Shown: one piece after another, positions 1 through 64,000 of the stretch | Position numbering within the stretch: the stretch's first letter is position 1 | Layout of the letters: each line of letters begins with the position of its first letter | Origin: Hypanus sabinus | Lineage: Eukaryota | Length of the DNA stretch: 64,000 nucleotides | Direction of reading: 5' to 3' | NCBI RefSeq assembly: GCF_030144855.1 | Contig: NC_082724.1 | Coordinates: 34,534,001-34,598,000, forward strand | Program-made: the position numbers and the translations under genes | Notes under the pieces: model-generated | Told to the model about the DNA's origin: nothing | Seen by the model: only the letters and a program-made list of their open reading frames with translations | Database searches by the model: none

Positions 1-924
1 TCTGATATCTTTATAAATTCCTTCAGAAAAAACTGTTTGAAAACAATTGAAGCACTGCAGTATGTGAAAGCAAAAATTAACAAGTTACGGTCACAGTACC
101 TTGGCGATACCGTTTATCGGAGTGACAAAGTGAAAGCTCTGCTTACATCTAATAAGTTCTGATGTTGATACTGCGGCTGTTACTTGATTCATTCAATGTA
201 TGTGTCATCATTTGGATAATAGATATCCTGTCGATGAGTTAAGAGAATGACAAGCTTTGGACCCCATTGCTTTTCAAATGCAACCAATTTTGAATTTGGA
301 AGCAAGAATGTTGTACAACTGACAAAAAAAGCTCAGCTACTATTAGGACTACAACAAAAGTGTTGCCACTAAAATAGTGCAGCAATACTATGATTTCAAA
401 TTTGTCCTTTCGAGAAAGTTGAGACTGATTCAACTGTTGGACTATATGCTTAAGAATGAAGAATTTGAAGGACTGTCAATTCTTGTTGACCTCCTTGGAA
501 CATTTCAAGTTTCTAGTTCTGACTGTGAACGTGGATTCAGTTTTGTGAATTCAAGCAAACATATATTCAGAAACAGACCAGAAGTGAAGCATTTAGATGA
601 TCTAATGACGATTAAGACGCACCTTTCAGCTGGATGCGAAATTTATCTGGACAGTGTTTATACACGATGCATTTGTAATAAATATAGACGAGAAGTAGTT
701 TATGAAATGTGAAAGATTTTTTTGTTGTACTCTATTTCATTACATCCTTCAATTAAATAAAATCTAAAGTATGTGATTTTTCAATTCTCATTCTAAATAT
801 TCATAGTACGCCAAATACAAAAAATAAATATTTAAATGCTACGCAGTTTTCAGGCCATGTAACAATTTCTTGCTCAGGGCAATGGCTGGTCGCACAGCTG
901 TAAAATAAATTAGAGGGAACATTA
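1..924 (+). mobile_element. Decayed hAT DNA transposon, 3' part (transposase C-terminal dimerisation domain), in EOGT intron
   Basis: ORF 377-712 contains SSSDCERGFS...RNR...LDDLM, typical of the hAT dimerisation domain; TIR-like end tagagggaacatta at ~911-924. Confidence 0.75.
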
Positions 925-2176
925 ATTGCACAGTATACTCACTTTGGTTTTGAAATAGACAATCTTCAAACAGTTTACTGTATTTCAAAAGTAAACATGT
1001 CAAAATTCTTAGTCCTACGGGGCTCTGTTAACATTTTATGCAGACCAGTGGCTGATAGTTTTAAAGTCAAATGTGCTCTTCTGCATAAAGTGTTTTACGA
1101 GGGACAGGTGACAATGCAGACTAAAAGCATTAATCCATGGCAACGTGGTCAAACCCAACCTCATAACAGAAAGAATCGCAACATATAATGAAACTTCATG
1201 CTTGCATATCTATGCAGCCACACAAAAAACAGCCTTTAGAATGAGGACCACATTTGGTACAGTTTTCCCCTTTTTTTCTGGTCAGTTATGTAACAAAGTC
1301 CTGCAACCTTAATTCAATTTTCAGTTCCAGATGAATTGGAAAAGTCATGATTTCGACAGTGGTCGTAAGTATAGACCACCACAACAGCAGGCACTCTAAT
1401 GGGAGCATCCGGCAGCTGATGATCAGATTCTATTCAGTGATCAAACATCATTGTTGCCTGTCTACAAGCTTCTACTTTATCTATACATTCCACTCATCAT
1501 GTTCTTGCTCCCATAGCCATACTGTCAACACCATGGACCAGTGTTGTCTTTGATACTCTTTCTCCCCCACCCCACCCCTAAGACCTATTCAAATTGATGA
1601 TATGCACATCAATCTGCAAATTAACAGACAGTCTACTCAGTAGTCAATGTTGTCACCCATGTACAGGGAAGTTTTGAATGTCTCTACTGCCTGGGATTAT
1701 CACCACTCTTGTACCCACATTTTCCCTGATAGTCTTGAGAAAAGGCTTATGGCTCTCGGTTTCCAGGTTAGGGGTGGGAGGGGATGCACCAGCCAGCTCT
1801 CCCGGCCCCTTGTTTCCTGCCACATCCTTGAATTGCTGGTTTCATCATTTTCCTCCTGATGTGTCTTTTCTCCTGCCAGTCCCCTTGCTCCTTTTTACAG
1901 GATGTTCTGCGGGAACTCCAGGGATCCTTTACTGCTTTGGACATTGACCCTCTTAGATTTGCAGGGTTCTCCTTTCCTTCTTTGAATGTCCAGCCAACCC
2001 CTGCTTCGATGTTGCTCTTGAACAGTTCTACGTCCCTTCAGACTGGTGGTTCGAGCTTCATACCATACTTGCCCCATGCTGTTTTGTTTTCCTGCTTTCC
2101 TCCCATCCATCTTTTTTTCCTCTAAAAATACAGCATTATTTCCCATCACAAAGTGCACAAATAAGATTAAACCTAC

Positions 2177-2374
2177 CTTAAATGGACAGAGAGAGTCTTT
2201 CTCACAACTAATAGCTATATCTATGTTATTGTGTAGAAAATAAGGAATATGTTCAGCAGGCAATCGAATGTTACTGTACAAAGGCTCTTCCTCGGCACTA
2301 TCCACATTGTTTTTGTCTTCTAGTCCAAATCCTCCAGCTGGTCCCATTGCAAACTGAAGCAGTATTAATATCAT
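2177..2374 (-). CDS. EOGT: EOGT first coding exon (EGF-domain O-GlcNAc transferase); gene continues beyond the left edge
   Basis: [10 protein letters not shown]...[36 protein letters not shown] resembles the vertebrate EOGT N-terminus (IRLPEEHIPFFLHNN...DSLCPYK); 66 codons then AAG|GTAGGT donor at 2176; adjacent to TMF1 as in other vertebrates. Confidence 0.93.
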
Positions 2375-3379
2375 GACTGAAAAGATAGAAGACCTAAGGG
2401 GGAAAAAAATTAAGTCCTAATAGATTTCCATTTGTGGCTTAGCAACAGAGAATGATATAAGTATTAAAATTAATTACTGAATAAAACAAAGAACTGATGC
2501 TCTAGAATGTTTATTCTGTTGAAAACGTACTCCAAAACTTCAAATTATGTTTAAGTAAACAGCGTTACTAAAATATAATTCATTGACACAGCTTCTTTCT
2601 CTTGTAATAAATGGAATTACTGCCACAGATTGTGATTTAATCTTGCCTTTAAATGAGACATAGAAATAATGAAAAGAGATTAACAAACATCTGCGTGATT
2701 CAAACCTGTGTTTAACCAGCTGGAGGTAATAATCAATTTAATATATATGTGACCTACATGAGATATAAATCCTGGAACAAAACAAGTGACTACACGCCTG
2801 TTTCAAATCTATTAGTTAACAGAAAATACAGCTCCAATTGTAAGCACTGCTTTAGACACCGCCTTGTTATAGTGCCTGGTTAGGTTGCTAGTCTCAAATG
2901 ATCACATGAAATGACACAGTGAGTACCATAACTTATATTTAGGCATTGGGCCAAGGGCTTGTGATCCTGAATGGAACCAAATTTCCAAACACTGAAGACC
3001 ACAAGGCAACCCTGCCTCCTTCCCTTGGGGCCGTATCCAGAAACTTACAGCTACTTGCGTGTTGCAGTAAACAGACTTATTTCAAGCTCAACACACACAA
3101 AATGCTGGTGGATCGCAGCAGGCCAGGCAGCATCTATAGGGAGAAGCGCTGTCGACGTTTCGGGCTGAGACCCTTCGTCAGGATTTATTTCAAGCTCTAT
3201 AGTTTATGCATTCTTTGATAATAAACGGGCTTTGAATCTTTAAAGTTATCCTAGTTCACAGGTTGTTAACATTCACAGACACCTCCCGCTGGCCCTCATA
3301 CTCTCATCGCTAACTGTCAACAAAACATTGAAAATATCAAGACAATCACTGCCATCACTCATACTAACTTGAAACCCCC

Positions 3380-4000
3380 CTGTGAATGTTCAGCACTCTC
3401 TTACACAGGATCATTCCCAATCCTGCCAACAAAGGAGACACTGTTGCTTTTTGGTTGAAATATGTTTGAACTCTCTGACATCCTCTTAGACTTTCCTCTG
3501 GTATATGTTTCCAACTCTGAACATCAGGCATTGTCTCTCAGACAGTCAATGAACTCATTTCCTTTGGATATCTTGCTTCCATAAATCCCATCTTCTTCAT
3601 TCTCCAACCACGCATAGCTCACTTCAACCTCTTCTCCAAGATCCACAAGCAGGATTCACTGGGCAGAACAATGGTCTCAGCCTATTTCTATCCAACAGAG
3701 CTCATTTCCACCTTGACCCTACCCTTTGCTCCCTCCTCCATATTCTTCCTATTTGCATCCATGCTATCTCTGAAGATTATCTCTTGCATCAAAAGTTTGC
3801 AGTTTGCTGGTCCCACCAGGACATCAAATCCCTCTGCGCCTCCTCTTCTACCAAGATGCTCTGAGGAATCCCATGATTCCTTCTTGAAAAGACAAACCAG
3901 TGTCCCTCTTGTTTTCACAATGAACAATTTCAACTTCAACTCCACTCACTTCTTGCAAATCACAAGCATCGTGGGGAACCCTCATGGGTCCTAACTGGGG
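3380..4000 (+). mobile_element. Degenerate Penelope-like retroelement RT fragment
   Basis: Broken motifs KIHK..., VSA..PTELIS, NNFNFNSTHFLQ...MGP; boundaries approximate. Confidence 0.6.
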
Positions 4001-4659
4001 GCAGAAAATTCTGAGAGAGTCAGCAAGCAAAGCAGCATCATTTTTAATGAGACCTACTTTCTATCACCTCAGATGCTACCTGGTTAACTAATTATCTTCA
4101 GCAATTCTTGTTTTTATTTCAGATTTTCAGGATCAACAGTAATTGCTTTTTGTCAAGCTTGTGTTTTCAAGTTGCATGTGTCCCTTCATGAGCAAAATGA
4201 CATAATCCATGTTTCAGTCATTCTAACGTTCCTCACTTAATTTCCCAGTTCACTAGGGCTGCTTCGGAAATCAAATCCCTTTTTGCGTTCTACTTGATCA
4301 CTTTCTAAAGACAGTGGTGTTTTTTTTTTAATTATTAAACGTAATTTTGGAAATCCGAATTAATAGCAAACCTGCATGAAAACACTCACCAAGTCAGACA
4401 CCATCTGTGGAGAGAAAAAAACAGAAACATGTCAGGTCTAGGAGCAGGGTGAACAATGATGCCATTCCAGAACCCCCAACACATAAACAGGGCAAATCGA
4501 CAAGTAATAAGCAAAACACAAATCTTTATCGGATGGGCCAAGAATTTTCTTGCGTAGTCTAGCTGCGATTTTAACGATTATAACCTGTTTTAATCTACCC
4601 CAGCTTCTCATTCTGCAAGTTTACTAAACCTTAATGAGAAAGGATTCGCTCTCAACCAG

Positions 4660-5030
4660 TGTTCACACCGAAAAGTGGTTTCGATGCTTTTTCTTTTCTC
4701 TCCACACGTCCCCACAAACCCTGCACTAAATAGCGGACAGCTGATGAGACTCTCGGAGTTTTGCGGTAACAATGTATCGTCCCTAGGACTTGCTACCTGG
4801 GCCGGCGTACAGGGAAAAAGCTGGACAAGCGCGGCGCCATCACAAGTGCAACATCACAACCTTCCCCCAGAAGCAGGGAAGCGATGGGAAGTACCTCCGC
4901 CGCTCGGGGGGAGTACCACTCGGGGTAGAAAATATCGCAGAGATTTGACGGTTCCAGGGATGACATCGCGGTTTACATTCTTGTTTCTTTATTGGGCTTA
5001 CATTGCAACTTTGACCGTACTCAGAACGTA
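4660..5030 (-). promoter_or_regulatory. EOGT: CpG-enriched region, probable EOGT promoter / non-coding first exon
   Basis: Local CpG enrichment ~2.4 kb upstream of the EOGT ATG; minus-strand CCAAT at ~4991-4995; weak candidate donor CAG|GTAGCA at 4797. Confidence 0.45.
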
Positions 5031-5924
5031 ATCCATTGAATGTACTTCATGCAAGTTATTTCTATCCAGAGCTGAATTTAAAATCGAAAGTACTATATTT
5101 TAAATGCATTTGTTGCACAGCGACTTTATTTTCTCTAAAGTCTTGAAATCGCATATAATAGCAGAATTCTTCTATCGGGCAATAGAATCAAAGATTCATT
5201 TTGACTGTGAGCGATTACTGAAGCCTGGATCTGATGCCTCGATAGAAAAGGAAATGGTTTCACTTTCCCCGGGGCAGCTTCTGATGAGACTCAAGAGGTA
5301 CAATAAATAAATAACTGCGCGTCATCCTTCAAAATCATTAGCGGGAAACGGTACGCTGTCAATGTCCTTTGCTCATTCCCCATCAGACAACAGTTAGAGG
5401 CTCACACAATTAGGTGAAGGCATTACATTTTCAATGAGGCTTTGAGAACGCGACTGAATCAACTTCTCTGCCGTTCCAGCAATCTCTGGCCTTGTTGGAA
5501 CCCAGAGTGTCGGCTTTGGGAATCTGGCATCATGGGCACTCAGTAGGAGCCCAATGTAATCAGAGCAGTAATGTTGTGAATGTTTGGCCGAGAAGGCGCA
5601 GAGACATGGTTTTGATTTTAACCAATGGATTTGGGGATTATTCCCGAGGTATTGCAAGTATTTTGGTCCTTCCATCCTGCTCTGCAAGTCAATGGTATGT
5701 CTGATTGAACCTTCCTCGTCCATTTTAGCCCTCTCCACCAAAACTCCTCCTCTTTCAAATTTAAAATCAATCTCAGCTTTGAATATATTTAAGGATTAAT
5801 CTTCCACACCTTTGAAGTAAGGAATTCTAAAGACTCAGAATGAAAATTATCGTCAGTTTTCAACGGGCACTGTCTTAATATGAGACTGCCTCGTTGTAGA
5901 GGCGGCGGCACTAACAGTACTGTT

Positions 5925-6640
5925 ACAGTGGGCAGTGGCAGGTGTAACAATTATCCCTGCAAGCAGGACAAAGTGCCAAGAGGGAGATCAGCGGGAAGGG
6001 ACGAATGGACAAGGAAGTCACGTAGAGAGTGATCCTGTGGAAAATGGAGAAGGGAAGGATGTGCTCGGCGGTGGGAAAAGGCAGAAAAATGGCATGCTGG
6101 ACCTGGAGGAGGGCGAGTACAAGGGGGAACCCTGTCTCAATTATGGCAGTGGGAAGATGGGGTGAGGGCATTTGTGCAGGAAATGTAGAAGATACAGGCA
6201 GCATTGATGGCGATGGAAGAAAAGCCACATTTGTTAAAGGAGGAAGATGACATTTCATATTCTGAAATGGAAAGCCTCGTCCTGAGAGCAGATGCAGCAG
6301 AGACAGAGGAACTGAGAAAAGGATTATCTCCCCACCCCCACCCACACACACAAGTGTCAGGCTAGGAAGAGGTATAGTCAAGATAGACACAAGAAAGAGT
6401 TTATAAAAGATACCAGTCTTTTAGGCGGTTTATAAAAGATACCAGTCAATAATATATTTCTTCTGAGATGAAGACAGCAAGATTGAGAAAAGGAAGAGAT
6501 GATTCAAATGGACCAAGTGAACATAAGGTCAGGTTGGAAGTTGGAGAGGCAAAGTTGATAAATTTGACAAGCATGAGTGCAAGCAACAGCACCAATGTAG
6601 TCAATGTAATATAAAAAGAATTGGAGAGCATTACATCATT
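5925..6640 (-). mobile_element. Degenerate Penelope-like element fragment
   Basis: Minus-strand remnants LVKFINFAS and CPACRDNCYTC (Cys motif before the GIY-YIG endonuclease); boundaries approximate. Confidence 0.55.
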
Positions 6641-7306
6641 CCAACATTATTAAATCTCTAACATAGATTTTGTGATATCTGAAAAGCAATAGAGGCCCAC
6701 ATTAACCAGGTTATTAGAACATAGAATAATAAGATTTTCCAGTAAGATGGTGGCTTGGTTGCAGTGGCTTCTATGGGTCCAACAAATGGTGTAAATGATT
6801 GTCATGTTTTTCTTGTGATTCCAAGACTCTGTGGTACATTGCTAATACAAAATACTGCAAGTTTGATCATTGGTTCATTGGTAAAACCATTGAGGGTTTG
6901 CTCAGACCACGTCTTCATCATGGCTTACAGCTGCTCGGGGGAAGAGGCACCAGAGGTGGTGTGGGAGAGAACAGAGGCACAAGCAGGCACTCTGTGATCT
7001 GTGGTGGGTTGGAGGCCGGCTCTCACATCAGTGCTGCTCTCTGGTGTTCGCTCCCTGGAAGACAAGCACACTGTGGCTGACCCAGTGTGAGATGTGGGGC
7101 TGCTGCATGCTTATTTTTGCAGAAATGTGGCCCCAGGATAACATCTCATGCACCATCGATCTATAGGCCATGCCACCCAGGGGCCAGAGCTAATTTTTTT
7201 TTGACTGTGCTATTGTAACTATATGTGCTGTGTGTGACTTGACTGCATGCTGTGTGTTAAGCACCATGGACCCAGATGAACCATGTTTCATTTAGCTGTA
7301 GATTTA

Positions 7307-8655
7307 TAGTGCCCATAAAAAGATCTAAATTAATTACAAACATAAAACTCAATAATTGATTCCATAAGTATTTGCCCCCTTCAAGTCGGTATTTAGTAAG
7401 ATGCACCTTTGGCAGCAATTATAGCCTCGAGTCTGTGTGGATAGGTCTCTATCATCTGGACACTGCAGTTTTCCCCATTCTTCTTTACAGAACTGCTCTG
7501 TCAGATTGCATGGGGATCATGAGTAAACAGCCCTTTTCAAGTCCAGCCACAAATTCTTAATTGGATTCAGGTCTGGACTGACATGGCCACTCCAGGACAT
7601 TAACTTTGTTCTTAAGCCATTCCTGTGTAACTTTGACATTATGCTTGGGGTCATTGTCTTGCTGGAGACTAAGCCTTCTCCCAAGTCACAGTTATCTTGC
7701 AGACTGAATCAGGTTTTCCTATATTTTGCTGCATTCAATTTACCCTCTAACTTCACAAGTCCTCCAGGGCCTGTTGTAGTGAAGCACCCCCACAGCACAA
7801 TGCAACCATCATGCTTCAAGGTAGGGACGGTGTTTTTGTTCATGTATAGGGTTAGGCTTACGCGAAACATAGCATTTAGTCTGATGGCCTAAAAGCTAAA
7901 TTCTGGGTTCATCAGACCGCACAACCCTCTTCCAGCTGACTTGAGTCTCCCACACATCTTCTGGCAAACTCTAGCCGAGGTATTGTGCAAATTTTCTTCA
8001 ACAGTGGCTTTCCCTTTGCCACTTTCCCATAAAATTGTGACTGGTGAAGCACCTGGGCATCATTTGTTGCATTTCCATCTCACTCATTGAAACTTGCAAC
8101 TCCTCCAGAGTTGTCACAGGTCTCTCACTGGTCCCCTTCTTGCCCCGTCACTCAGCATTGAAGGACGACCTGCTCTACGCAGATTTACAGCAGTGTCATG
8201 TTCTTCCCATTTCTTGATGATTGACTTAACTGTACTCCAAGGGCTGTTCAGTGACTTGCAAAATCACTTGTATCCATCTCGTGCTTTTCAATAACCTTTT
8301 TACAGAGTTGCTTGGGGTGTTCTTTTGTCTTCATGGTGTAGTTTTTGCCAGGTACTGACTCACCAGCAGTTGGACCTTCCAGTTACAAGTGTATTTTTTA
8401 CTGCAATCAATTGAAACACCTTGACTGTACACAAGTCTCCAAAAACAGATCTCTGTTTAACTAATTATTTGACTTCCAAAACCAATTGGCTGCATCAATG
8501 ATGATTTGGTGTGTAATATTAAAGTGGGTGAATAGTTTTGGAATCAATTATTTTGTTTTATATTTGTAATTAATTTGGATCACTTTGTAGGGATTTGTTT
8601 TCACTTTGACTCAAGAGTCTTTTTCCTGTTAAAAAGCTAAATTAAATCCACTGTG
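7307..8655 (-). mobile_element. Decayed, truncated Tc1/mariner transposon
   Basis: Minus strand reads ATG (8334) MKTKEH..., FQQDNDPKH-like, WP..SPD.NPI and IAAKGA..KY motifs with frameshifts; TA-(c>t)AGTG terminus at 7305-7311. Confidence 0.75.
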
Positions 8656-9895
8656 ATCTCCCTTCATGCCTTGACCGATCAAGAATCTATCAGCCTCTGC
8701 CTTAAATATATATACAGACTTGGCCTCCAGAGCTGCCAGTGGCAACAAATTCCACAGATTCACAAGTGTATAGTTGAATGACAACTGAACATAAACTAAT
8801 ACAGAACAGGACAGGCCCACGATGTTGTGCCAACCTTTTAACCTACTTTAGGATCAATCTAGCCTTCCCTCCCTCCATTTTTCTTTCACCTGTGTGCCTT
8901 AGGAGTCTCTTCAATGCCCCTAATACCTACATATTAGCTATTTCTGCCCTGGAAAAAGTCTCTAGCTGCCCACTCTATCTAGGCCTCTTACTTGTACATC
9001 TCAATCAAGTCACCATTTATTTTGTTATTAAGGTCTTTTTACAATCTTCATTCATTCCCGAGTTAGAACCAGGACATACAATTGGTACTTTTATTAAATG
9101 ACAGAACTCAATGACTCAACCGTCTGCAAAATTCATTTAACAGAGTGGTAGACCCAGAAGAAAAAAGATTGTCACTTTATCACATGACTGTACTGTACTT
9201 AAAATAAAAAATGGGAAATGGAGCAGTATTTTTGTTGTTTCCACTCCTAAAAATCTCTCCCCATTTTTAAATGTTGATCTAACGGCTTAAATTATCAAGT
9301 TGAATTTATCCTTGGTCAGAGTTAAGCACAATACTTCTGAAAGGAAAATGTCTTTTACACAAAAAGGGGAGTTCAGATGTTTTTAAAATATGCAGATGAT
9401 TTCCAGCACAATAATAAGCTAATATAATCTTCCATTTACAAATGGTTACAATGGAAAAGAAAGGAATGGTGGGTAAAAGGTCACAATCTACTTTTAAATT
9501 ACTGAGACACAAGTTTTGGGTATTCAAGCAACATAACAATCTTTAAATACCACCATTTACCGGTAAAGAAACAAGTGTTGTTCAAAATCTTGTGAACATC
9601 TAACATGGGAATTCCTTACCTCTCCAAAATTGTACAGATGGCAAGGTCAGACACCAATTCCAAATGCGAAAAAGGAACAGAAAGTTGACTCAAATCAGGA
9701 ATCCATTAAGTAAAATGCAAAGTTATGAATTCAAGCAGTAGGACAGCAGATGACTGTTCAGACATATGAAATTGCAATCATAAAAACAATGTTTTGATGC
9801 TCAGGAAATGTACAAGGGTCAAAATTCTAAGTCAGCAGCTGTTAAAGTTCACAAATTAATTTATCCAGGAGATATTAATGATGCATTAAAGGTTT

Positions 9896-10777
9896 CGAAA
9901 CATAGAAAACCTACAGCACAATACAGGCCCTTCAGCCCACAAAGTTGTGCCAAACATGTCCCTACCTTAGAAATTACTAGAGTTACCCATAGCCCTCTAT
10001 TTTTCTAAGCTCCATGTATCTATCCAAAAGTCTCTTAAAATCCCTATCATATCCACCTACACCACCATTGCCAGCAGCCCATTCCACACACTGACCACTC
10101 TCTGCATAAAAAAAACTTACCCCTGACATCTCCTCTGTACCTGCTTCCAGGCACCTTAAAACTGTAATCTCTTGTGGCAGCCATTTCAGCCCTGGGCAAA
10201 AGCCTCTGACTATCCACATGATCAATGTCTCTCATCATCTTATACACCTCTATCAGGTCACCTCTCATTCTCCTTCACTCCAAGAAGAAAAGGCCGAGTT
10301 CACTCAACCAGTCTTCATAAAGCATGCCCCCCCAATCCAGGCAACATCCTTGCAAATCTCCTCTGCACCCTTTCTATGGTTTCCACATCCTTCCTGTAGT
10401 GAGGTGACCAGAACTGAGCACAGTACTCCAAGTGGGGTCTGACCAGGGTCTAATATAGCTGCAACATACCTCTCGGCTTCTAAATTCAATTCCACGATTG
10501 ATGATGGCCAATACACCCTATGCCTTCTTAACCGTGGTTAAGGGTTTGGGCTGGCAATCTGAAGGTTAATTCAAGCCCAGCGTGTGTGTCCTTGAGCAAG
10601 GCACTTAACCACACACTGCTCCTGCACGGTTATAGCCCAGTGGCGGTGGTTGGTGTAGTATGGACAAGATAAGGCATTGTTTCTGCGCAGCTGCTTTGAG
10701 CATCCTATGGACTCAGACCCCAAGATCCCTCAGATCCTCCACACTGCCAAGAGGCTTACTATTAATACTATATTCTA
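9896..10777 (-). mobile_element. CR1 LINE 3' fragment, interrupted by a SINE-like insert
   Basis: MRGDLIEVYKMMR...; (agaaacat)-type 3' tail at ~9896-9910; similar to 14575-15310. Confidence 0.85.
10534..10682 (+). mobile_element. SINE-like insert inside CR1
   Basis: Interrupts CR1 between ttcttaacc and ctgcgcagc; contains the tgtgtccttgagcaaggcacttaacc core seen in vertebrate tRNA-derived SINEs. Confidence 0.55.
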
Positions 10778-11559
10778 CTGTAATGGTGACATATACATAA
10801 TTTGATAGTGGATTTACTTTGAAATTTGAGACTTCAAGAACGTCACTGCACACAATGTCAGCTTGTGCATGAAAGGTTAAAGCATTTGCAATTTTGTTCA
10901 ATCAAAGGTGCTGAGTAGTTTATTCCATCTTTACATTCTCTGAGGATCTCCATTATCACATAAGCTAACTTCAGGCCAATCTGATCCATAGAAACCATGT
11001 CAAGAAATATCTGAGAGTACTGGATGCGGCAAAGGCTGTAACATCAGGTAACATCCCAGCTGTAGCTCTACTCCGAACTAGTCAAATTTCTAGCTACGTA
11101 GTTTTGGTCCAGTTAACCAAATGTGGCATCAAGGGGCCCTGGTATAACTGAAAGGGTATTAAAGGGAAAACACGCCAACAATTGGAGTCCTAGCTCACAG
11201 AAATGAGGATATTTGTGTCTGCTGGAATTCAATCACCATAACCCCAGGACATCACTGTATGAGTTCCTCAGAACTGTGCCCTGTTGCTTTGTTCACCATT
11301 TCTCAAGTGTACAAAGCAGTCCACGCTAAATGCAGACAGATCCGTGCAAAATTCAGTCTCATGCTCTTAAGTGAAAAGCAATAGCCATCTCCAACAAGTG
11401 AGAGACTAACCATCTACTTTTGATGTTCAGTAGAACAACCATGACTGACTGGATCACCACCATCAACACCCTGTCACCACTGAGCAGAAACTCAAGTAGT
11501 CCAGCCATTTTCCTACTATTGCTTCAAAGGATTTGAAGACTAACTACAATTCTAGAATT

Positions 11560-13830
11560 ACAGTGAGTTTAACATTTATTATAATTATCTATACATCACC
11601 AAGTGGAACTTTTTAAAGCATCAGACCATAAATTGGGTTATCAGTAACATTAATTTTACTATACCATAACATGCAACTGTATGGAATTCACTTTGGCTCA
11701 GTTCCAAAGGCAATGGCAGCATGATTCAGGATTCTAGTACCAGTCAACCAGCTGTGAATGAGAGAAATTCTTTATAGCAGTAGCTTGAGAACATCTTTAT
11801 GAAAAGGCAAATGGAGCATTAATGCTAAAACCTTTTGTTTTAAAATTTTACAAATGATTAGAAATCATATCCAAGAAATGGCTATTATAAATAAAAATTA
11901 TTTATTCAATCCCTTCAATGATGAAGCCATACATCAAAGTTAGATGACACAGCAGAATGATATGCTTAGAGAAAAGCATTCTATTCTACTAACACCAAGT
12001 AATAAATAAATTGTACACATTCAAGCCCAAAAATCATCAAATTTGTAGTTCAGCAGATAAAATACCTTCTAAGAGGAAACGTCTTTTAATGCGTTAGGTA
12101 CCAAAATGACTCTTAAGATAAACATGCTGTAGTTTCTAAAATATACTACTTAATACGAATATTTTAAGTCACAAGAGGAAATAATCAAATGTTAATATCT
12201 AATGAATAAATCAAAAACAAATATTAACATACTCTAAAAGTTGTTGCCATGTTCTTGAGAATTTTAAAAATTTGTCAACATTGGTTTCTTTCACTCACAA
12301 ATACCTATCACCAAACATTGCCATTCATAACTGAGCAATGCAAAAACATTTTTAGAAAATTAAAGATGTGAATGCAACACAAATTAGAAATTATATCAAG
12401 GTATGAACATACTGATGATTCTTGTTTCACAATTCATATACATTCAGCTTCTTCAATACAAACAAATTTGTCCAAATTTTGCAGGTTCAATATATTCGTT
12501 CAAAAATACACTATTATAAATATCACCAGATTAGAATAGTGATACTCCACTAAATTTGGTAACCTCTAAAATTAATGTTCTTTAAAGGCAACAACTTTGA
12601 TAAGCAACAACTTTTGCTCTGCATAGATACTGAATAGCTTTGCATATATTTCTTTCTTTGTTCCCAATTTTGGTATTTTAATAGATATTAACTTCAAGAT
12701 AGATATTTTACAAGGAGGTAAACAAAAGGAATAAATCATAATTCTTAAACCTTTTTTCCTCAAAGCAACATAATTACTACCAGTATTTTATGAAAACCAG
12801 GAATTAAATGCCTGCCCATTGGTCAAGAAATATGCTTAGTGAACATATTAAAAATAATTAGCTTCCAGATTTAAAACTATATTTAAAAGAACAAAATTAT
12901 CCCCTTTAGGGTCCAGCCCAAGGAAGAAATGTAGTTGAAGTCATTTATCAGTTATTACATCTAATGTAAAATCTGAAGTTCATCTCTACCATAGTAAACA
13001 CCAGCAGATCAGACAAGAGACTTTATTATCCAAGTCCCACTGTTACACAAAGTAAATTATTTACAGTTTAAATTTACATTTGGAAGATACAATAGCATAG
13101 ATTATGAATTCCAAATTTAGAAAATTAGTTTAAATAAATCATTTTAATTTATTTTAATGCACAGAATAGAGCAAAGAAAATGTATTAATGTTACTAAGTG
13201 CATAAGCTATACAGAAGATTCTACTACTAATAGTTTTTTTTTAATTCAGGTATTAAATTAGTGCAACTATTAGCAAAAGTAGGCCAATTACCAATCGCAA
13301 GACATCATCTTGTACTGGTGACTTTGTTTATATTTCAATAGTAATTTTGAAATGTGTGTAGTTCATTAACAATTAGAACATTGAATAGTATACACACATT
13401 GAATTTCTTCTCAAGTCATCGAGTAAAACTATTAATAGTGTCATGAAGGGCCTGGTTAACTTAAACATTTACCATCTTTGACAGATAATGCTTTAGGCTG
13501 ATCAATTAAGTTTGATAAAATTGGTCCATCTTTTACTTGGAAATACAACTATACAGAAAAGTACCTTTTTGAGATCTTCACCCTAAAGGATCGGCTCATA
13601 ATTCTTCATAATATTGCACTTGAATCTGCACTTCACTTTATGTACAAGTTACGTCAGTAAATTTTCCAACATCAATGCATAATTTTCCTCTAATGCAACA
13701 GCAGATGATTAACATTACACTGATAATACTATTATATTTACAACCATATATTTACATTCTATGCCAAAAAGCTGTCAGCAGTATTGCAATTCACATTAAC
13801 GGAAACTTGGAAAGAGGCGAGTAAAGGAAG
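11560..13830 (-). other. TMF1: Probable TMF1 3' UTR (AT-rich, free of recognisable repeats)
   Basis: Follows the stop codon; minus-strand AATAAA at 11901-11906 and 11575-11580; 3' end is inferred. Confidence 0.5.
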
Positions 13831-13974
13831 TCAAGTCAGCCTCTGCTTTAATAATTCATCAATTTGGGTCTTATACATGTTTTTCACATCTTCCAAGTCC
13901 AGCCGCAGTTCCTCAGCTTCCTCAGCTTTTTCACCATACATCTGTAATATGGTGTTGTATCGTTGATCAATATC
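13831..13974 (-). CDS. TMF1: TMF1 exon 17 (last coding, 144 nt incl. stop)
   Basis: tttag|DIDQRYNTILQMYGEKAEEAEELRLDLEDVKNMYKTQIDELLKQRLT*. Confidence 0.95.
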   Translation of the reverse strand, partial: DIDQRYNTILQMYGEKAEEAEELRLDLEDVKNMYKTQIDELLKQRLT

Positions 13975-16900
13975 CTAAAAAGTAAATTATATTAGTTATT
14001 CAAAACCTAACACAATTACAATTCCAGCAGACATATTACACTCAGCAACTTTCCTTTCAAAATAACTTAAAAAATGATAACTGTCTTGCCAAAGTTATAT
14101 TCCAACTATGCAGCTACTGGATAAATTCAACAAGTTACAACATACATTATAAGATTAATTTTGGAGACTCAGGCTAGCATAAAAAGTGTTTAAAATTTAA
14201 GTATAAGATGCATTTCAAGCAGCTCGGATTTGTACCTCTGAGAAAAAATAGAATATTTTGCAATGCTGTCCTCCTTCCACCTTCCTTTGTTTCAATCTAA
14301 GTGTTTTTATTTTGAATGAGACGCATTCCAGAGTGAAAGGTTCCCTGCTATTACTCACCCAGGTAATCAATATTAACGTGCAAGCCTGGCAGTGAATCCG
14401 CACATCTGAATCTCTACTTACCCATTACCACCATCTGCTTTCCAAGCTCAACAAGAGCAGGGGTTCCCAAACTGCTGGTCCACCGATCCCTTGCTTAGTG
14501 GTATTGGACCATTAATTAAAAAAGAGGCTGGGAACCTCTGCTATAAACACTGAGTGGAACTCCATTAGAGTTTTAGAAACATCGAAAACCTACAGCCCAA
14601 TACAGGCCCTTCGGCCCACAAAGCCATGTTGAACATGTCCTTACCTTAGAAGTACTTGGGCTTACCCATAGCGCTCTATTTTTCTAAGCTCCATGTACCT
14701 ATCCAGGAGTCTCTTAAAAGATCCTATCGTTTCCGCCTCCACTACTACTGCTGCCGGCAGCCCATTCCACGCACTCACCGCTCTCTGCATAAAAAACTTA
14801 CCCCTGACATCTCCTCTGTATCTACTACCAAGCACCCTAAAACCATTCCCTCTTGTGCTAGCCACTTCAGCCCTGGGAAAAAGCCTGACTATCCTCATGA
14901 TCAATGCTTCTCATCTTATACACCTCTATCAAGTCACCTCTCATCCTCCGTCGCTCCAAGGAGAAAAGGCTGAGTTCACTCAACCTATACTCATAAGGCA
15001 TGCTCTCCAAACCAGGCAACATCCTTGTAAATCTCCTCTGCACCCTTTCTATGGTTTCCACATCGTTCCTGAATGAGGCGACCAGAACTGAGCACAGTAC
15101 TCCAAGTGGGGTCTGACCAGGGTCCTATATAGCTGCAACATTACCTCTCGACTCCTAAACTCAATCCCACAAATAATGAAGGTCAATGCACTGTATGCCT
15201 TCTTAACCAAAGAGTCAACCGGCGTAGCAGCTTTGAGTGTCCTATGGACTCGGACCTCAAGATCTCTCTGATCCTCCACACTGCCAAGAGTCTTACCATT
15301 AATACTATATTCTGCCATCACATTTACCTTCCAAAATGAACCATCTCACATTTATCTGGGTTGAACTCCATCTGCCACTTCTCAGCCCAGTTTTTGCATC
15401 CTATAATGTCCCACTGCAACTTCTGACAGCCCTCCACAATACTCACAACACCCCCAACTTTTGTGTCATCAGCAAATTTACTAACCACTTCCTCATACAG
15501 GTCATTTATAAAAATCCAAAGAGAAGGGGTCCCAGAACAGATCCCTGAGGCACACCACTGGTCACCAACCTCCGTGCAAAATATGACCCGTCTACAACCA
15601 CTCTGTCTTCTGTGGGCAAGCCAGTTCTGGATCCACAAAGCAATGTCCCCTTGGATCCCACGCCTCCTTACTTTCTCAAAAAGCCTTGCATGGGGTAACT
15701 TGTCAAATGCCTTGCTGAAATCCATATACAGCATGTCCCCGAGTTACCAATGTCCAATTTACGAACAATTCGTACTTACAAATGGCCTGCCATAAAGCCT
15801 ATTATATTAAAAATTCATCGGCTCAAGGAAGGAGAATGCCATCCTCCATTTTAAGTCTGATCACAGTGCCGTTAACACTGTGTTGAGTGTGTAACTTTGT
15901 ATTTGGCTTAAATTTTTCTTAACAAGATTCACCCTGACACCCCCACCCCAACCCTTTTCCAGTCAGCACTGCCCCTACTTGTCCCATTTAACCTGTCTCT
16001 GTACGGGTGAAATTTAGGACCCGGAGAGCTTAGGACTTGCCTCCTGCGGCTGCTGCTGAATCCGCAGTGTTTCTGTTTTGTTGACGGAAAATGATCACGA
16101 TTGAAAATAAAGTGGAAATAAAGCAATTTGAAACACCATCAGTCACTGGAAAAGCGTTAGGCTACAGCCGGTCAACGATCAGAACAATTTTAAAGGGTAA
16201 AGTGAGAATAATGGAGCATGTGAAAGGCCCTGCCCCAATGAAAGCTACAATTACTAAGCAACACAGTGGTTTAATTATTGAAATACATACATTTTTAAGT
16301 GTTTTATATGCATAGAAAGGTAAACTAAATACTATATACTAAGGTGAACATTTGACTAACTGACACTAAATAATACCGGATGACCCTCTTCCGACTTGCG
16401 TACAAATCCGACTTAAAGATGGGCTCAGGAATGGAACTCATTCGTAACCCGGGGACAGCCTGTACACTACATCTACTGCTCTAACTTCATCAATGTATTT
16501 AGTCATATCCTCAAAAAATTCAATCAGGCTCATAAGGCACAACCTGCCTTTGACAAAGCCTTGTTGACTATTCCTAATCATTTTATGCCTCTCCACGTGT
16601 GTTCCTAATCATTTTATGCCTCTCCAAATGTTCATCACTGGTGCCAAGCTGCATGGGTCCTAGTGCTCTTCCCTTGGACAACATCGGTGGCATGGAGAGG
16701 GGAAGGCCTGCAGCTTGGACAACTGCCAGTCTCCCATACAACCCTGCCCAGGCCTGCGCCCTGGAAACTCCAGGCACAGATCCATGGTCTCTCAAGACCG
16801 ACGGACGCCACCAACAAATGTTCATAAATCCTTCCTCTCAGGATCTTCTCCATCAACTTACAAACCACTGAAGTAAGACTCACTGGTCTATAATTTCCTG

Positions 16901-19900
16901 GGCTATCTCTATGCCCTTCCTTGAATAAGGGAACAATATCCGCAACCCTCCAATTCTCCGGAACCTCTCCCATCCCCATGGATGATGCAACGATCATCAC
17001 CAGAGGCTCAGCAATCTCCTCCCTCGCCTCCCACAGTAGCCTGGGGTACATCTTATCTGGTACCAGTGACTTATCCAATTCGATTTCATTTTCCCAATTC
17101 AAAGAAAGAGAGGCCAATTGTAATCTACTCCCCAACCAAATCTATAACCGCTAAGTAGGACTGATATTTCTAACAGTAGAGATGAATGAATTCAGTGTTA
17201 GCATTTTGAAGAATATGATTATGATGTTAAAATTTGCACTTGAGCTGAAAATAAATAGTATATACCTTAAGTTGTAGACGCAACTTGGGAATTTCATTCA
17301 CTTTCTCTTGCAGTTCATCATTCTGTGTAGTTAATTTGACAAGTTCCTCAGCCATGATAGCTCGACTTCTTTCGAGATTGGAAATTTCAAGCTGCAAAAA
17401 CAAAGCTTGATTTAGTTGATCTATATTATTTTTTGAAGATAGAAAAGATCAAGGAGATTCATTTAATCATTAATTTGGCAGTACAAAAAATAATTAGAAA
17501 GATGCAAATAATATTCCTGCTCACTCTTCAATGGATTGGTTTATATTAATAGAACAATTAATATATTCTGCAGTTATTTGAAGAAATTTGAAACCTAATA
17601 TCCAAGATAGCTTCAAAACCTGTCTGATTTCATTTTCAAGATAGTTCAAATTCAAAGCATCTGATTTTTTTTTTAGGTTAATAAAGCTAAATTAAGTGAC
17701 AGCTCACTGCTTCAGGTGTTACTGCATGGAACTCACCAAGTAATGCTGACTTAACACTTAGAATAAACGAAAAAAAATCTAAATAACCTTGAAGTTTTAT
17801 GCACAACATATGGCTAACATAAATTCAGAAAAATCACACATCTGATACACAATGCTTTATGTAATACAGTCACCCCCTCCTTATCCGCAGGTTCCGCATG
17901 CACGATTCAACCAACCGTGGATTGGAAAACCCGGAAGTTCTCTCTCTAGCACTCATTGTTTGAGCATGTACAGACTTTTTTTTCTTGTCATTATTCCCTA
18001 AACAATACAGTACAGACAGTCCCCGAGTTACAAACGTCTAACTTACGGACAACTCGTACTTATGAACGGAGAGAGGAGAACGCCGTCCGCCATTTTAAGT
18101 CGTTGCCATTAACACTGTGTTCAGTGTTTAACTTTGTATTTAGCTTAAATATTTCTTAGCAGGATTCACCCTGACCCCGCCACTTTTCCAGTCAGCACTG
18201 CCCCCATTTGTCCCTTCTCAGTGCAGGTAGACTTTAGGACCCAGAGCAGCACAAGATCCACTGCCCATGGCTGCTGCTGTATTTTTTTATTATTAAGTGT
18301 GATCGTGAACAATAGCCAGATCAGAAATGCTGATCAAGTCAGCTAGTTCCTAGAGGGAATTCTGGTGGGCCAATCAGACGGTTCACTGCTGCTCAGCAAT
18401 AGAACATAAAACCCACAGTTTTCTGTTCCATTGATAGAAAACGATCGCAATTGAAATTAAAGTGGAAATAATAAAGCAATTGATAAGAGGTGAAACGCCA
18501 TCGGTCTTTGGAAAAGCTTTAGGCTACAGTCAGTCAACGATCGGAACAACTTTAAAGGAATCAGGTAAAGGATAAAGTGAGAATAATGGAGCATGGGAAA
18601 GGCCCTGCCCCGCTGAAAGCTACAATTATTACTAAGCAACGCAGTGGTTTAATTATTGAAATCCATACACTTCTTAAGTGTTTTATATGCATAGAAAGGT
18701 AAAATATATACTATATAGTAAGACAAACGTTTGACTAACTGATGCTAAATAATACCGGGTGTACCAGTTCCAACTTGCGTACAAATCAGACTTAAAGACG
18801 GACTCAGGAACGGAACTCGTTCGTAACCCGGGGACTGCCTGTATAACAACTATTTACATAGCATTTACATTGTATTAGGTATTATACATAATCTAGAGAT
18901 GATTTAAAGTACAGGCAGTCCCCGGGTTACGAACGAGTTCCGCTCCTAAGTCCGATGTGTATGTAAGTCGGAACAGGTACATCCGATATTATTTAGCTTC
19001 AGTTAGTCAAATGTTTGTCTTATTATATAGTATATATTTTACCTTTTTATGCATACAAAACACTTAAGAAACATATGTATTTCAATAATTAAGCCACTGC
19101 ATTGCTTAGTAATAATTGTAGCTTTCATTGGGGCAGGGCCTTTCACATGCTCCATTATTCTCACTTTATCCTTTAAAATTGTTCCGATCATTGACCAACA
19201 GTAGCCTAACGCATTTCCAATGACCGATGGCATTTCACCTTTTTCCGATCACTTTATTATTTCCACTTTATTTTCAATTGTGATCATTTTCTGTCAATGG
19301 AACAGAAACACTGCAGTCTCAGTAGCCGCTGCAGGCGGCCGGTCCTCAGCTCCCCCGGGTCCTAAAGTCCATCTGCACTGAGACAGGTTAAATAAGGGAC
19401 TTGAGCATCCACGTTTTATGGTATCTGCGGGGGGGACCTGGAACCAATCCCCCGCGGATAAGGAGGGCCAACTGTATGTATCAGTCTCATTGCTAATGGA
19501 CAACAGGAACTGCTTAAGATGTCAAATCCATTGAAGGCCATTAGTAATGGACTATAAATCCCAGATTCCAGTAATAAAAGATGTCAAACATTATCCTCAT
19601 ATACATTATTTATTAGTTTAATGAGCAAAAATGGGAGGGAATAGTTTGCAAATAAAATTGAAAGGCACATTGTGCCTTCAATACAAGACCACCAAGAAAT
19701 TACCTAAAAATATTAATAATCTTCCCAAACATCAATGAGGAAAACTATAAACAACACTCACGAAAATTACCTAGAACATTCAATGCTGGCTATGTTTACA
19801 AAAAACAACAATCCTGTTTTAGCATACTCTTTGTGGATAATAATTCTGCCAATATCCAAATTGATACAACCTGCCAAGCTACCTACAATCAATCCAATTC

Positions 19901-22900
19901 AAATGTACTTAGTTTAACAGCCTGGCAGACAAAGAAAATATATTTTAAAAACTATACAGGTCACATAAAAAATGTGAAGAAATTCAGTCATTTTGTTATG
20001 CTAAGTAATCCCAAGGCCTGTACTAATGATTTGAAAAAATCATACCATGGCAATGTGATAACAGAATAAAAAGTTGGCTTCAGCAATGGCAACAATGAAA
20101 GTACCGGATTTTCACATTCAGTCCATTTAATGCCTGTAATTGCACTGCAAACCATCACTGCTTTCTGAGGCAGCACTCTCTCCACACAAACCACATTGGT
20201 TCACAGGCAGCTCTTCAACGTTTTGCTCAAGTAGAATGAAGAAACATAGGCCTACCCAGCAATATTCTTGTAAAATAAACAAAATCAATAAAACAATCTA
20301 AGCATTAAATGTTAAATCAAAGATATTTGATTGCAAAATGAAGAAAAATTTGGATAATACTGTGTATCTAAAATGCCAAGATAAATTGGTCAGAAATCAA
20401 TGAAATTCATTTCCACTTTTAGAATTGCAAGAATGCAAAGATTGTAAAGACTAGCAGTCACATTAATTGACATCCCACAACTTGTAGCTATTAGTTAACA
20501 GAACCTGGATTCATTTTCACTACAAAGATGTAGTTATAAGTTTTTTTTTCCCAGAAATATTTGATTCTGGCTTTGTTTAACAATCTCCAAGCATAAACGA
20601 TGAACTCCAATATTACACACTAGGCATTTCATACCGGGAATAAAAGACCAATTCCAGAATACCCTTTCAATAACTTCACTAAGGTTTATTTTTCTCTCCC
20701 ATATCACCCCAAATTAAGAGCTTTCTTTCTTTCAACGTTCTCAAAAGGTTCTCTTTTCTACCTTCGCTCTTGCTGATGCTTCTCTGACCCCTCCCTACCC
20801 TTTCAGTTTTTTTAAAAATTAAGGTTCCAATGCCTATTAGAAATACATACTAGCTAATTTGAAAATAGTGATCTTCAAATTCAAAAGATGGTGCAGGCAT
20901 TACAATTATATTTTATGTACCTATTGAAATAGCTGTACCAGATTTTGAATAAGAGTAAAGAATTGGGAGGTTAATATAGTACAGATGCATAGAACGCATT
21001 CTCATCCCAGTGAGTTAAGTCAAAGCATATTAAACAGTATAATTAAGAAGTAGCTCTAAAGAGGTACACTGGGCAGTTCAAAGCAAAAGGCATTGAGTAG
21101 TCAATAGAAGGTGCAACAGTATATTATAGATGTCTTTATGCATTAGTTACTTTATTGCTACTGACCTGCAGCTGTGCAATTTCTCCCTCTCTTTGTTTTA
21201 GTTGAGACTGCAAATTTTCGAAGATGCTTGATTCTGCTCCCATTCTGAGTACATCATACAAGCTGTTACTGCTGGCCGATGTAGTTAGAGGTGCAAATGA
21301 ATTTTCAAATAAATCATCCTAAAAAAAATACATCATAACTAAATTTTCAATGTTCAATTCTTTCCAAGCCCTGTTGTTCAATTTGAATGAGACAGTGCAG
21401 AATGACAGACCAAGGTTTTACTATCCATCTGACCCTGCCTTTTACTCCTGCCAAATTTTGTCTGTCATAGAAACTAATATTCCAACTCAAGTTTCAAGTT
21501 AGACACTGCAACCACAATGAAAATCTAATCTCGAAACTTATAGATGCTGAGAAGTGGACATCTTTGGTAGCTGTTGTTTGCATGCAAAGAGTCAGCAAAG
21601 TATGGACTCTCAGTATTTTAACCCCACATCTTATATTTACACTAGACTGGACATATGGTGACAGCAGGATAGAGAAAGGATTACCATTAAGCCCACTGTG
21701 TGTAAAATAAAATGAAATTATTTCCCAGTAGCAAGATTAAATATGAACAACATTTTAAAATATCTTATACCAAGTGAATTAATTGCACTAACACTTTAAA
21801 GAATATTTCAAGATGTCCAATGAATTATGTGGATTTAACGGAAACTTGCTAAGTTTGTGACATCATAATTCACATTAGACCACAATAAACAAAATCAGAA
21901 TTTACACTAGCTTCACAGTGCAAAACAAGCAAGATTATTACTGCCATTCTTCTCTACTACACCAGCTGTCTAGTGCTGTTATGTCTTCTCCAAGCTGCTG
22001 AAACATCAGATTCTCTTAAGTGCTTCTCAGCATTTTTAATATCCAAATTCCACTCAATGACATGTTAAAGACAGGTTTGCAATGGGGTTTTAATAGCATA
22101 TAGGTGAGCTATAGCCTCAAACATGAGGAATCAAACTGAACATCTTAAAATTAGAAGCATTCATCCTAAGTCTTTTAAATGCAGAATAGTAGAAGCCTTA
22201 TTGAAACATTTTTGCCAGTGAGGAAATATTTCATTATATTTTACACGCCATTATTTGCAGATATGCATTAAAGTAAGTTTTTCCCACATTAAAGCACAAC
22301 AGTATCAGAATGCCTAAAATCAGTATCAGATGCCTAAAATAAGAAATTAGGTAAATTATTGAAGACAGTTGACAAGCACAAATCCCTAAAATATTTTAAT
22401 GAAGCAAATGAATGAACTACTTTGATGTTGCTAAAATAAATGATGCCAATTAGGCACTCAGAAGGCCTTGTGAGTACACCAGACATTATTTTTGACTAGA
22501 CATGTTACAGTAAAACAATAATTCAGCACCCTCAGGGTATTGTTGCCATGAGACTGCCAGACTTTTTTTTGGAATATTAGATATTACTCTTATTTATACC
22601 CCAACCATTTTCCTTTAAAATCATACACAGTGGTATTATAAATTTTTAAGTGATTATGTGGAAAGGGAGTGCAGGAAAAAGAGCCCAATTCATTTAAAGG
22701 AAATGCAGGAAACGTGGCCCTTGAGAGCCAGATGGTAAAACATCAGAATTTCCAACTGACCAGATAGCAAATTACGAGTTTTAGTATAGCATCCTACCAT
22801 ATCTCCAAGAGGACCGCAACCTTGTCATGGTTTGGAAGCTTGTGTGCCTTAATGACCCAGAGAGCAATGTTGGCTAGAGTCATGACTTTAGGCTTTGGCT

Positions 22901-25900
22901 CTTTGTAGGGTTACTCATGTCAAACAGGTCAAAGTGCACAGGCCAGTCTAAGAGTGGCCCTCCGGTCCTCCAGGTTGGGGAGATTCAGCTCGGGGCTAAC
23001 ACTTACTGGTTTTTAAAAAAATTGTTACAGAAACAGCAATGAAGAATCCTTCTACATATGAGTGCAATGGTATTCCTGAGTCTCCACTTGGGACTTGCAT
23101 GACTGACAGTAATGAAAACTGAGAGGCAACTACTGACATGATAGAGGAAGTCCTGAATACCGCCAGAGATGAAGGACTTTCATTGCTGCCCCAAATGCTA
23201 GCAGCAAAACGGGCAGCAAGTATCCAACCAAAGATGTATCAAATACTTGGCCAGAAATACAAATTACTCCAAGAATCATAAATGACACTATTTTTCATTT
23301 TCTTTCTCAGTCCAGGTTTGTATTACAACACTAACAAATGTTTAAATGCTATCCGCCTTTGTCATTTATTGTGACTCTGCTTACAGGTATTCTGTCTACA
23401 AGGATCATTAACATCCTCTACCTCACCACTGTAAACTCACCAATGCTGCACTGAACCACGAAAAATGAATCTACCATAAAGCTTCACATTTCCTGAATGG
23501 TTTAATACAACAGTTAAAATTAGCAACGTCCACACTGCCCGTGACTGATTACCTAACCCCATTAGAGGCATACCATATTGGCCTCAAGCATGCGATTTTC
23601 CCCCATGAGAGTTCTCGTTGCCCTGCTGGAAGCGAATACAGCCTCTTTCCAACAAGGAATGTTATTTCCCTCTGCAGAGAATTCTAAGAAAACCACTCTT
23701 AGAAAAAACAAGAGGTTGTGAGACTGCCACTATCCCTTTCCAGAATTCAGTTTTCAGACAGATCTCTGGCTGCTTCCAATGCTCATCATCATTATGTAGA
23801 GTTTGATGTCTCTCTATGACACAACAGTGCAGCTGTGGCACTCTGGGTCATGCTATGGCAGGCAGGTAGGCCTCTCTGCCTCACGTCGCGTCCATCTCTT
23901 TCGGAGAATGTTGGTGATATTGTACAAATGTAGGATGGTATTGTGGTTCTGCATTTATGGATTGGACTATTAAGTTTACGGACTGTTGACTTTTTTTCAG
24001 ACTTATGGTTTTTATATTTTTTCTTTAATTGCCCATTCCTTTTCTGTTTTGTCGTACTGGGTTTTTTTTTGGGGGGGGGGGAATGTTGATAATCAGGATG
24101 CCATTCTTTTTTTGTACAGGGGAGTTTGATGTTTCTCTCTGAAAGACTTTCATGGCTGTCTGGAGAATACATATTTCAGAGGTGTATATGGATACATGCT
24201 TTGATTATAAGTGAACCTTGCTGAGATCATTTGCACCATTTCTGACCCGGTATTTTCCATTTTCTCAGTCCCTACTTGGATACTTTGAAATTCTTTTCTT
24301 TGATTTCCAGAATCTTTCTAGCCATTTCGCCAGCTTCCCTTTCATACCAGTGCTGGAAAATTAGACATTCCTACCTGGGAATGGCTGGAGGTTTGTAAGA
24401 TTGCCATCTCAGCACCACTAACAGAACTGGATCGAGAGAGAGTTGGGGTGACGGTCAAAGCCTCTGGTCCCTGATTAGTAAGTAGTTTCCGCTCCTTTGA
24501 AAGAAACAAAACTTGAGATTACAAAACATGTCAAGCAATGTAATTCTTATGCGAACATGTCTAACTCACGGAAGCAATTCCATACTAATGAGATCTAATT
24601 AGAATTTTTAAGCTAAATACCTTCTCTTTTAATGCATCTTGTGCAAGGATTGCCTTTTTCCTTTCCTGTTCAACTTTCAACTTTTCCACTTCCAACTGTT
24701 TACTCAGGGCATTCTAATAAGAGAAAATATCATGAGTTGGATTGAAAGACAATAGTCCAGCAGACTAATTAAATAAATGAGTTTTTTGTTACCTTTTCCT
24801 TTTTTGATTCTTCAAGAGCCTTAATGTATTCAGACTTCAGATTGTCAAAAGCCACCCGATTCCTGAAAATATTAAGTGCTTATTTTCCAATAATTAAACT
24901 CATCTGTATCTATACTAATAGCATGTAATAGAGCAGTTTAGTTATCAAATCCAGACTTGTACAAGATGTTGCATGAATACGTTATTAATATGCAAATTTT
25001 TCAGTCTTATTACACATTTTACATCTGTAAATCCTGTTGTCACATTGCAAGCTCCTATATCCAAATTAGTAATTATTTTTGCCCATGGAAAATAACTGAA
25101 TTCAGCACATTTCCCAGCTTATTACTGCAGAAGTACAAAAAGTCTCTGTTACATAAATTAATGGAAAAACTAAGTGACTTGCTTTTTATTTCACTTCATC
25201 TCAATGCTTCAAATAACTATAAATTGGTTTTTAACTTCCTTTAATATGTATTTAATTATTTTGAATCAATTTTAGGCTTAGATCATCAGAAACATTTAAA
25301 TGCAGTTGAAATGCTTTTGAAGGCAGTGAGCTGTCAAAAGGCTTTCAAGGATGTTTATAGACTGGGCACTAGGAACTGCCACAAAGACTAATCACTACTT
25401 GAGAGCACCCTGACTCCAACTACAAGAATTAGAGCAGGGATTCCCTACCTTTTGACACTGAATCCATGAACACTACATCTCTGCCTTTTTTTTGTATTTA
25501 TTTCTGATTTTTGCACTACTTATTTTAACTTATCTATTTAATATGCACACATATACATATACGCAAACACATACATATACTGTATTCTGCTTTTTTCTAT
25601 ATTTATCAAGTTTTGCACTGTATGATTGGTGCAACATTAATACATTTCACAACATACGAAACCTGATTCTGAAATGTTTGTTTACAGGCAGGCACAAGAA
25701 AATATAAACTACTATGTAGATCCAACTGGTGGCACTATTTGGATTAATATAGGAAACATCCATACAAACCAAAAAAACAATGACATGTATGTTTGTCTAA
25801 AATCAGGCAAACATTTTAAAATTAATTTATTTCACATTATCAGTATAAAATCTATTGATTTTGGTTCTTCCTGGAAAAATATAAACATTTTTGTTTCAAA

Positions 25901-28900
25901 TGCAACTTAACATTTCAATTATGAAGCAGTAACTGGGATAAAACCATCTTCAGCTAAAGTCAACTAAAATCAAACTGAGGATTTATGTTATACATGAAAA
26001 GCTGGAGGAACTCAGCAGGCCAGGCAGCATCTATGGAAAAGAGTATACAGTCGACATTTCAGGCTGAGACCAAAACGTCGACAGTTTACTTTTCTCCCCC
26101 CCATAGATGCTGCCTGGCCTGCTGAGTTCCTCCAGCATTTTGTATGTATTACTTTGATTTCCAGCATCCGCAAATTTTATCGTGTTTGAGAATTTACTCA
26201 AGTATATATAATTTAGATTTTTCACCCCAAATGGAGAAACACTCAACTACTGAGTAAATAAAGTTTGGCAAATCACTTTCCAACCTGTTTATATTTCCCA
26301 ATATCGAAAAAAGTATAGTAAATGATTTTTTCCATTTGAAGAGTGTTTGGCACGTGCATGGATAGGTGGTTTGGGAAGAGGAACAGTTATATTATAGATG
26401 ACAAATGAGTGAACCAATGGCAGAGTACAATTAGACACTTCAGAACGTGAGGTGTGGTGGGGGGGTGGGGGAAGGTGCTGGAGATGAAAACGGATTATGG
26501 AGATGAAGGCAAAGACAAAGGAAACACCCTATTGTTGTCTGGGAGTCAGATGTGAGAAATGAGATTGCATTATCGGGGACCACAGAAAACACAGTAGAGT
26601 GTAAACATAAGCTGAGGAAAATGAAAGGCACAAGAACAGTGATATAGAAGATGGTATTGTCAGAAAAAGTAGTTCCAAGGTGGAAGATGCAGTGGAAGGA
26701 AGAGTTTGGGTAATAGAAAAACAGAAAACATTGACAATCCATAAAAGGTCAGAGAACATCAGTGGAAAGTAAGAATTTCTCAGGTTGATTAGAACTAATA
26801 AAAATAATAAGTATTGACTGAAAATTGCTGGACAGTATTTGTTGAGGAAGACTAATGTACCTAATGGATAGATGGAGTGCTCGAGTTCTTTTTGATCTAG
26901 CCTTCCTCTTAATTGATGGTACATAAATATCAGTACCTGTATATATTATTAACGAGAAGGGCAGATGAACAATAGAGTAGCATAGATATACAGATCTTTA
27001 AAAACCGGCATAAAGGATTGTTAAGACAAACAGCACAGCTTAATACATCAACAATGACTTGAGCATAACAGCAAGGTTGTGATCAAATTTAGTACAGGAG
27101 ATTGGCCACACCAGAGATGGGTATTATGCCACTTCTTGACAGTCAATTACAGAATGGATTCTCAATTTAAAGAATAGGAGTGGAAAAAATACTGTAATAA
27201 GAATCAATTTATTATTCACTTAGTCAATAAGGAATACATTTTCAGGCAGTAATGTTTACCTACCAAGCATACAGAATTAACTCAATTAAAATAGGAACAG
27301 AGAGCATTGAATAATAAATAGTTTCAAGTTATAGCCCAAAAAAAATGTTTCTATTGATTGGTAGTATTGATAATTACTAAAAGAGGAAATTAATAAAATA
27401 CTTAAGCACAAATGCATAGTAAATTATCAAAATTGCCATAAATGCCAGAACTAAAATATTTAAAATCTACAAAAGACTATTTAAGGCACAAGATTCAGGA
27501 TGCCACTTTAAATATCCCAATTTTTCTAATTATAAATTAAATTAGCAATTTACTCACCTGCTATTTTCATCTTCAGTCTTTTCAAGCCTGGCTCTTTCCG
27601 ACTCCAACTGAGCTAGCAACCTGCTTTTCTCTTGACGCAATAAGCTGCTTTGTGAATCCAGTGAAGAGATTTGCATTCTAAGAGAAAGCAGTTCTTCAGA
27701 GACTGTCCGCTCTTTTTCTACAGCAGCTGCAAGCTGAGCTTGACCATCAGCTAACAAAGAGAAAGATTTTTTTTTGGTGCATTAACATCTCCATGGGTAA
27801 TAAACTGCAAACTTTACTTATTACTGTACATGAAAGCGTTAGTTACTTAAAATAACTTTTTCTGTTATCTAAAATGCAACTATTACAACCATCAAGTGCA
27901 CATTTTCTTCACGTTCACTTTTAAACATGGCAAAACATTGCTAGTGATTGGAACAGCAGCTAAATTCAACCAACACTCTGCATGCCAAGTATTTCAAAGT
28001 ACATTTGCCATTTCAAGGTAGTTCATCTGCAAAAAAACAAGCTGCTGCTTGCAGGAAGTGAACTAGGCATATAATTAAACAAATGTGTTGGACTGATCAC
28101 AGTGATGCTGGGACAGATCTTCCTGATCCCAAAGCTTTTAATTTGTATATCAGAGTACTTTCCAAAACATTATTAGCTTTAACATAGCAGAAATGAAGCA
28201 GCAGCAATTATTTGGCATTGTTTGAATGGCATTTAAAAAAATATCCTCCCGAAGTACCACATGATCTCCATCAAAATTAGATTGGATACGATTATTAAAC
28301 AACTTAGCAAGTAGCAAAGATAGATTATGCTAGCAGATTCATGAGAAAATAAAATCAGAATTAGCTTGATGGACCAAATGGCATTCATTTTAATATTGTA
28401 GTGTTAATTATTCTTTGCTTCTCCCAAGAAGTTATTCCAAATATTTTAAAATTTTGTTATTCAACAATGAAATACAAAATTGTTCTTTTCAAATATTTTC
28501 CACTAAATCAAATTTCTCCAGTCTACAGCAATTGTATAATGAGAGAAACACATCAAATACTTAGCAGTTCAGGCAGTAGAGTTGAAAGCTGCAACTTAAG
28601 ATCTGGATTAAATTTCTTCCAGCTATCAGAATTGGAGTTTATTATCACTGACATACGATTTGTAATGTGTTTTCTGACAGTCACAGTGGAAAGACAAATC
28701 TATAAACTACAAAATAAATAGCGCAAATAAAAGGCATAATAAGGTAGTGTTCATGGATCATTCAGAAATCTGATGGCACAGGGAAAGTACATGTAGAAAG
28801 CAAATTAAACATATTGCATCAAAGCCAATGAACAATTACATAGAAAATCTATTGGCATTCCTTAAAGATTTAACAAATACAATTCAAGTAGTTGACTGGA

Positions 28901-31900
28901 AAATAAGCTCAATGCATGCGTAATATTGTTAGTTACCTAGTCGATTAGACAAGTTTTTTTCCAATTTTTCCCAAGTTGCTGACTGCGCCACAAGCGTGGC
29001 CTGTAGATTTTCAATCTGTCGCAGAAGTGGTCTGCTTGCAGATGTAACACTTTGGCTTAACTCCTGGTTTCGATTATCTGCTTCCTGAAGTCTCTTTAAA
29101 ATTCATACATTAAAAATATTTACCTTATGGGGTACTTTAGTCTCGTCAGATAAACAAAATGTGAACTAATATGTAATTACAGTTATAAATAATCTAAATG
29201 GATTGAATGGCCCAGATTACATGGGCAAGAGAAAAGTGAAGAAATTGCAACACAAAGCTATAATTCATTTTAATACTGGAAATCAAAATATTGTATAATG
29301 GGTTATATATTACGACACTCTGGTCAAATAGGTTGCATGCCAAGAAGATTGAAGTATCTAACTACCAGTTAAATATAGCTCTTCATAGAATAACCTGACA
29401 CCTCCTCCACCCAACCCACTACCCCCTGCCCTCGGCAGATCAAAGCCTCCTTAGCCAATATGGAATTATAATAGCAATCTGGAGTACACATAACTAATTT
29501 TCACCTATTCTAATCCAGAGATACGAAGGCTAAGCTTGCTGCTGTGTAAATAATGAGATCAATCGAAGAACTTTTTGCTATATGTATAAAGATGTTTGGT
29601 TCAGCCTGTAAATATGTTTAATTTGACAGGAAAATTATGGCCAAAGTAAAAAATGAACTGAGCTTGCTTTCTTCCTAGTTGTCTCCTTCTAAATCATCCA
29701 AACCTGATTTCATAAATATACAGTGATAATGAATACCTGTTGAAGTTCACTAATTTCTTGACGCAAGTAGTCCTCCTTCCTGGCTTGCTGTTGTTCAGCC
29801 CGTTGGAGACCCAGCCTAAGATCTGCCACCTATATACCAGCCAGAAATAACCAGATTAACACACTATGCAATATATGAACTATGCAAGACAATACGAAGC
29901 ATAACATTCAAGGTTTTTTTCCCCTACAGACTGTCTAGAAACTGAAATGTATAATTTATAACTGAGGATGCAGTATTATTTATAAAAATTGATACAGATT
30001 TAAATATTTTAGAAAATAACAATTATACACAACAATTTATAATAAAATATACCAGTCCTTTCCAGCTTATGATATAAACATGCATTTGAGAGACAAGAGG
30101 AATGGATTTGCTAGTTATAGTGGGGCTGCAGGCATCTTCTGCCATTCCAATTTGCAGGTGGTCCAGGTCAACAGTTCAAAGGAACAGAACACTGCCATAA
30201 CCTGGGGTGGGACCTATAAACCTTATGAAAAACAGAAGGTGAACAAGTACCACCTGTTCAGTAGCCACTGCTGTTATTTGAACTTTCAAGGACTCTGCAT
30301 CTCATGCTCTCAACATTTACTGTTTGCTTGTTTATTTATTTATTTTGAATTTGCAGTTTGTCTTTTGCACACCGGCTGTTTGCCTAATTGTGTGCGGTTT
30401 TTCAGTGATTCTATTATGTTTCTTAGATTTACTGTGTATGCCTGCAAGAAAACGAATCTTAGGGTTTTATATGGTGACATACATGTACTTTGATAGATAC
30501 ATAAATTTGTCATATTATGCATTGTGCACTCAGTGGCCACTTTACTAGGTACACTTGTATATCTGCTCATTAATGCAAACGTCTAATCAATTGTATAGCA
30601 GCAACTCATTGCATAAAAGCATGCAGACACGGTCAAAAGGTTCCGCTGTTGTTCAGACCAAGCATCAGACTGGGGATAGGTCAGAGGAGAATGGTCAGGC
30701 AGGTTCAAGGTGACAGGAAGCCAACAATAACTCAAATAATCACGCATTACAACAGCAAAGAGCATCTCTAAAGGCACAACACATTGAAGTGGATGTGCCA
30801 CAGCAGCAAAAGACCACGCCGGATCCCCCTCCTGTGCTTACAGTCACTGTGAATATTGTTAAATTAATAAATTATAGTAGTCTACCATGTAATTTTAATC
30901 AAAAGCATTTTCAGGAAGTTCAATTAACCAAATTTAATGCAAGAATAAGCACTATAACAATGACACTAACTTGAACCGCTAGCGCCTCCTGTTGCTGCCT
31001 CGCCTCTTCCTGGGCTCGCTCCAGAGCCACTGACAGTGCCTCCTTGGTTTTAATCTCATGACTCAGAGCTGCTTCCTGGGCTTCACTATCTTTAGCTGCG
31101 TTTACCCTATGTAGTTCAGCAAGCTCCCTGAAAATAATAAAAATCAATGTCAAGAGAAATTACTAAAAACCTTTAAAAGAGAAAACAAGTGTAAATCAGA
31201 AACAGCCTCAGAAATTCAAAGCTGTTTTCTGAACCAAGGAGCGTGGCTGAGTAAACTTAATAGTTAGTTCCTCCTAAATTAAGCCAATTCTGCATAAACA
31301 ACAAGCTCTACTCCAGTGAACAAAAACTGGAAACAGGATTACATATTGTAGCCAAAATTCCCTGGCCAGGTCCATCATGTGAAACTAGCTCCCAACGATA
31401 AAAACTACAGAATTAGTAAATTTGCTGTTAAAAATCAACTCGTGCTCTTGGAAAGAGAGGAGGGACTTCTACCAAATTACTGTCTGCAGAGCACAGGAAT
31501 GGGCTCTTCCTCATTTAGGTGTGAAATACAGCAACCTGAAACCCTAAAGCAAAATGGTAAGCAAAACAGTATTCAATAAGTAGCTGTTCACTTTAATATA
31601 TCCTGTGCTTAAAAATAATAAAAATTAAAAATTAAAAACAGACTTAAAAATAATGTTTAACTATTTTCTTCCAGCCCTTCAAGTATGAAATGTAAATCAT
31701 GTATCCTACTCTTACTTGTATGAGTTGTCAAGTGCAGACTGAAGGCTCCGATTATTTTCTTGAAGCTCATCCAAGTTCATTTGAAATTTGCTAATCTCTT
31801 TTTCTTGTCTCTCTACCACATCATGCAACTTCTTGATATTCTCTCGATGCTGTTTTTCCACTTCTTCTTTACCATCAAGTACCTGCAACAAAAAAATGAA

Positions 31901-34900
31901 AGAAAACTCCCATTTAGACTAATGTATATAGAACTAGTCATTAAACGTAAGCTACTAAACTGTTATAACTTTCAAACTAAATTGCTCACTTTTCTGAAAT
32001 ATATATTATGCTATTAACCACTGCATACAAACAGACCGTAACGCTATAAAAGAGAGGTTGTCAGGGCCTGACCAAAACATTACCCTTAGACTTAATACAA
32101 AATGAAGTGGTATTTCAAAAGTAGTTATGTTGTTGCTGGAAGCAATATTTTAATATTCTGAGACCATTTTAAGGTCAGTATGAATTTCATTCTCTCACCT
32201 GCTGTAGATGCTTAATTTCCTCCTCTTGTTCTTTTGTCTTCTTGCTCTGTTTTGAAATCAGTGTCTCATGTTCTTTTTCTTTCATCCTTAGTTTCTTTAT
32301 TATGTTTGAATTGTGCAAGTGTTGCTTCGAGAGCTTCTCTCCTGAAACCATGAATGGTATATTGAATATAAATTATGTTTTCTGACTTCTTATTTCAAGC
32401 AACCAAAATAATACTGTTACGTCTGTAGCCCCCTCCTTTGTGAGAATCGCAAGATCACCGGTGGATTGGGTCAAGTGGCTCAGGAAATGAGAGTGGGACG
32501 TGCAAAATGCCTCGTTTCCCCGGCGATGTAAAGCTACACGGGACATGGCCATTGTCTCCGGAAGACCAAGTTGTGTATTGAGTACTGTACTATTCATTGA
32601 AGCCCCTCAGGGGATGACCAGAGTGGGTTGGTTGAGGGATTGCATCATCCCAATCTGATTAACATTGGAGACCCCTTGAGGAAGTATAAAAGAGGGTCTG
32701 GGGAACAACCCCTTCAGACGCACCAGAAGTAACTTTAAGCGACCACTTAACACCAGGAAGTCATCTGAAGGAAGCCACTTGCATTCGATTCCGTGGCTGG
32801 AATTGGTGGCTGGAACCACGGGAAAACAGCTTTTAGCTAACAACGGGGAAGCCCGCTCCCCTGACTCAACGATTGGCATCATAAACGACCTGGGGCAAGT
32901 TTAAACCGCATCACTTTTAAACCAAACAACGCTGCAGCTTGAACGAACTGATAGTGACTGTTATCTTTCCATCAGACAATACATCAACCCCTAGACAACA
33001 ATAGAGCTATTTCTTATTGGTTATTATTATACCCGCGCTTAGATTTAGTATTGACGACGTATATTATCTGTATGTTTGCATTAATCTTATTTTTGTGCCC
33101 TTTATCAATAAATACTTTTAAAAATAGTACCATCAGACTTCAACGGACCTCTCTATCTTTGCTGGTAAGTGATCCAGTTACAGGAATTCGTAACAAAGTT
33201 GGGGTTCTCGTCTTGGGATTTGACACCAAATTGGGAGGCCAGTGAATCGGGATTGTAAGTCCAAAACTTGGATCTGGTTACGCGGGTAGCCAGACGGGAA
33301 AGCAGCAAAGATGGACGTGGGTGAATTTATAGAAAACCCGACTCTGGAGGCGCTGGAGGTGGCCTCCAAATCGGACTTGATAAATTTGGCGAAGGAGTTA
33401 AACCTCGCTGGGGTGAGGTTGTCAATGAAAAAGTGGGAGGTGCGAAGGGCACTAACTCAGTATTATTTTGGGAAGAATGTGTTTACAGATGAGGTATTGG
33501 AAAATATCCCTGAAGAGGCACCCACTAGTGGGACGGCTCAGTCAGAGTTGGAGAAATTAAAGTTGGAACATGCAATTAAGTTAAAGCAGCTGGAGGCAGC
33601 CGAGAGAGAGAGCAAGAGGGGGAGGGGGAGAGGGGGAGAGAGAGAGCATGAAATGAGGTTAAAACAGCTGGAAGCAGATGAAAAAGAGAAACAGAGGAAA
33701 CATGACTTGGAGATGTTGAAGTTATGGCAGGAGCCACGAGTTCTGGGGTCACACCGAGAGGAGCTGTTCAATGTTAGTCGAGAGTTGAGGTTAGTACCTC
33801 CGTTCGAGGAGACGGATGTGGATAGTTATTTCTTGCTTTTTGAAAAGGTGGCCGTGAATCAGAAGTGGCCCAGAGGTCAGTGGGTGATGCTGTTACAAAG
33901 TGTGTTAAAGGGGAAGGCACAGCAGGCATATACGGCGTAGGCCATGGAGGAGGAGAGTTATGACAAAGTAAAGGAGGCCATTCTCCGGAGTTATGAGCTA
34001 GTACCTGAGGCATATAGACAAAAGTTTAGAAATTTAGAGAAAGGGTGGAATCAGACGTATACCGAGTTTGCCTATGAGAAGGGTGTGCTCTTGGACTGGT
34101 GGTGCACCACAGAGAGAATGGAAGAGGATTATGGGCATCTCAGGGAGTTAATTCTGATTGAGGAATTTAAAGGTTGTGTTTCGGAGGATATCCGGACGTA
34201 TTTGAATGAGAAGCCGCATAAGTCCATCTCGGAATTTGCTAGGTTCACCGATGAATATGCCCTAACCCACAAGACAAAGTTTTCCTCGAATAAAAGTTCC
34301 CAGAGAGACCGGGGGAACGATCGAGAAGGTCCGCCGGCTGAGGCAGCGGTCCTGCCGGAAGCTAGTGGTAAGGTTGAGGGGTAAAGGCCAGACGGCCAGA
34401 GATTTCCGGGCTTGACCTGTTTTAATTGTGGAAGGGGGGGCATATTGCATCTCGGTGCTTTGCTCCAAGTAAAGAAACAGGAAAAGGGACAGCAGCAGTC
34501 CCTATCAGATGTGCCGTGGTAATCAGTAAATCGACAAGAGAGCCCCAGGTAGACAGAGTACAAGAAGGGTCTGAGACTTGTCTGTCACACAGAACCGTGT
34601 CTGTGAGGGAGGGGGACACACCAGTTCCCATACGGATCTGGAGAGACACAGGGGCTGAGCTGTCGTTATCAGCAGTAAGGTACTAGAGTTTGGTCGCAAG
34701 ACGAGGATGGTAGCTGTGAAGGGAATAAGTAAAGGAACAGAAATGGTTCCCTTACATAAGGTCATTATGAATTGTGAGCTCGTCTCTGGACCAGTTGAAA
34801 TAGGGGTGCGATCAGAATTCCCGAGAACTGACGCAGACGTCCTTCTCGGTAACGATTTAGCAGGTGGTAAGGTTTGGTCGGCAATGCTGCCGACCCGCCA

Positions 34901-37900
34901 ACCAGCGAGTGCAGTGGCCCCGCCCCTAGATTCCAAGATCTATCCCGCATGCGCGGTCACTCGCAGCCTGCCGAGAGAGGCAGCTGAGAATGAGAGCAGT
35001 TTAAATCTGGCCAGTTTTGATTTGGCCGAGACGTTTCTACCGACCCTGTACCACGAGGGTTTAGAGGGTGGTAAAATGAAGAGTAGTAAAGTGAAAGAGG
35101 GTAAGGGAGCAGAGGTAGATCTGCCCTTAGCAAGGAGAAAGGTCCTAGAGGCAGAAAATAAAGATGAGGAACCAATAGAGCGGTTAAGAAGTCCAGAGTT
35201 GGACAGGGATGATCTGTCTGGTTTGGCAGAACTGTTTGAAGAGGTTGAAAATTCTAAAGGTGTTCCCGATAATGAAATGAGGACAAGGGTGATGAAAAGG
35301 GTGCACTTGCCTTGAAGAAGTCTGCTGGGTTGGCAGATGAGGTTGTTTCAGCCCGTGGGGTTGAGTTTACTCCGGAAGGGAGTTGCCCAGAGAGTACCTG
35401 GGAGGATCAGGGAAACGTAGAATTTGAAAAGGGTACAGGTATTGAAAGCCTGGAAGAGGCCAATATCCCGTTTGAGTGTGTCCAAGATGGGGATGCACGT
35501 GGTACTGAACCTAGCAACGGAGCTCAGAAAAAGTCTGAGGTATTTGATTCAGTGGATCGAGACGGCCGTCCTTGTGGGTCAGATAGACTTGGTTCAGTGA
35601 AGAAAGGGTTAACCTTGGTAATAGTGGGAAGTGAGAGTTCCCAGGTGTGTGTGCTCGAAGGTGTGCTGAAAGTCAACGCGGAGTTCACAAATGGGGAGAT
35701 AAATATTATCATTGAAGGAAACGGGAAATCTATAGTTCCCAAAACGAATGAAGAAATTTTAAACCCTGCCGATCGCTTACCGATTCAGCCGGAAGGTGAC
35801 GGGGCCCCCCACGCTATTGTTATTCCACAATGGGGTGTGAAGAGGCAGAATTTGAAATGCTGCTTAAGCAAAGCGGTCGAACGAGAAACACGTAGCCTGA
35901 AAGGTCCTGACGAGAGGGTTAACCACCTGTGTAACATTAAAGAGTGGGGTGGAAATTCAGAAGATGGTCTAAGGTTGGGACACGGTGTTGATAAAATAAT
36001 TCCTATATCTCGCCACATTACCCAAGCTCCCCACGTGGGAAGGACCTGGAAACGAGGCGAGGGTTAATGGGAACGCCATGTTTAAATAGCAAAGCCAGTA
36101 GTATGGGATTTCGACACAGCCTGTGAATAATAAAGACAATCCCCTTGAAGCCTGCCTGTTCAGTTTGAAAATGACAGAAAGATTTGTAGTTCCATAAACT
36201 TTTGTAGATGCACGGAAGCTGAGATCACACCTCCTTAGAGTTGTTGCTGAAGGAAAGAAATAAAAATAGGCGGTTATTAAATTGAACTCTGATGCTACAA
36301 GACACGATGTTAAGGTATTGAAGAAAGTGACACTGTAATCGTTAACTGTTTAGATACTGAAGTGAATGTATCACTGTATTACTCTGTAGAAAAAAAACTT
36401 TGGTGGTGTTGTTAGATTCTAACACCCTGTGAAACTCTGTATTCGTTTTTTTCCGATGGTAAAAAACGCCTTGAAGAAAGGGGGTGTTATGTCCGTAGCC
36501 CCCTCCTTTGTGAGAATCGCAAGATCACCGGTGGGTTGGGTCAATGGGCCTAGGAAATGAGAGTGGGACGTGCAAAATGCCTCATTTCCCCGGCGGTGTA
36601 AAGCTACGGGACATGGCCATTGTCTCCGGAAGACCAAGTTGTGTATTGAGTACTGTACTATTCATTGAAGCCCCTCAGGGGATGACCAGAGTGGGCTGGT
36701 TGAGGGATTGCATCATCCCAACCTGATTAACATCGGAGACCCCGTGAGGAAGTATAAAAGAGGGTCTGGGGAACAACCCCTTCAGACGCACCAGAAGAAA
36801 CGTTAAGCGACCACGTAACAGCAGGAAGTCATCTGAAGGAAGCCACTTGCGTTCGATTCCGTGGCTGGAATTGGTGGCTGGAACCACGGAAAACAGCTTT
36901 TAGCTAACAACGGGGAAGCCCGCTCCCCTGACTCAACGGATTGGCATCATAAACGACCTGGGGCAAGTTTAAACCGCATCACTTTTAAACCAAACAACAC
37001 TGCAGCTTGAACGAACTGATAGTGACTGTTATCTTTCCATCAGACAATACATCGACCCCTAGACAACAATAGAGCTATTTCTTATTGGTTATAATTATAC
37101 CCACACTTAGATTTAGTATTGACGATGTATATTATCTGTATGTTTGCATTAATCTTATTTTTGTGCCCTTTATCAATAAATACTTTTAAAAATAGTACCA
37201 TCAGACTTCAACGGACCTCTCTATCTTTGCTGGTAAGTGATCCAGTTACGGAAATTCGTAACAAAACTTAAATAAATACTTTAAGTAATTTTCTAACAAA
37301 AGCAAAATGCAAATGAAGTCTAATTACTCTTTTTCTCCGTGTCAAAAGCAATGGACCTGAACAGCAACAATTTTCTTTTATTTATTCCCTTCTTTGCCAC
37401 ATTTACATGTCCAAATAAAGATGAAAATTACAGATGCGCACTACATATGGGTGCATATTTAGTTATAATGTTTCGATCAACTGACATACAGTGGCATGCA
37501 AAAGCTTGGGCACCTCTGGTCAAAATTTCTGTTACTGTAAATAGTTATGTGAGTAGATGATGAACTGATCTCCAAAAGTCATAAAGTTAAAGATGAAACA
37601 TTCTTTTCAACATTTTAAGCAAGATTAGTGTATTTTTTTTGTTTTGTACAATTTTAGAGTGGGGAAAAAAGGAAAGGAGCACCATGTAAAAGTTTGGGCA
37701 CCTCAAGAGACTTGAGCTCTCAGGTAACTTTTACCAAGGTCTCAGACCTTAATTAGCTTGTTAGGACTATGGCTTATTCACAGTCATCGTTAGCAAAGGC
37801 CAGGTGATGCAAATTTCAAAGCTTTATAAATACCCTGACTCCTCAAACCTTGTCCCACAATCAGCAGCCATCAGCTCCTCTAAGCAGCTGCCTAGCACTC

Positions 37901-40900
37901 TGAAAATTAAAATAAATGATGCCCACAAAGCAGAAGGCTATAAGAAGATAGCAAATCGTTTTCAGGTAGCCGTTTCCTCAGTTCGTAATGTAATTAAGAA
38001 ATGGCAGTTAACAGGAATGGTGAAGGTCAAGTTGAGGTCTGGAAGACCAAGAAAACTTTCCAAGAGAACTGCTTGTAGGATTGCTAGAAAGGCAAATTAA
38101 AACCCCCATTTGACTGCAAAAGACCTTCAGGAAGATTTAGCAGATTCTGGAGTGGTGGTGCACTGTTTTACTGTGCAGCAACACCCACGCAAATATGACC
38201 TTCATGGAAGAGTCATCAGAAGAAAACCTTTCCTGTGTCCTCACCACAAAATTCAGTGTCAGAAGTTTGCAAACGAACATCTAAACAAGCCTGATGCATC
38301 TTGTGGACTGATGAAGTTAAAATGAAACTTTTTGGCCGCAATGAGCAAAGGTATGTTTTGAGAAAAAAAAAGAGTGCAGAATTTCATGAAAAGAACACTT
38401 CTCCAACTGGTAAGCACGGGGTGGATCGATCATGCTTTGGCTGGTGTTGCAGCCAGTGGCACAGGGAACAATTCACTGGTAGAGGGAAGAATTAATTCAA
38501 TACCAACAAATTCTGGAAGCAAACATCACACCATTTGTAAAAAAGCAGAAGATGAAAAGAGGATGGCTTTCGCGACAGGATAATGATTCTAAACATACCT
38601 CAAGCTCCACAATGGACTACCTCAAGAGGCACAAGCTGAAGGTTTAGCCTTGGCCCTCACAGTCCCCTGACCCAACCATCATTGAAAATCTGTGGATAGA
38701 CCTCAAAAGAGCAGTGCATGCAAGACAGCCCAAGAATCTCACAGAACTAGAAGCCTTTTGCAAGGAAGAATGGGCGAAAATCTCCCAAACAAGAATTGAA
38801 AGACTCTTAGCCGGCTACAGAAAGCATTTACAAGCTGTGATACTTGCCAAAGGGGGTGTTACTAAGTACTGACCATGCAGGGTGCCCAAACTTTTGCTTT
38901 AGGCCCTTTTCCTTTTTTGTTATTTTGAAACTGTAAAAGAGGGAAATAAAAAAGCAATCTTGCTTAAAATAGTAAAATGTGTCATCTTTAACTTTATGCC
39001 TTTTGGAAATTAGGTCATCTTTTACTCGCTTAGCTATTCACAGTAACAGAAATTTTGACCAGGGGTGCCCAAACTTTTGCATGCCACTGTATATACAGAA
39101 TAAGTAACCAAAATGAGCTTGTGAAATTATACAATAAGTATTTGCATCATTTTATTGTGATACAGCAAAATTTTGGTGTTACACAGTAGATATCTCTTCC
39201 TGCTCATTTAAGCAGTACACCAAAAAGAATCTCAATAACAATCAAACACTCGGGTTGCTACCAAACTGGGCTCATGCTAAAGACCCATGATAAAGCTTGT
39301 TATAAAAGAGCTCTCAAAACAAATCGCATCGGTTCGCTCAATGTTAATATATCCGACTTCCAGTCAGTAGCAAAGAAACAACAATGTTAAAAGATTAGAG
39401 AATGCTGCATTATTTCATTAGTACAAGTATCAGATTTTGTAATACTTTCAGGATTTCAAGCAATGATCTTTCTCTGATGTTTGGAATGTGAGTATTTGGG
39501 ATATTACATATATATACATTGTGATTCTGCTGTAAAATCTTAATCGCATTTTTCCTACCCTCCTCCAATAGTCCTCTGATCTGTTCATCCTTCTCTCGTA
39601 CCAGATCTGCTGTTTCATTTGAAGTAAATCGTGTAGCCAGCTCCGCCTTCAGTACTTTTAATTCCTAAATGCTCATAAATTGTAGGAAAAAAATAGTAAA
39701 TTTAACATTGAAACCGTCTCCATAAGTTCTTAATCATAAGTTTCAACATTCTTTTAAATATCATTTCCATTTCAACTAAATACTTTTACTTATTTAGAGG
39801 TCTGTGCTCAAAGCTACTCCTGCAACCCTAAATTTACAAGAAATGGGGGGGGGGGGGGGGGGAATATAAGCGATAGGATAGTTAAAGCTCAATAACCTGG
39901 CACATACTGCACTTGACAAATGCACTGACTAAGCCTACACCAGCACTGGGGAACCTCGAGCATGGCCCCAGTGTCATTGAGCGTTCCTTAATGATGCCCT
40001 GTATCAGTCAGATTGTCCCCAACATCCACCCAAGTGTCCCCTAGCATCTCAACGTCAGCCTAGGTGCTCCTTGGTACAAATCCGTTATCAGCCTTTCACT
40101 TCCTGAGAGTCATGCCAACATCAGCCTGGGCAGCCAGAGTAATTTACCATAATTGTTTCCTCAGCATTGCCCAGCCTCATCCCAAGGACTCAGTCTGTTC
40201 TGCCAAAGGTCAGCCTATGCAGCCCCTCAGCACTATCCTATTGTCTGCCCTGACCAGCCTTTAAATCTACAAGAGCGTCCTCCCAGAGTTTCCCCCACAG
40301 CAAGCTCCCTGCATTGGCCCAGCCTCTAAGCTGTCCCTCCTTTAGCCCAACAATTCCCTCACACAGCAGTTAGTGAAGCACTAGATACCCAAGCAGCCAC
40401 TGTATTACAGTATTTCCTCTCCATCTTTATTATATGGTTATACTTTACTTCAATTAAAACTTAAATGTGGACTTCTAGATTTCAACACAAGAAAATTCAA
40501 GCAATAGTAACAACTCTGCTTACTTTTTTAATATCATCCCTTTCTTTACAAGCAAGTTGGGTTTTCTTCTCAGATTCTGCAATGCGCTGAGTGAACTCGT
40601 CCTTTAGAGATGAGATACTGGTGCTTTCTTCCTTTAGTCTGATCATTTCACTTCATACGTAGAAAATAAAGAACTTTAGTGTGCTAACAAACATTTATTG
40701 AAATCATTCAGAATAGAGACTGATGGCTGTTACCACATAAAAGGAAAATTAAATCAGTGTATTTGTATGTAGCTATAAAATACAAATTCATTGGTTAATC
40801 GAATCTATGAAATTTAGCCAAAAATATCCACACCTTACCTTCTAGACAAAACTGAAAGATAGCAGTTAAATAAATGGACTTTACTTGCAAAAGGTAATTT

Positions 40901-43900
40901 TTACCTTCTATAAATTGGACTCAAACACTAAAGCAATCTTTTTTCTACATTTGCAGGTACTTTAGCAAAGCATTACTCTTGCATTAATGGTGGATAGAAT
41001 CGAGAACTATGATTCACATATAGAACAAAACCTAAATCTGACTTTGATTCCTTATTCTGCCTTACCACTATTTTATCACAATTATCAGTGTTTTTAATAT
41101 CCCAAGTAACTGAAATATAAGAAATACCCACAACCAGAAGATTTTGCTTTACGAGTCCTCAATAGTGGCAGAAAGGATCAAATATTGAATAAAAATAAGA
41201 ATTACTAGAGGTTACTAGAAGTGCTGACTTAATGCCCAAGTAAAATATTTTTATAGCCTATCTATACAAATGTTTACATTTAAAATGAAAGATATACTCT
41301 GGAACACAAAACGAATAAAATTGTTATGAATACAAAGAAAATATCCTATTGTCGCCTTTGACATAATTTCAAAATCTTAGATAAATCAATTAAGCCAAAT
41401 TTAAGAATTTGTTCATTCCACTCCTGTACTTTCAACAGCACAGTACTCTATTTCTCAATGTGAAACAGGAAGCGACTTTGTAATTCTGCAAGGAGGGTGT
41501 TGTGAGGGTGCAGTGACACAGGAGAGGCGTGGGACACTGAGAAACGAAGCAACGTCATTTGGTTCCAAACAATTGATTTATTGATCATTACAGAATTTCT
41601 CTCAGGTGCTTCCCGCTCTCCCCTCTCCCTGCCCACTTCCCACACCTAGTCAATAATACTCATATCAGAGTCAGATCTATCATCATTTACATATGTCCTG
41701 AGATTCGTTTTTTTTGTGCTGCAGCACTACAATGCAACATACAAAATTACTACAGTACTGTGCAAAAGTCTTAAGCACTCTAGCTATATATATGTGCCTA
41801 AGAATTATACACACGTCTGTATAAAAAGAATATGATTTTTTGGGAAGTGTTTTCTTCTATCACCCCGAGTAGCCTGTACTGTAACCTTGTACATCTAAAG
41901 CAAGAGCAAGTTAATGAACCTTACTTACTCTTTCAGGTTATCAATTGCCTCCTCCAATGCAGCTTTATCTTTGCTAACAGACAACAATTGCGATTCTCTC
42001 TTTTCCAACTTGTCTGTCAAGTCATCAATAATCTGAAGACCATCAAAGGATAAATATGAATAATATTCCATCTTCAAAACCAGCTTTAGCAATATAAAGC
42101 AAGCAAATCTGGGCAGGACAGAATTTCAAAACAATGCTTTATCGTCAAGGGCTGGTAATCAGCCAAAGTGAAGAGCATAATTCAAAGACTATCTCAGCCG
42201 ACGTTCACTATCTCATTTCAGGATCACTTTGCCTGCGCAATTAGATCTTAACTGGACAGAATCTTTACTAATCAGATTATGGGAAAAAGATGCTGCAGGA
42301 CAACCTGTGGAACATGGGATGGAGAAGAGACTGAATTCTATCTGCACCTCAACTGGTAATGACCTAGATTAAGTAAAAAGGACATTGGTTCATCAAATTC
42401 CAGATATTTTATCTTACAAATCTAAACTAAGAGTGTCACATTGTCATCTTTAAAGCATATCTGCTCTCAGGGAAAATACTTTTAGCAAAATATTGGAACT
42501 CTAGAAGGAAAGCAAAATTGAATCTTTAGAACTATAACCTGTACTCACACTGTAATTAAGAACAGAGGACACAGCCTCAGAATAGAGGGCATTTTAGAAC
42601 AGAGATGAGGTGGAATTTCTTTAGCCAGAGAGTGGTGAATCTGTGGAATACTTTGCCACAGGCAGCTGTGGAAGCCAAGTCTTTTATGTATATTTAAGGC
42701 AGAGATTGATAGATTCTTGATTGGTCAGGGAATGAAGGGATACGGGGAGAAGGCCGGAGATTGGGGATGAGAAGAAAATTGGATCAGCCATGATGAAATG
42801 GTGAAGAAGACTAGATAGACCAAATAGCCTAATTCTGGTCCTATATTGTGGCTCTAATGTAATTCTATATTCAAGTCTGCATAAATATTTTAACATCAAG
42901 ATTACCATGTAAAATTATGATATATATCATGAATAAGTTTACCTGCTGTAAATGAAATTTTTCAGATTTACTACTGGGTTGGCATTCATCTTCAGCAGTT
43001 CCTTTCATTGGCCGGTTAAGTACTGTACATTCTACATTTTGATTCTCAATTTCCGTCAGACTAAGTACAGGCAGGACCTCCGGCTGATCACTGTTCACTG
43101 GTGTGGCACTTCGGCCACTCTCTTCCATCTCACTTTCATCCAGTACGCTCTCTTTCTGAGCATCCCTCGTGCTCTCTTCCATCTCACTTTCATCCAGTAA
43201 GCTCTCTTTCTGAGCATCGCTTCTGGTCTCTTCAACATTCTTCACTGGCACACCAGCTGACGAACCATTATAGATGGTCTGAGTAAGCGATCCTGAGGCC
43301 ACATTACATCCTCGACCTGAAGTTTCATCATCGGAATTGATCTCACTCACACTCCGGCTGTCTAACGACTGCACACTAAAAGCATCTATTCTCTCAAAAG
43401 CATCTGAGGAACTGCAGCTCTCAGTAAGTTTCTGATATTCATCCAGATTATGATACTCAGGACAGGCTGACGTTGACAGCAACTGAAAGGATGTCTGCAT
43501 CAAATGCAGATTAGCCTTTGAATCTACAGCTTCCTGTCTAGAACTTGCTGAACTCTCACTAATCACACTCTCATGGTCCAATACCTCAATGTCACTGGTA
43601 GTCGATGTCCCTGATGAAAATGTACTAATGGGGGGAGAGGGCGTGTTACTTTGCCGGTCCTCAGATTTTTGCTCTTTTGCTTCCAGAAGTGAATCCTTCG
43701 CAGAAGCAGTGCGGGATTTTGATGGACTGTCAGGCGGGCTTGCAGATTTTTCTGCATTTTTCTGCCCCTTTTCGACCCGAGAGGCAACCAATGCATTTGG
43801 CTTGATTACTTCAGAAGTTACAGGCGCATGCTCATCTCTTGCCACAATAGACTTTACCTCATCTTTATTCTGTGGCTCCGCACTTTCGAGAGACTTGGGA

Positions 43901-46900
43901 CTTTTAGCCTTTCTGCTAAGCAGCTGGTGATCACTCAACTGACCCGTGACCTCTGAATCATTGTGTACTTCCTGAGGTACAGCTGTTGAGTCCTCAGTGG
44001 AATTTGCCTTTTCTGGCACATTTAACTCAACAGATTCCGTGAGATGAATAGTCAACGTTGCCTCTACTTCTTTGGGCAGTTGGGATTTGCTTGGGGGCTT
44101 GGACACAACTGAAGTTTGCTCTATAATTGCAGTATCTGTTGAATTCAGAAAGGCATTGAAGAATGTCTCCGATTCATCCACCACAGTTCGTGTAACGGGT
44201 TTGGTAATAGCTTTCGGTGAAGCCACAGGGTGAGGTTTGGGGTTGTCATCTGATGATCCCCATTGTGTGGAAACCCATCCTTCATTGATTGAAGAGGTTT
44301 TGCCTGGCAATATTACTGTAATTTAAAATAAACAGGATATTAAATCAAAGAAAACTTTCCATTCCTATGTATTTTCATAAATACAGTAATGTTTCTGTAG
44401 CATTTTACTGAATTACTGAAAGCATAAGGCAATTTGTTCCCAATGCAATAACCTTTGGAAATCAGCATCTTGTAAAAGAACACAGACAAGGACAGAAGAG
44501 AAGGGCTTTTATGGAAGCTTCTGTAGCAAGACAGGGTACTTAAAGTGTGTACTGATCTGGCAGCACTATAATAGGGAGGATGTCATTATACTGCAAAGGT
44601 GCAAAAAAAAAAGGTTTACAAAGATATTACCAGGACTGGAGAGTTTGAGCTATATTGAGAGGCTGGATATGGGTCTAGAACTGTTTCCCCTGCAATGCAG
44701 GAAACTGAGGGATGACCTTAAAGGAGTTGTAAAGTCATGAAGGTCATAGACAGGGTGAATAGTTAGGGGAGTCCAAAACTATAGGGCGTAGGTTTAAAAT
44801 GAGAGGAGAAACATTTAGAAGGGAGCTTCTTCCCCACAGAGGAAGTGGTAGATGTGAGGGATTATTACAACATTTAAAAGACATGTGAACAGATACATAA
44901 AGATATTTCAAGAAATTTGTGTCCACCCAGGATTTCAGAAGATTTATATTTCATGTGAAGGGGAAGGAGTGCAAGCTAGCAGGTAATAGGGAAGACCAGG
45001 TGAGAGGTAAGATGAGATGAAGTAACAGGCTAGGTGATGCAAGAGGCAAGAAGCTGAAGGAGGAGGAATCTAACAGGACAGAACAGTGAACCATAGAAAA
45101 TAAGGGGGAAAAGGAGGGGAACCAGGAGGTTGTTACAGGCAGTGAGAAGGGATGAATGGGTAGCCAGAATGGGGAATGGAAAAAAGAGAGGGGGGGGGGG
45201 GGGAGTAGTTACAGGAAGTAAGAGAAATCAATATTCCTGCCATCAAGTTGGAGGCTACCAGTCTCGGCCTGAACTGTCAACTATTTATTCCCCTCCTTAA
45301 CCTGAGAGGATTCATTCCTGAGAGATGTTTGCATGTAGTCAACAGTACATGGGGATAGAGATGGAGAGGCAATGGATACACACTGAATGGTAGAAATCCA
45401 ATAATTGTAAAACAGATGAAGTCGCTGAAGGCAGCAAAAGTTGGTTATGGCAAACACATTTTACATATATATCATGCCAATCCTTAGCACAGAACAGAAA
45501 ATCCTGGAGGTCTTGCTAGAAATATACAGAAGACTGCAGAGCCTAGTTAAGAGTTCAACATACAATACTAGCCACTAAAAACAAGGACATGATGCCACTA
45601 GATAGTAAACAGAAAAAAGATTTACAAGGCTTTCAGAACTGGATCTAAGCTAATAGGATAAAATTATAAAAAGCCTCAAAAGAGACTACTTATCTTGGCA
45701 GACAGGTTTAACAGAGAGCAGATTAATGAAGAGGAGATGAGAACTGCTTACAGCCAGTTGTCTTGGACTCGCTATCTGAAGGAGTAGTAGCTGCAGTAGC
45801 CATACACCTTTTAAAAAATGTGAATCACTTGATGTCCATGAAATCAGAAGGCCATGCAAACTGCAAATTAATCTGAATATCATACAGCCCTGATGGGCTT
45901 GGTGTCCTCTGTGCTGAAAAAGTTGTGTGGATAGGCAGGAGTTTACTTTCAGGATGTAAAGTTTATTCTCACTAGGGGCCACATAATATTGGCAGAGCAT
46001 AAGGAGACACAAAAACAGCATTCATCAAGTTTGCAGGCATTTATTTACACCAACTGGATGATATTTGCGTGTGGTGAATAATGCCAGTATTATCTTGAGC
46101 AACGCACACAAAACGTTGGAAGAACTCAGCACGTCAAGCAACATCTCTGAAGGGAAATGAACAGCCAAGAGCCTTCACCAGGACTGATAAAGAAGGGGGC
46201 AGAAGCCAGGAAGTTTTTTGTCCGAAATGTCCCCAAATGGTTCAATGCAAGAGAAAAACACAAGCTCGAAATACATCCCTGCTTCCGACCTGCGATTCAA
46301 TGGGAAAGGGGGCTCACGTTACAGGAAGCCACAGTCTAAGGAACACAACCCGTCTGTAATATGGGGGAGTAGGGCACGTAGCTTGTATGTGTACAGAGTC
46401 TACCTCTCTGGCCCTCTGCAGCCTGAGCAAAGTACAGGTTTCAGACAACATAGCACATAAACCTGCTCCGATAGTCCTCCACAGCTAACTGAACTAGGTC
46501 ACAGCTTTGCCAGCCATGATAGTAGTTAGTCAATAATAACACTTAAAATACATGAAATCCCCGATAATTAAAAGCTATTAAAATGGAAGCAAGTAAAACT
46601 GTTAATAAAAATCATTTTTAATCATAATTTTTTTAATTGGTAATCCGAGAAACATTAAATGAGTTTGCCTGCTTCTCTTTAGCCTCCTGAATTTTTGCTG
46701 TACAATTCTACTGAAATTAACAGCATCTTTGGTTCTACAGCAGAACTAACTTGTAGCTGGATCAACTAGGCATTTCCCCAAGAATAAGACTTGCAGTAAA
46801 CCTCAGAGTTCTGCATTTCAAATCATCTACGAAATCTAGGAAATATTTTGGTTTCAGCACTGACAACTCCTCTCAGAACTGCTTGGCATGACCTGGGCCA

Positions 46901-49283
46901 AAATGTGTTTGATTCTGTATAACCTGGAAACACTCAGCATTAGGCAGCAGCTGTTAAAAGAGGCACAGTTAATATTTCAGAGCTATTTTCAAGAAAATCT
47001 TTCAGGTCCAAGACCGTTCATTAGAACTGCATTAGAAAACAAGTTAGTTTCAGTAGTGGAGATGGTAGCAAAGAATGAAATATTCCTGTCTGCCTTGCTG
47101 GGCCAGTCACAACTCTTTAACATTAGCAATACATTACGCAAAGAAACATAATCTGCAACTTAACTGAACAGTACCATTTGTTGACACCCTAGAAATGTTC
47201 CCTTTGCTCTACACATTACAACATCTGAAACTTGAAACATTTCTACTTGCATGGATGCTGTGCGACCTGTTGAGTGCTCCCAGTATTATCTGTTCATTTT
47301 TTTTTCCTGATTTTCACTTTTTTCATTTTAAGCACTTGCCATCTAGTGGCAGAAATACTCAAAATGTTAAGATGTTGATCTCAAGTCATAGAATAGTAAT
47401 GTCAAAAAAAGAACTGCACGACTTTCAGTGAACTGAGTGCTTTACGGTTGTGGAAAAATCTATCAGCTGAACTAAAATGATTGTAGACTCAGCACTGCCC
47501 AAATGATCAACACTTACTCAAGATGGTAGATGTTACGATGGTTCACAGAAAGCAACTTTAGCTTTATAAATGCTCTCTGCATTTTATAGGTGGAATTGCA
47601 TAGCATCCCCAGAGACACTCTGAAGTTAATACTGGGCATGGACTTGGCGTCACTTGATAAATTGTAAACAGCTAAAAGGTACCAAAACTAAGTCCAGGGT
47701 ATGTCAAACACCAGAATATTTTTACCACGGCACACTAAGGAACACTGCCCAAGCTGCCCAGATTAAATCCTGATCTCCAGGTGTTTGGGGAGTTTGCACA
47801 TTCTCTTTACAACCATGTGGGTTTCACATAAAAGCTCTGGTTTGCTCCAACATACCAATAAGTTTGGAAGGTTAATTAGTTACTACACATTACCCTAGTG
47901 TAAGAGGAGTGGGAGAAAGATCCATTGAGTTAATGGGCATGAGACAGGAACATTAGTGAGGGACCAGGACTAATAGAACCTGCCTGATACTCAACACGTT
48001 AAATTGTCTCAGTCACAAGGAAATAAAACCTATAAAATATTTTTTTTTTTAAAAGGCAAGACACATCAGAGTAGCTTCCATTTTAAAATGGAAATATATG
48101 GAATAGGTTAGATATGGAAGTTATTCATGTTATTTGAACATATTCACCACCTTAGTTTTTTTTCTAACTTTTATCATTAATAGCCAAGCAAGAACTATTT
48201 AAGACCTATATTACTTGCAAATCTCTACCACTATGACTATAAAGCAGCTAGATTTGCGGAGCTGCAAGTTGACTGGCTACACCATTCTGCTCTGGAGAAG
48301 TACATAACTGGCCCTTAGAACCTGTCTTTGCAGAAATAGCACGAGAGGGGAGAGCCACTTACTCTCCAGTAATCAGCACTGTTGCATTATCCCAGCTTAC
48401 CATTTTTCTTTAAGGAAATGAATGGTCTAGTAAAGTCACTGTTGGTAAAGTCACAATACTGCAGCTAACCATTTGGAAATGTGATTTCCTTCATAATTCG
48501 TCAAAATCAACAAAATGTAGAAATGTAGCTATCAATTCAAATGTAGAAACTAGTGAAATACGGATAGAAAACAAAAGATCATTCTTACATGTGAACACAG
48601 CCAATGCACAGAAAACTAACTTTTCAATCTGCTAAACTGTTTACCTCACACTTAATGTAAGGGCTCCTGTATTAGCTACTAAATTCATCATACTAAAGAC
48701 TCTGCATTTCCAGATCCGCAAATTACTGCACCTAACATTACATTCCAGACGTTCATAACCGAACAAACAAGCGTATTGTTTCTTCCTGAAATTCAGCAAA
48801 TCGCCTTTATTCTGGTCTTTAATCTTCAATCCCTCTGCCACAGGGATTCCCCTAGATCTGATAACTTCACAACTTTAAATTAAGTCTCTCTCCCAGACCT
48901 GCTCTGCTCAAGGAGATACCCCTAACTTCCACAGGAGAAAAAGTCCCTCGTTTCCTAGAAAAGTGCACAAGTACTTAAGTTGCGGTCAAAGAGCACCACA
49001 TCGGCGTTTCTCAATCTTTCCTTGGTGAGACAGATAAAGACAAAGAGGGCACCGCTGGCTCCGTGCATCGCACAGCTGTATCGCGGAGGGCGGCCGCTCT
49101 CCCCTCCCTGAAGAGTAGAGGCAGCAGTCCAGTCACTGTACCTTCCTCATACTCCGCCGAGATACCAGTCCACGGGCCCCCCTCGTCCTCCTGGATGTCC
49201 AAGACCCTATCGATGGACTTCTGAGCCTGGGACAGCGCCTGTTTGGCGAAACTCGACAGATGCGAGGCGTTGAACCAACTCAT
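13831..49283 (-). CDS. TMF1: TATA element modulatory factor 1 (golgin TMF/ARA160), 17 coding exons, 1155 aa
   Basis: N-terminus MSWFNASHLSSFAKQALSQAQKSIDRVLDI; C-terminus LQMYGEKAEEAEELRLDLEDVKNMYKTQIDELL; all introns GT-AG with consistent phases; exon lengths sum to 3468 nt. Confidence 0.97.
15729..16462 (+). mobile_element. Tigger/pogo-type non-autonomous DNA transposon inside CR1
   Basis: TA TSD (15727-28, 16463-64); TIRs cagcatgtccccgagttac / gtaacccggggacagcctg; residual CENP-B-type HTH ORF 16091-16315 (ITIENKVEI...ALGYSRSTIRTILK). Confidence 0.85.
16636..16814 (+). mobile_element. 5'-truncated retroposon (SINE/LINE 3' end) with 11-bp TSD
   Basis: caaatgttcat at 16625-16635 and 16815-16825 flanks a 179-bp insert in CR1; orientation inferred. 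Confidence 0.7.
17266..17391 (-). CDS. TMF1: TMF1 exon 16 (126 nt)
   Basis: ttgcag|LEISNLERSRAIMAEELVKLTTQNDELQEKVNEIPKLRLQLK|gtatat. Confidence 0.95.
17867..19474. mobile_element. MER2/Tigger-like MITE carrying two nested Tigger-type inserts
   Basis: TA-flanked TIRs cagtcaccccctccttatccgc / gcggataaggagggccaactg; inserts at 18013-18841 (TA TSD, both TIRs) and 18912-~19392 (inverted, one TIR). Confidence 0.85.
21166..21318 (-). CDS. TMF1: TMF1 exon 15 (153 nt)
   Basis: tttag|DDLFENSF...LYDVLRMGAESSIFENLQSQLKQREGEIAQLQ|gtcagt. Confidence 0.95.
22800..23221 (+). mobile_element. Non-autonomous RTE-derived retroposon (5' leader fused to 3' tail)
   Basis: 5' ccttgtcatggtttggaagcttgtgtgccttaatga resembles the RTE/Expander/BovB leader; 3' ttcattgctgcccc...gggcagcaagt; imperfect 9-bp TSD atcctacca/atccaacca. 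Confidence 0.6.
24375..24494 (-). CDS. TMF1: TMF1 exon 14 (120 nt)
   Basis: caaag|ERKLLTNQGPEALTVTPTLSRSSSVSGAEMAILQTSSHSQ|gtagga. Confidence 0.92.
24621..24713 (-). CDS. TMF1: TMF1 exon 13 (93 nt)
   Basis: attag|NALSKQLEVEKLKVEQERKKAILAQDALKEK|gtattt. Confidence 0.95.
24793..24862 (-). CDS. TMF1: TMF1 exon 12 (70 nt)
   Basis: ttcag|(R)NRVAFDNLKSEYIKALEESKKEK|gtaaca. Confidence 0.94.
26001..26136. repeat. Palindromic short repeat (36-bp perfect arms); family recurs in the window
   Basis: gctggaggaactcagcaggccaggcagcatctatgg (26001-26036) vs its reverse complement (26101-26136); related copies near 3095, 46105, 50050, 53386, 60170. Confidence 0.85.
27558..27750 (-). CDS. TMF1: TMF1 exon 11 (193 nt)
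   Basis: gttag|ADGQAQLAAAVEKER...EDENS(R)|gtgagt. Confidence 0.95.
28937..29093 (-). CDS. TMF1: TMF1 exon 10 (157 nt)
   Basis: taaag|RLQEADNRNQELSQSVTSASRPLLRQIENLQATL...WEKLEKNLSNRL|gtaact. Confidence 0.95.
29737..29829 (-). CDS. TMF1: TMF1 exon 9 (93 nt)
   Basis: tatag|VADLRLGLQRAEQQQARKEDYLRQEISELQQ|gtattc. Confidence 0.95.
30527..30830 (+). mobile_element. Tc1-derived MITE fragment
   Basis: Starts cactcagtggccacttt...aggtacac (Tc1-type terminus); other end not found. Confidence 0.5.
30971..31127 (-). CDS. TMF1: TMF1 exon 8 (157 nt)
   Basis: ttcag|ELAELHRVNAAKDSEAQEAALSHE...EALAVQ|gttagt. Confidence 0.95.
31716..31882 (-). CDS. TMF1: TMF1 exon 7 (167 nt)
   Basis: ttgcag|VLDGKEEVEKQHRENIKKL...RSLQSALDNSY(K)|gtaaga. 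Confidence 0.95.
32199..32341 (-). CDS. TMF1: TMF1 exon 6 (143 nt)
   Basis: ttcag|(G)EKLSKQHLHNSNIIKKLR...IKHLQQ|gtgaga. Confidence 0.95.
32415..33195 (+). repeat. 5' LTR (781 bp)
   Basis: TGTTACG...CGTAACA; TATAAAA 32685-32691; AATAAA 33107-33112; about 26 substitutions and 3 small indels vs the 3' LTR by eye. Confidence 0.93.
33200..33223 (+). promoter_or_regulatory. Primer-binding site, degenerate tRNA-Pro type
   Basis: TGGGGTTCTCGTCTTGGGATTTGA just after the 5' LTR resembles the Pro PBS TGGGGGCTCGTCCGGGATTTGA. Confidence 0.7.
33311..35315 (+). pseudogene. Disrupted gag-protease of the LTR element
   Basis: LVPPFEETDVDSYFLLFEKVA, LRSYELVPEAYRQKFR, LRELILIEEFK; stops at 33938 and 34382; CFNCG..GHIASRC split by a frameshift in the G run ~34434-34440; RDTGA and VLLGNDLAG protease motifs. 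Confidence 0.9.
35312..36067 (+). other. Unassigned 251-codon ORF inside the LTR element (TTG start in the track; may be a frameshifted continuation)
   Basis: Open frame with no integrase DDE, RT YxDD or RNase H motifs recognised. Confidence 0.4.
36485..37263 (+). repeat. 3' LTR (779 bp), preceded by PPT gaagaaaggggg (36473-36484)
   Basis: Direct repeat of 32415-33195. Confidence 0.93.
37489..39089 (+). mobile_element. Full-length Tc1 (IR/DR type) transposon with pseudogenised transposase
   Basis: TA TSD; ~210-bp imperfect TIRs starting cagtggcatgcaaaag with inner direct repeats (~37683-37703, ~38880-38898); GYKKIA, SGRPRK, WTDE, QDNDSKH, WPSQSPD..IENLW motifs; start codon mutated (ATC) and frameshifts. 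Confidence 0.93.
39559..39664 (-). CDS. TMF1: TMF1 exon 5 (106 nt)
   Basis: tttag|ELKVLKAELATRFTSNETADLVREKDEQIRGLLEE(G)|gtagga. Confidence 0.95.
40524..40650 (-). CDS. TMF1: TMF1 exon 4 (127 nt)
   Basis: atgaag|(D)EMIRLKEESTSISSLKDEFTQRIAESEKKTQLACKERDDIKK|gtaagc. Confidence 0.93.
41929..42032 (-). CDS. TMF1: TMF1 exon 3 (104 nt)
   Basis: ttcag|IIDDLTDKLEKRESQLLSVSKDKAALEEAIDNLK|gtaagt. Confidence 0.95.
42943..44315 (-). CDS. TMF1: TMF1 exon 2 (1373 nt)
   Basis: tacag|..ILPGKTSS...TVVDESETFFNAFL...FSSGTSTTSDIEVLDHESVISESS...SVSEINSDDE...KFHLQQ|gtaaac. Confidence 0.96.
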
Positions 49284-49550
49284 AGTGTGGACCGCCCCAC
49301 GGCGCCCAGGCCCAGGCCCAGGCCCTCCGCAGCGGAAAGCCGGCCAGGACCAGGGTCAATCGTCGTTCTACAGCTGACGGCCTATATCCCTCTCACCGCC
49401 ACGGCCGACCCTGCACCCTGTCAAGGTGACACTGCCGCCCCGACACTGACTTGGGCTGTGAAAGGCGAAACTCCGATTATCTCTTCAGTGTCGCTCGCAA
49501 CTCTCCACGTAGCAGCAATGACGCGACTCCCAAGCATCCCTGCGCCACGG
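49000..49550 (-). promoter_or_regulatory. TMF1: TMF1 CpG island spanning promoter, 5' UTR and exon 1
   Basis: High GC and CpG density around the ATG; (CCCAGG)3 at ~49305-49322; CCACGT and TGACG motifs at ~49505-49523. Confidence 0.75.
49142..49283 (-). CDS. TMF1: TMF1 exon 1 coding part (142 nt)
   Basis: MSWFNASHLSSFAKQALSQAQKSIDRVLDIQEDEGGPWTGISAEYEE then G|gtacag. Confidence 0.96.
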
Positions 49551-49912
49551 CTGTGCCCCGCACTCCCGTCAGGCAACGCAACACTGCCCCGCTCTCCCGG
49601 CAGGCGACGCAACTCTGCCCCGCACTCCCGGCAGGCGCCGCAACCCTGCCCCGCACTCCCGGCAGGCGCCGCAACCCTGCCCCGCACTCCCGGCAGGCGC
49701 CGCAACCCTGCCCCGCACTCCCGGCAGGCGCCGCAACCCTGCCCCGCACTCCCGGCAGGCGCCGCAACCCTGCCCCGCACTCCCGGCAGGCGCCGCAACC
49801 CTGCCCCGCACTCCCGGCAGGCGCCGCAACCCTGCCCCGCACTCCCGGCAGGCGCCGCAACCCTGCCCCGCACTCCCGGCAGGCGCCGCAACCTTGCCCC
49901 GCACTCCCGGCA
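49551..49912. repeat. 31-bp GC-rich minisatellite, ~11.7 copies
   Basis: Unit ccctgccccgcactcccggcaggcgccgcaa; 8 identical central units, 3 diverged gene-proximal units, one partial. Confidence 0.97.
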
Positions 49913-50711
49913 TTGAGAAGCGCCCTTTGATCTGTGCACAACTTGTTGATCTGCTGGCACATCGAAATGTCTGTAGGTTGCTACATCCCGAGCTGTTACA
50001 AACAAGATGCTGTAAAATCTGTAGACATTGAAAATCAAAGTAATAGAGCATCTGTGGAAAAGAGTCTTGGCCCGAGCCGTCGACTGTACTTTTTCCCATA
50101 TATGCAGCCTGGCCTGCTAAGTTCCTCCAGCATCTTGTGTGTTGCAGGAGTAGGTGCTGAGGGACGTACTGGAGCTTGGTGCGGCCATCACAGGGACTCG
50201 GTGATGAAGGGCCCAAAAAGCCCCAAAACCCTCCTGGACCGGGAGGGGCCCTCAGTTACCGTAGTCGTGAACCGACACCGTGTCCACATGAGTAGCAACA
50301 GTCCTAATGGTTGTAAGGAATGCGATAGAACACCACACAATGTAAGAATGAAACACATTGCACTGTTTAATCTTGTTAATATTGTTTTATTATGAATAAA
50401 GATTATTTTGATAGATTAAAAAAATCTTCCCCCAACTGTTTTCAACATATTAACATGCTTCCTTAATTTCACAGGTCTTCAGATGGGGTTTCAACAATGC
50501 CCTCCCAATATAACTGAAACATAATTTCCCTATGTATGTATTCAAATCCACCAGCAATAGCAGAAACATATAATTATCATATTTCATAATGACTTGCCCT
50601 GACTCCACGACATCTCAGAATACTGCTTTTTTCTCTAAAATTGAATATTCCCTACATTGAATCGTGTAAGGTAAGGGAAACAAGTAGGGTAGTTATGGAA
50701 ACTATAATGAT

Positions 50712-52830
50712 CTTTTGTATATTATTTATTTATTAAATTTTAGAAATTACAAAGAATAAATGTGATGATAAAATAGTAAGAAAAATAATATTAACCCTCC
50801 CCCTCCCCTTAACCCTTATCTAAAGAAAGAAAAAAAGGAAAGAAGAGAAAGATTGCCTGGATATCGGAGGATCCCCACATGCTCCCTGGAGTTCAAAATA
50901 ATTTTGATATTTATTTTTACTTCCCCCAATTACTATAATTTTATCTTCAAAGGACCGATGTATTTAATCCTACCTTTTGTAAGTATGGGAACCAAATTTT
51001 CCAAAATATATTCATTTCTTAGATTATACGTAATTTTTTCAAGTGGAATACAACTATGTATTTCATTATTCCAATGATCCATAGTTAAATATAAATCAGA
51101 TTTCCAAGTAACTGCGATAACTTTTTTGGCTACTGCCGATGCAATTTTTATAAATTTTTTCTGATACTTATTCAGAAAAGGGTTTTTATCACAAATAACC
51201 CTTCCAAAATTAAATTTGGAAGAACAGGAAGGATTAGATATGCCCTTTACATCAAAAGAGGTTGAAGAAGCTTTAGGATCACTTCAGAGTAATAAATCCC
51301 CAGGAGAAGATGGTTTTCCTCCTGAGTTTTATAAAAAATTTAAAGATTTATTAATTCCTCCTTTTATGGAATTAATATACCAAGTGGAAAGAATGCATAA
51401 ACACCCACAATCTTTTTTAACAGCGATCATAACTGTATTGCCAAAAAAAGATAGAGATCCTTTAAAACCAACATCATATAGGCCTATTTCCTTGTTGAAT
51501 ACAGATTATAAAATACTAGCAAAAATTTTATCTAATAGAATATCTAAATATTTACCAAAATTAATACATATGGATCAAACAGGTTTTATTAAAAATAGAC
51601 AATCAATGGATAACATAACCCGGTTACTTAGTATAATTCACTTAGCACAAAAAAAAGAGGAAATGAGTGTGGCAGTTGCTTTGGATGCAGAAAAAGCATT
51701 TGATAGATTAGAATGGGATTTTTTATTTAAGGTATTGGAAAAATATGAGTTAGGAAAATCTTTTATACAATGGATTAAAACTTTAAAAACTAATTCTCAA
51801 GCTAAAGTAGTTACAAATGGTCAGATTTCAACACCATTTTGCTTAACAAGGTCAACTAGACAAGGCTGCCCGTTATCACCTGCTTTATTTGTATTGGCAA
51901 TAGAACCATTAGCTGAATTAATTAAAACAGATTCAGATATTGGGGGCTTTAGAGTTAATCAAGAAGAATTTATCAAGAATTAATCAAGATTAATTTATTT
52001 GCTGATGATGTTTTGATTTATTTAACAAACCCATTGCAATCTTTGCAAAGATTATCTTTTAGATTGGAAGAATATGGGAAAGTATCAGGCTATAAAGTAA
52101 ATTGGGATAAAAGTGAAATTTTACCCCTTACCAAAGGAAATTATAATCAATGTCGATTAGCAACTCAATTTCGATGGTCAATAAATGGGATAAAATATTT
52201 AGGTATTAGAGTTGATAATGATGTAAAAAATTTATACAAACAAAATTATTTGCCATTATTTAAAAAAAGAGGATCTTGATAAATGGATGATGTTACCAAT
52301 AATATTAATAGGTAGTTAATGCTGTAAAAATGAATATATTTCCTAGATTGCAATATTTATTTCAAACTTTACCAATACAATTACCTCAGAAGTTTTTTCA
52401 AGAACTGAATAAATATGTAAGGAAATTTCTTTGGAAAGGAAAGATGTCAAGAATATCACTGGAAAAATTGACATGTAAATTTGATTTAGGAGGGTTACAA
52501 CTTCCAAATTTTAAGAATTATTATAAAACAAATCAACTTAGATTTATTGCGTCTTTTTTTGATGAAGAAAAACCTGCATGGATTAGAATAGAATTAGAGA
52601 AGATTTTATATATAAATGGGAATCCAAATGGATACGGGAAAAAAAAAGAATCTCCTATATTAAGACACTTGATTGATTTATGGAATAAGGTAAATATGGA
52701 TGATGAGATAAAGAAATCTTTATTAGCAAAAAGAACTTTAATTCAAAATAGGCTTATTCCTTTTACAATGGATAATAAACTTTTACATAATTGGTTCCAA
52801 AAGGGGATTAAATATATAGGTGATTGTTTT
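50712..52830 (-). mobile_element. L1-clade LINE, 5'-truncated with inverted 5' segment
   Basis: Minus strand 50712-~51174 is the ORF2 C-terminus (AVAKKVIAVTWKS..W..IPLEKITY) plus 3' UTR and A-rich tail; plus strand ~51175-52830 is RT (KSPGEDGF, SYRPISLLNTDYKI, LDAEKAFDR, TRQGCPLSP, FADD); 14-bp TSD. Confidence 0.9.
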
Positions 52831-53385
52831 GAAACTATGATGATTAAAGAAGAGGAAGTACTGGCGCTTTTAAAGAATATAAAAGTGGATCAATCTCCGG
52901 CTCCTGACAGGATATTCCCTAGGACCTTGAGGGAAGTTAGGGTATAAATAGCAGGGACCCTGACAGAAATATTTCAAATGTCATCAGAGACAGGGATGGT
53001 GCTGGAGGATTGGCGTATTGCTCATGTGGTTCCATTGTCTAAAAGGGGTTTTAAGAGTAAACCTAGCAATTATCGGCCTGTCAATTAGACATCAGTGGTG
53101 GGTAAATTAATGGAAAGTATTCTTCGAGATGGTATATATAATTATCTGGATAGACAGGGTCGGATTAGGAACAGTCAACATGGATTTGTGCGTGGAAGGT
53201 CATGTTTGACAAATCTTACTGAATTTTTTGAAGAGGTTACTAGGAAAGTTGAGGGTAAAGCAGCGGATGTTGTCTATTTGGACTTCAATAAGGCCTTTGA
53301 CAAGGTTCCGCATGGAAGGTTAGTTAGGAAGGTTCAATCATTAGGTATTAATATTGAAGTAGTAAAATGGATTCAACAGTGGCTG

Positions 53386-53595
53386 TAAAGAGCAAACGTG
53401 AGGAAATCTGCAGATGCTGGAAACTCAAACAACACACACAAAATGCTGGTGGAACACGGCATTTGATTTCAAATCTCTTACTATCTCTCCTTTTAGTTAG
53501 TCCTGACGAAGGGTCTCGGCCCGAAATGTCGACAGTGCTTCTCCTTATAGATGCTGCCTGGCCTGCTGTGTTCCACCAGTATTTTGTGTGTGTTG
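53386..53595. mobile_element. Short palindromic-family repeat inserted in CR1 with 14-bp TSD
   Basis: ttcaacagtggctg at 53372-53385 and 53596-53609. Confidence 0.85.
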
Positions 53596-55474
53596 TTCAA
53601 CAGTGGCTGGATGGGAGATGCCAGACAGTAGTGGAGGATAACTGTTTGTCAGGTTGGAGGCCGGTGACTAGTGGTGTGCCTCAGGGATCTGCACTGGGTC
53701 CAATGTTGTTTGTCATATACATTAATGATCTGGATAATGGGGTGATAAATTGGATTAGTAAGTAGGCAGATGATACTAAGATAGGTGGTGTTGTGGATAA
53801 TGAAGTAGATTTTCAAATCTTGCAGAGAGATTTAGGCAAGTTAGAAGACTGGGCTGAAAGATGACAGATGGAGTTTAACGCTGGTAAGTGTGAGGTGCTA
53901 CATTTTGGTAGGACTAATTAAAATAGGACATACATGGTAAATGGTAGGGCATTGAGGAATGCAGTAGAACGGAGTGATCTAGGAATAATGGCGCATGGTT
54001 CCCTGAAGGTGGAATCTCATGTGGATAGGGTGGTGAAGAAAGCTTTTGGTATGCTGGCTTTTATAAGTCAGAGCATTGAGTATAGGAGTTGAGATGTAAT
54101 GTTAAAATTGTACAAGGCATTGGTGAGGCCAAATTTGGAGTATTGTGTACGGTTCTGGTCACCGAAATATAGGAAAGATTGTCAACAAAATAGAGAGAGT
54201 ACAGAGGAGATTTACTAGAATGTTACCTGATTACAGAGAAGTTACAGAGAAAGGTTGAACAAGTTAGGTCTTTATTCTTTGGAGCGTAGAAAGTTGAGGG
54301 GGGACTTGATTGAAGTATTTAAAATTATGAGGGGGATAGATAGAGTTGACGTGGATAGGCTTTTTCCATTGAGAGTAGGGGAGATTCAAACAAAAGGACA
54401 TGAGTTGAGAGTTAAGGGGAAAAAGTTTAGGGGTAACATGAGGGGAAACTTCTTAACTCAGAGTCGTAGCTGTGTGGAACGAGCTTCCAGTATAAGTGGT
54501 AGAGGCAGGTTCTATTTTGTCATTTAAAAAAAGTGGATAGGTATATGGACAGGAAAGGAATGGAGGGTTATGGGCTGAGTACGGGTAGGTGGGACGAGGT
54601 GAGAGTAAGCGTTCGGCACGGACTAGAAGGGCCAAGATGACCTGTTTCTGTGCTGTAATTGTTGTATGGTTATTATATTCCAATTGCCAGATCTGTGCTT
54701 ACTCACTGAACCTACGTCATAGACGAAATATATACCTTTACTGCCCTTTTCTAACAGTCCTTGTGACATCAGCAAATTCAGCAACAACCCTAGTACCTTC
54801 ATCCAAGTCATTTATGTAAAAGAAATTAAGACAATACACCTTTTTTTGCAGCACAATACTCCTCTTGGCAACCAGAAGAAACCCCATTTGTGCCTGCCCT
54901 GTGTTCTGTGTTAGTCTTTGACAAAATCCCAAACCCTTGATGAGGCCCCAAGAAGGAGATTAATTCTACATTGGAAAAATACAACAATAACTAGGCAAGC
55001 TGATCCTTGAGCAGGATGGATGGTCACATGAGGAGAGAGTAGGTCAATTAAATTTGTATTAACCAGAGGTTAGAAGAATAAAAAAGGAACTGTAGACTTT
55101 CAGTAAGATGAAATATAATTAGTGATTTCCCTGTTACAAAAGCTATAAAGTGGCTGAATATATGGACAAGATGGCTGACTCAAGTTTTGTTTTGGACCTG
55201 GCTGAAACGATTTATGGAAATCATATGGTACTTTCCAGTAGATTGCATATTAGATTTTGCCTTATAAGGAGTTGCCATTCACTTGTAGGGGGAGATAAGG
55301 GAGACTCTGAACAGTATAATAGTAAGACAGTTTCAAGGGATTGCTGGAGTTTCTCCATTGACTGGTGCTTGGCATCTGAGATGTCTCCTTGAAGTGTTTG
55401 AGCTCACCAGTGGCTTAAGACTGAATGATTAAGAATGTATATAATTGTAATGAAACTTATTTTTAAATTCATAA

Positions 55475-56040
55475 AATGTAATGTTGCAGCTATATAGGAC
55501 TTCCAAGTACTCCCACTTGGAGTACTGTGCTCAATTCTGGTCGCCTCACTACAGGGAGTACATGGAAACCATAGAAAGGGTGCAGAGGAGATTTATAAGT
55601 ATGTTGCCTGGATTAGGGAGCATGCCTTATGAATGAACTTGGCCTTTTCTCCTTGGAGTGATGGAGAATGAGAGGTGACCTGATAGAGGTGTACAAGATA
55701 TTGAGAGGCATTGATCGTGTGGATAGTCAGAGGCTTTTCCCCAGGGCTGAAATAGCTAACACGAGAGGGCACAGTTTTAAGGTGCTTAGAAGTAGGTACA
55801 GAGGAGATGTCAGGGGTAAGTTTTTTACGCAGGGAGTGGTGAGTGCATGGAATGGGCTGCCAGCGGCGGTGGTGGAAGTAGAAACGATAGGGTCTTTTAA
55901 GAGACTCCTGGATTGATACATGGAGCTTAGAAAAATAGAAGGCTGCGGGTAACCCAAGGTAGTTCTAAGGTAAGGACATGTTCAGGACAACTTTGTGGGC
56001 CGAAGGGCTTGTATTGTGCTGTAGGGTTTCTATGTTTCAT
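55475..56040 (+). mobile_element. CR1 LINE 3' fragment
   Basis: HLEYCAQFWSPHYR, MRGDLIEVYKILRG; same family as 14575-15310. Confidence 0.85.
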
Positions 56041-58764
56041 TACTGATTCAGAAAGGGGGTTTTGTGTATGTATTTGCAAATGAAGGAGTTATTGTAAATG
56101 CTTTATTAGAGTTATGCAAGGCATGTAATACAGAAAGAGAATCAAATAGTGAAATTGCAATTAAAAAAAAGACAAATACTTATCATCCACTGAATGAGAT
56201 GATTTGCAAATTCCTGGAAGGAACCACAAATCCAAAAGGTTTCATGCCTCTCCTTCTTCCCTTCCCCTCCCCATCTTCAATTCTTAGCACAGGCACCTAG
56301 CTGAGAAAAGAATACTCCCTTGTAGAAATTAAGTCCCTTTTCATACCCTTTCAAATCCTGTATATCTTTCCCCCTACTTTCCATGGTAAGGCACCGTTTA
56401 GAGAACGATGCTCTCACTTTCCCTGGACAAACACATATTCGGCTTTATCTACTCTCAAGGATGTGGACTTACACTCATTTAACTTTATCAAAACAAACTC
56501 ACTCCAGACTAACACCATTTTGTCTAACAGACTTCCATTCTATTTTAGCTTAGATCAAGGAGGAATCACATTTAACTCCTTCCTTACGCCAAACAGCACT
56601 GCTAATTGCTGATAATATTCCCATGAATCGCGTTAAACCTGGAGCTGGATCTATTTGTGGATCAAATGAAGAAACCCAAGTTTTGTTCTTTTAGTTGAAT
56701 TAGACTAGGTTCATAGCTATAGTTAGAAGTTGAATTACTGCTGTAGTTAAGAGTTAAGCAAAATTACCTATGTTACAAGTTCCTTTGTTTTTTAGTTCAG
56801 AGCTAACTAAAGTTAATCAAACAACTTGTGAAGCTGTATCTTTCATTGTCAACTCGGTCACTCGAGAGGAACCAAAAGAAACCTGGGCTCTGTTTTGAGA
56901 CTACATTGAAACGTTCAAAACTCTGCCAGGCAAGGAGATTGATTCTATCGGCTGTGATTCGAGAACCATTGGTTGCATCTAGTGATAAAGAGTGACCTCT
57001 AAAGACTGAGATGAGGAAGAATTTCTTCCCTCAGAGGTATAGAACCTGTTGAAATGTCCATCTTAAGGGGGGGCCAAAAATGGATATACGTAAGTAGAAA
57101 ATGGATAGTTTTCTGGAAACAAGGCGTTCAAGGGTGCAGGAGGAAACAGGAATATGATATTGAAATGGAAGATCAAATTGGTTGGAAAATCATACTCAAG
57201 GGGCAAAAGAGCCAACTCATATCCCTGTTTGGGACGAATTCTGGGATACAATGCAGAGCTTCATCACAAACAACTACACAGGATAAGACTCCGCGGACAC
57301 GGTTACAACATAAAGAGCTGATTATTTAAAACTGAGGTGTGTAGAAGTTTCTTCTCCCAAAGGACAATGAACTCTGGAATTTGTTGTCCCAAAGGGTGGT
57401 GGAGGCTAGATTATTAAAAATATTTAAGGTGGAGATGGATAAATAGGTGAAAGATCAAGGAGTTGAAGGTTATTGATTCAAGATTGTTTAATATTATTTT
57501 TACACAAGTAAAAAGGAGAACAAAGTAATTGTCACCCTGGGTGCGATGCAGCACAAACAACACATTAAGGTCAGGGACACTCAATAATAATAATAAAACA
57601 CAATAAATATAAACACATAAGTTAGCTTATTTACATAGATTGACTGAATGCCCATTGAATGCACAGGAGTGTCTGACATAATGTGACCGACAGAAAATGA
57701 TAAGGTTGTGGTGGCTGGGGGTATGAAAGTTTGAGTTAATGGATGGAGGTATTGATCAGTCTTACTGCTTGGGGAAAGTCAGTGTTTTTGAATCTGGTGG
57801 TCCTGCCGATGGATGCTACGCAGCCTCCTCCCCGACGGCTGTGACGGTCCATGAGCCGGGGGGGGGGGGGGATCCTTTATGATGTCACTGGCCCTTTTCC
57901 GGCATCTGTATGTATGTATCTATTGATGGGAGGGGTGAAGTGACTCCTTTGCTCGCATCTTCGGAAACAGCTCTATTTCTATCTTCGATATCTCTCTGTT
58001 TCCTGTTCAAGGTTCTTTTGAAGACCCTGACCTGGAGTTACACTCTGACTTCGGTTCTTTGCGGGAATGGGACCCGCTCTCAGGGCTTCATGTCCAGCCG
58101 TTTTTCAATATCCCAAGGACGTGGCCTGGAAGACGAGTGCCTTCAGTGTCCCGGATTTTCGTGGCTCTGGAGACGGGCTGATTTTAGGCCGGTGCCCCAG
58201 ACTGAGGCACTGTGGGAGAACACGGAACATCAGAAGCGGCAGGTTTGCTGCCGGTTGTGTGTCCAGAGACCAGAGCTCTTTGGGCACAGAGCTCAGAAAA
58301 AGCAACACAACAGACTTTTAACATCATAAATCAACGAGTCTCCCCTCTCGCTGTGAAACGGGGACGCCTCTTTTTCTCTTATTAGGGAGAGAGAGCGCCT
58401 GTGGTCTATCGAATACCAGGTAAACTACTAGTCTTTGGGGTACTGCAAGTCTGTGTCTTTATTGATGCTTTGCTGCACACTTGAGTGCTCGGTGGGGGGT
58501 GCTGATGTTTTCTGCTGGTGGGGAGGGGGTCATTGCTTATGTGTGGGAGGGGGGAGCTTTGGGGTTCTAATGTTTTACCTTCATTCATTCTCTGGGGCAC
58601 TCCTCTATTTTCTTGGATATTTGCAAAGAAAAAGAATTTCAAGATGTATATTGTATACATTCCTCTGACATGAAATGTACGTATTGAACCTATTGATGGT
58701 GGCTAGGCTGGGGGCAGTGTTGAGGTAGACAGTTTTGACGACCCTTTGTACAGTGTTCCTGTCT

Positions 58765-58875
58765 GCAGCAGTGCAGCTTCCACACCGAGCAGCGGTGCAG
58801 TTTCTGTACTGAGCAGCGATGCATCCTCCGTACCGAGCAGCGATGCAGCCTCCGTACCGAGCAGCAATGCAGCTT
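58765..58875. repeat. 24-bp tandem repeat, ~4.6 copies, within a decayed LINE
   Basis: Unit gcagcgatgcagcctccgtaccga with variants. Confidence 0.85.
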
Positions 58876-60361
58876 GTCAGGATGCTCTCTACCGTGCATC
58901 ACCAGAGTGACTGGAGTATAGATGTACATAGACCAGCTCTCCTCAGATATTAGAGGCACCGGTGAGCTTTCCTGATTGTGTATAATGTCTTCTGGGACCC
59001 AGGAGTTTGAAACTGCTGGCAATTTTCCCTGATGTAAGGGGAGGTGTGAGTGGTTCAAGCTGATAACCATCTTGTTTGTCCTGTTGACATTTCGGAAGAG
59101 GTAATTTGGCTGGCACCAGGCCTCGAGCTCTTTCGTCTCCTCTCTGTAGGCCGTCTCATCGTTACTGGTGCCCCACCATCATTGTGCACTAACACAGGAG
59201 CTGAGAGCCATGTAAATCAGCCAGGCTCACACTGGATGGCAGGTGGGCAGACGTGAGGGGCCTGGTGGCCGACTCTTGCTCCTATTTTTGTTGTGTTCTG
59301 TGCAGTACATGTTACACCCCGGGGTTCACAGAGAGACAAATATCACTGTATTGATACTGGAAAAGCAGTCTTTTATGACATCATGTCTCGATCTCCATCA
59401 TTAAGGACTCTCACCACCCTCCTCTCATTACTACCATCGGGGAGGAGATAAAGGCGACTGAAGACACACTCTCAACATTTCAGGAACAGTTTTTTCCCTC
59501 TGGCATCAGATTTCTGAATAGTCCATGATCCCGCAACCACTATCTCATTAATTATATTGTTCTCTTTTTGTACTATAATATATATTTATTTATCATATCT
59601 GATAGTTATATTTTATATATTGCACTATACTGCTGCTGCAAATCAACACATTTCATAACATATATCAGCGAGAATAAACCTGATGCTGATTCTGACTAAA
59701 CTTAGTGGTAGTCCAAATCACGGTGTGGTGGACACCTGTGAGCTCAACCAAATTTAGTCCAAGACCTCAGCTTATGTATTGAGGGGCACACAAAAGCTGG
59801 GTGCATTCACTGCTTGAGCCCTATGAAGGAGCACATTTTGAGGTGAAATCGTGAAGATTAACTTAGTGAATTATAGCTGATAACATGCTACAGGAATAAC
59901 CCGCCGTTACGAAAATATTCCACTTAAAAAAAACGTTTATGTATAAAGTATCTTTTGAAAAACACACACGATAGGCCATTAAAATTAAAGTAGGAAACAA
60001 GTTAGTTTCCATGCACTGCATGTGTGTAAATAGTTTCAATACGTGATCAAATAAATTGTTGTGTTCTTTCATAATCAAATGTCCTGTATCATACACCCTT
60101 GGAGGTCGACCGGGGCGGGGTGGTGGTGCTACCTCCCCGAAAAGAGTTTTTGCAGGGTGGGATGTCTGTTTACTCTTCCATAGATGTTGCCTGGCCTGCT
60201 GAGTTTCTCCAGCATTTTGTGCGTGTTGCTCCGACACGGTATTTTAATGCTGGACTGAAACCCAAAGCAACTTGAAATCAGAACCGAAGGACAAAGACCA
60301 GTTAATAAATCAACATTCACAGTAAACCTTCCACCGACCACGCAGCTTAATGCCTCGATAC

Positions 60362-60458
60362 TGCGCCTGCGCAAACCTGCGACGCGCAATGCTGCCTACA
60401 GCAACCCCGTTACAGTGACGTAGGCCTGATTAGCATACTATATCCCATAATCCATCTC
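60362..60458 (+). promoter_or_regulatory. snRNA-type distal sequence element (DSE) cluster
   Basis: NRF1-type TGCGCCTGCGCA 60362-60373; CRE-like TGACGTAG 60416-60423; octamer variant ATTAGCAT (=ATGCTAAT) 60429-60436; SPH/ZNF143-like TATCCCATAATCCATCTC 60441-60458. Confidence 0.75.
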
Positions 60459-60568
60459 TTTAAACTTTGTTTTAATATATTTGTCGGTTTAGAAGGTTTA
60501 TATAAGAACAAATTATGGAAAGTATTATTATATATAATAATACTAAATGTACTGAAAACAATGGTTTA

Positions 60569-60588
60569 GTCGCTATCAGTGTGAAGTG
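60569..60588 (+). promoter_or_regulatory. Proximal sequence element (PSE, SNAPc site)
   Basis: GTCGCTATCAGTGTGAAGTG resembles vertebrate PSEs (TCACCNTNASTGTRAAGT type); about 110-140 bp downstream of the octamer/SPH; no TATA between PSE and the N run. Confidence 0.7.
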
Positions 60589-60614
60589 TAAGCAATTTCT
60601 AGACCTGGGCTCCC

Positions 60615-60776
60615 NNNNNNNNNNNNNNNNNNNNNNNNNNNNNNNNNNNNNNNNNNNNNNNNNNNNNNNNNNNNNNNNNNNNNNNNNNNNNNNNNNNNNN
60701 NNNNNNNNNNNNNNNNNNNNNNNNNNNNNNNNNNNNNNNNNNNNNNNNNNNNNNNNNNNNNNNNNNNNNNNNNNNN
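60615..60776 (+). ncRNA. Inferred Pol II snRNA-class gene hidden in the 162-nt N run (~130-145 nt; U4, U11, U4atac or U8 size class)
   Basis: Body not visible; inferred only from the flanking DSE, PSE and 3' box at canonical spacing. Confidence 0.6.
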
Positions 60777-60779
60777 ACA

Positions 60780-60793
60780 ATTCAAAAAATAGA
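60780..60793 (+). terminator. snRNA 3' box (Integrator processing signal)
   Basis: ATTCAAAAAATAGA vs consensus GTTYN0-3AAARRYAGA (only the first base differs), 3 nt after the N run. Confidence 0.65.
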
Positions 60794-61149
60794 TCGAATA
60801 CACTTTCACTGGTTGTTTCTTAGTTCTGTGATTTCCAACGCCTTGCACCTTTGACCCATCCTGTTACAGCGTATCAAAGGCGTTACTTTTAACTCCGCGT
60901 CATGTGATCAATTGGTATCACATGATAGAGCGCCGTGTAGGCCTTTTCAACCAGTTACTGCCTGCTCCGACAATCGTTACACAAATGGTATAAGACTGCA
61001 CAGTTACTGATTTTAGGATTTTCCTCCCAAAAATATACTTTATTCAGAATATTACAAAATAAAGTTATTTACATAAAAACCATTGGTTAACTCTGAGTCC
61101 TTATTCAATAAATAAATAAGCAGATGATTTAGGCTTTGCTTCAGAAAGA

Positions 61150-62410
61150 TGAAATATTGAGGGGGTGGTGGTGACTGGAGTAAAGAGAAAACAGAGCTTG
61201 AGCTGGAAAGCATGGAATACTGGGTGAATCTTCACATATGATGGTGGGTGAAGTGTATAAGAGGCTCTGTTGATAGCCTTTTCTACTACAACTGCTCTCA
61301 CTTTTTGGCAGAGTCGATCAGCCTGCCGGGCATATATGGTTGCTGAGTGTGTCCTGGCCCATCTCCGCTTGTGCATTGGACCAACTGCTCAGCAGCAGGA
61401 ACTTCCATTGGAGCGGGAAATATTGATGGCTGGAATCTGCTCTGGCATTTGAAGGGAGGCATGCCAGTGGAAGATGACTGGAGGTAATTGTGGGTGATCT
61501 TTGCCAAGACAAGTTGGGAGCTCCAGGTGGTGGTGGTGATGAAAGGCACAAGTCAGCACATCCTACTCCTGATTCATTCTCTCAATCAGGCCATTAGTTT
61601 GAGTTTGGTAACCAGATGAGAACAGAAATCTTCCGAAAACGGGAAGTGAGCTATGGTCCTCGAACAGACACAATATCCCAGAGGAGGTCATGCAGCCTGA
61701 ACTCGTGCTGAACGATGAGCTTGGGGGAGAGTAATGAAGCAACTGCTTTGGAGCACAATTACCAGAACAGCAGTGACAGAGGCAGATGAAGGCACCAAGA
61801 GGTGGGGCTAGGGGCGGTGAGGCACAGACAGTGGGGCAACGTCTTGTTCTGAGCAAAAGTGGGACAGACAGAGACAAAGTCGTGGAATCTTGGGACATAG
61901 ACATCCACCAAAATTAACTCTGTATAAATTCCAGGGTCTGTTGAAGAGAGACCCCACTCCAACACTCAGGGGCCCAAGGTGGCAGAAACAAAAAGCAGGT
62001 TGGGAGGACCCCACCTGGGCCTGGATCTGACTTTTTTTGCAGCTCACCTCTGCTTCTATTCCCTAAATCACCGGAGCAGCTTTGCACAAGCAAGGAATGA
62101 CAAGTTTTGTCCTCAATGGTATCAAACTGACGAAGAGAGCATAGATCTTCGTGTTTTTGCTGCCAGGTCTGTCGATGGGGGGAAACTAAACTGGGTGAAG
62201 AAGAGAGCCCATTGGCTTGATGAAAATGTCATGAATGCAGGAGAGGCTTGTGGGATCTCTCTATACCATAAATGGGGGCTCTGCACCCTCCAGCCAGTGT
62301 CGCCGTGCTTTCAGGACCTCCTTGACAGCCAGAAGTTCTCAGTTTCCGACAATGGGGTGGGAAAGAAAATCTACAGAAGAGCATTAGCAGAGTGCAGTTC
62401 CTATGGCAAC
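61150..62410 (-). mobile_element. Highly decayed Gypsy (sushi/chromovirus-like) pol fragment: RNase H to integrase
   Basis: RHWLEGAEPPFMV, FVSVCPTFAQNK, SSGYQTQTNGLIERMNQE, INRASYTL..KIHPVFHAFQLK. Confidence 0.8.
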
Positions 62411-62703
62411 ATCTGATGCATCAACTTCCTGCTGATGCCCTGTGCATCTGTAGATGTGAACTTCCCAATATTCAGGACATTTACAAACACAGGTGCGAGA
62501 AAGGGCCCGAAGGATAATTGGAGACCTGAGTCACCTCAACCACAAACTGTTCCAGCTGCTACCAGCCAGGAAACAGTATGTTTACGTACATGCAACGGTT
62601 TAAATAAACCAGCAGCAATAGAGTCTGGTTTTGATGGCAAAAACCATTATTTATTAGTAACTACATAATATAGTAACTTAAACAAAAGTTAGCAGTGTTA
62701 TGC

Positions 62704-62708
<5 letters not shown>

Positions 62709-62736
<28 letters not shown>
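62709..62736. repeat. (TG)14 microsatellite
   Basis: Read directly from the sequence. Confidence 0.95.
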
Positions 62737-62741
<5 letters not shown>

Positions 62742-64000
62742 ATAATTCCCAAACTCATTTAAGCTCAGGTGGCAAGGTTTAAAGTATTACGATGGTAGTG
62801 TAAGGAAGTTCAGTTGAATGCATGGAGTTGGTGAGGGGAGAGAGAGGTTTTTGTAAGCCAAGGTGAAATCCACAGTAGGAGAAGAACGAATAAGCGGTGT
62901 CGTTGTTCTTCCATTGTTGGACTCCGAATCCACTCTCGAGTTAACCAAATGTAGCTTATCACAAAGGGTACCATCTTCGAGGGAAAACTACCACCCAGGC
63001 AAGGGTAAACACGGGATCAGCCATTCTACACACTGTGATAGCTACTGATCGATCCTCAACCCACCCTCATGGGCACTCGGACGTTCCATCCAGTGACTCT
63101 TCTGTCACTGGTGTCCTTCCACGGTCGATTCCAGCTGTGTGTCTGTGAGAGAGTCATCTGACCTTGCTTAAATAGACACGCCACGAAGCAACTGTAAATA
63201 TCAACTGTTCATCATGTAACTCCACCTCTCTCTCACCATAGCAACCCAGAAGCAGGCAGCAGTACTGTAGTCAGTCTCTCTCATTCTGTGTCTTTTAAAG
63301 GCACAATCCATGTCCACAGCATTAAAGCCAGGACCAACAGGCTCCAGGACAGCTTCTTCCACCAGGCCATCAGACTGATTAATTCATGCTGATACAATTG
63401 TATTTCTATGTTATATTGACTGTCCTGTTTATTGTACATACTATTTATTATAAATTACTATAAATTGCACATTTAGACGGAGAAGTAATGTAAAGATTTT
63501 TACTCCTATATGAAGGATGTAAGTAATAAGATCAATTCAATTCAGTGGCAGTTCAGGCAAATCAGCAAGTTTGGAGAGCTGTTCCTTAAGGTTGTCTTCT
63601 ACCAGGAGTTGAAGGAATTCTGTGGAAAGGGGGATCGCAGAGGCCAACAATCCAAAGCCCTGACATCAATATCCTGTCTCGATTGTTCAGTGGGAACTCA
63701 CCAACTTTAGGCCGGTTCTGGGCTGCCCGGAATTGATAAATGCCTGAAGAAAAAATAGGTTTACCACCCCAAAGACAAGAAAGCTGGGAGCATTGCATGC
63801 TTGCAGGGAGAATCATTCCCTCAAATTCCCCTTCCTGCTGACAGGTATCCTCTTTTACCAGGCACTTGACACAGGATGCTCAGAAGTGTCCTGGAGTGCC
63901 ACCTTAGAGGCAGGAACTTGCCCCCCCCCCCCCCCCCGTGGCAGTTGTCAGTCCTCCTGAGAAAGGGTGAAGGCAGATAGTGATCTCTGTGCTTCTCTCG

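What the first reader, a model, noticed from the sequence alone, without database searches (positions are those of the whole stretch)
60362..60793. Complete snRNA-gene control architecture around the N run: a hidden Pol II small nuclear RNA gene
Seen, in order on the + strand: NRF1-type site (60362), CRE-like site (60416), octamer variant ATTAGCAT (60429), SPH/ZNF143-like TATCCCATAATCCATCTC (60441), PSE-like GTCGCTATCAGTGTGAAGTG (60569-60588), no TATA, 162 Ns, then 3'-box-like ATTCAAAAAATAGA (60780). Established: vertebrate Pol II snRNA genes use an Oct-1/ZNF143 DSE near -200, a SNAPc PSE starting near -60, and an Integrator 3' box 9-19 nt past the RNA end; Pol III type-3 genes add a TATA box and end at a T run. 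Inference: TSS near 60625-60635 and 3' end near 60761-60771, so a ~130-145 nt RNA if the N length is true. That fits U4, U11, U4atac or U8; U1/U2 are too long and U7 too short. I know of no snRNA gene upstream of mammalian TMF1, so it may be a lineage-specific locus or an undescribed snRNA-type RNA. Its identity cannot be read here.
Basis: partly seen in the sequence, partly recalled or inferred. Interest (0 to 1): 0.88.

Follow-up and report, generated by a model that had tools for sequence, protein, structure and literature searches.

The report
Probable small nuclear RNA gene hidden in gap
The control signals of a small nuclear RNA gene do sit on both sides of a 162-letter unread stretch 11 kb upstream of a stingray's TMF1 gene, so an ordinary snRNA-type gene is probably hidden there. 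The RNA itself cannot be seen and the case stays circumstantial.

Summary
Taken singly, they are weak. The PSE-like site (9 of 12 consensus positions) recurs about once per 350 nt. An octamer plus SPH pair is expected about 1.6 times per window by chance. The full ordered set is expected 0.08 times per window.

Three observations carry the case:
- The only full composite in the window brackets the window's only N run. My estimate of the chance of that, given a gap, is about 3e-6.
- There is no TATA at the fixed distance after the PSE.
- Both flanks form one CpG-preserved patch (observed/expected 0.94, against a window median of 0.32 and 0.26 in the neighbouring decayed transposon).

If the N length is true, the implied RNA is 125-139 nt. 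That fits U11, U4atac or U8, with U4 at the edge.

I put about 0.6 on a Pol II, SNAPc/Integrator-type small RNA gene, most likely an ordinary known snRNA. Its identity cannot be read, and filling the gap was barred, so I did not attempt it. The rivals are an ordinary unmethylated promoter or an exapted LTR with chance PSE and 3' box matches, and pure coincidence. Earlier notes of this scan report U1 and U6 copies elsewhere in this genome, but nothing at this locus.

The parts
60362..60373 (+). NRF1-like palindrome TGCGCCTGCGCA, about -270 from the predicted start. Not typical of snRNA enhancers; it may serve a divergent transcript.
   Evidence: 11 of 12 positions; two sites in the window against 0.08 matches expected.
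60416..60423 (+). CRE-like TGACGTAG (complete TGACG half-site)
   Evidence: read directly from the sequence.
60429..60436 (+). Octamer variant ATTAGCAT (ATGCTAAT on the minus strand); predicted Oct-1 site of the distal element, about -205
   Evidence: 1 mismatch to ATTTGCAT. Such near-matches occur about once per 560 nt.
60441..60459 (+). SPH / Staf (ZNF143)-like site, 5 nt from the octamer, about -192
   Evidence: 15 of 18 specified positions of YYWCCCRNMATSCMYYRCR. There are 24 such matches in the window against 13 expected, 11 of them in one tandem repeat.
60460..60569 (+). AT-rich spacer (20% GC) between the distal and proximal elements; holds TATATAAG at 60499 and a perfect 24-nt AT palindrome at 60521-60544
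60570..60587 (+). PSE-like site TCGCTATCAGTGTGAAGT; predicted SNAPc site, which puts the start near 60632-60636
   Evidence: 9 of 12 positions, the best match within 60440-60600. This quality recurs about once per 350 nt.
60588..60614 (+). TATA-less interval after the PSE. The place where a Pol III type-3 TATA box would sit (about 60603-60610) reads ACCTGGGC.
60615..60776 (.). Run of 162 N. It would hold the last ~18 nt of promoter, the whole RNA (125-139 nt if the length is true) and the first few nt of the 3' flank. Not read.
   Evidence: only N run in the window; geometry; no partial Rfam match in either flank.
60780..60793 (+). 3'-box-like ATTCAAAAAATAGA; predicted Integrator processing signal
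   Evidence: 11 of 12 positions of GTTY-N2-AARRYAGA, starting 4 nt after the N run. Matches of this quality occur about once per 3.9 kb.
60225..61000 (.). CpG-preserved, non-repeated patch spanning the N run; presumed unmethylated regulatory island
   Evidence: CpG observed/expected 0.97 (left flank) and 1.02 (right flank), against 0.53 and 0.26 further out and a window median of 0.32; no other copy in the window.

Best explanation
A TATA-less, PSE-dependent, Pol II-transcribed small RNA gene of the vertebrate snRNA type lies on the + strand, with its body inside the N run. It is intergenic, 11 kb upstream of TMF1 and divergent from it.

Inferred mechanism: Oct-1 and ZNF143/Staf bind the octamer/SPH pair near -200 and help SNAPc onto the PSE near -55. 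With no TATA box, Pol II rather than Pol III is recruited. Transcription starts near 60632-60636. Integrator then cuts the nascent RNA just upstream of the 3' box at 60780-60793.

If the N length is true, the RNA is 125-139 nt, which fits U11, U4atac or U8, with U4 borderline. The most likely content is an ordinary known snRNA or snoRNA of that class.

Shown: the motifs, their order and spacing, the absence of a TATA box after the PSE, and the CpG-preserved patch. Inferred: factor binding, the start site, the 3' end, and the existence and identity of the RNA.
For: - Motifs and coordinates are verified.
- The published layout is a DSE with ATTTGCAT plus a Staf site, a PSE, and a 3' box; Pol III genes add a TATA box at -25 (PMC5493778). 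The human U6-1 PSE spans -65 to -48 (PMC9652321).
- The only full composite on either strand of the window is this one, and it brackets the only N run.
- From the motif densities, I estimate the chance that a given gap has a PSE-like site within 70 nt to its left, a 3' box within 25 nt to its right and an octamer/SPH pair 100-220 nt further up at about 1.5e-6 per orientation. That is my arithmetic, with post-hoc thresholds.
- CpG observed/expected is 0.94 over 60225-61100, against a median of 0.32 and 0.26 in the adjoining decayed Ty3/gypsy remnant. This points to long-term protection from methylation, as at active promoters.
- The patch is not repeated elsewhere in the window.
- No Rfam match protrudes from the gap, as expected if both RNA ends lie inside it.
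- The implied length of 125-139 nt falls in the real snRNA range.
Against: - The RNA body is unread.
- The PSE match (3 mismatches, including two in the conserved TCACC core) has no discriminating power.
- The octamer/SPH pair alone is expected 1.6 times per window, and the full composite 0.08 times per window, with thresholds set after seeing the site.
- NRF1 sites are typical of mRNA promoters rather than snRNA enhancers.
- A canonical TATATAAG lies between the DSE and the PSE.
- A second promoter-like cluster (CRE half-site, E-box, CCAAT, E-box) lies 110-150 nt to the right of the gap.
- The patch abuts the end of a Ty3/gypsy pol remnant, at the place where its 3' LTR would lie.
- If the N run is an ordinary assembly gap, there is no reason for it to fall on a 130-nt gene, and its length is unreliable.
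- This species' own PSE profile could not be consulted.
Confidence: 0.6

Rival explanations
1. An ordinary unmethylated Pol II promoter or enhancer patch, for example for a lncRNA, a divergent transcript pair or an exapted LTR. It uses the NRF1, CREB, ZNF143 and E-box/NF-Y-type sites, and the PSE-like and 3'-box-like strings are chance matches. The N run is then simply a gap inside it.
For: - The NRF1-like site is rare in the window.
- TGACG half-sites lie on both sides of the gap, and an E-box/CCAAT/E-box palindrome lies at 60900-60925.
- TATATAAG sits at 60499.
- ZNF143 sites are widespread in mRNA promoters (established knowledge).
- CpG observed/expected is about 1 on both flanks.
- The PSE match is uninformative.
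- The patch adjoins a Ty3/gypsy integrase tail.
Against: - It needs a near-perfect 3' box (1 per 3.9 kb) to fall by chance 4 nt after the gap, with the octamer/SPH pair at the snRNA distance from it.
- GC is only 0.39, so this is not a classical CpG island.
- No exon, ORF or Pfam domain that such a promoter could serve lies in the 3.2 kb to the right, which is decayed transposon.
- The CpG level differs sharply from the adjoining gypsy remnant (0.94 against 0.26), which argues against a passive LTR of the same age.
Confidence: 0.25
2. Pure coincidence: non-functional intergenic DNA in which consensus-like strings happen to surround an assembly gap.
For: - Every single motif is common by chance, and the full composite is expected 0.08 times per window.
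- The scan read very many windows.
Against: - The composite and the sole gap coincide.
- CpG preservation is in the top ~5% of the window's 400-nt windows on both flanks. The other such windows I looked at (16-19 kb, 32-37 kb, 49-50 kb) are repeat copies, a young LTR element or the TMF1 CpG island; those at 601 and 4601-5400 were not examined.
Confidence: 0.1
3. A Pol III type-3 gene (of the U6, U6atac, 7SK, RNase P/MRP RNA, Y RNA or tRNA-Sec kind).
For: - It would share the DSE and PSE architecture.
- A weaker PSE-like site (4 mismatches) at 60461 is followed by TATATAAG at 60499, 20 nt after its end.
Against: - No TATA box lies 15-18 nt after the better PSE; that place reads ACCTGGGC.
- With the weaker pair, the SPH site would abut the PSE instead of lying about 150 nt upstream, and no T run follows before the gap.
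- The right flank shows a 3' box rather than a T run.
Confidence: 0.03

Closest known systems
Vertebrate Pol II snRNA-type genes (U1, U2, U4, U5, U11, U12, U4atac, U7; U3, U8, U13 snoRNAs)
   Same: Octamer plus SPH/Staf distal element near -200, PSE-like site near -55, no TATA box, and a 3' box immediately after the presumed RNA. The implied RNA length of 125-139 nt matches U11, U4atac and U8.
   Different: The RNA itself is unread. The PSE departs from the mammalian TCACC core at two positions. The octamer is the ATGCTAAT variant. An NRF1-like site lies upstream. No snRNA gene is known beside TMF1 in mammals (from my own knowledge; a literature search found nothing relevant).
Human U6 (RNU6-1) type-3 Pol III promoter
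   Same: An SPH site next to an octamer, an AT-rich spacer of about 110-150 nt, then a PSE. From memory, the human U6 promoter also has a TGACGTAG string in its spacer.
   Different: U6 has a TATA box about 17 nt after the PSE and ends at a T run. Here that position has no TATA, and a 3' box follows the gap.
ZNF143/NRF1-type housekeeping mRNA promoters
   Same: NRF1-like, CRE-like and ZNF143-like sites clustered within 100 nt in a CpG-preserved patch.
   Different: Low GC (0.39), no downstream exon found, and a near-perfect 3' box at snRNA distance.

Membership tests
Vertebrate Pol II snRNA-type gene | Distal element with an Oct-1 octamer and/or an SPH (Staf/ZNF143) site about 200-260 nt upstream of the start | tested here: met
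   Octamer variant (1 mismatch) at 60429 and SPH (15 of 18) at 60441, about -205 and -192 from the predicted start. The match is at motif level only; such a pair is expected 1.6 times per window by chance.
Vertebrate Pol II snRNA-type gene | PSE (SNAPc site) centred near -55 | tested here: inconclusive
   9 of 12 consensus positions at 60570-60587, with mismatches in the TCACC core. Matches of this quality occur about once per 350 nt. This species' own PSE profile was not available.
Vertebrate Pol II snRNA-type gene | No TATA box at about -30 to -25 | tested here: met
   60588-60614 has no TATA; 60603-60610 reads ACCTGGGC.
Vertebrate Pol II snRNA-type gene | 3' box GTTY-N0-3-AARRYAGA, 9-19 nt past the RNA end | tested here: inconclusive
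   The motif is met (11 of 12) at 60780-60793. The distance to the RNA end cannot be measured because the end lies in the N run.
Vertebrate Pol II snRNA-type gene | An RNA body of a known class (Sm site, or C/D boxes; Rfam match) | not testable with these tools
   The body would lie in 60615-60776, which is all N, and filling it was barred. No Rfam match in the flanks.
Pol III type-3 gene (U6, 7SK, H1, MRP, Y, tRNA-Sec) | TATA box at a fixed 15-18 nt after the PSE | tested here: not met
   No TATA after the PSE at 60570. The alternative pair, a PSE-like site at 60461 with a TATA box at 60499, is poor (4 mismatches) and abuts the SPH site.
Pol III type-3 gene (U6, 7SK, H1, MRP, Y, tRNA-Sec) | Termination at a run of four or more T | not testable with these tools
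   The RNA end would be inside the N run. The first T run in the right flank is at 60887.
CpG-island mRNA/lncRNA promoter | CpG observed/expected above 0.6 with GC at or above 0.5 over at least 200-500 nt, and a downstream exon | tested here: not met
   CpG observed/expected is 0.94 but GC is 0.39. No exon or domain was found to the right, only a decayed Ty3/gypsy remnant.
3' LTR of the adjoining Ty3/gypsy remnant | A matching second LTR, a polypurine tract and TG...CA ends, and the same age as the internal region | tested here: inconclusive
   A second LTR would lie beyond the window end. A GGGAGGAAAA tract lies at about 61021-61030 (minus strand), but no TG follows it. CpG decay differs sharply, 0.94 against 0.26, which argues against a passive LTR of the same age.

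The most novel reading that the evidence does not exclude
The N run hides a PSE-driven, Integrator-processed small RNA that belongs to none of the described U-snRNA or snoRNA families: a ray-lineage-specific snRNA-type gene next to TMF1.
Probability: 0.04. Interest if true: 0.7.

Novelty: new member of a known kind. Interest (0 to 1): 0.25.

Why it matters
If the reading is right, an snRNA gene is missing from the annotation of this stingray assembly only because its body is unread. It may be the single-copy gene of a minor-spliceosome RNA such as U11 or U4atac, or of U8. That matters for complete non-coding RNA catalogues of cartilaginous fishes, and it would give one more example of the vertebrate snRNA promoter layout in an early-branching lineage.

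It would not change how these genes are understood. The more general point is one of method. Consensus matches to the PSE, octamer, SPH site and 3' box are individually near worthless. Only their conjunction with the gap and with CpG preservation carries weight.

Tried and rejected
- **Rfam, whole window at gathering thresholds:** nothing.
- **Rfam, 59900-61300 at E up to 10:** only three chance-level hits, to fungal, protist or bacterial families, none touching the gap edges.
- **Minus-strand gene in the gap:** rejected. There is no composite on the minus strand, and the reverse complement of the left edge has no 3' box.
- **U1 filling the whole 162 N:** rejected on geometry. The PSE would sit at -45 and the 3' box 2-4 nt after the RNA end.
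- **Overlapping contig ends (a false gap):** no shared sequence between the edges.
- **Flanks as a repeat family:** no other copy in the window. The SINE-like tail ends at 60224.
- **Protein-coding use of the patch:** ORFs crossing or flanking the gap are short and have no Pfam match apart from a transposon integrase SH3 domain.
- **Earlier notes of this scan:** none at this locus, and no PSE description for this genome's U1 genes.
- **Literature:** nothing on a PSE profile in cartilaginous fishes, or on an snRNA gene beside TMF1.
- **ESM Atlas search of the large TMF1 exon:** uninformative. TMF1 was confirmed through Pfam domains in later exons instead.
- **Sigma-70 promoter and intrinsic terminator scan:** does not apply to a eukaryote.

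Full report
**Setting**

The window carries TMF1 on the minus strand. Its first coding exon starts at 49283 with MSWFNASHLSSFAKQAL... inside a CpG island at 48800-50200. Its large exon is 42871-44310. Later exons give Pfam TMF_DNA_bd (32190-32372, E 5e-12) and TMF_TATA_bd (13834-13974, E 1.5e-15).

The finding lies 11 kb upstream of that start codon, on the other strand, in intergenic DNA. To its left are LINE reverse-transcriptase ORFs (51216-52947) and a SINE-like tail that ends at 60224. To its right is a decayed Ty3/gypsy integrase tail on the minus strand (61101-61376, SH3_Tf2-1, E 4e-4). Earlier notes of this scan call the genome a stingray.

**The observation**

I scored them against the consensus strings printed in PMC5493778:

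| Element | Coordinates | Match |
|---|---|---|
| Octamer variant ATTAGCAT | 60429-60436 | 1 mismatch |
| SPH/Staf site | 60441-60459 | 15 of 18 specified positions |
| PSE | 60570-60587 | 9 of 12 |
| 3' box | 60780-60793 | 11 of 12, with a 2-nt spacer |
| NRF1-like palindrome | 60362-60373 | 11 of 12 |

The N run, 60615-60776, is the only one in the window.

'No TATA' is correct for the 26 nt between the PSE and the N run. The place where a Pol III type-3 TATA box would sit reads ACCTGGGC. However, a canonical TATATAAG lies at 60499, in the 20% GC spacer between the distal and proximal elements. A perfect 24-nt AT palindrome lies at 60521-60544.

**Continuity across the gap**

The program's note asked for this to be tested first.
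- The two edges share no sequence, so this is not a pair of overlapping contig ends.
- Both flanks have the same unusual property, CpG observed/expected of 0.97 (left) and 1.02 (right). The next stretches outward have 0.53 and 0.26, and the window median is 0.32. That fits one continuous patch interrupted by the N run.
- The real length of the gap cannot be tested here. Earlier notes mention other N runs of odd lengths in this genome (267 and 187), so lengths in this assembly are not a fixed placeholder. Whether they are accurate is unknown.

**Is it more than chance?**

Taken singly, no. In Markov-1 simulations equivalent to both strands of one window:
- PSE matches of this quality occur 365 times, about 1 per 350 nt.
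- Near-octamers occur 228 times.
- 3' boxes occur 33 times.
- SPH sites occur 15 times.
- An SPH site with an octamer within 40 nt occurs 1.6 times.
- The full ordered composite occurs 0.08 times; 6% of simulated windows have at least one.

With thresholds set after the fact, the architecture by itself would therefore not be convincing.

The conjunction is what carries weight. The real window has exactly one full composite on either strand, and it brackets the one N run. Using the densities, I asked how often a given gap would have:
- a PSE-like site within about 70 nt to its left;
- a 3' box within 25 nt to its right;
- an octamer/SPH pair 100-220 nt further up.

The estimate is about 1.5e-6 per orientation. 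That is my own arithmetic and is rough.

The prior that a random gap lands on one of a few hundred snRNA-type genes is of a similar order, about 1e-5 by my estimate. The motif evidence alone therefore gives roughly even odds.

CpG preservation then moves the odds towards a functional element. Only about 8% of 400-nt windows reach observed/expected of 0.75 or more. Most of the others lie in repeat copies (16-19 kb), a young LTR element (32-37 kb) or the TMF1 island; I did not examine those at 601 and 4601-5400. The patch here is not repeated in the window, and it contrasts sharply with the CpG-decayed transposon next to it.

**What it most likely is**

I read it as a TATA-less, PSE-dependent Pol II small RNA gene.

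The human U6-1 PSE spans -65 to -48 (PMC9652321). Placing the start of this PSE at -62 to -66 puts the transcription start at 60632-60636, about 18-22 nt into the N run.

If the N length is true, the RNA is 125-139 nt. From my own knowledge of vertebrate snRNA lengths:
- This suits U11 (about 135), U4atac (about 130) and U8 (about 136-140).
- U4 (about 145) sits at the edge.
- It excludes U1, U2, U3, U12, U5 and U7.

No Rfam match protrudes from either edge, which agrees with both RNA ends lying inside the run.

The mechanism is inferred from established knowledge and is not shown here. Oct-1 and ZNF143/Staf at the distal element help SNAPc bind the PSE. The lack of a TATA box selects Pol II. 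Integrator cleaves upstream of the 3' box.

**What counts against it**

- The PSE has mismatches at two positions of the conserved TCACC core, and this species' own PSE profile was not available.
- NRF1 sites belong to mRNA promoters rather than snRNA enhancers.
- A second promoter-like cluster lies 110-150 nt to the right of the gap: a CGTCA half-site and a TCATGTGA / CCAAT / TCACATGA palindrome at 60900-60925.
- The patch lies where the 3' LTR of the adjoining gypsy remnant would be. A GGGAGGAAAA tract is present on the minus strand near 61021-61030, but no TG follows it, and the CpG contrast argues against a passive LTR of the same age.
- If the N run is an ordinary assembly gap, nothing explains why it should fall on a 130-nt gene.
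- Earlier notes report readable U1 and U6 copies elsewhere in this genome, so snRNA bodies are not systematically masked.

**Rivals**

- **Ordinary unmethylated promoter or exapted LTR with chance PSE and 3' box matches: about 0.25.** It explains the NRF1, CRE and E-box sites and the CpG patch. It needs a 1-in-3.9-kb motif to land 4 nt after the gap, and it has no exon to serve within the window.
- **Pure coincidence: about 0.1.**
- **Pol III type-3 gene: about 0.03.** The fixed-distance TATA box is absent. The alternative pairing of a 4-mismatch PSE at 60461 with the TATA box at 60499 would put the SPH site against the PSE.

**Comparison and novelty**

In layout this works like the known vertebrate Pol II snRNA genes. 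Membership cannot be completed, because the defining RNA body is unread and the PSE test is inconclusive.

I know of no snRNA gene beside TMF1, and the paper library held nothing on one. Because snRNA gene positions shift freely between vertebrate lineages, that is weak ground for novelty.

The most probable outcome is a new, so far unannotated, member of a known kind. An undescribed RNA class is possible but unsupported (about 0.04).

I did not try to learn the letters of the N run by any route. That step is referred.

Noticed in passing
window 49554-49912: A 31-nt tandem repeat, 11.6 copies with 97% matches and GC about 0.72, lies inside the TMF1 CpG island just upstream of the exon-1 ATG (49283, minus strand). 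Each unit carries an SPH/ZNF143-like string, ACTCCCGGCAGGCGCCGCA (3 mismatches to the Staf consensus). This could be an array of ZNF143-type sites in the TMF1 promoter.
   Followed up: partly
window 32415-37238: A young LTR element lies between TMF1 exons. Its direct repeats of about 750 nt are 93-100% identical, 4068 nt apart. It has gag-like ORFs on the + strand (33311-36067) and CpG observed/expected of about 0.9, so it was inserted recently.
   Followed up: no
window 60900-60925: A 26-nt palindrome, TCATGTGATCAATTGGTATCACATGA, has two M-box/E-box-like half-sites around a CCAAT box and is preceded by a CGTCA half-site. It lies 125 nt to the right of the N run and may be a second regulatory cluster in the same CpG-preserved patch.
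   Followed up: no
window 60521-60544: A perfect 24-nt AT-only palindrome (AGTATTATTATA/TATAATAATACT) lies in the 20% GC spacer between the distal element and the PSE-like site. TATATAAG lies at 60499.
   Followed up: partly
window 61101-62000, minus strand: A decayed Ty3/gypsy integrase tail (SH3_Tf2-1, E 4e-4; a GYQTQTNGLIERMNQE-type core motif) with CpG observed/expected of 0.26 lies directly to the right of the CpG-preserved patch.
   Followed up: partly
window 4601-5400 and 16000-19300: Further stretches have CpG observed/expected of 0.8-1.1. The second coincides with nested inverted and direct repeat copies (16-19 kb). The first was not examined.
   Followed up: no
window 43118-43225: The large TMF1 exon contains a 54-nt tandem duplication (93% identical). 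It encodes a repeated acidic peptide of the ...DAQKES.LDESEMEES... type.
   Followed up: no
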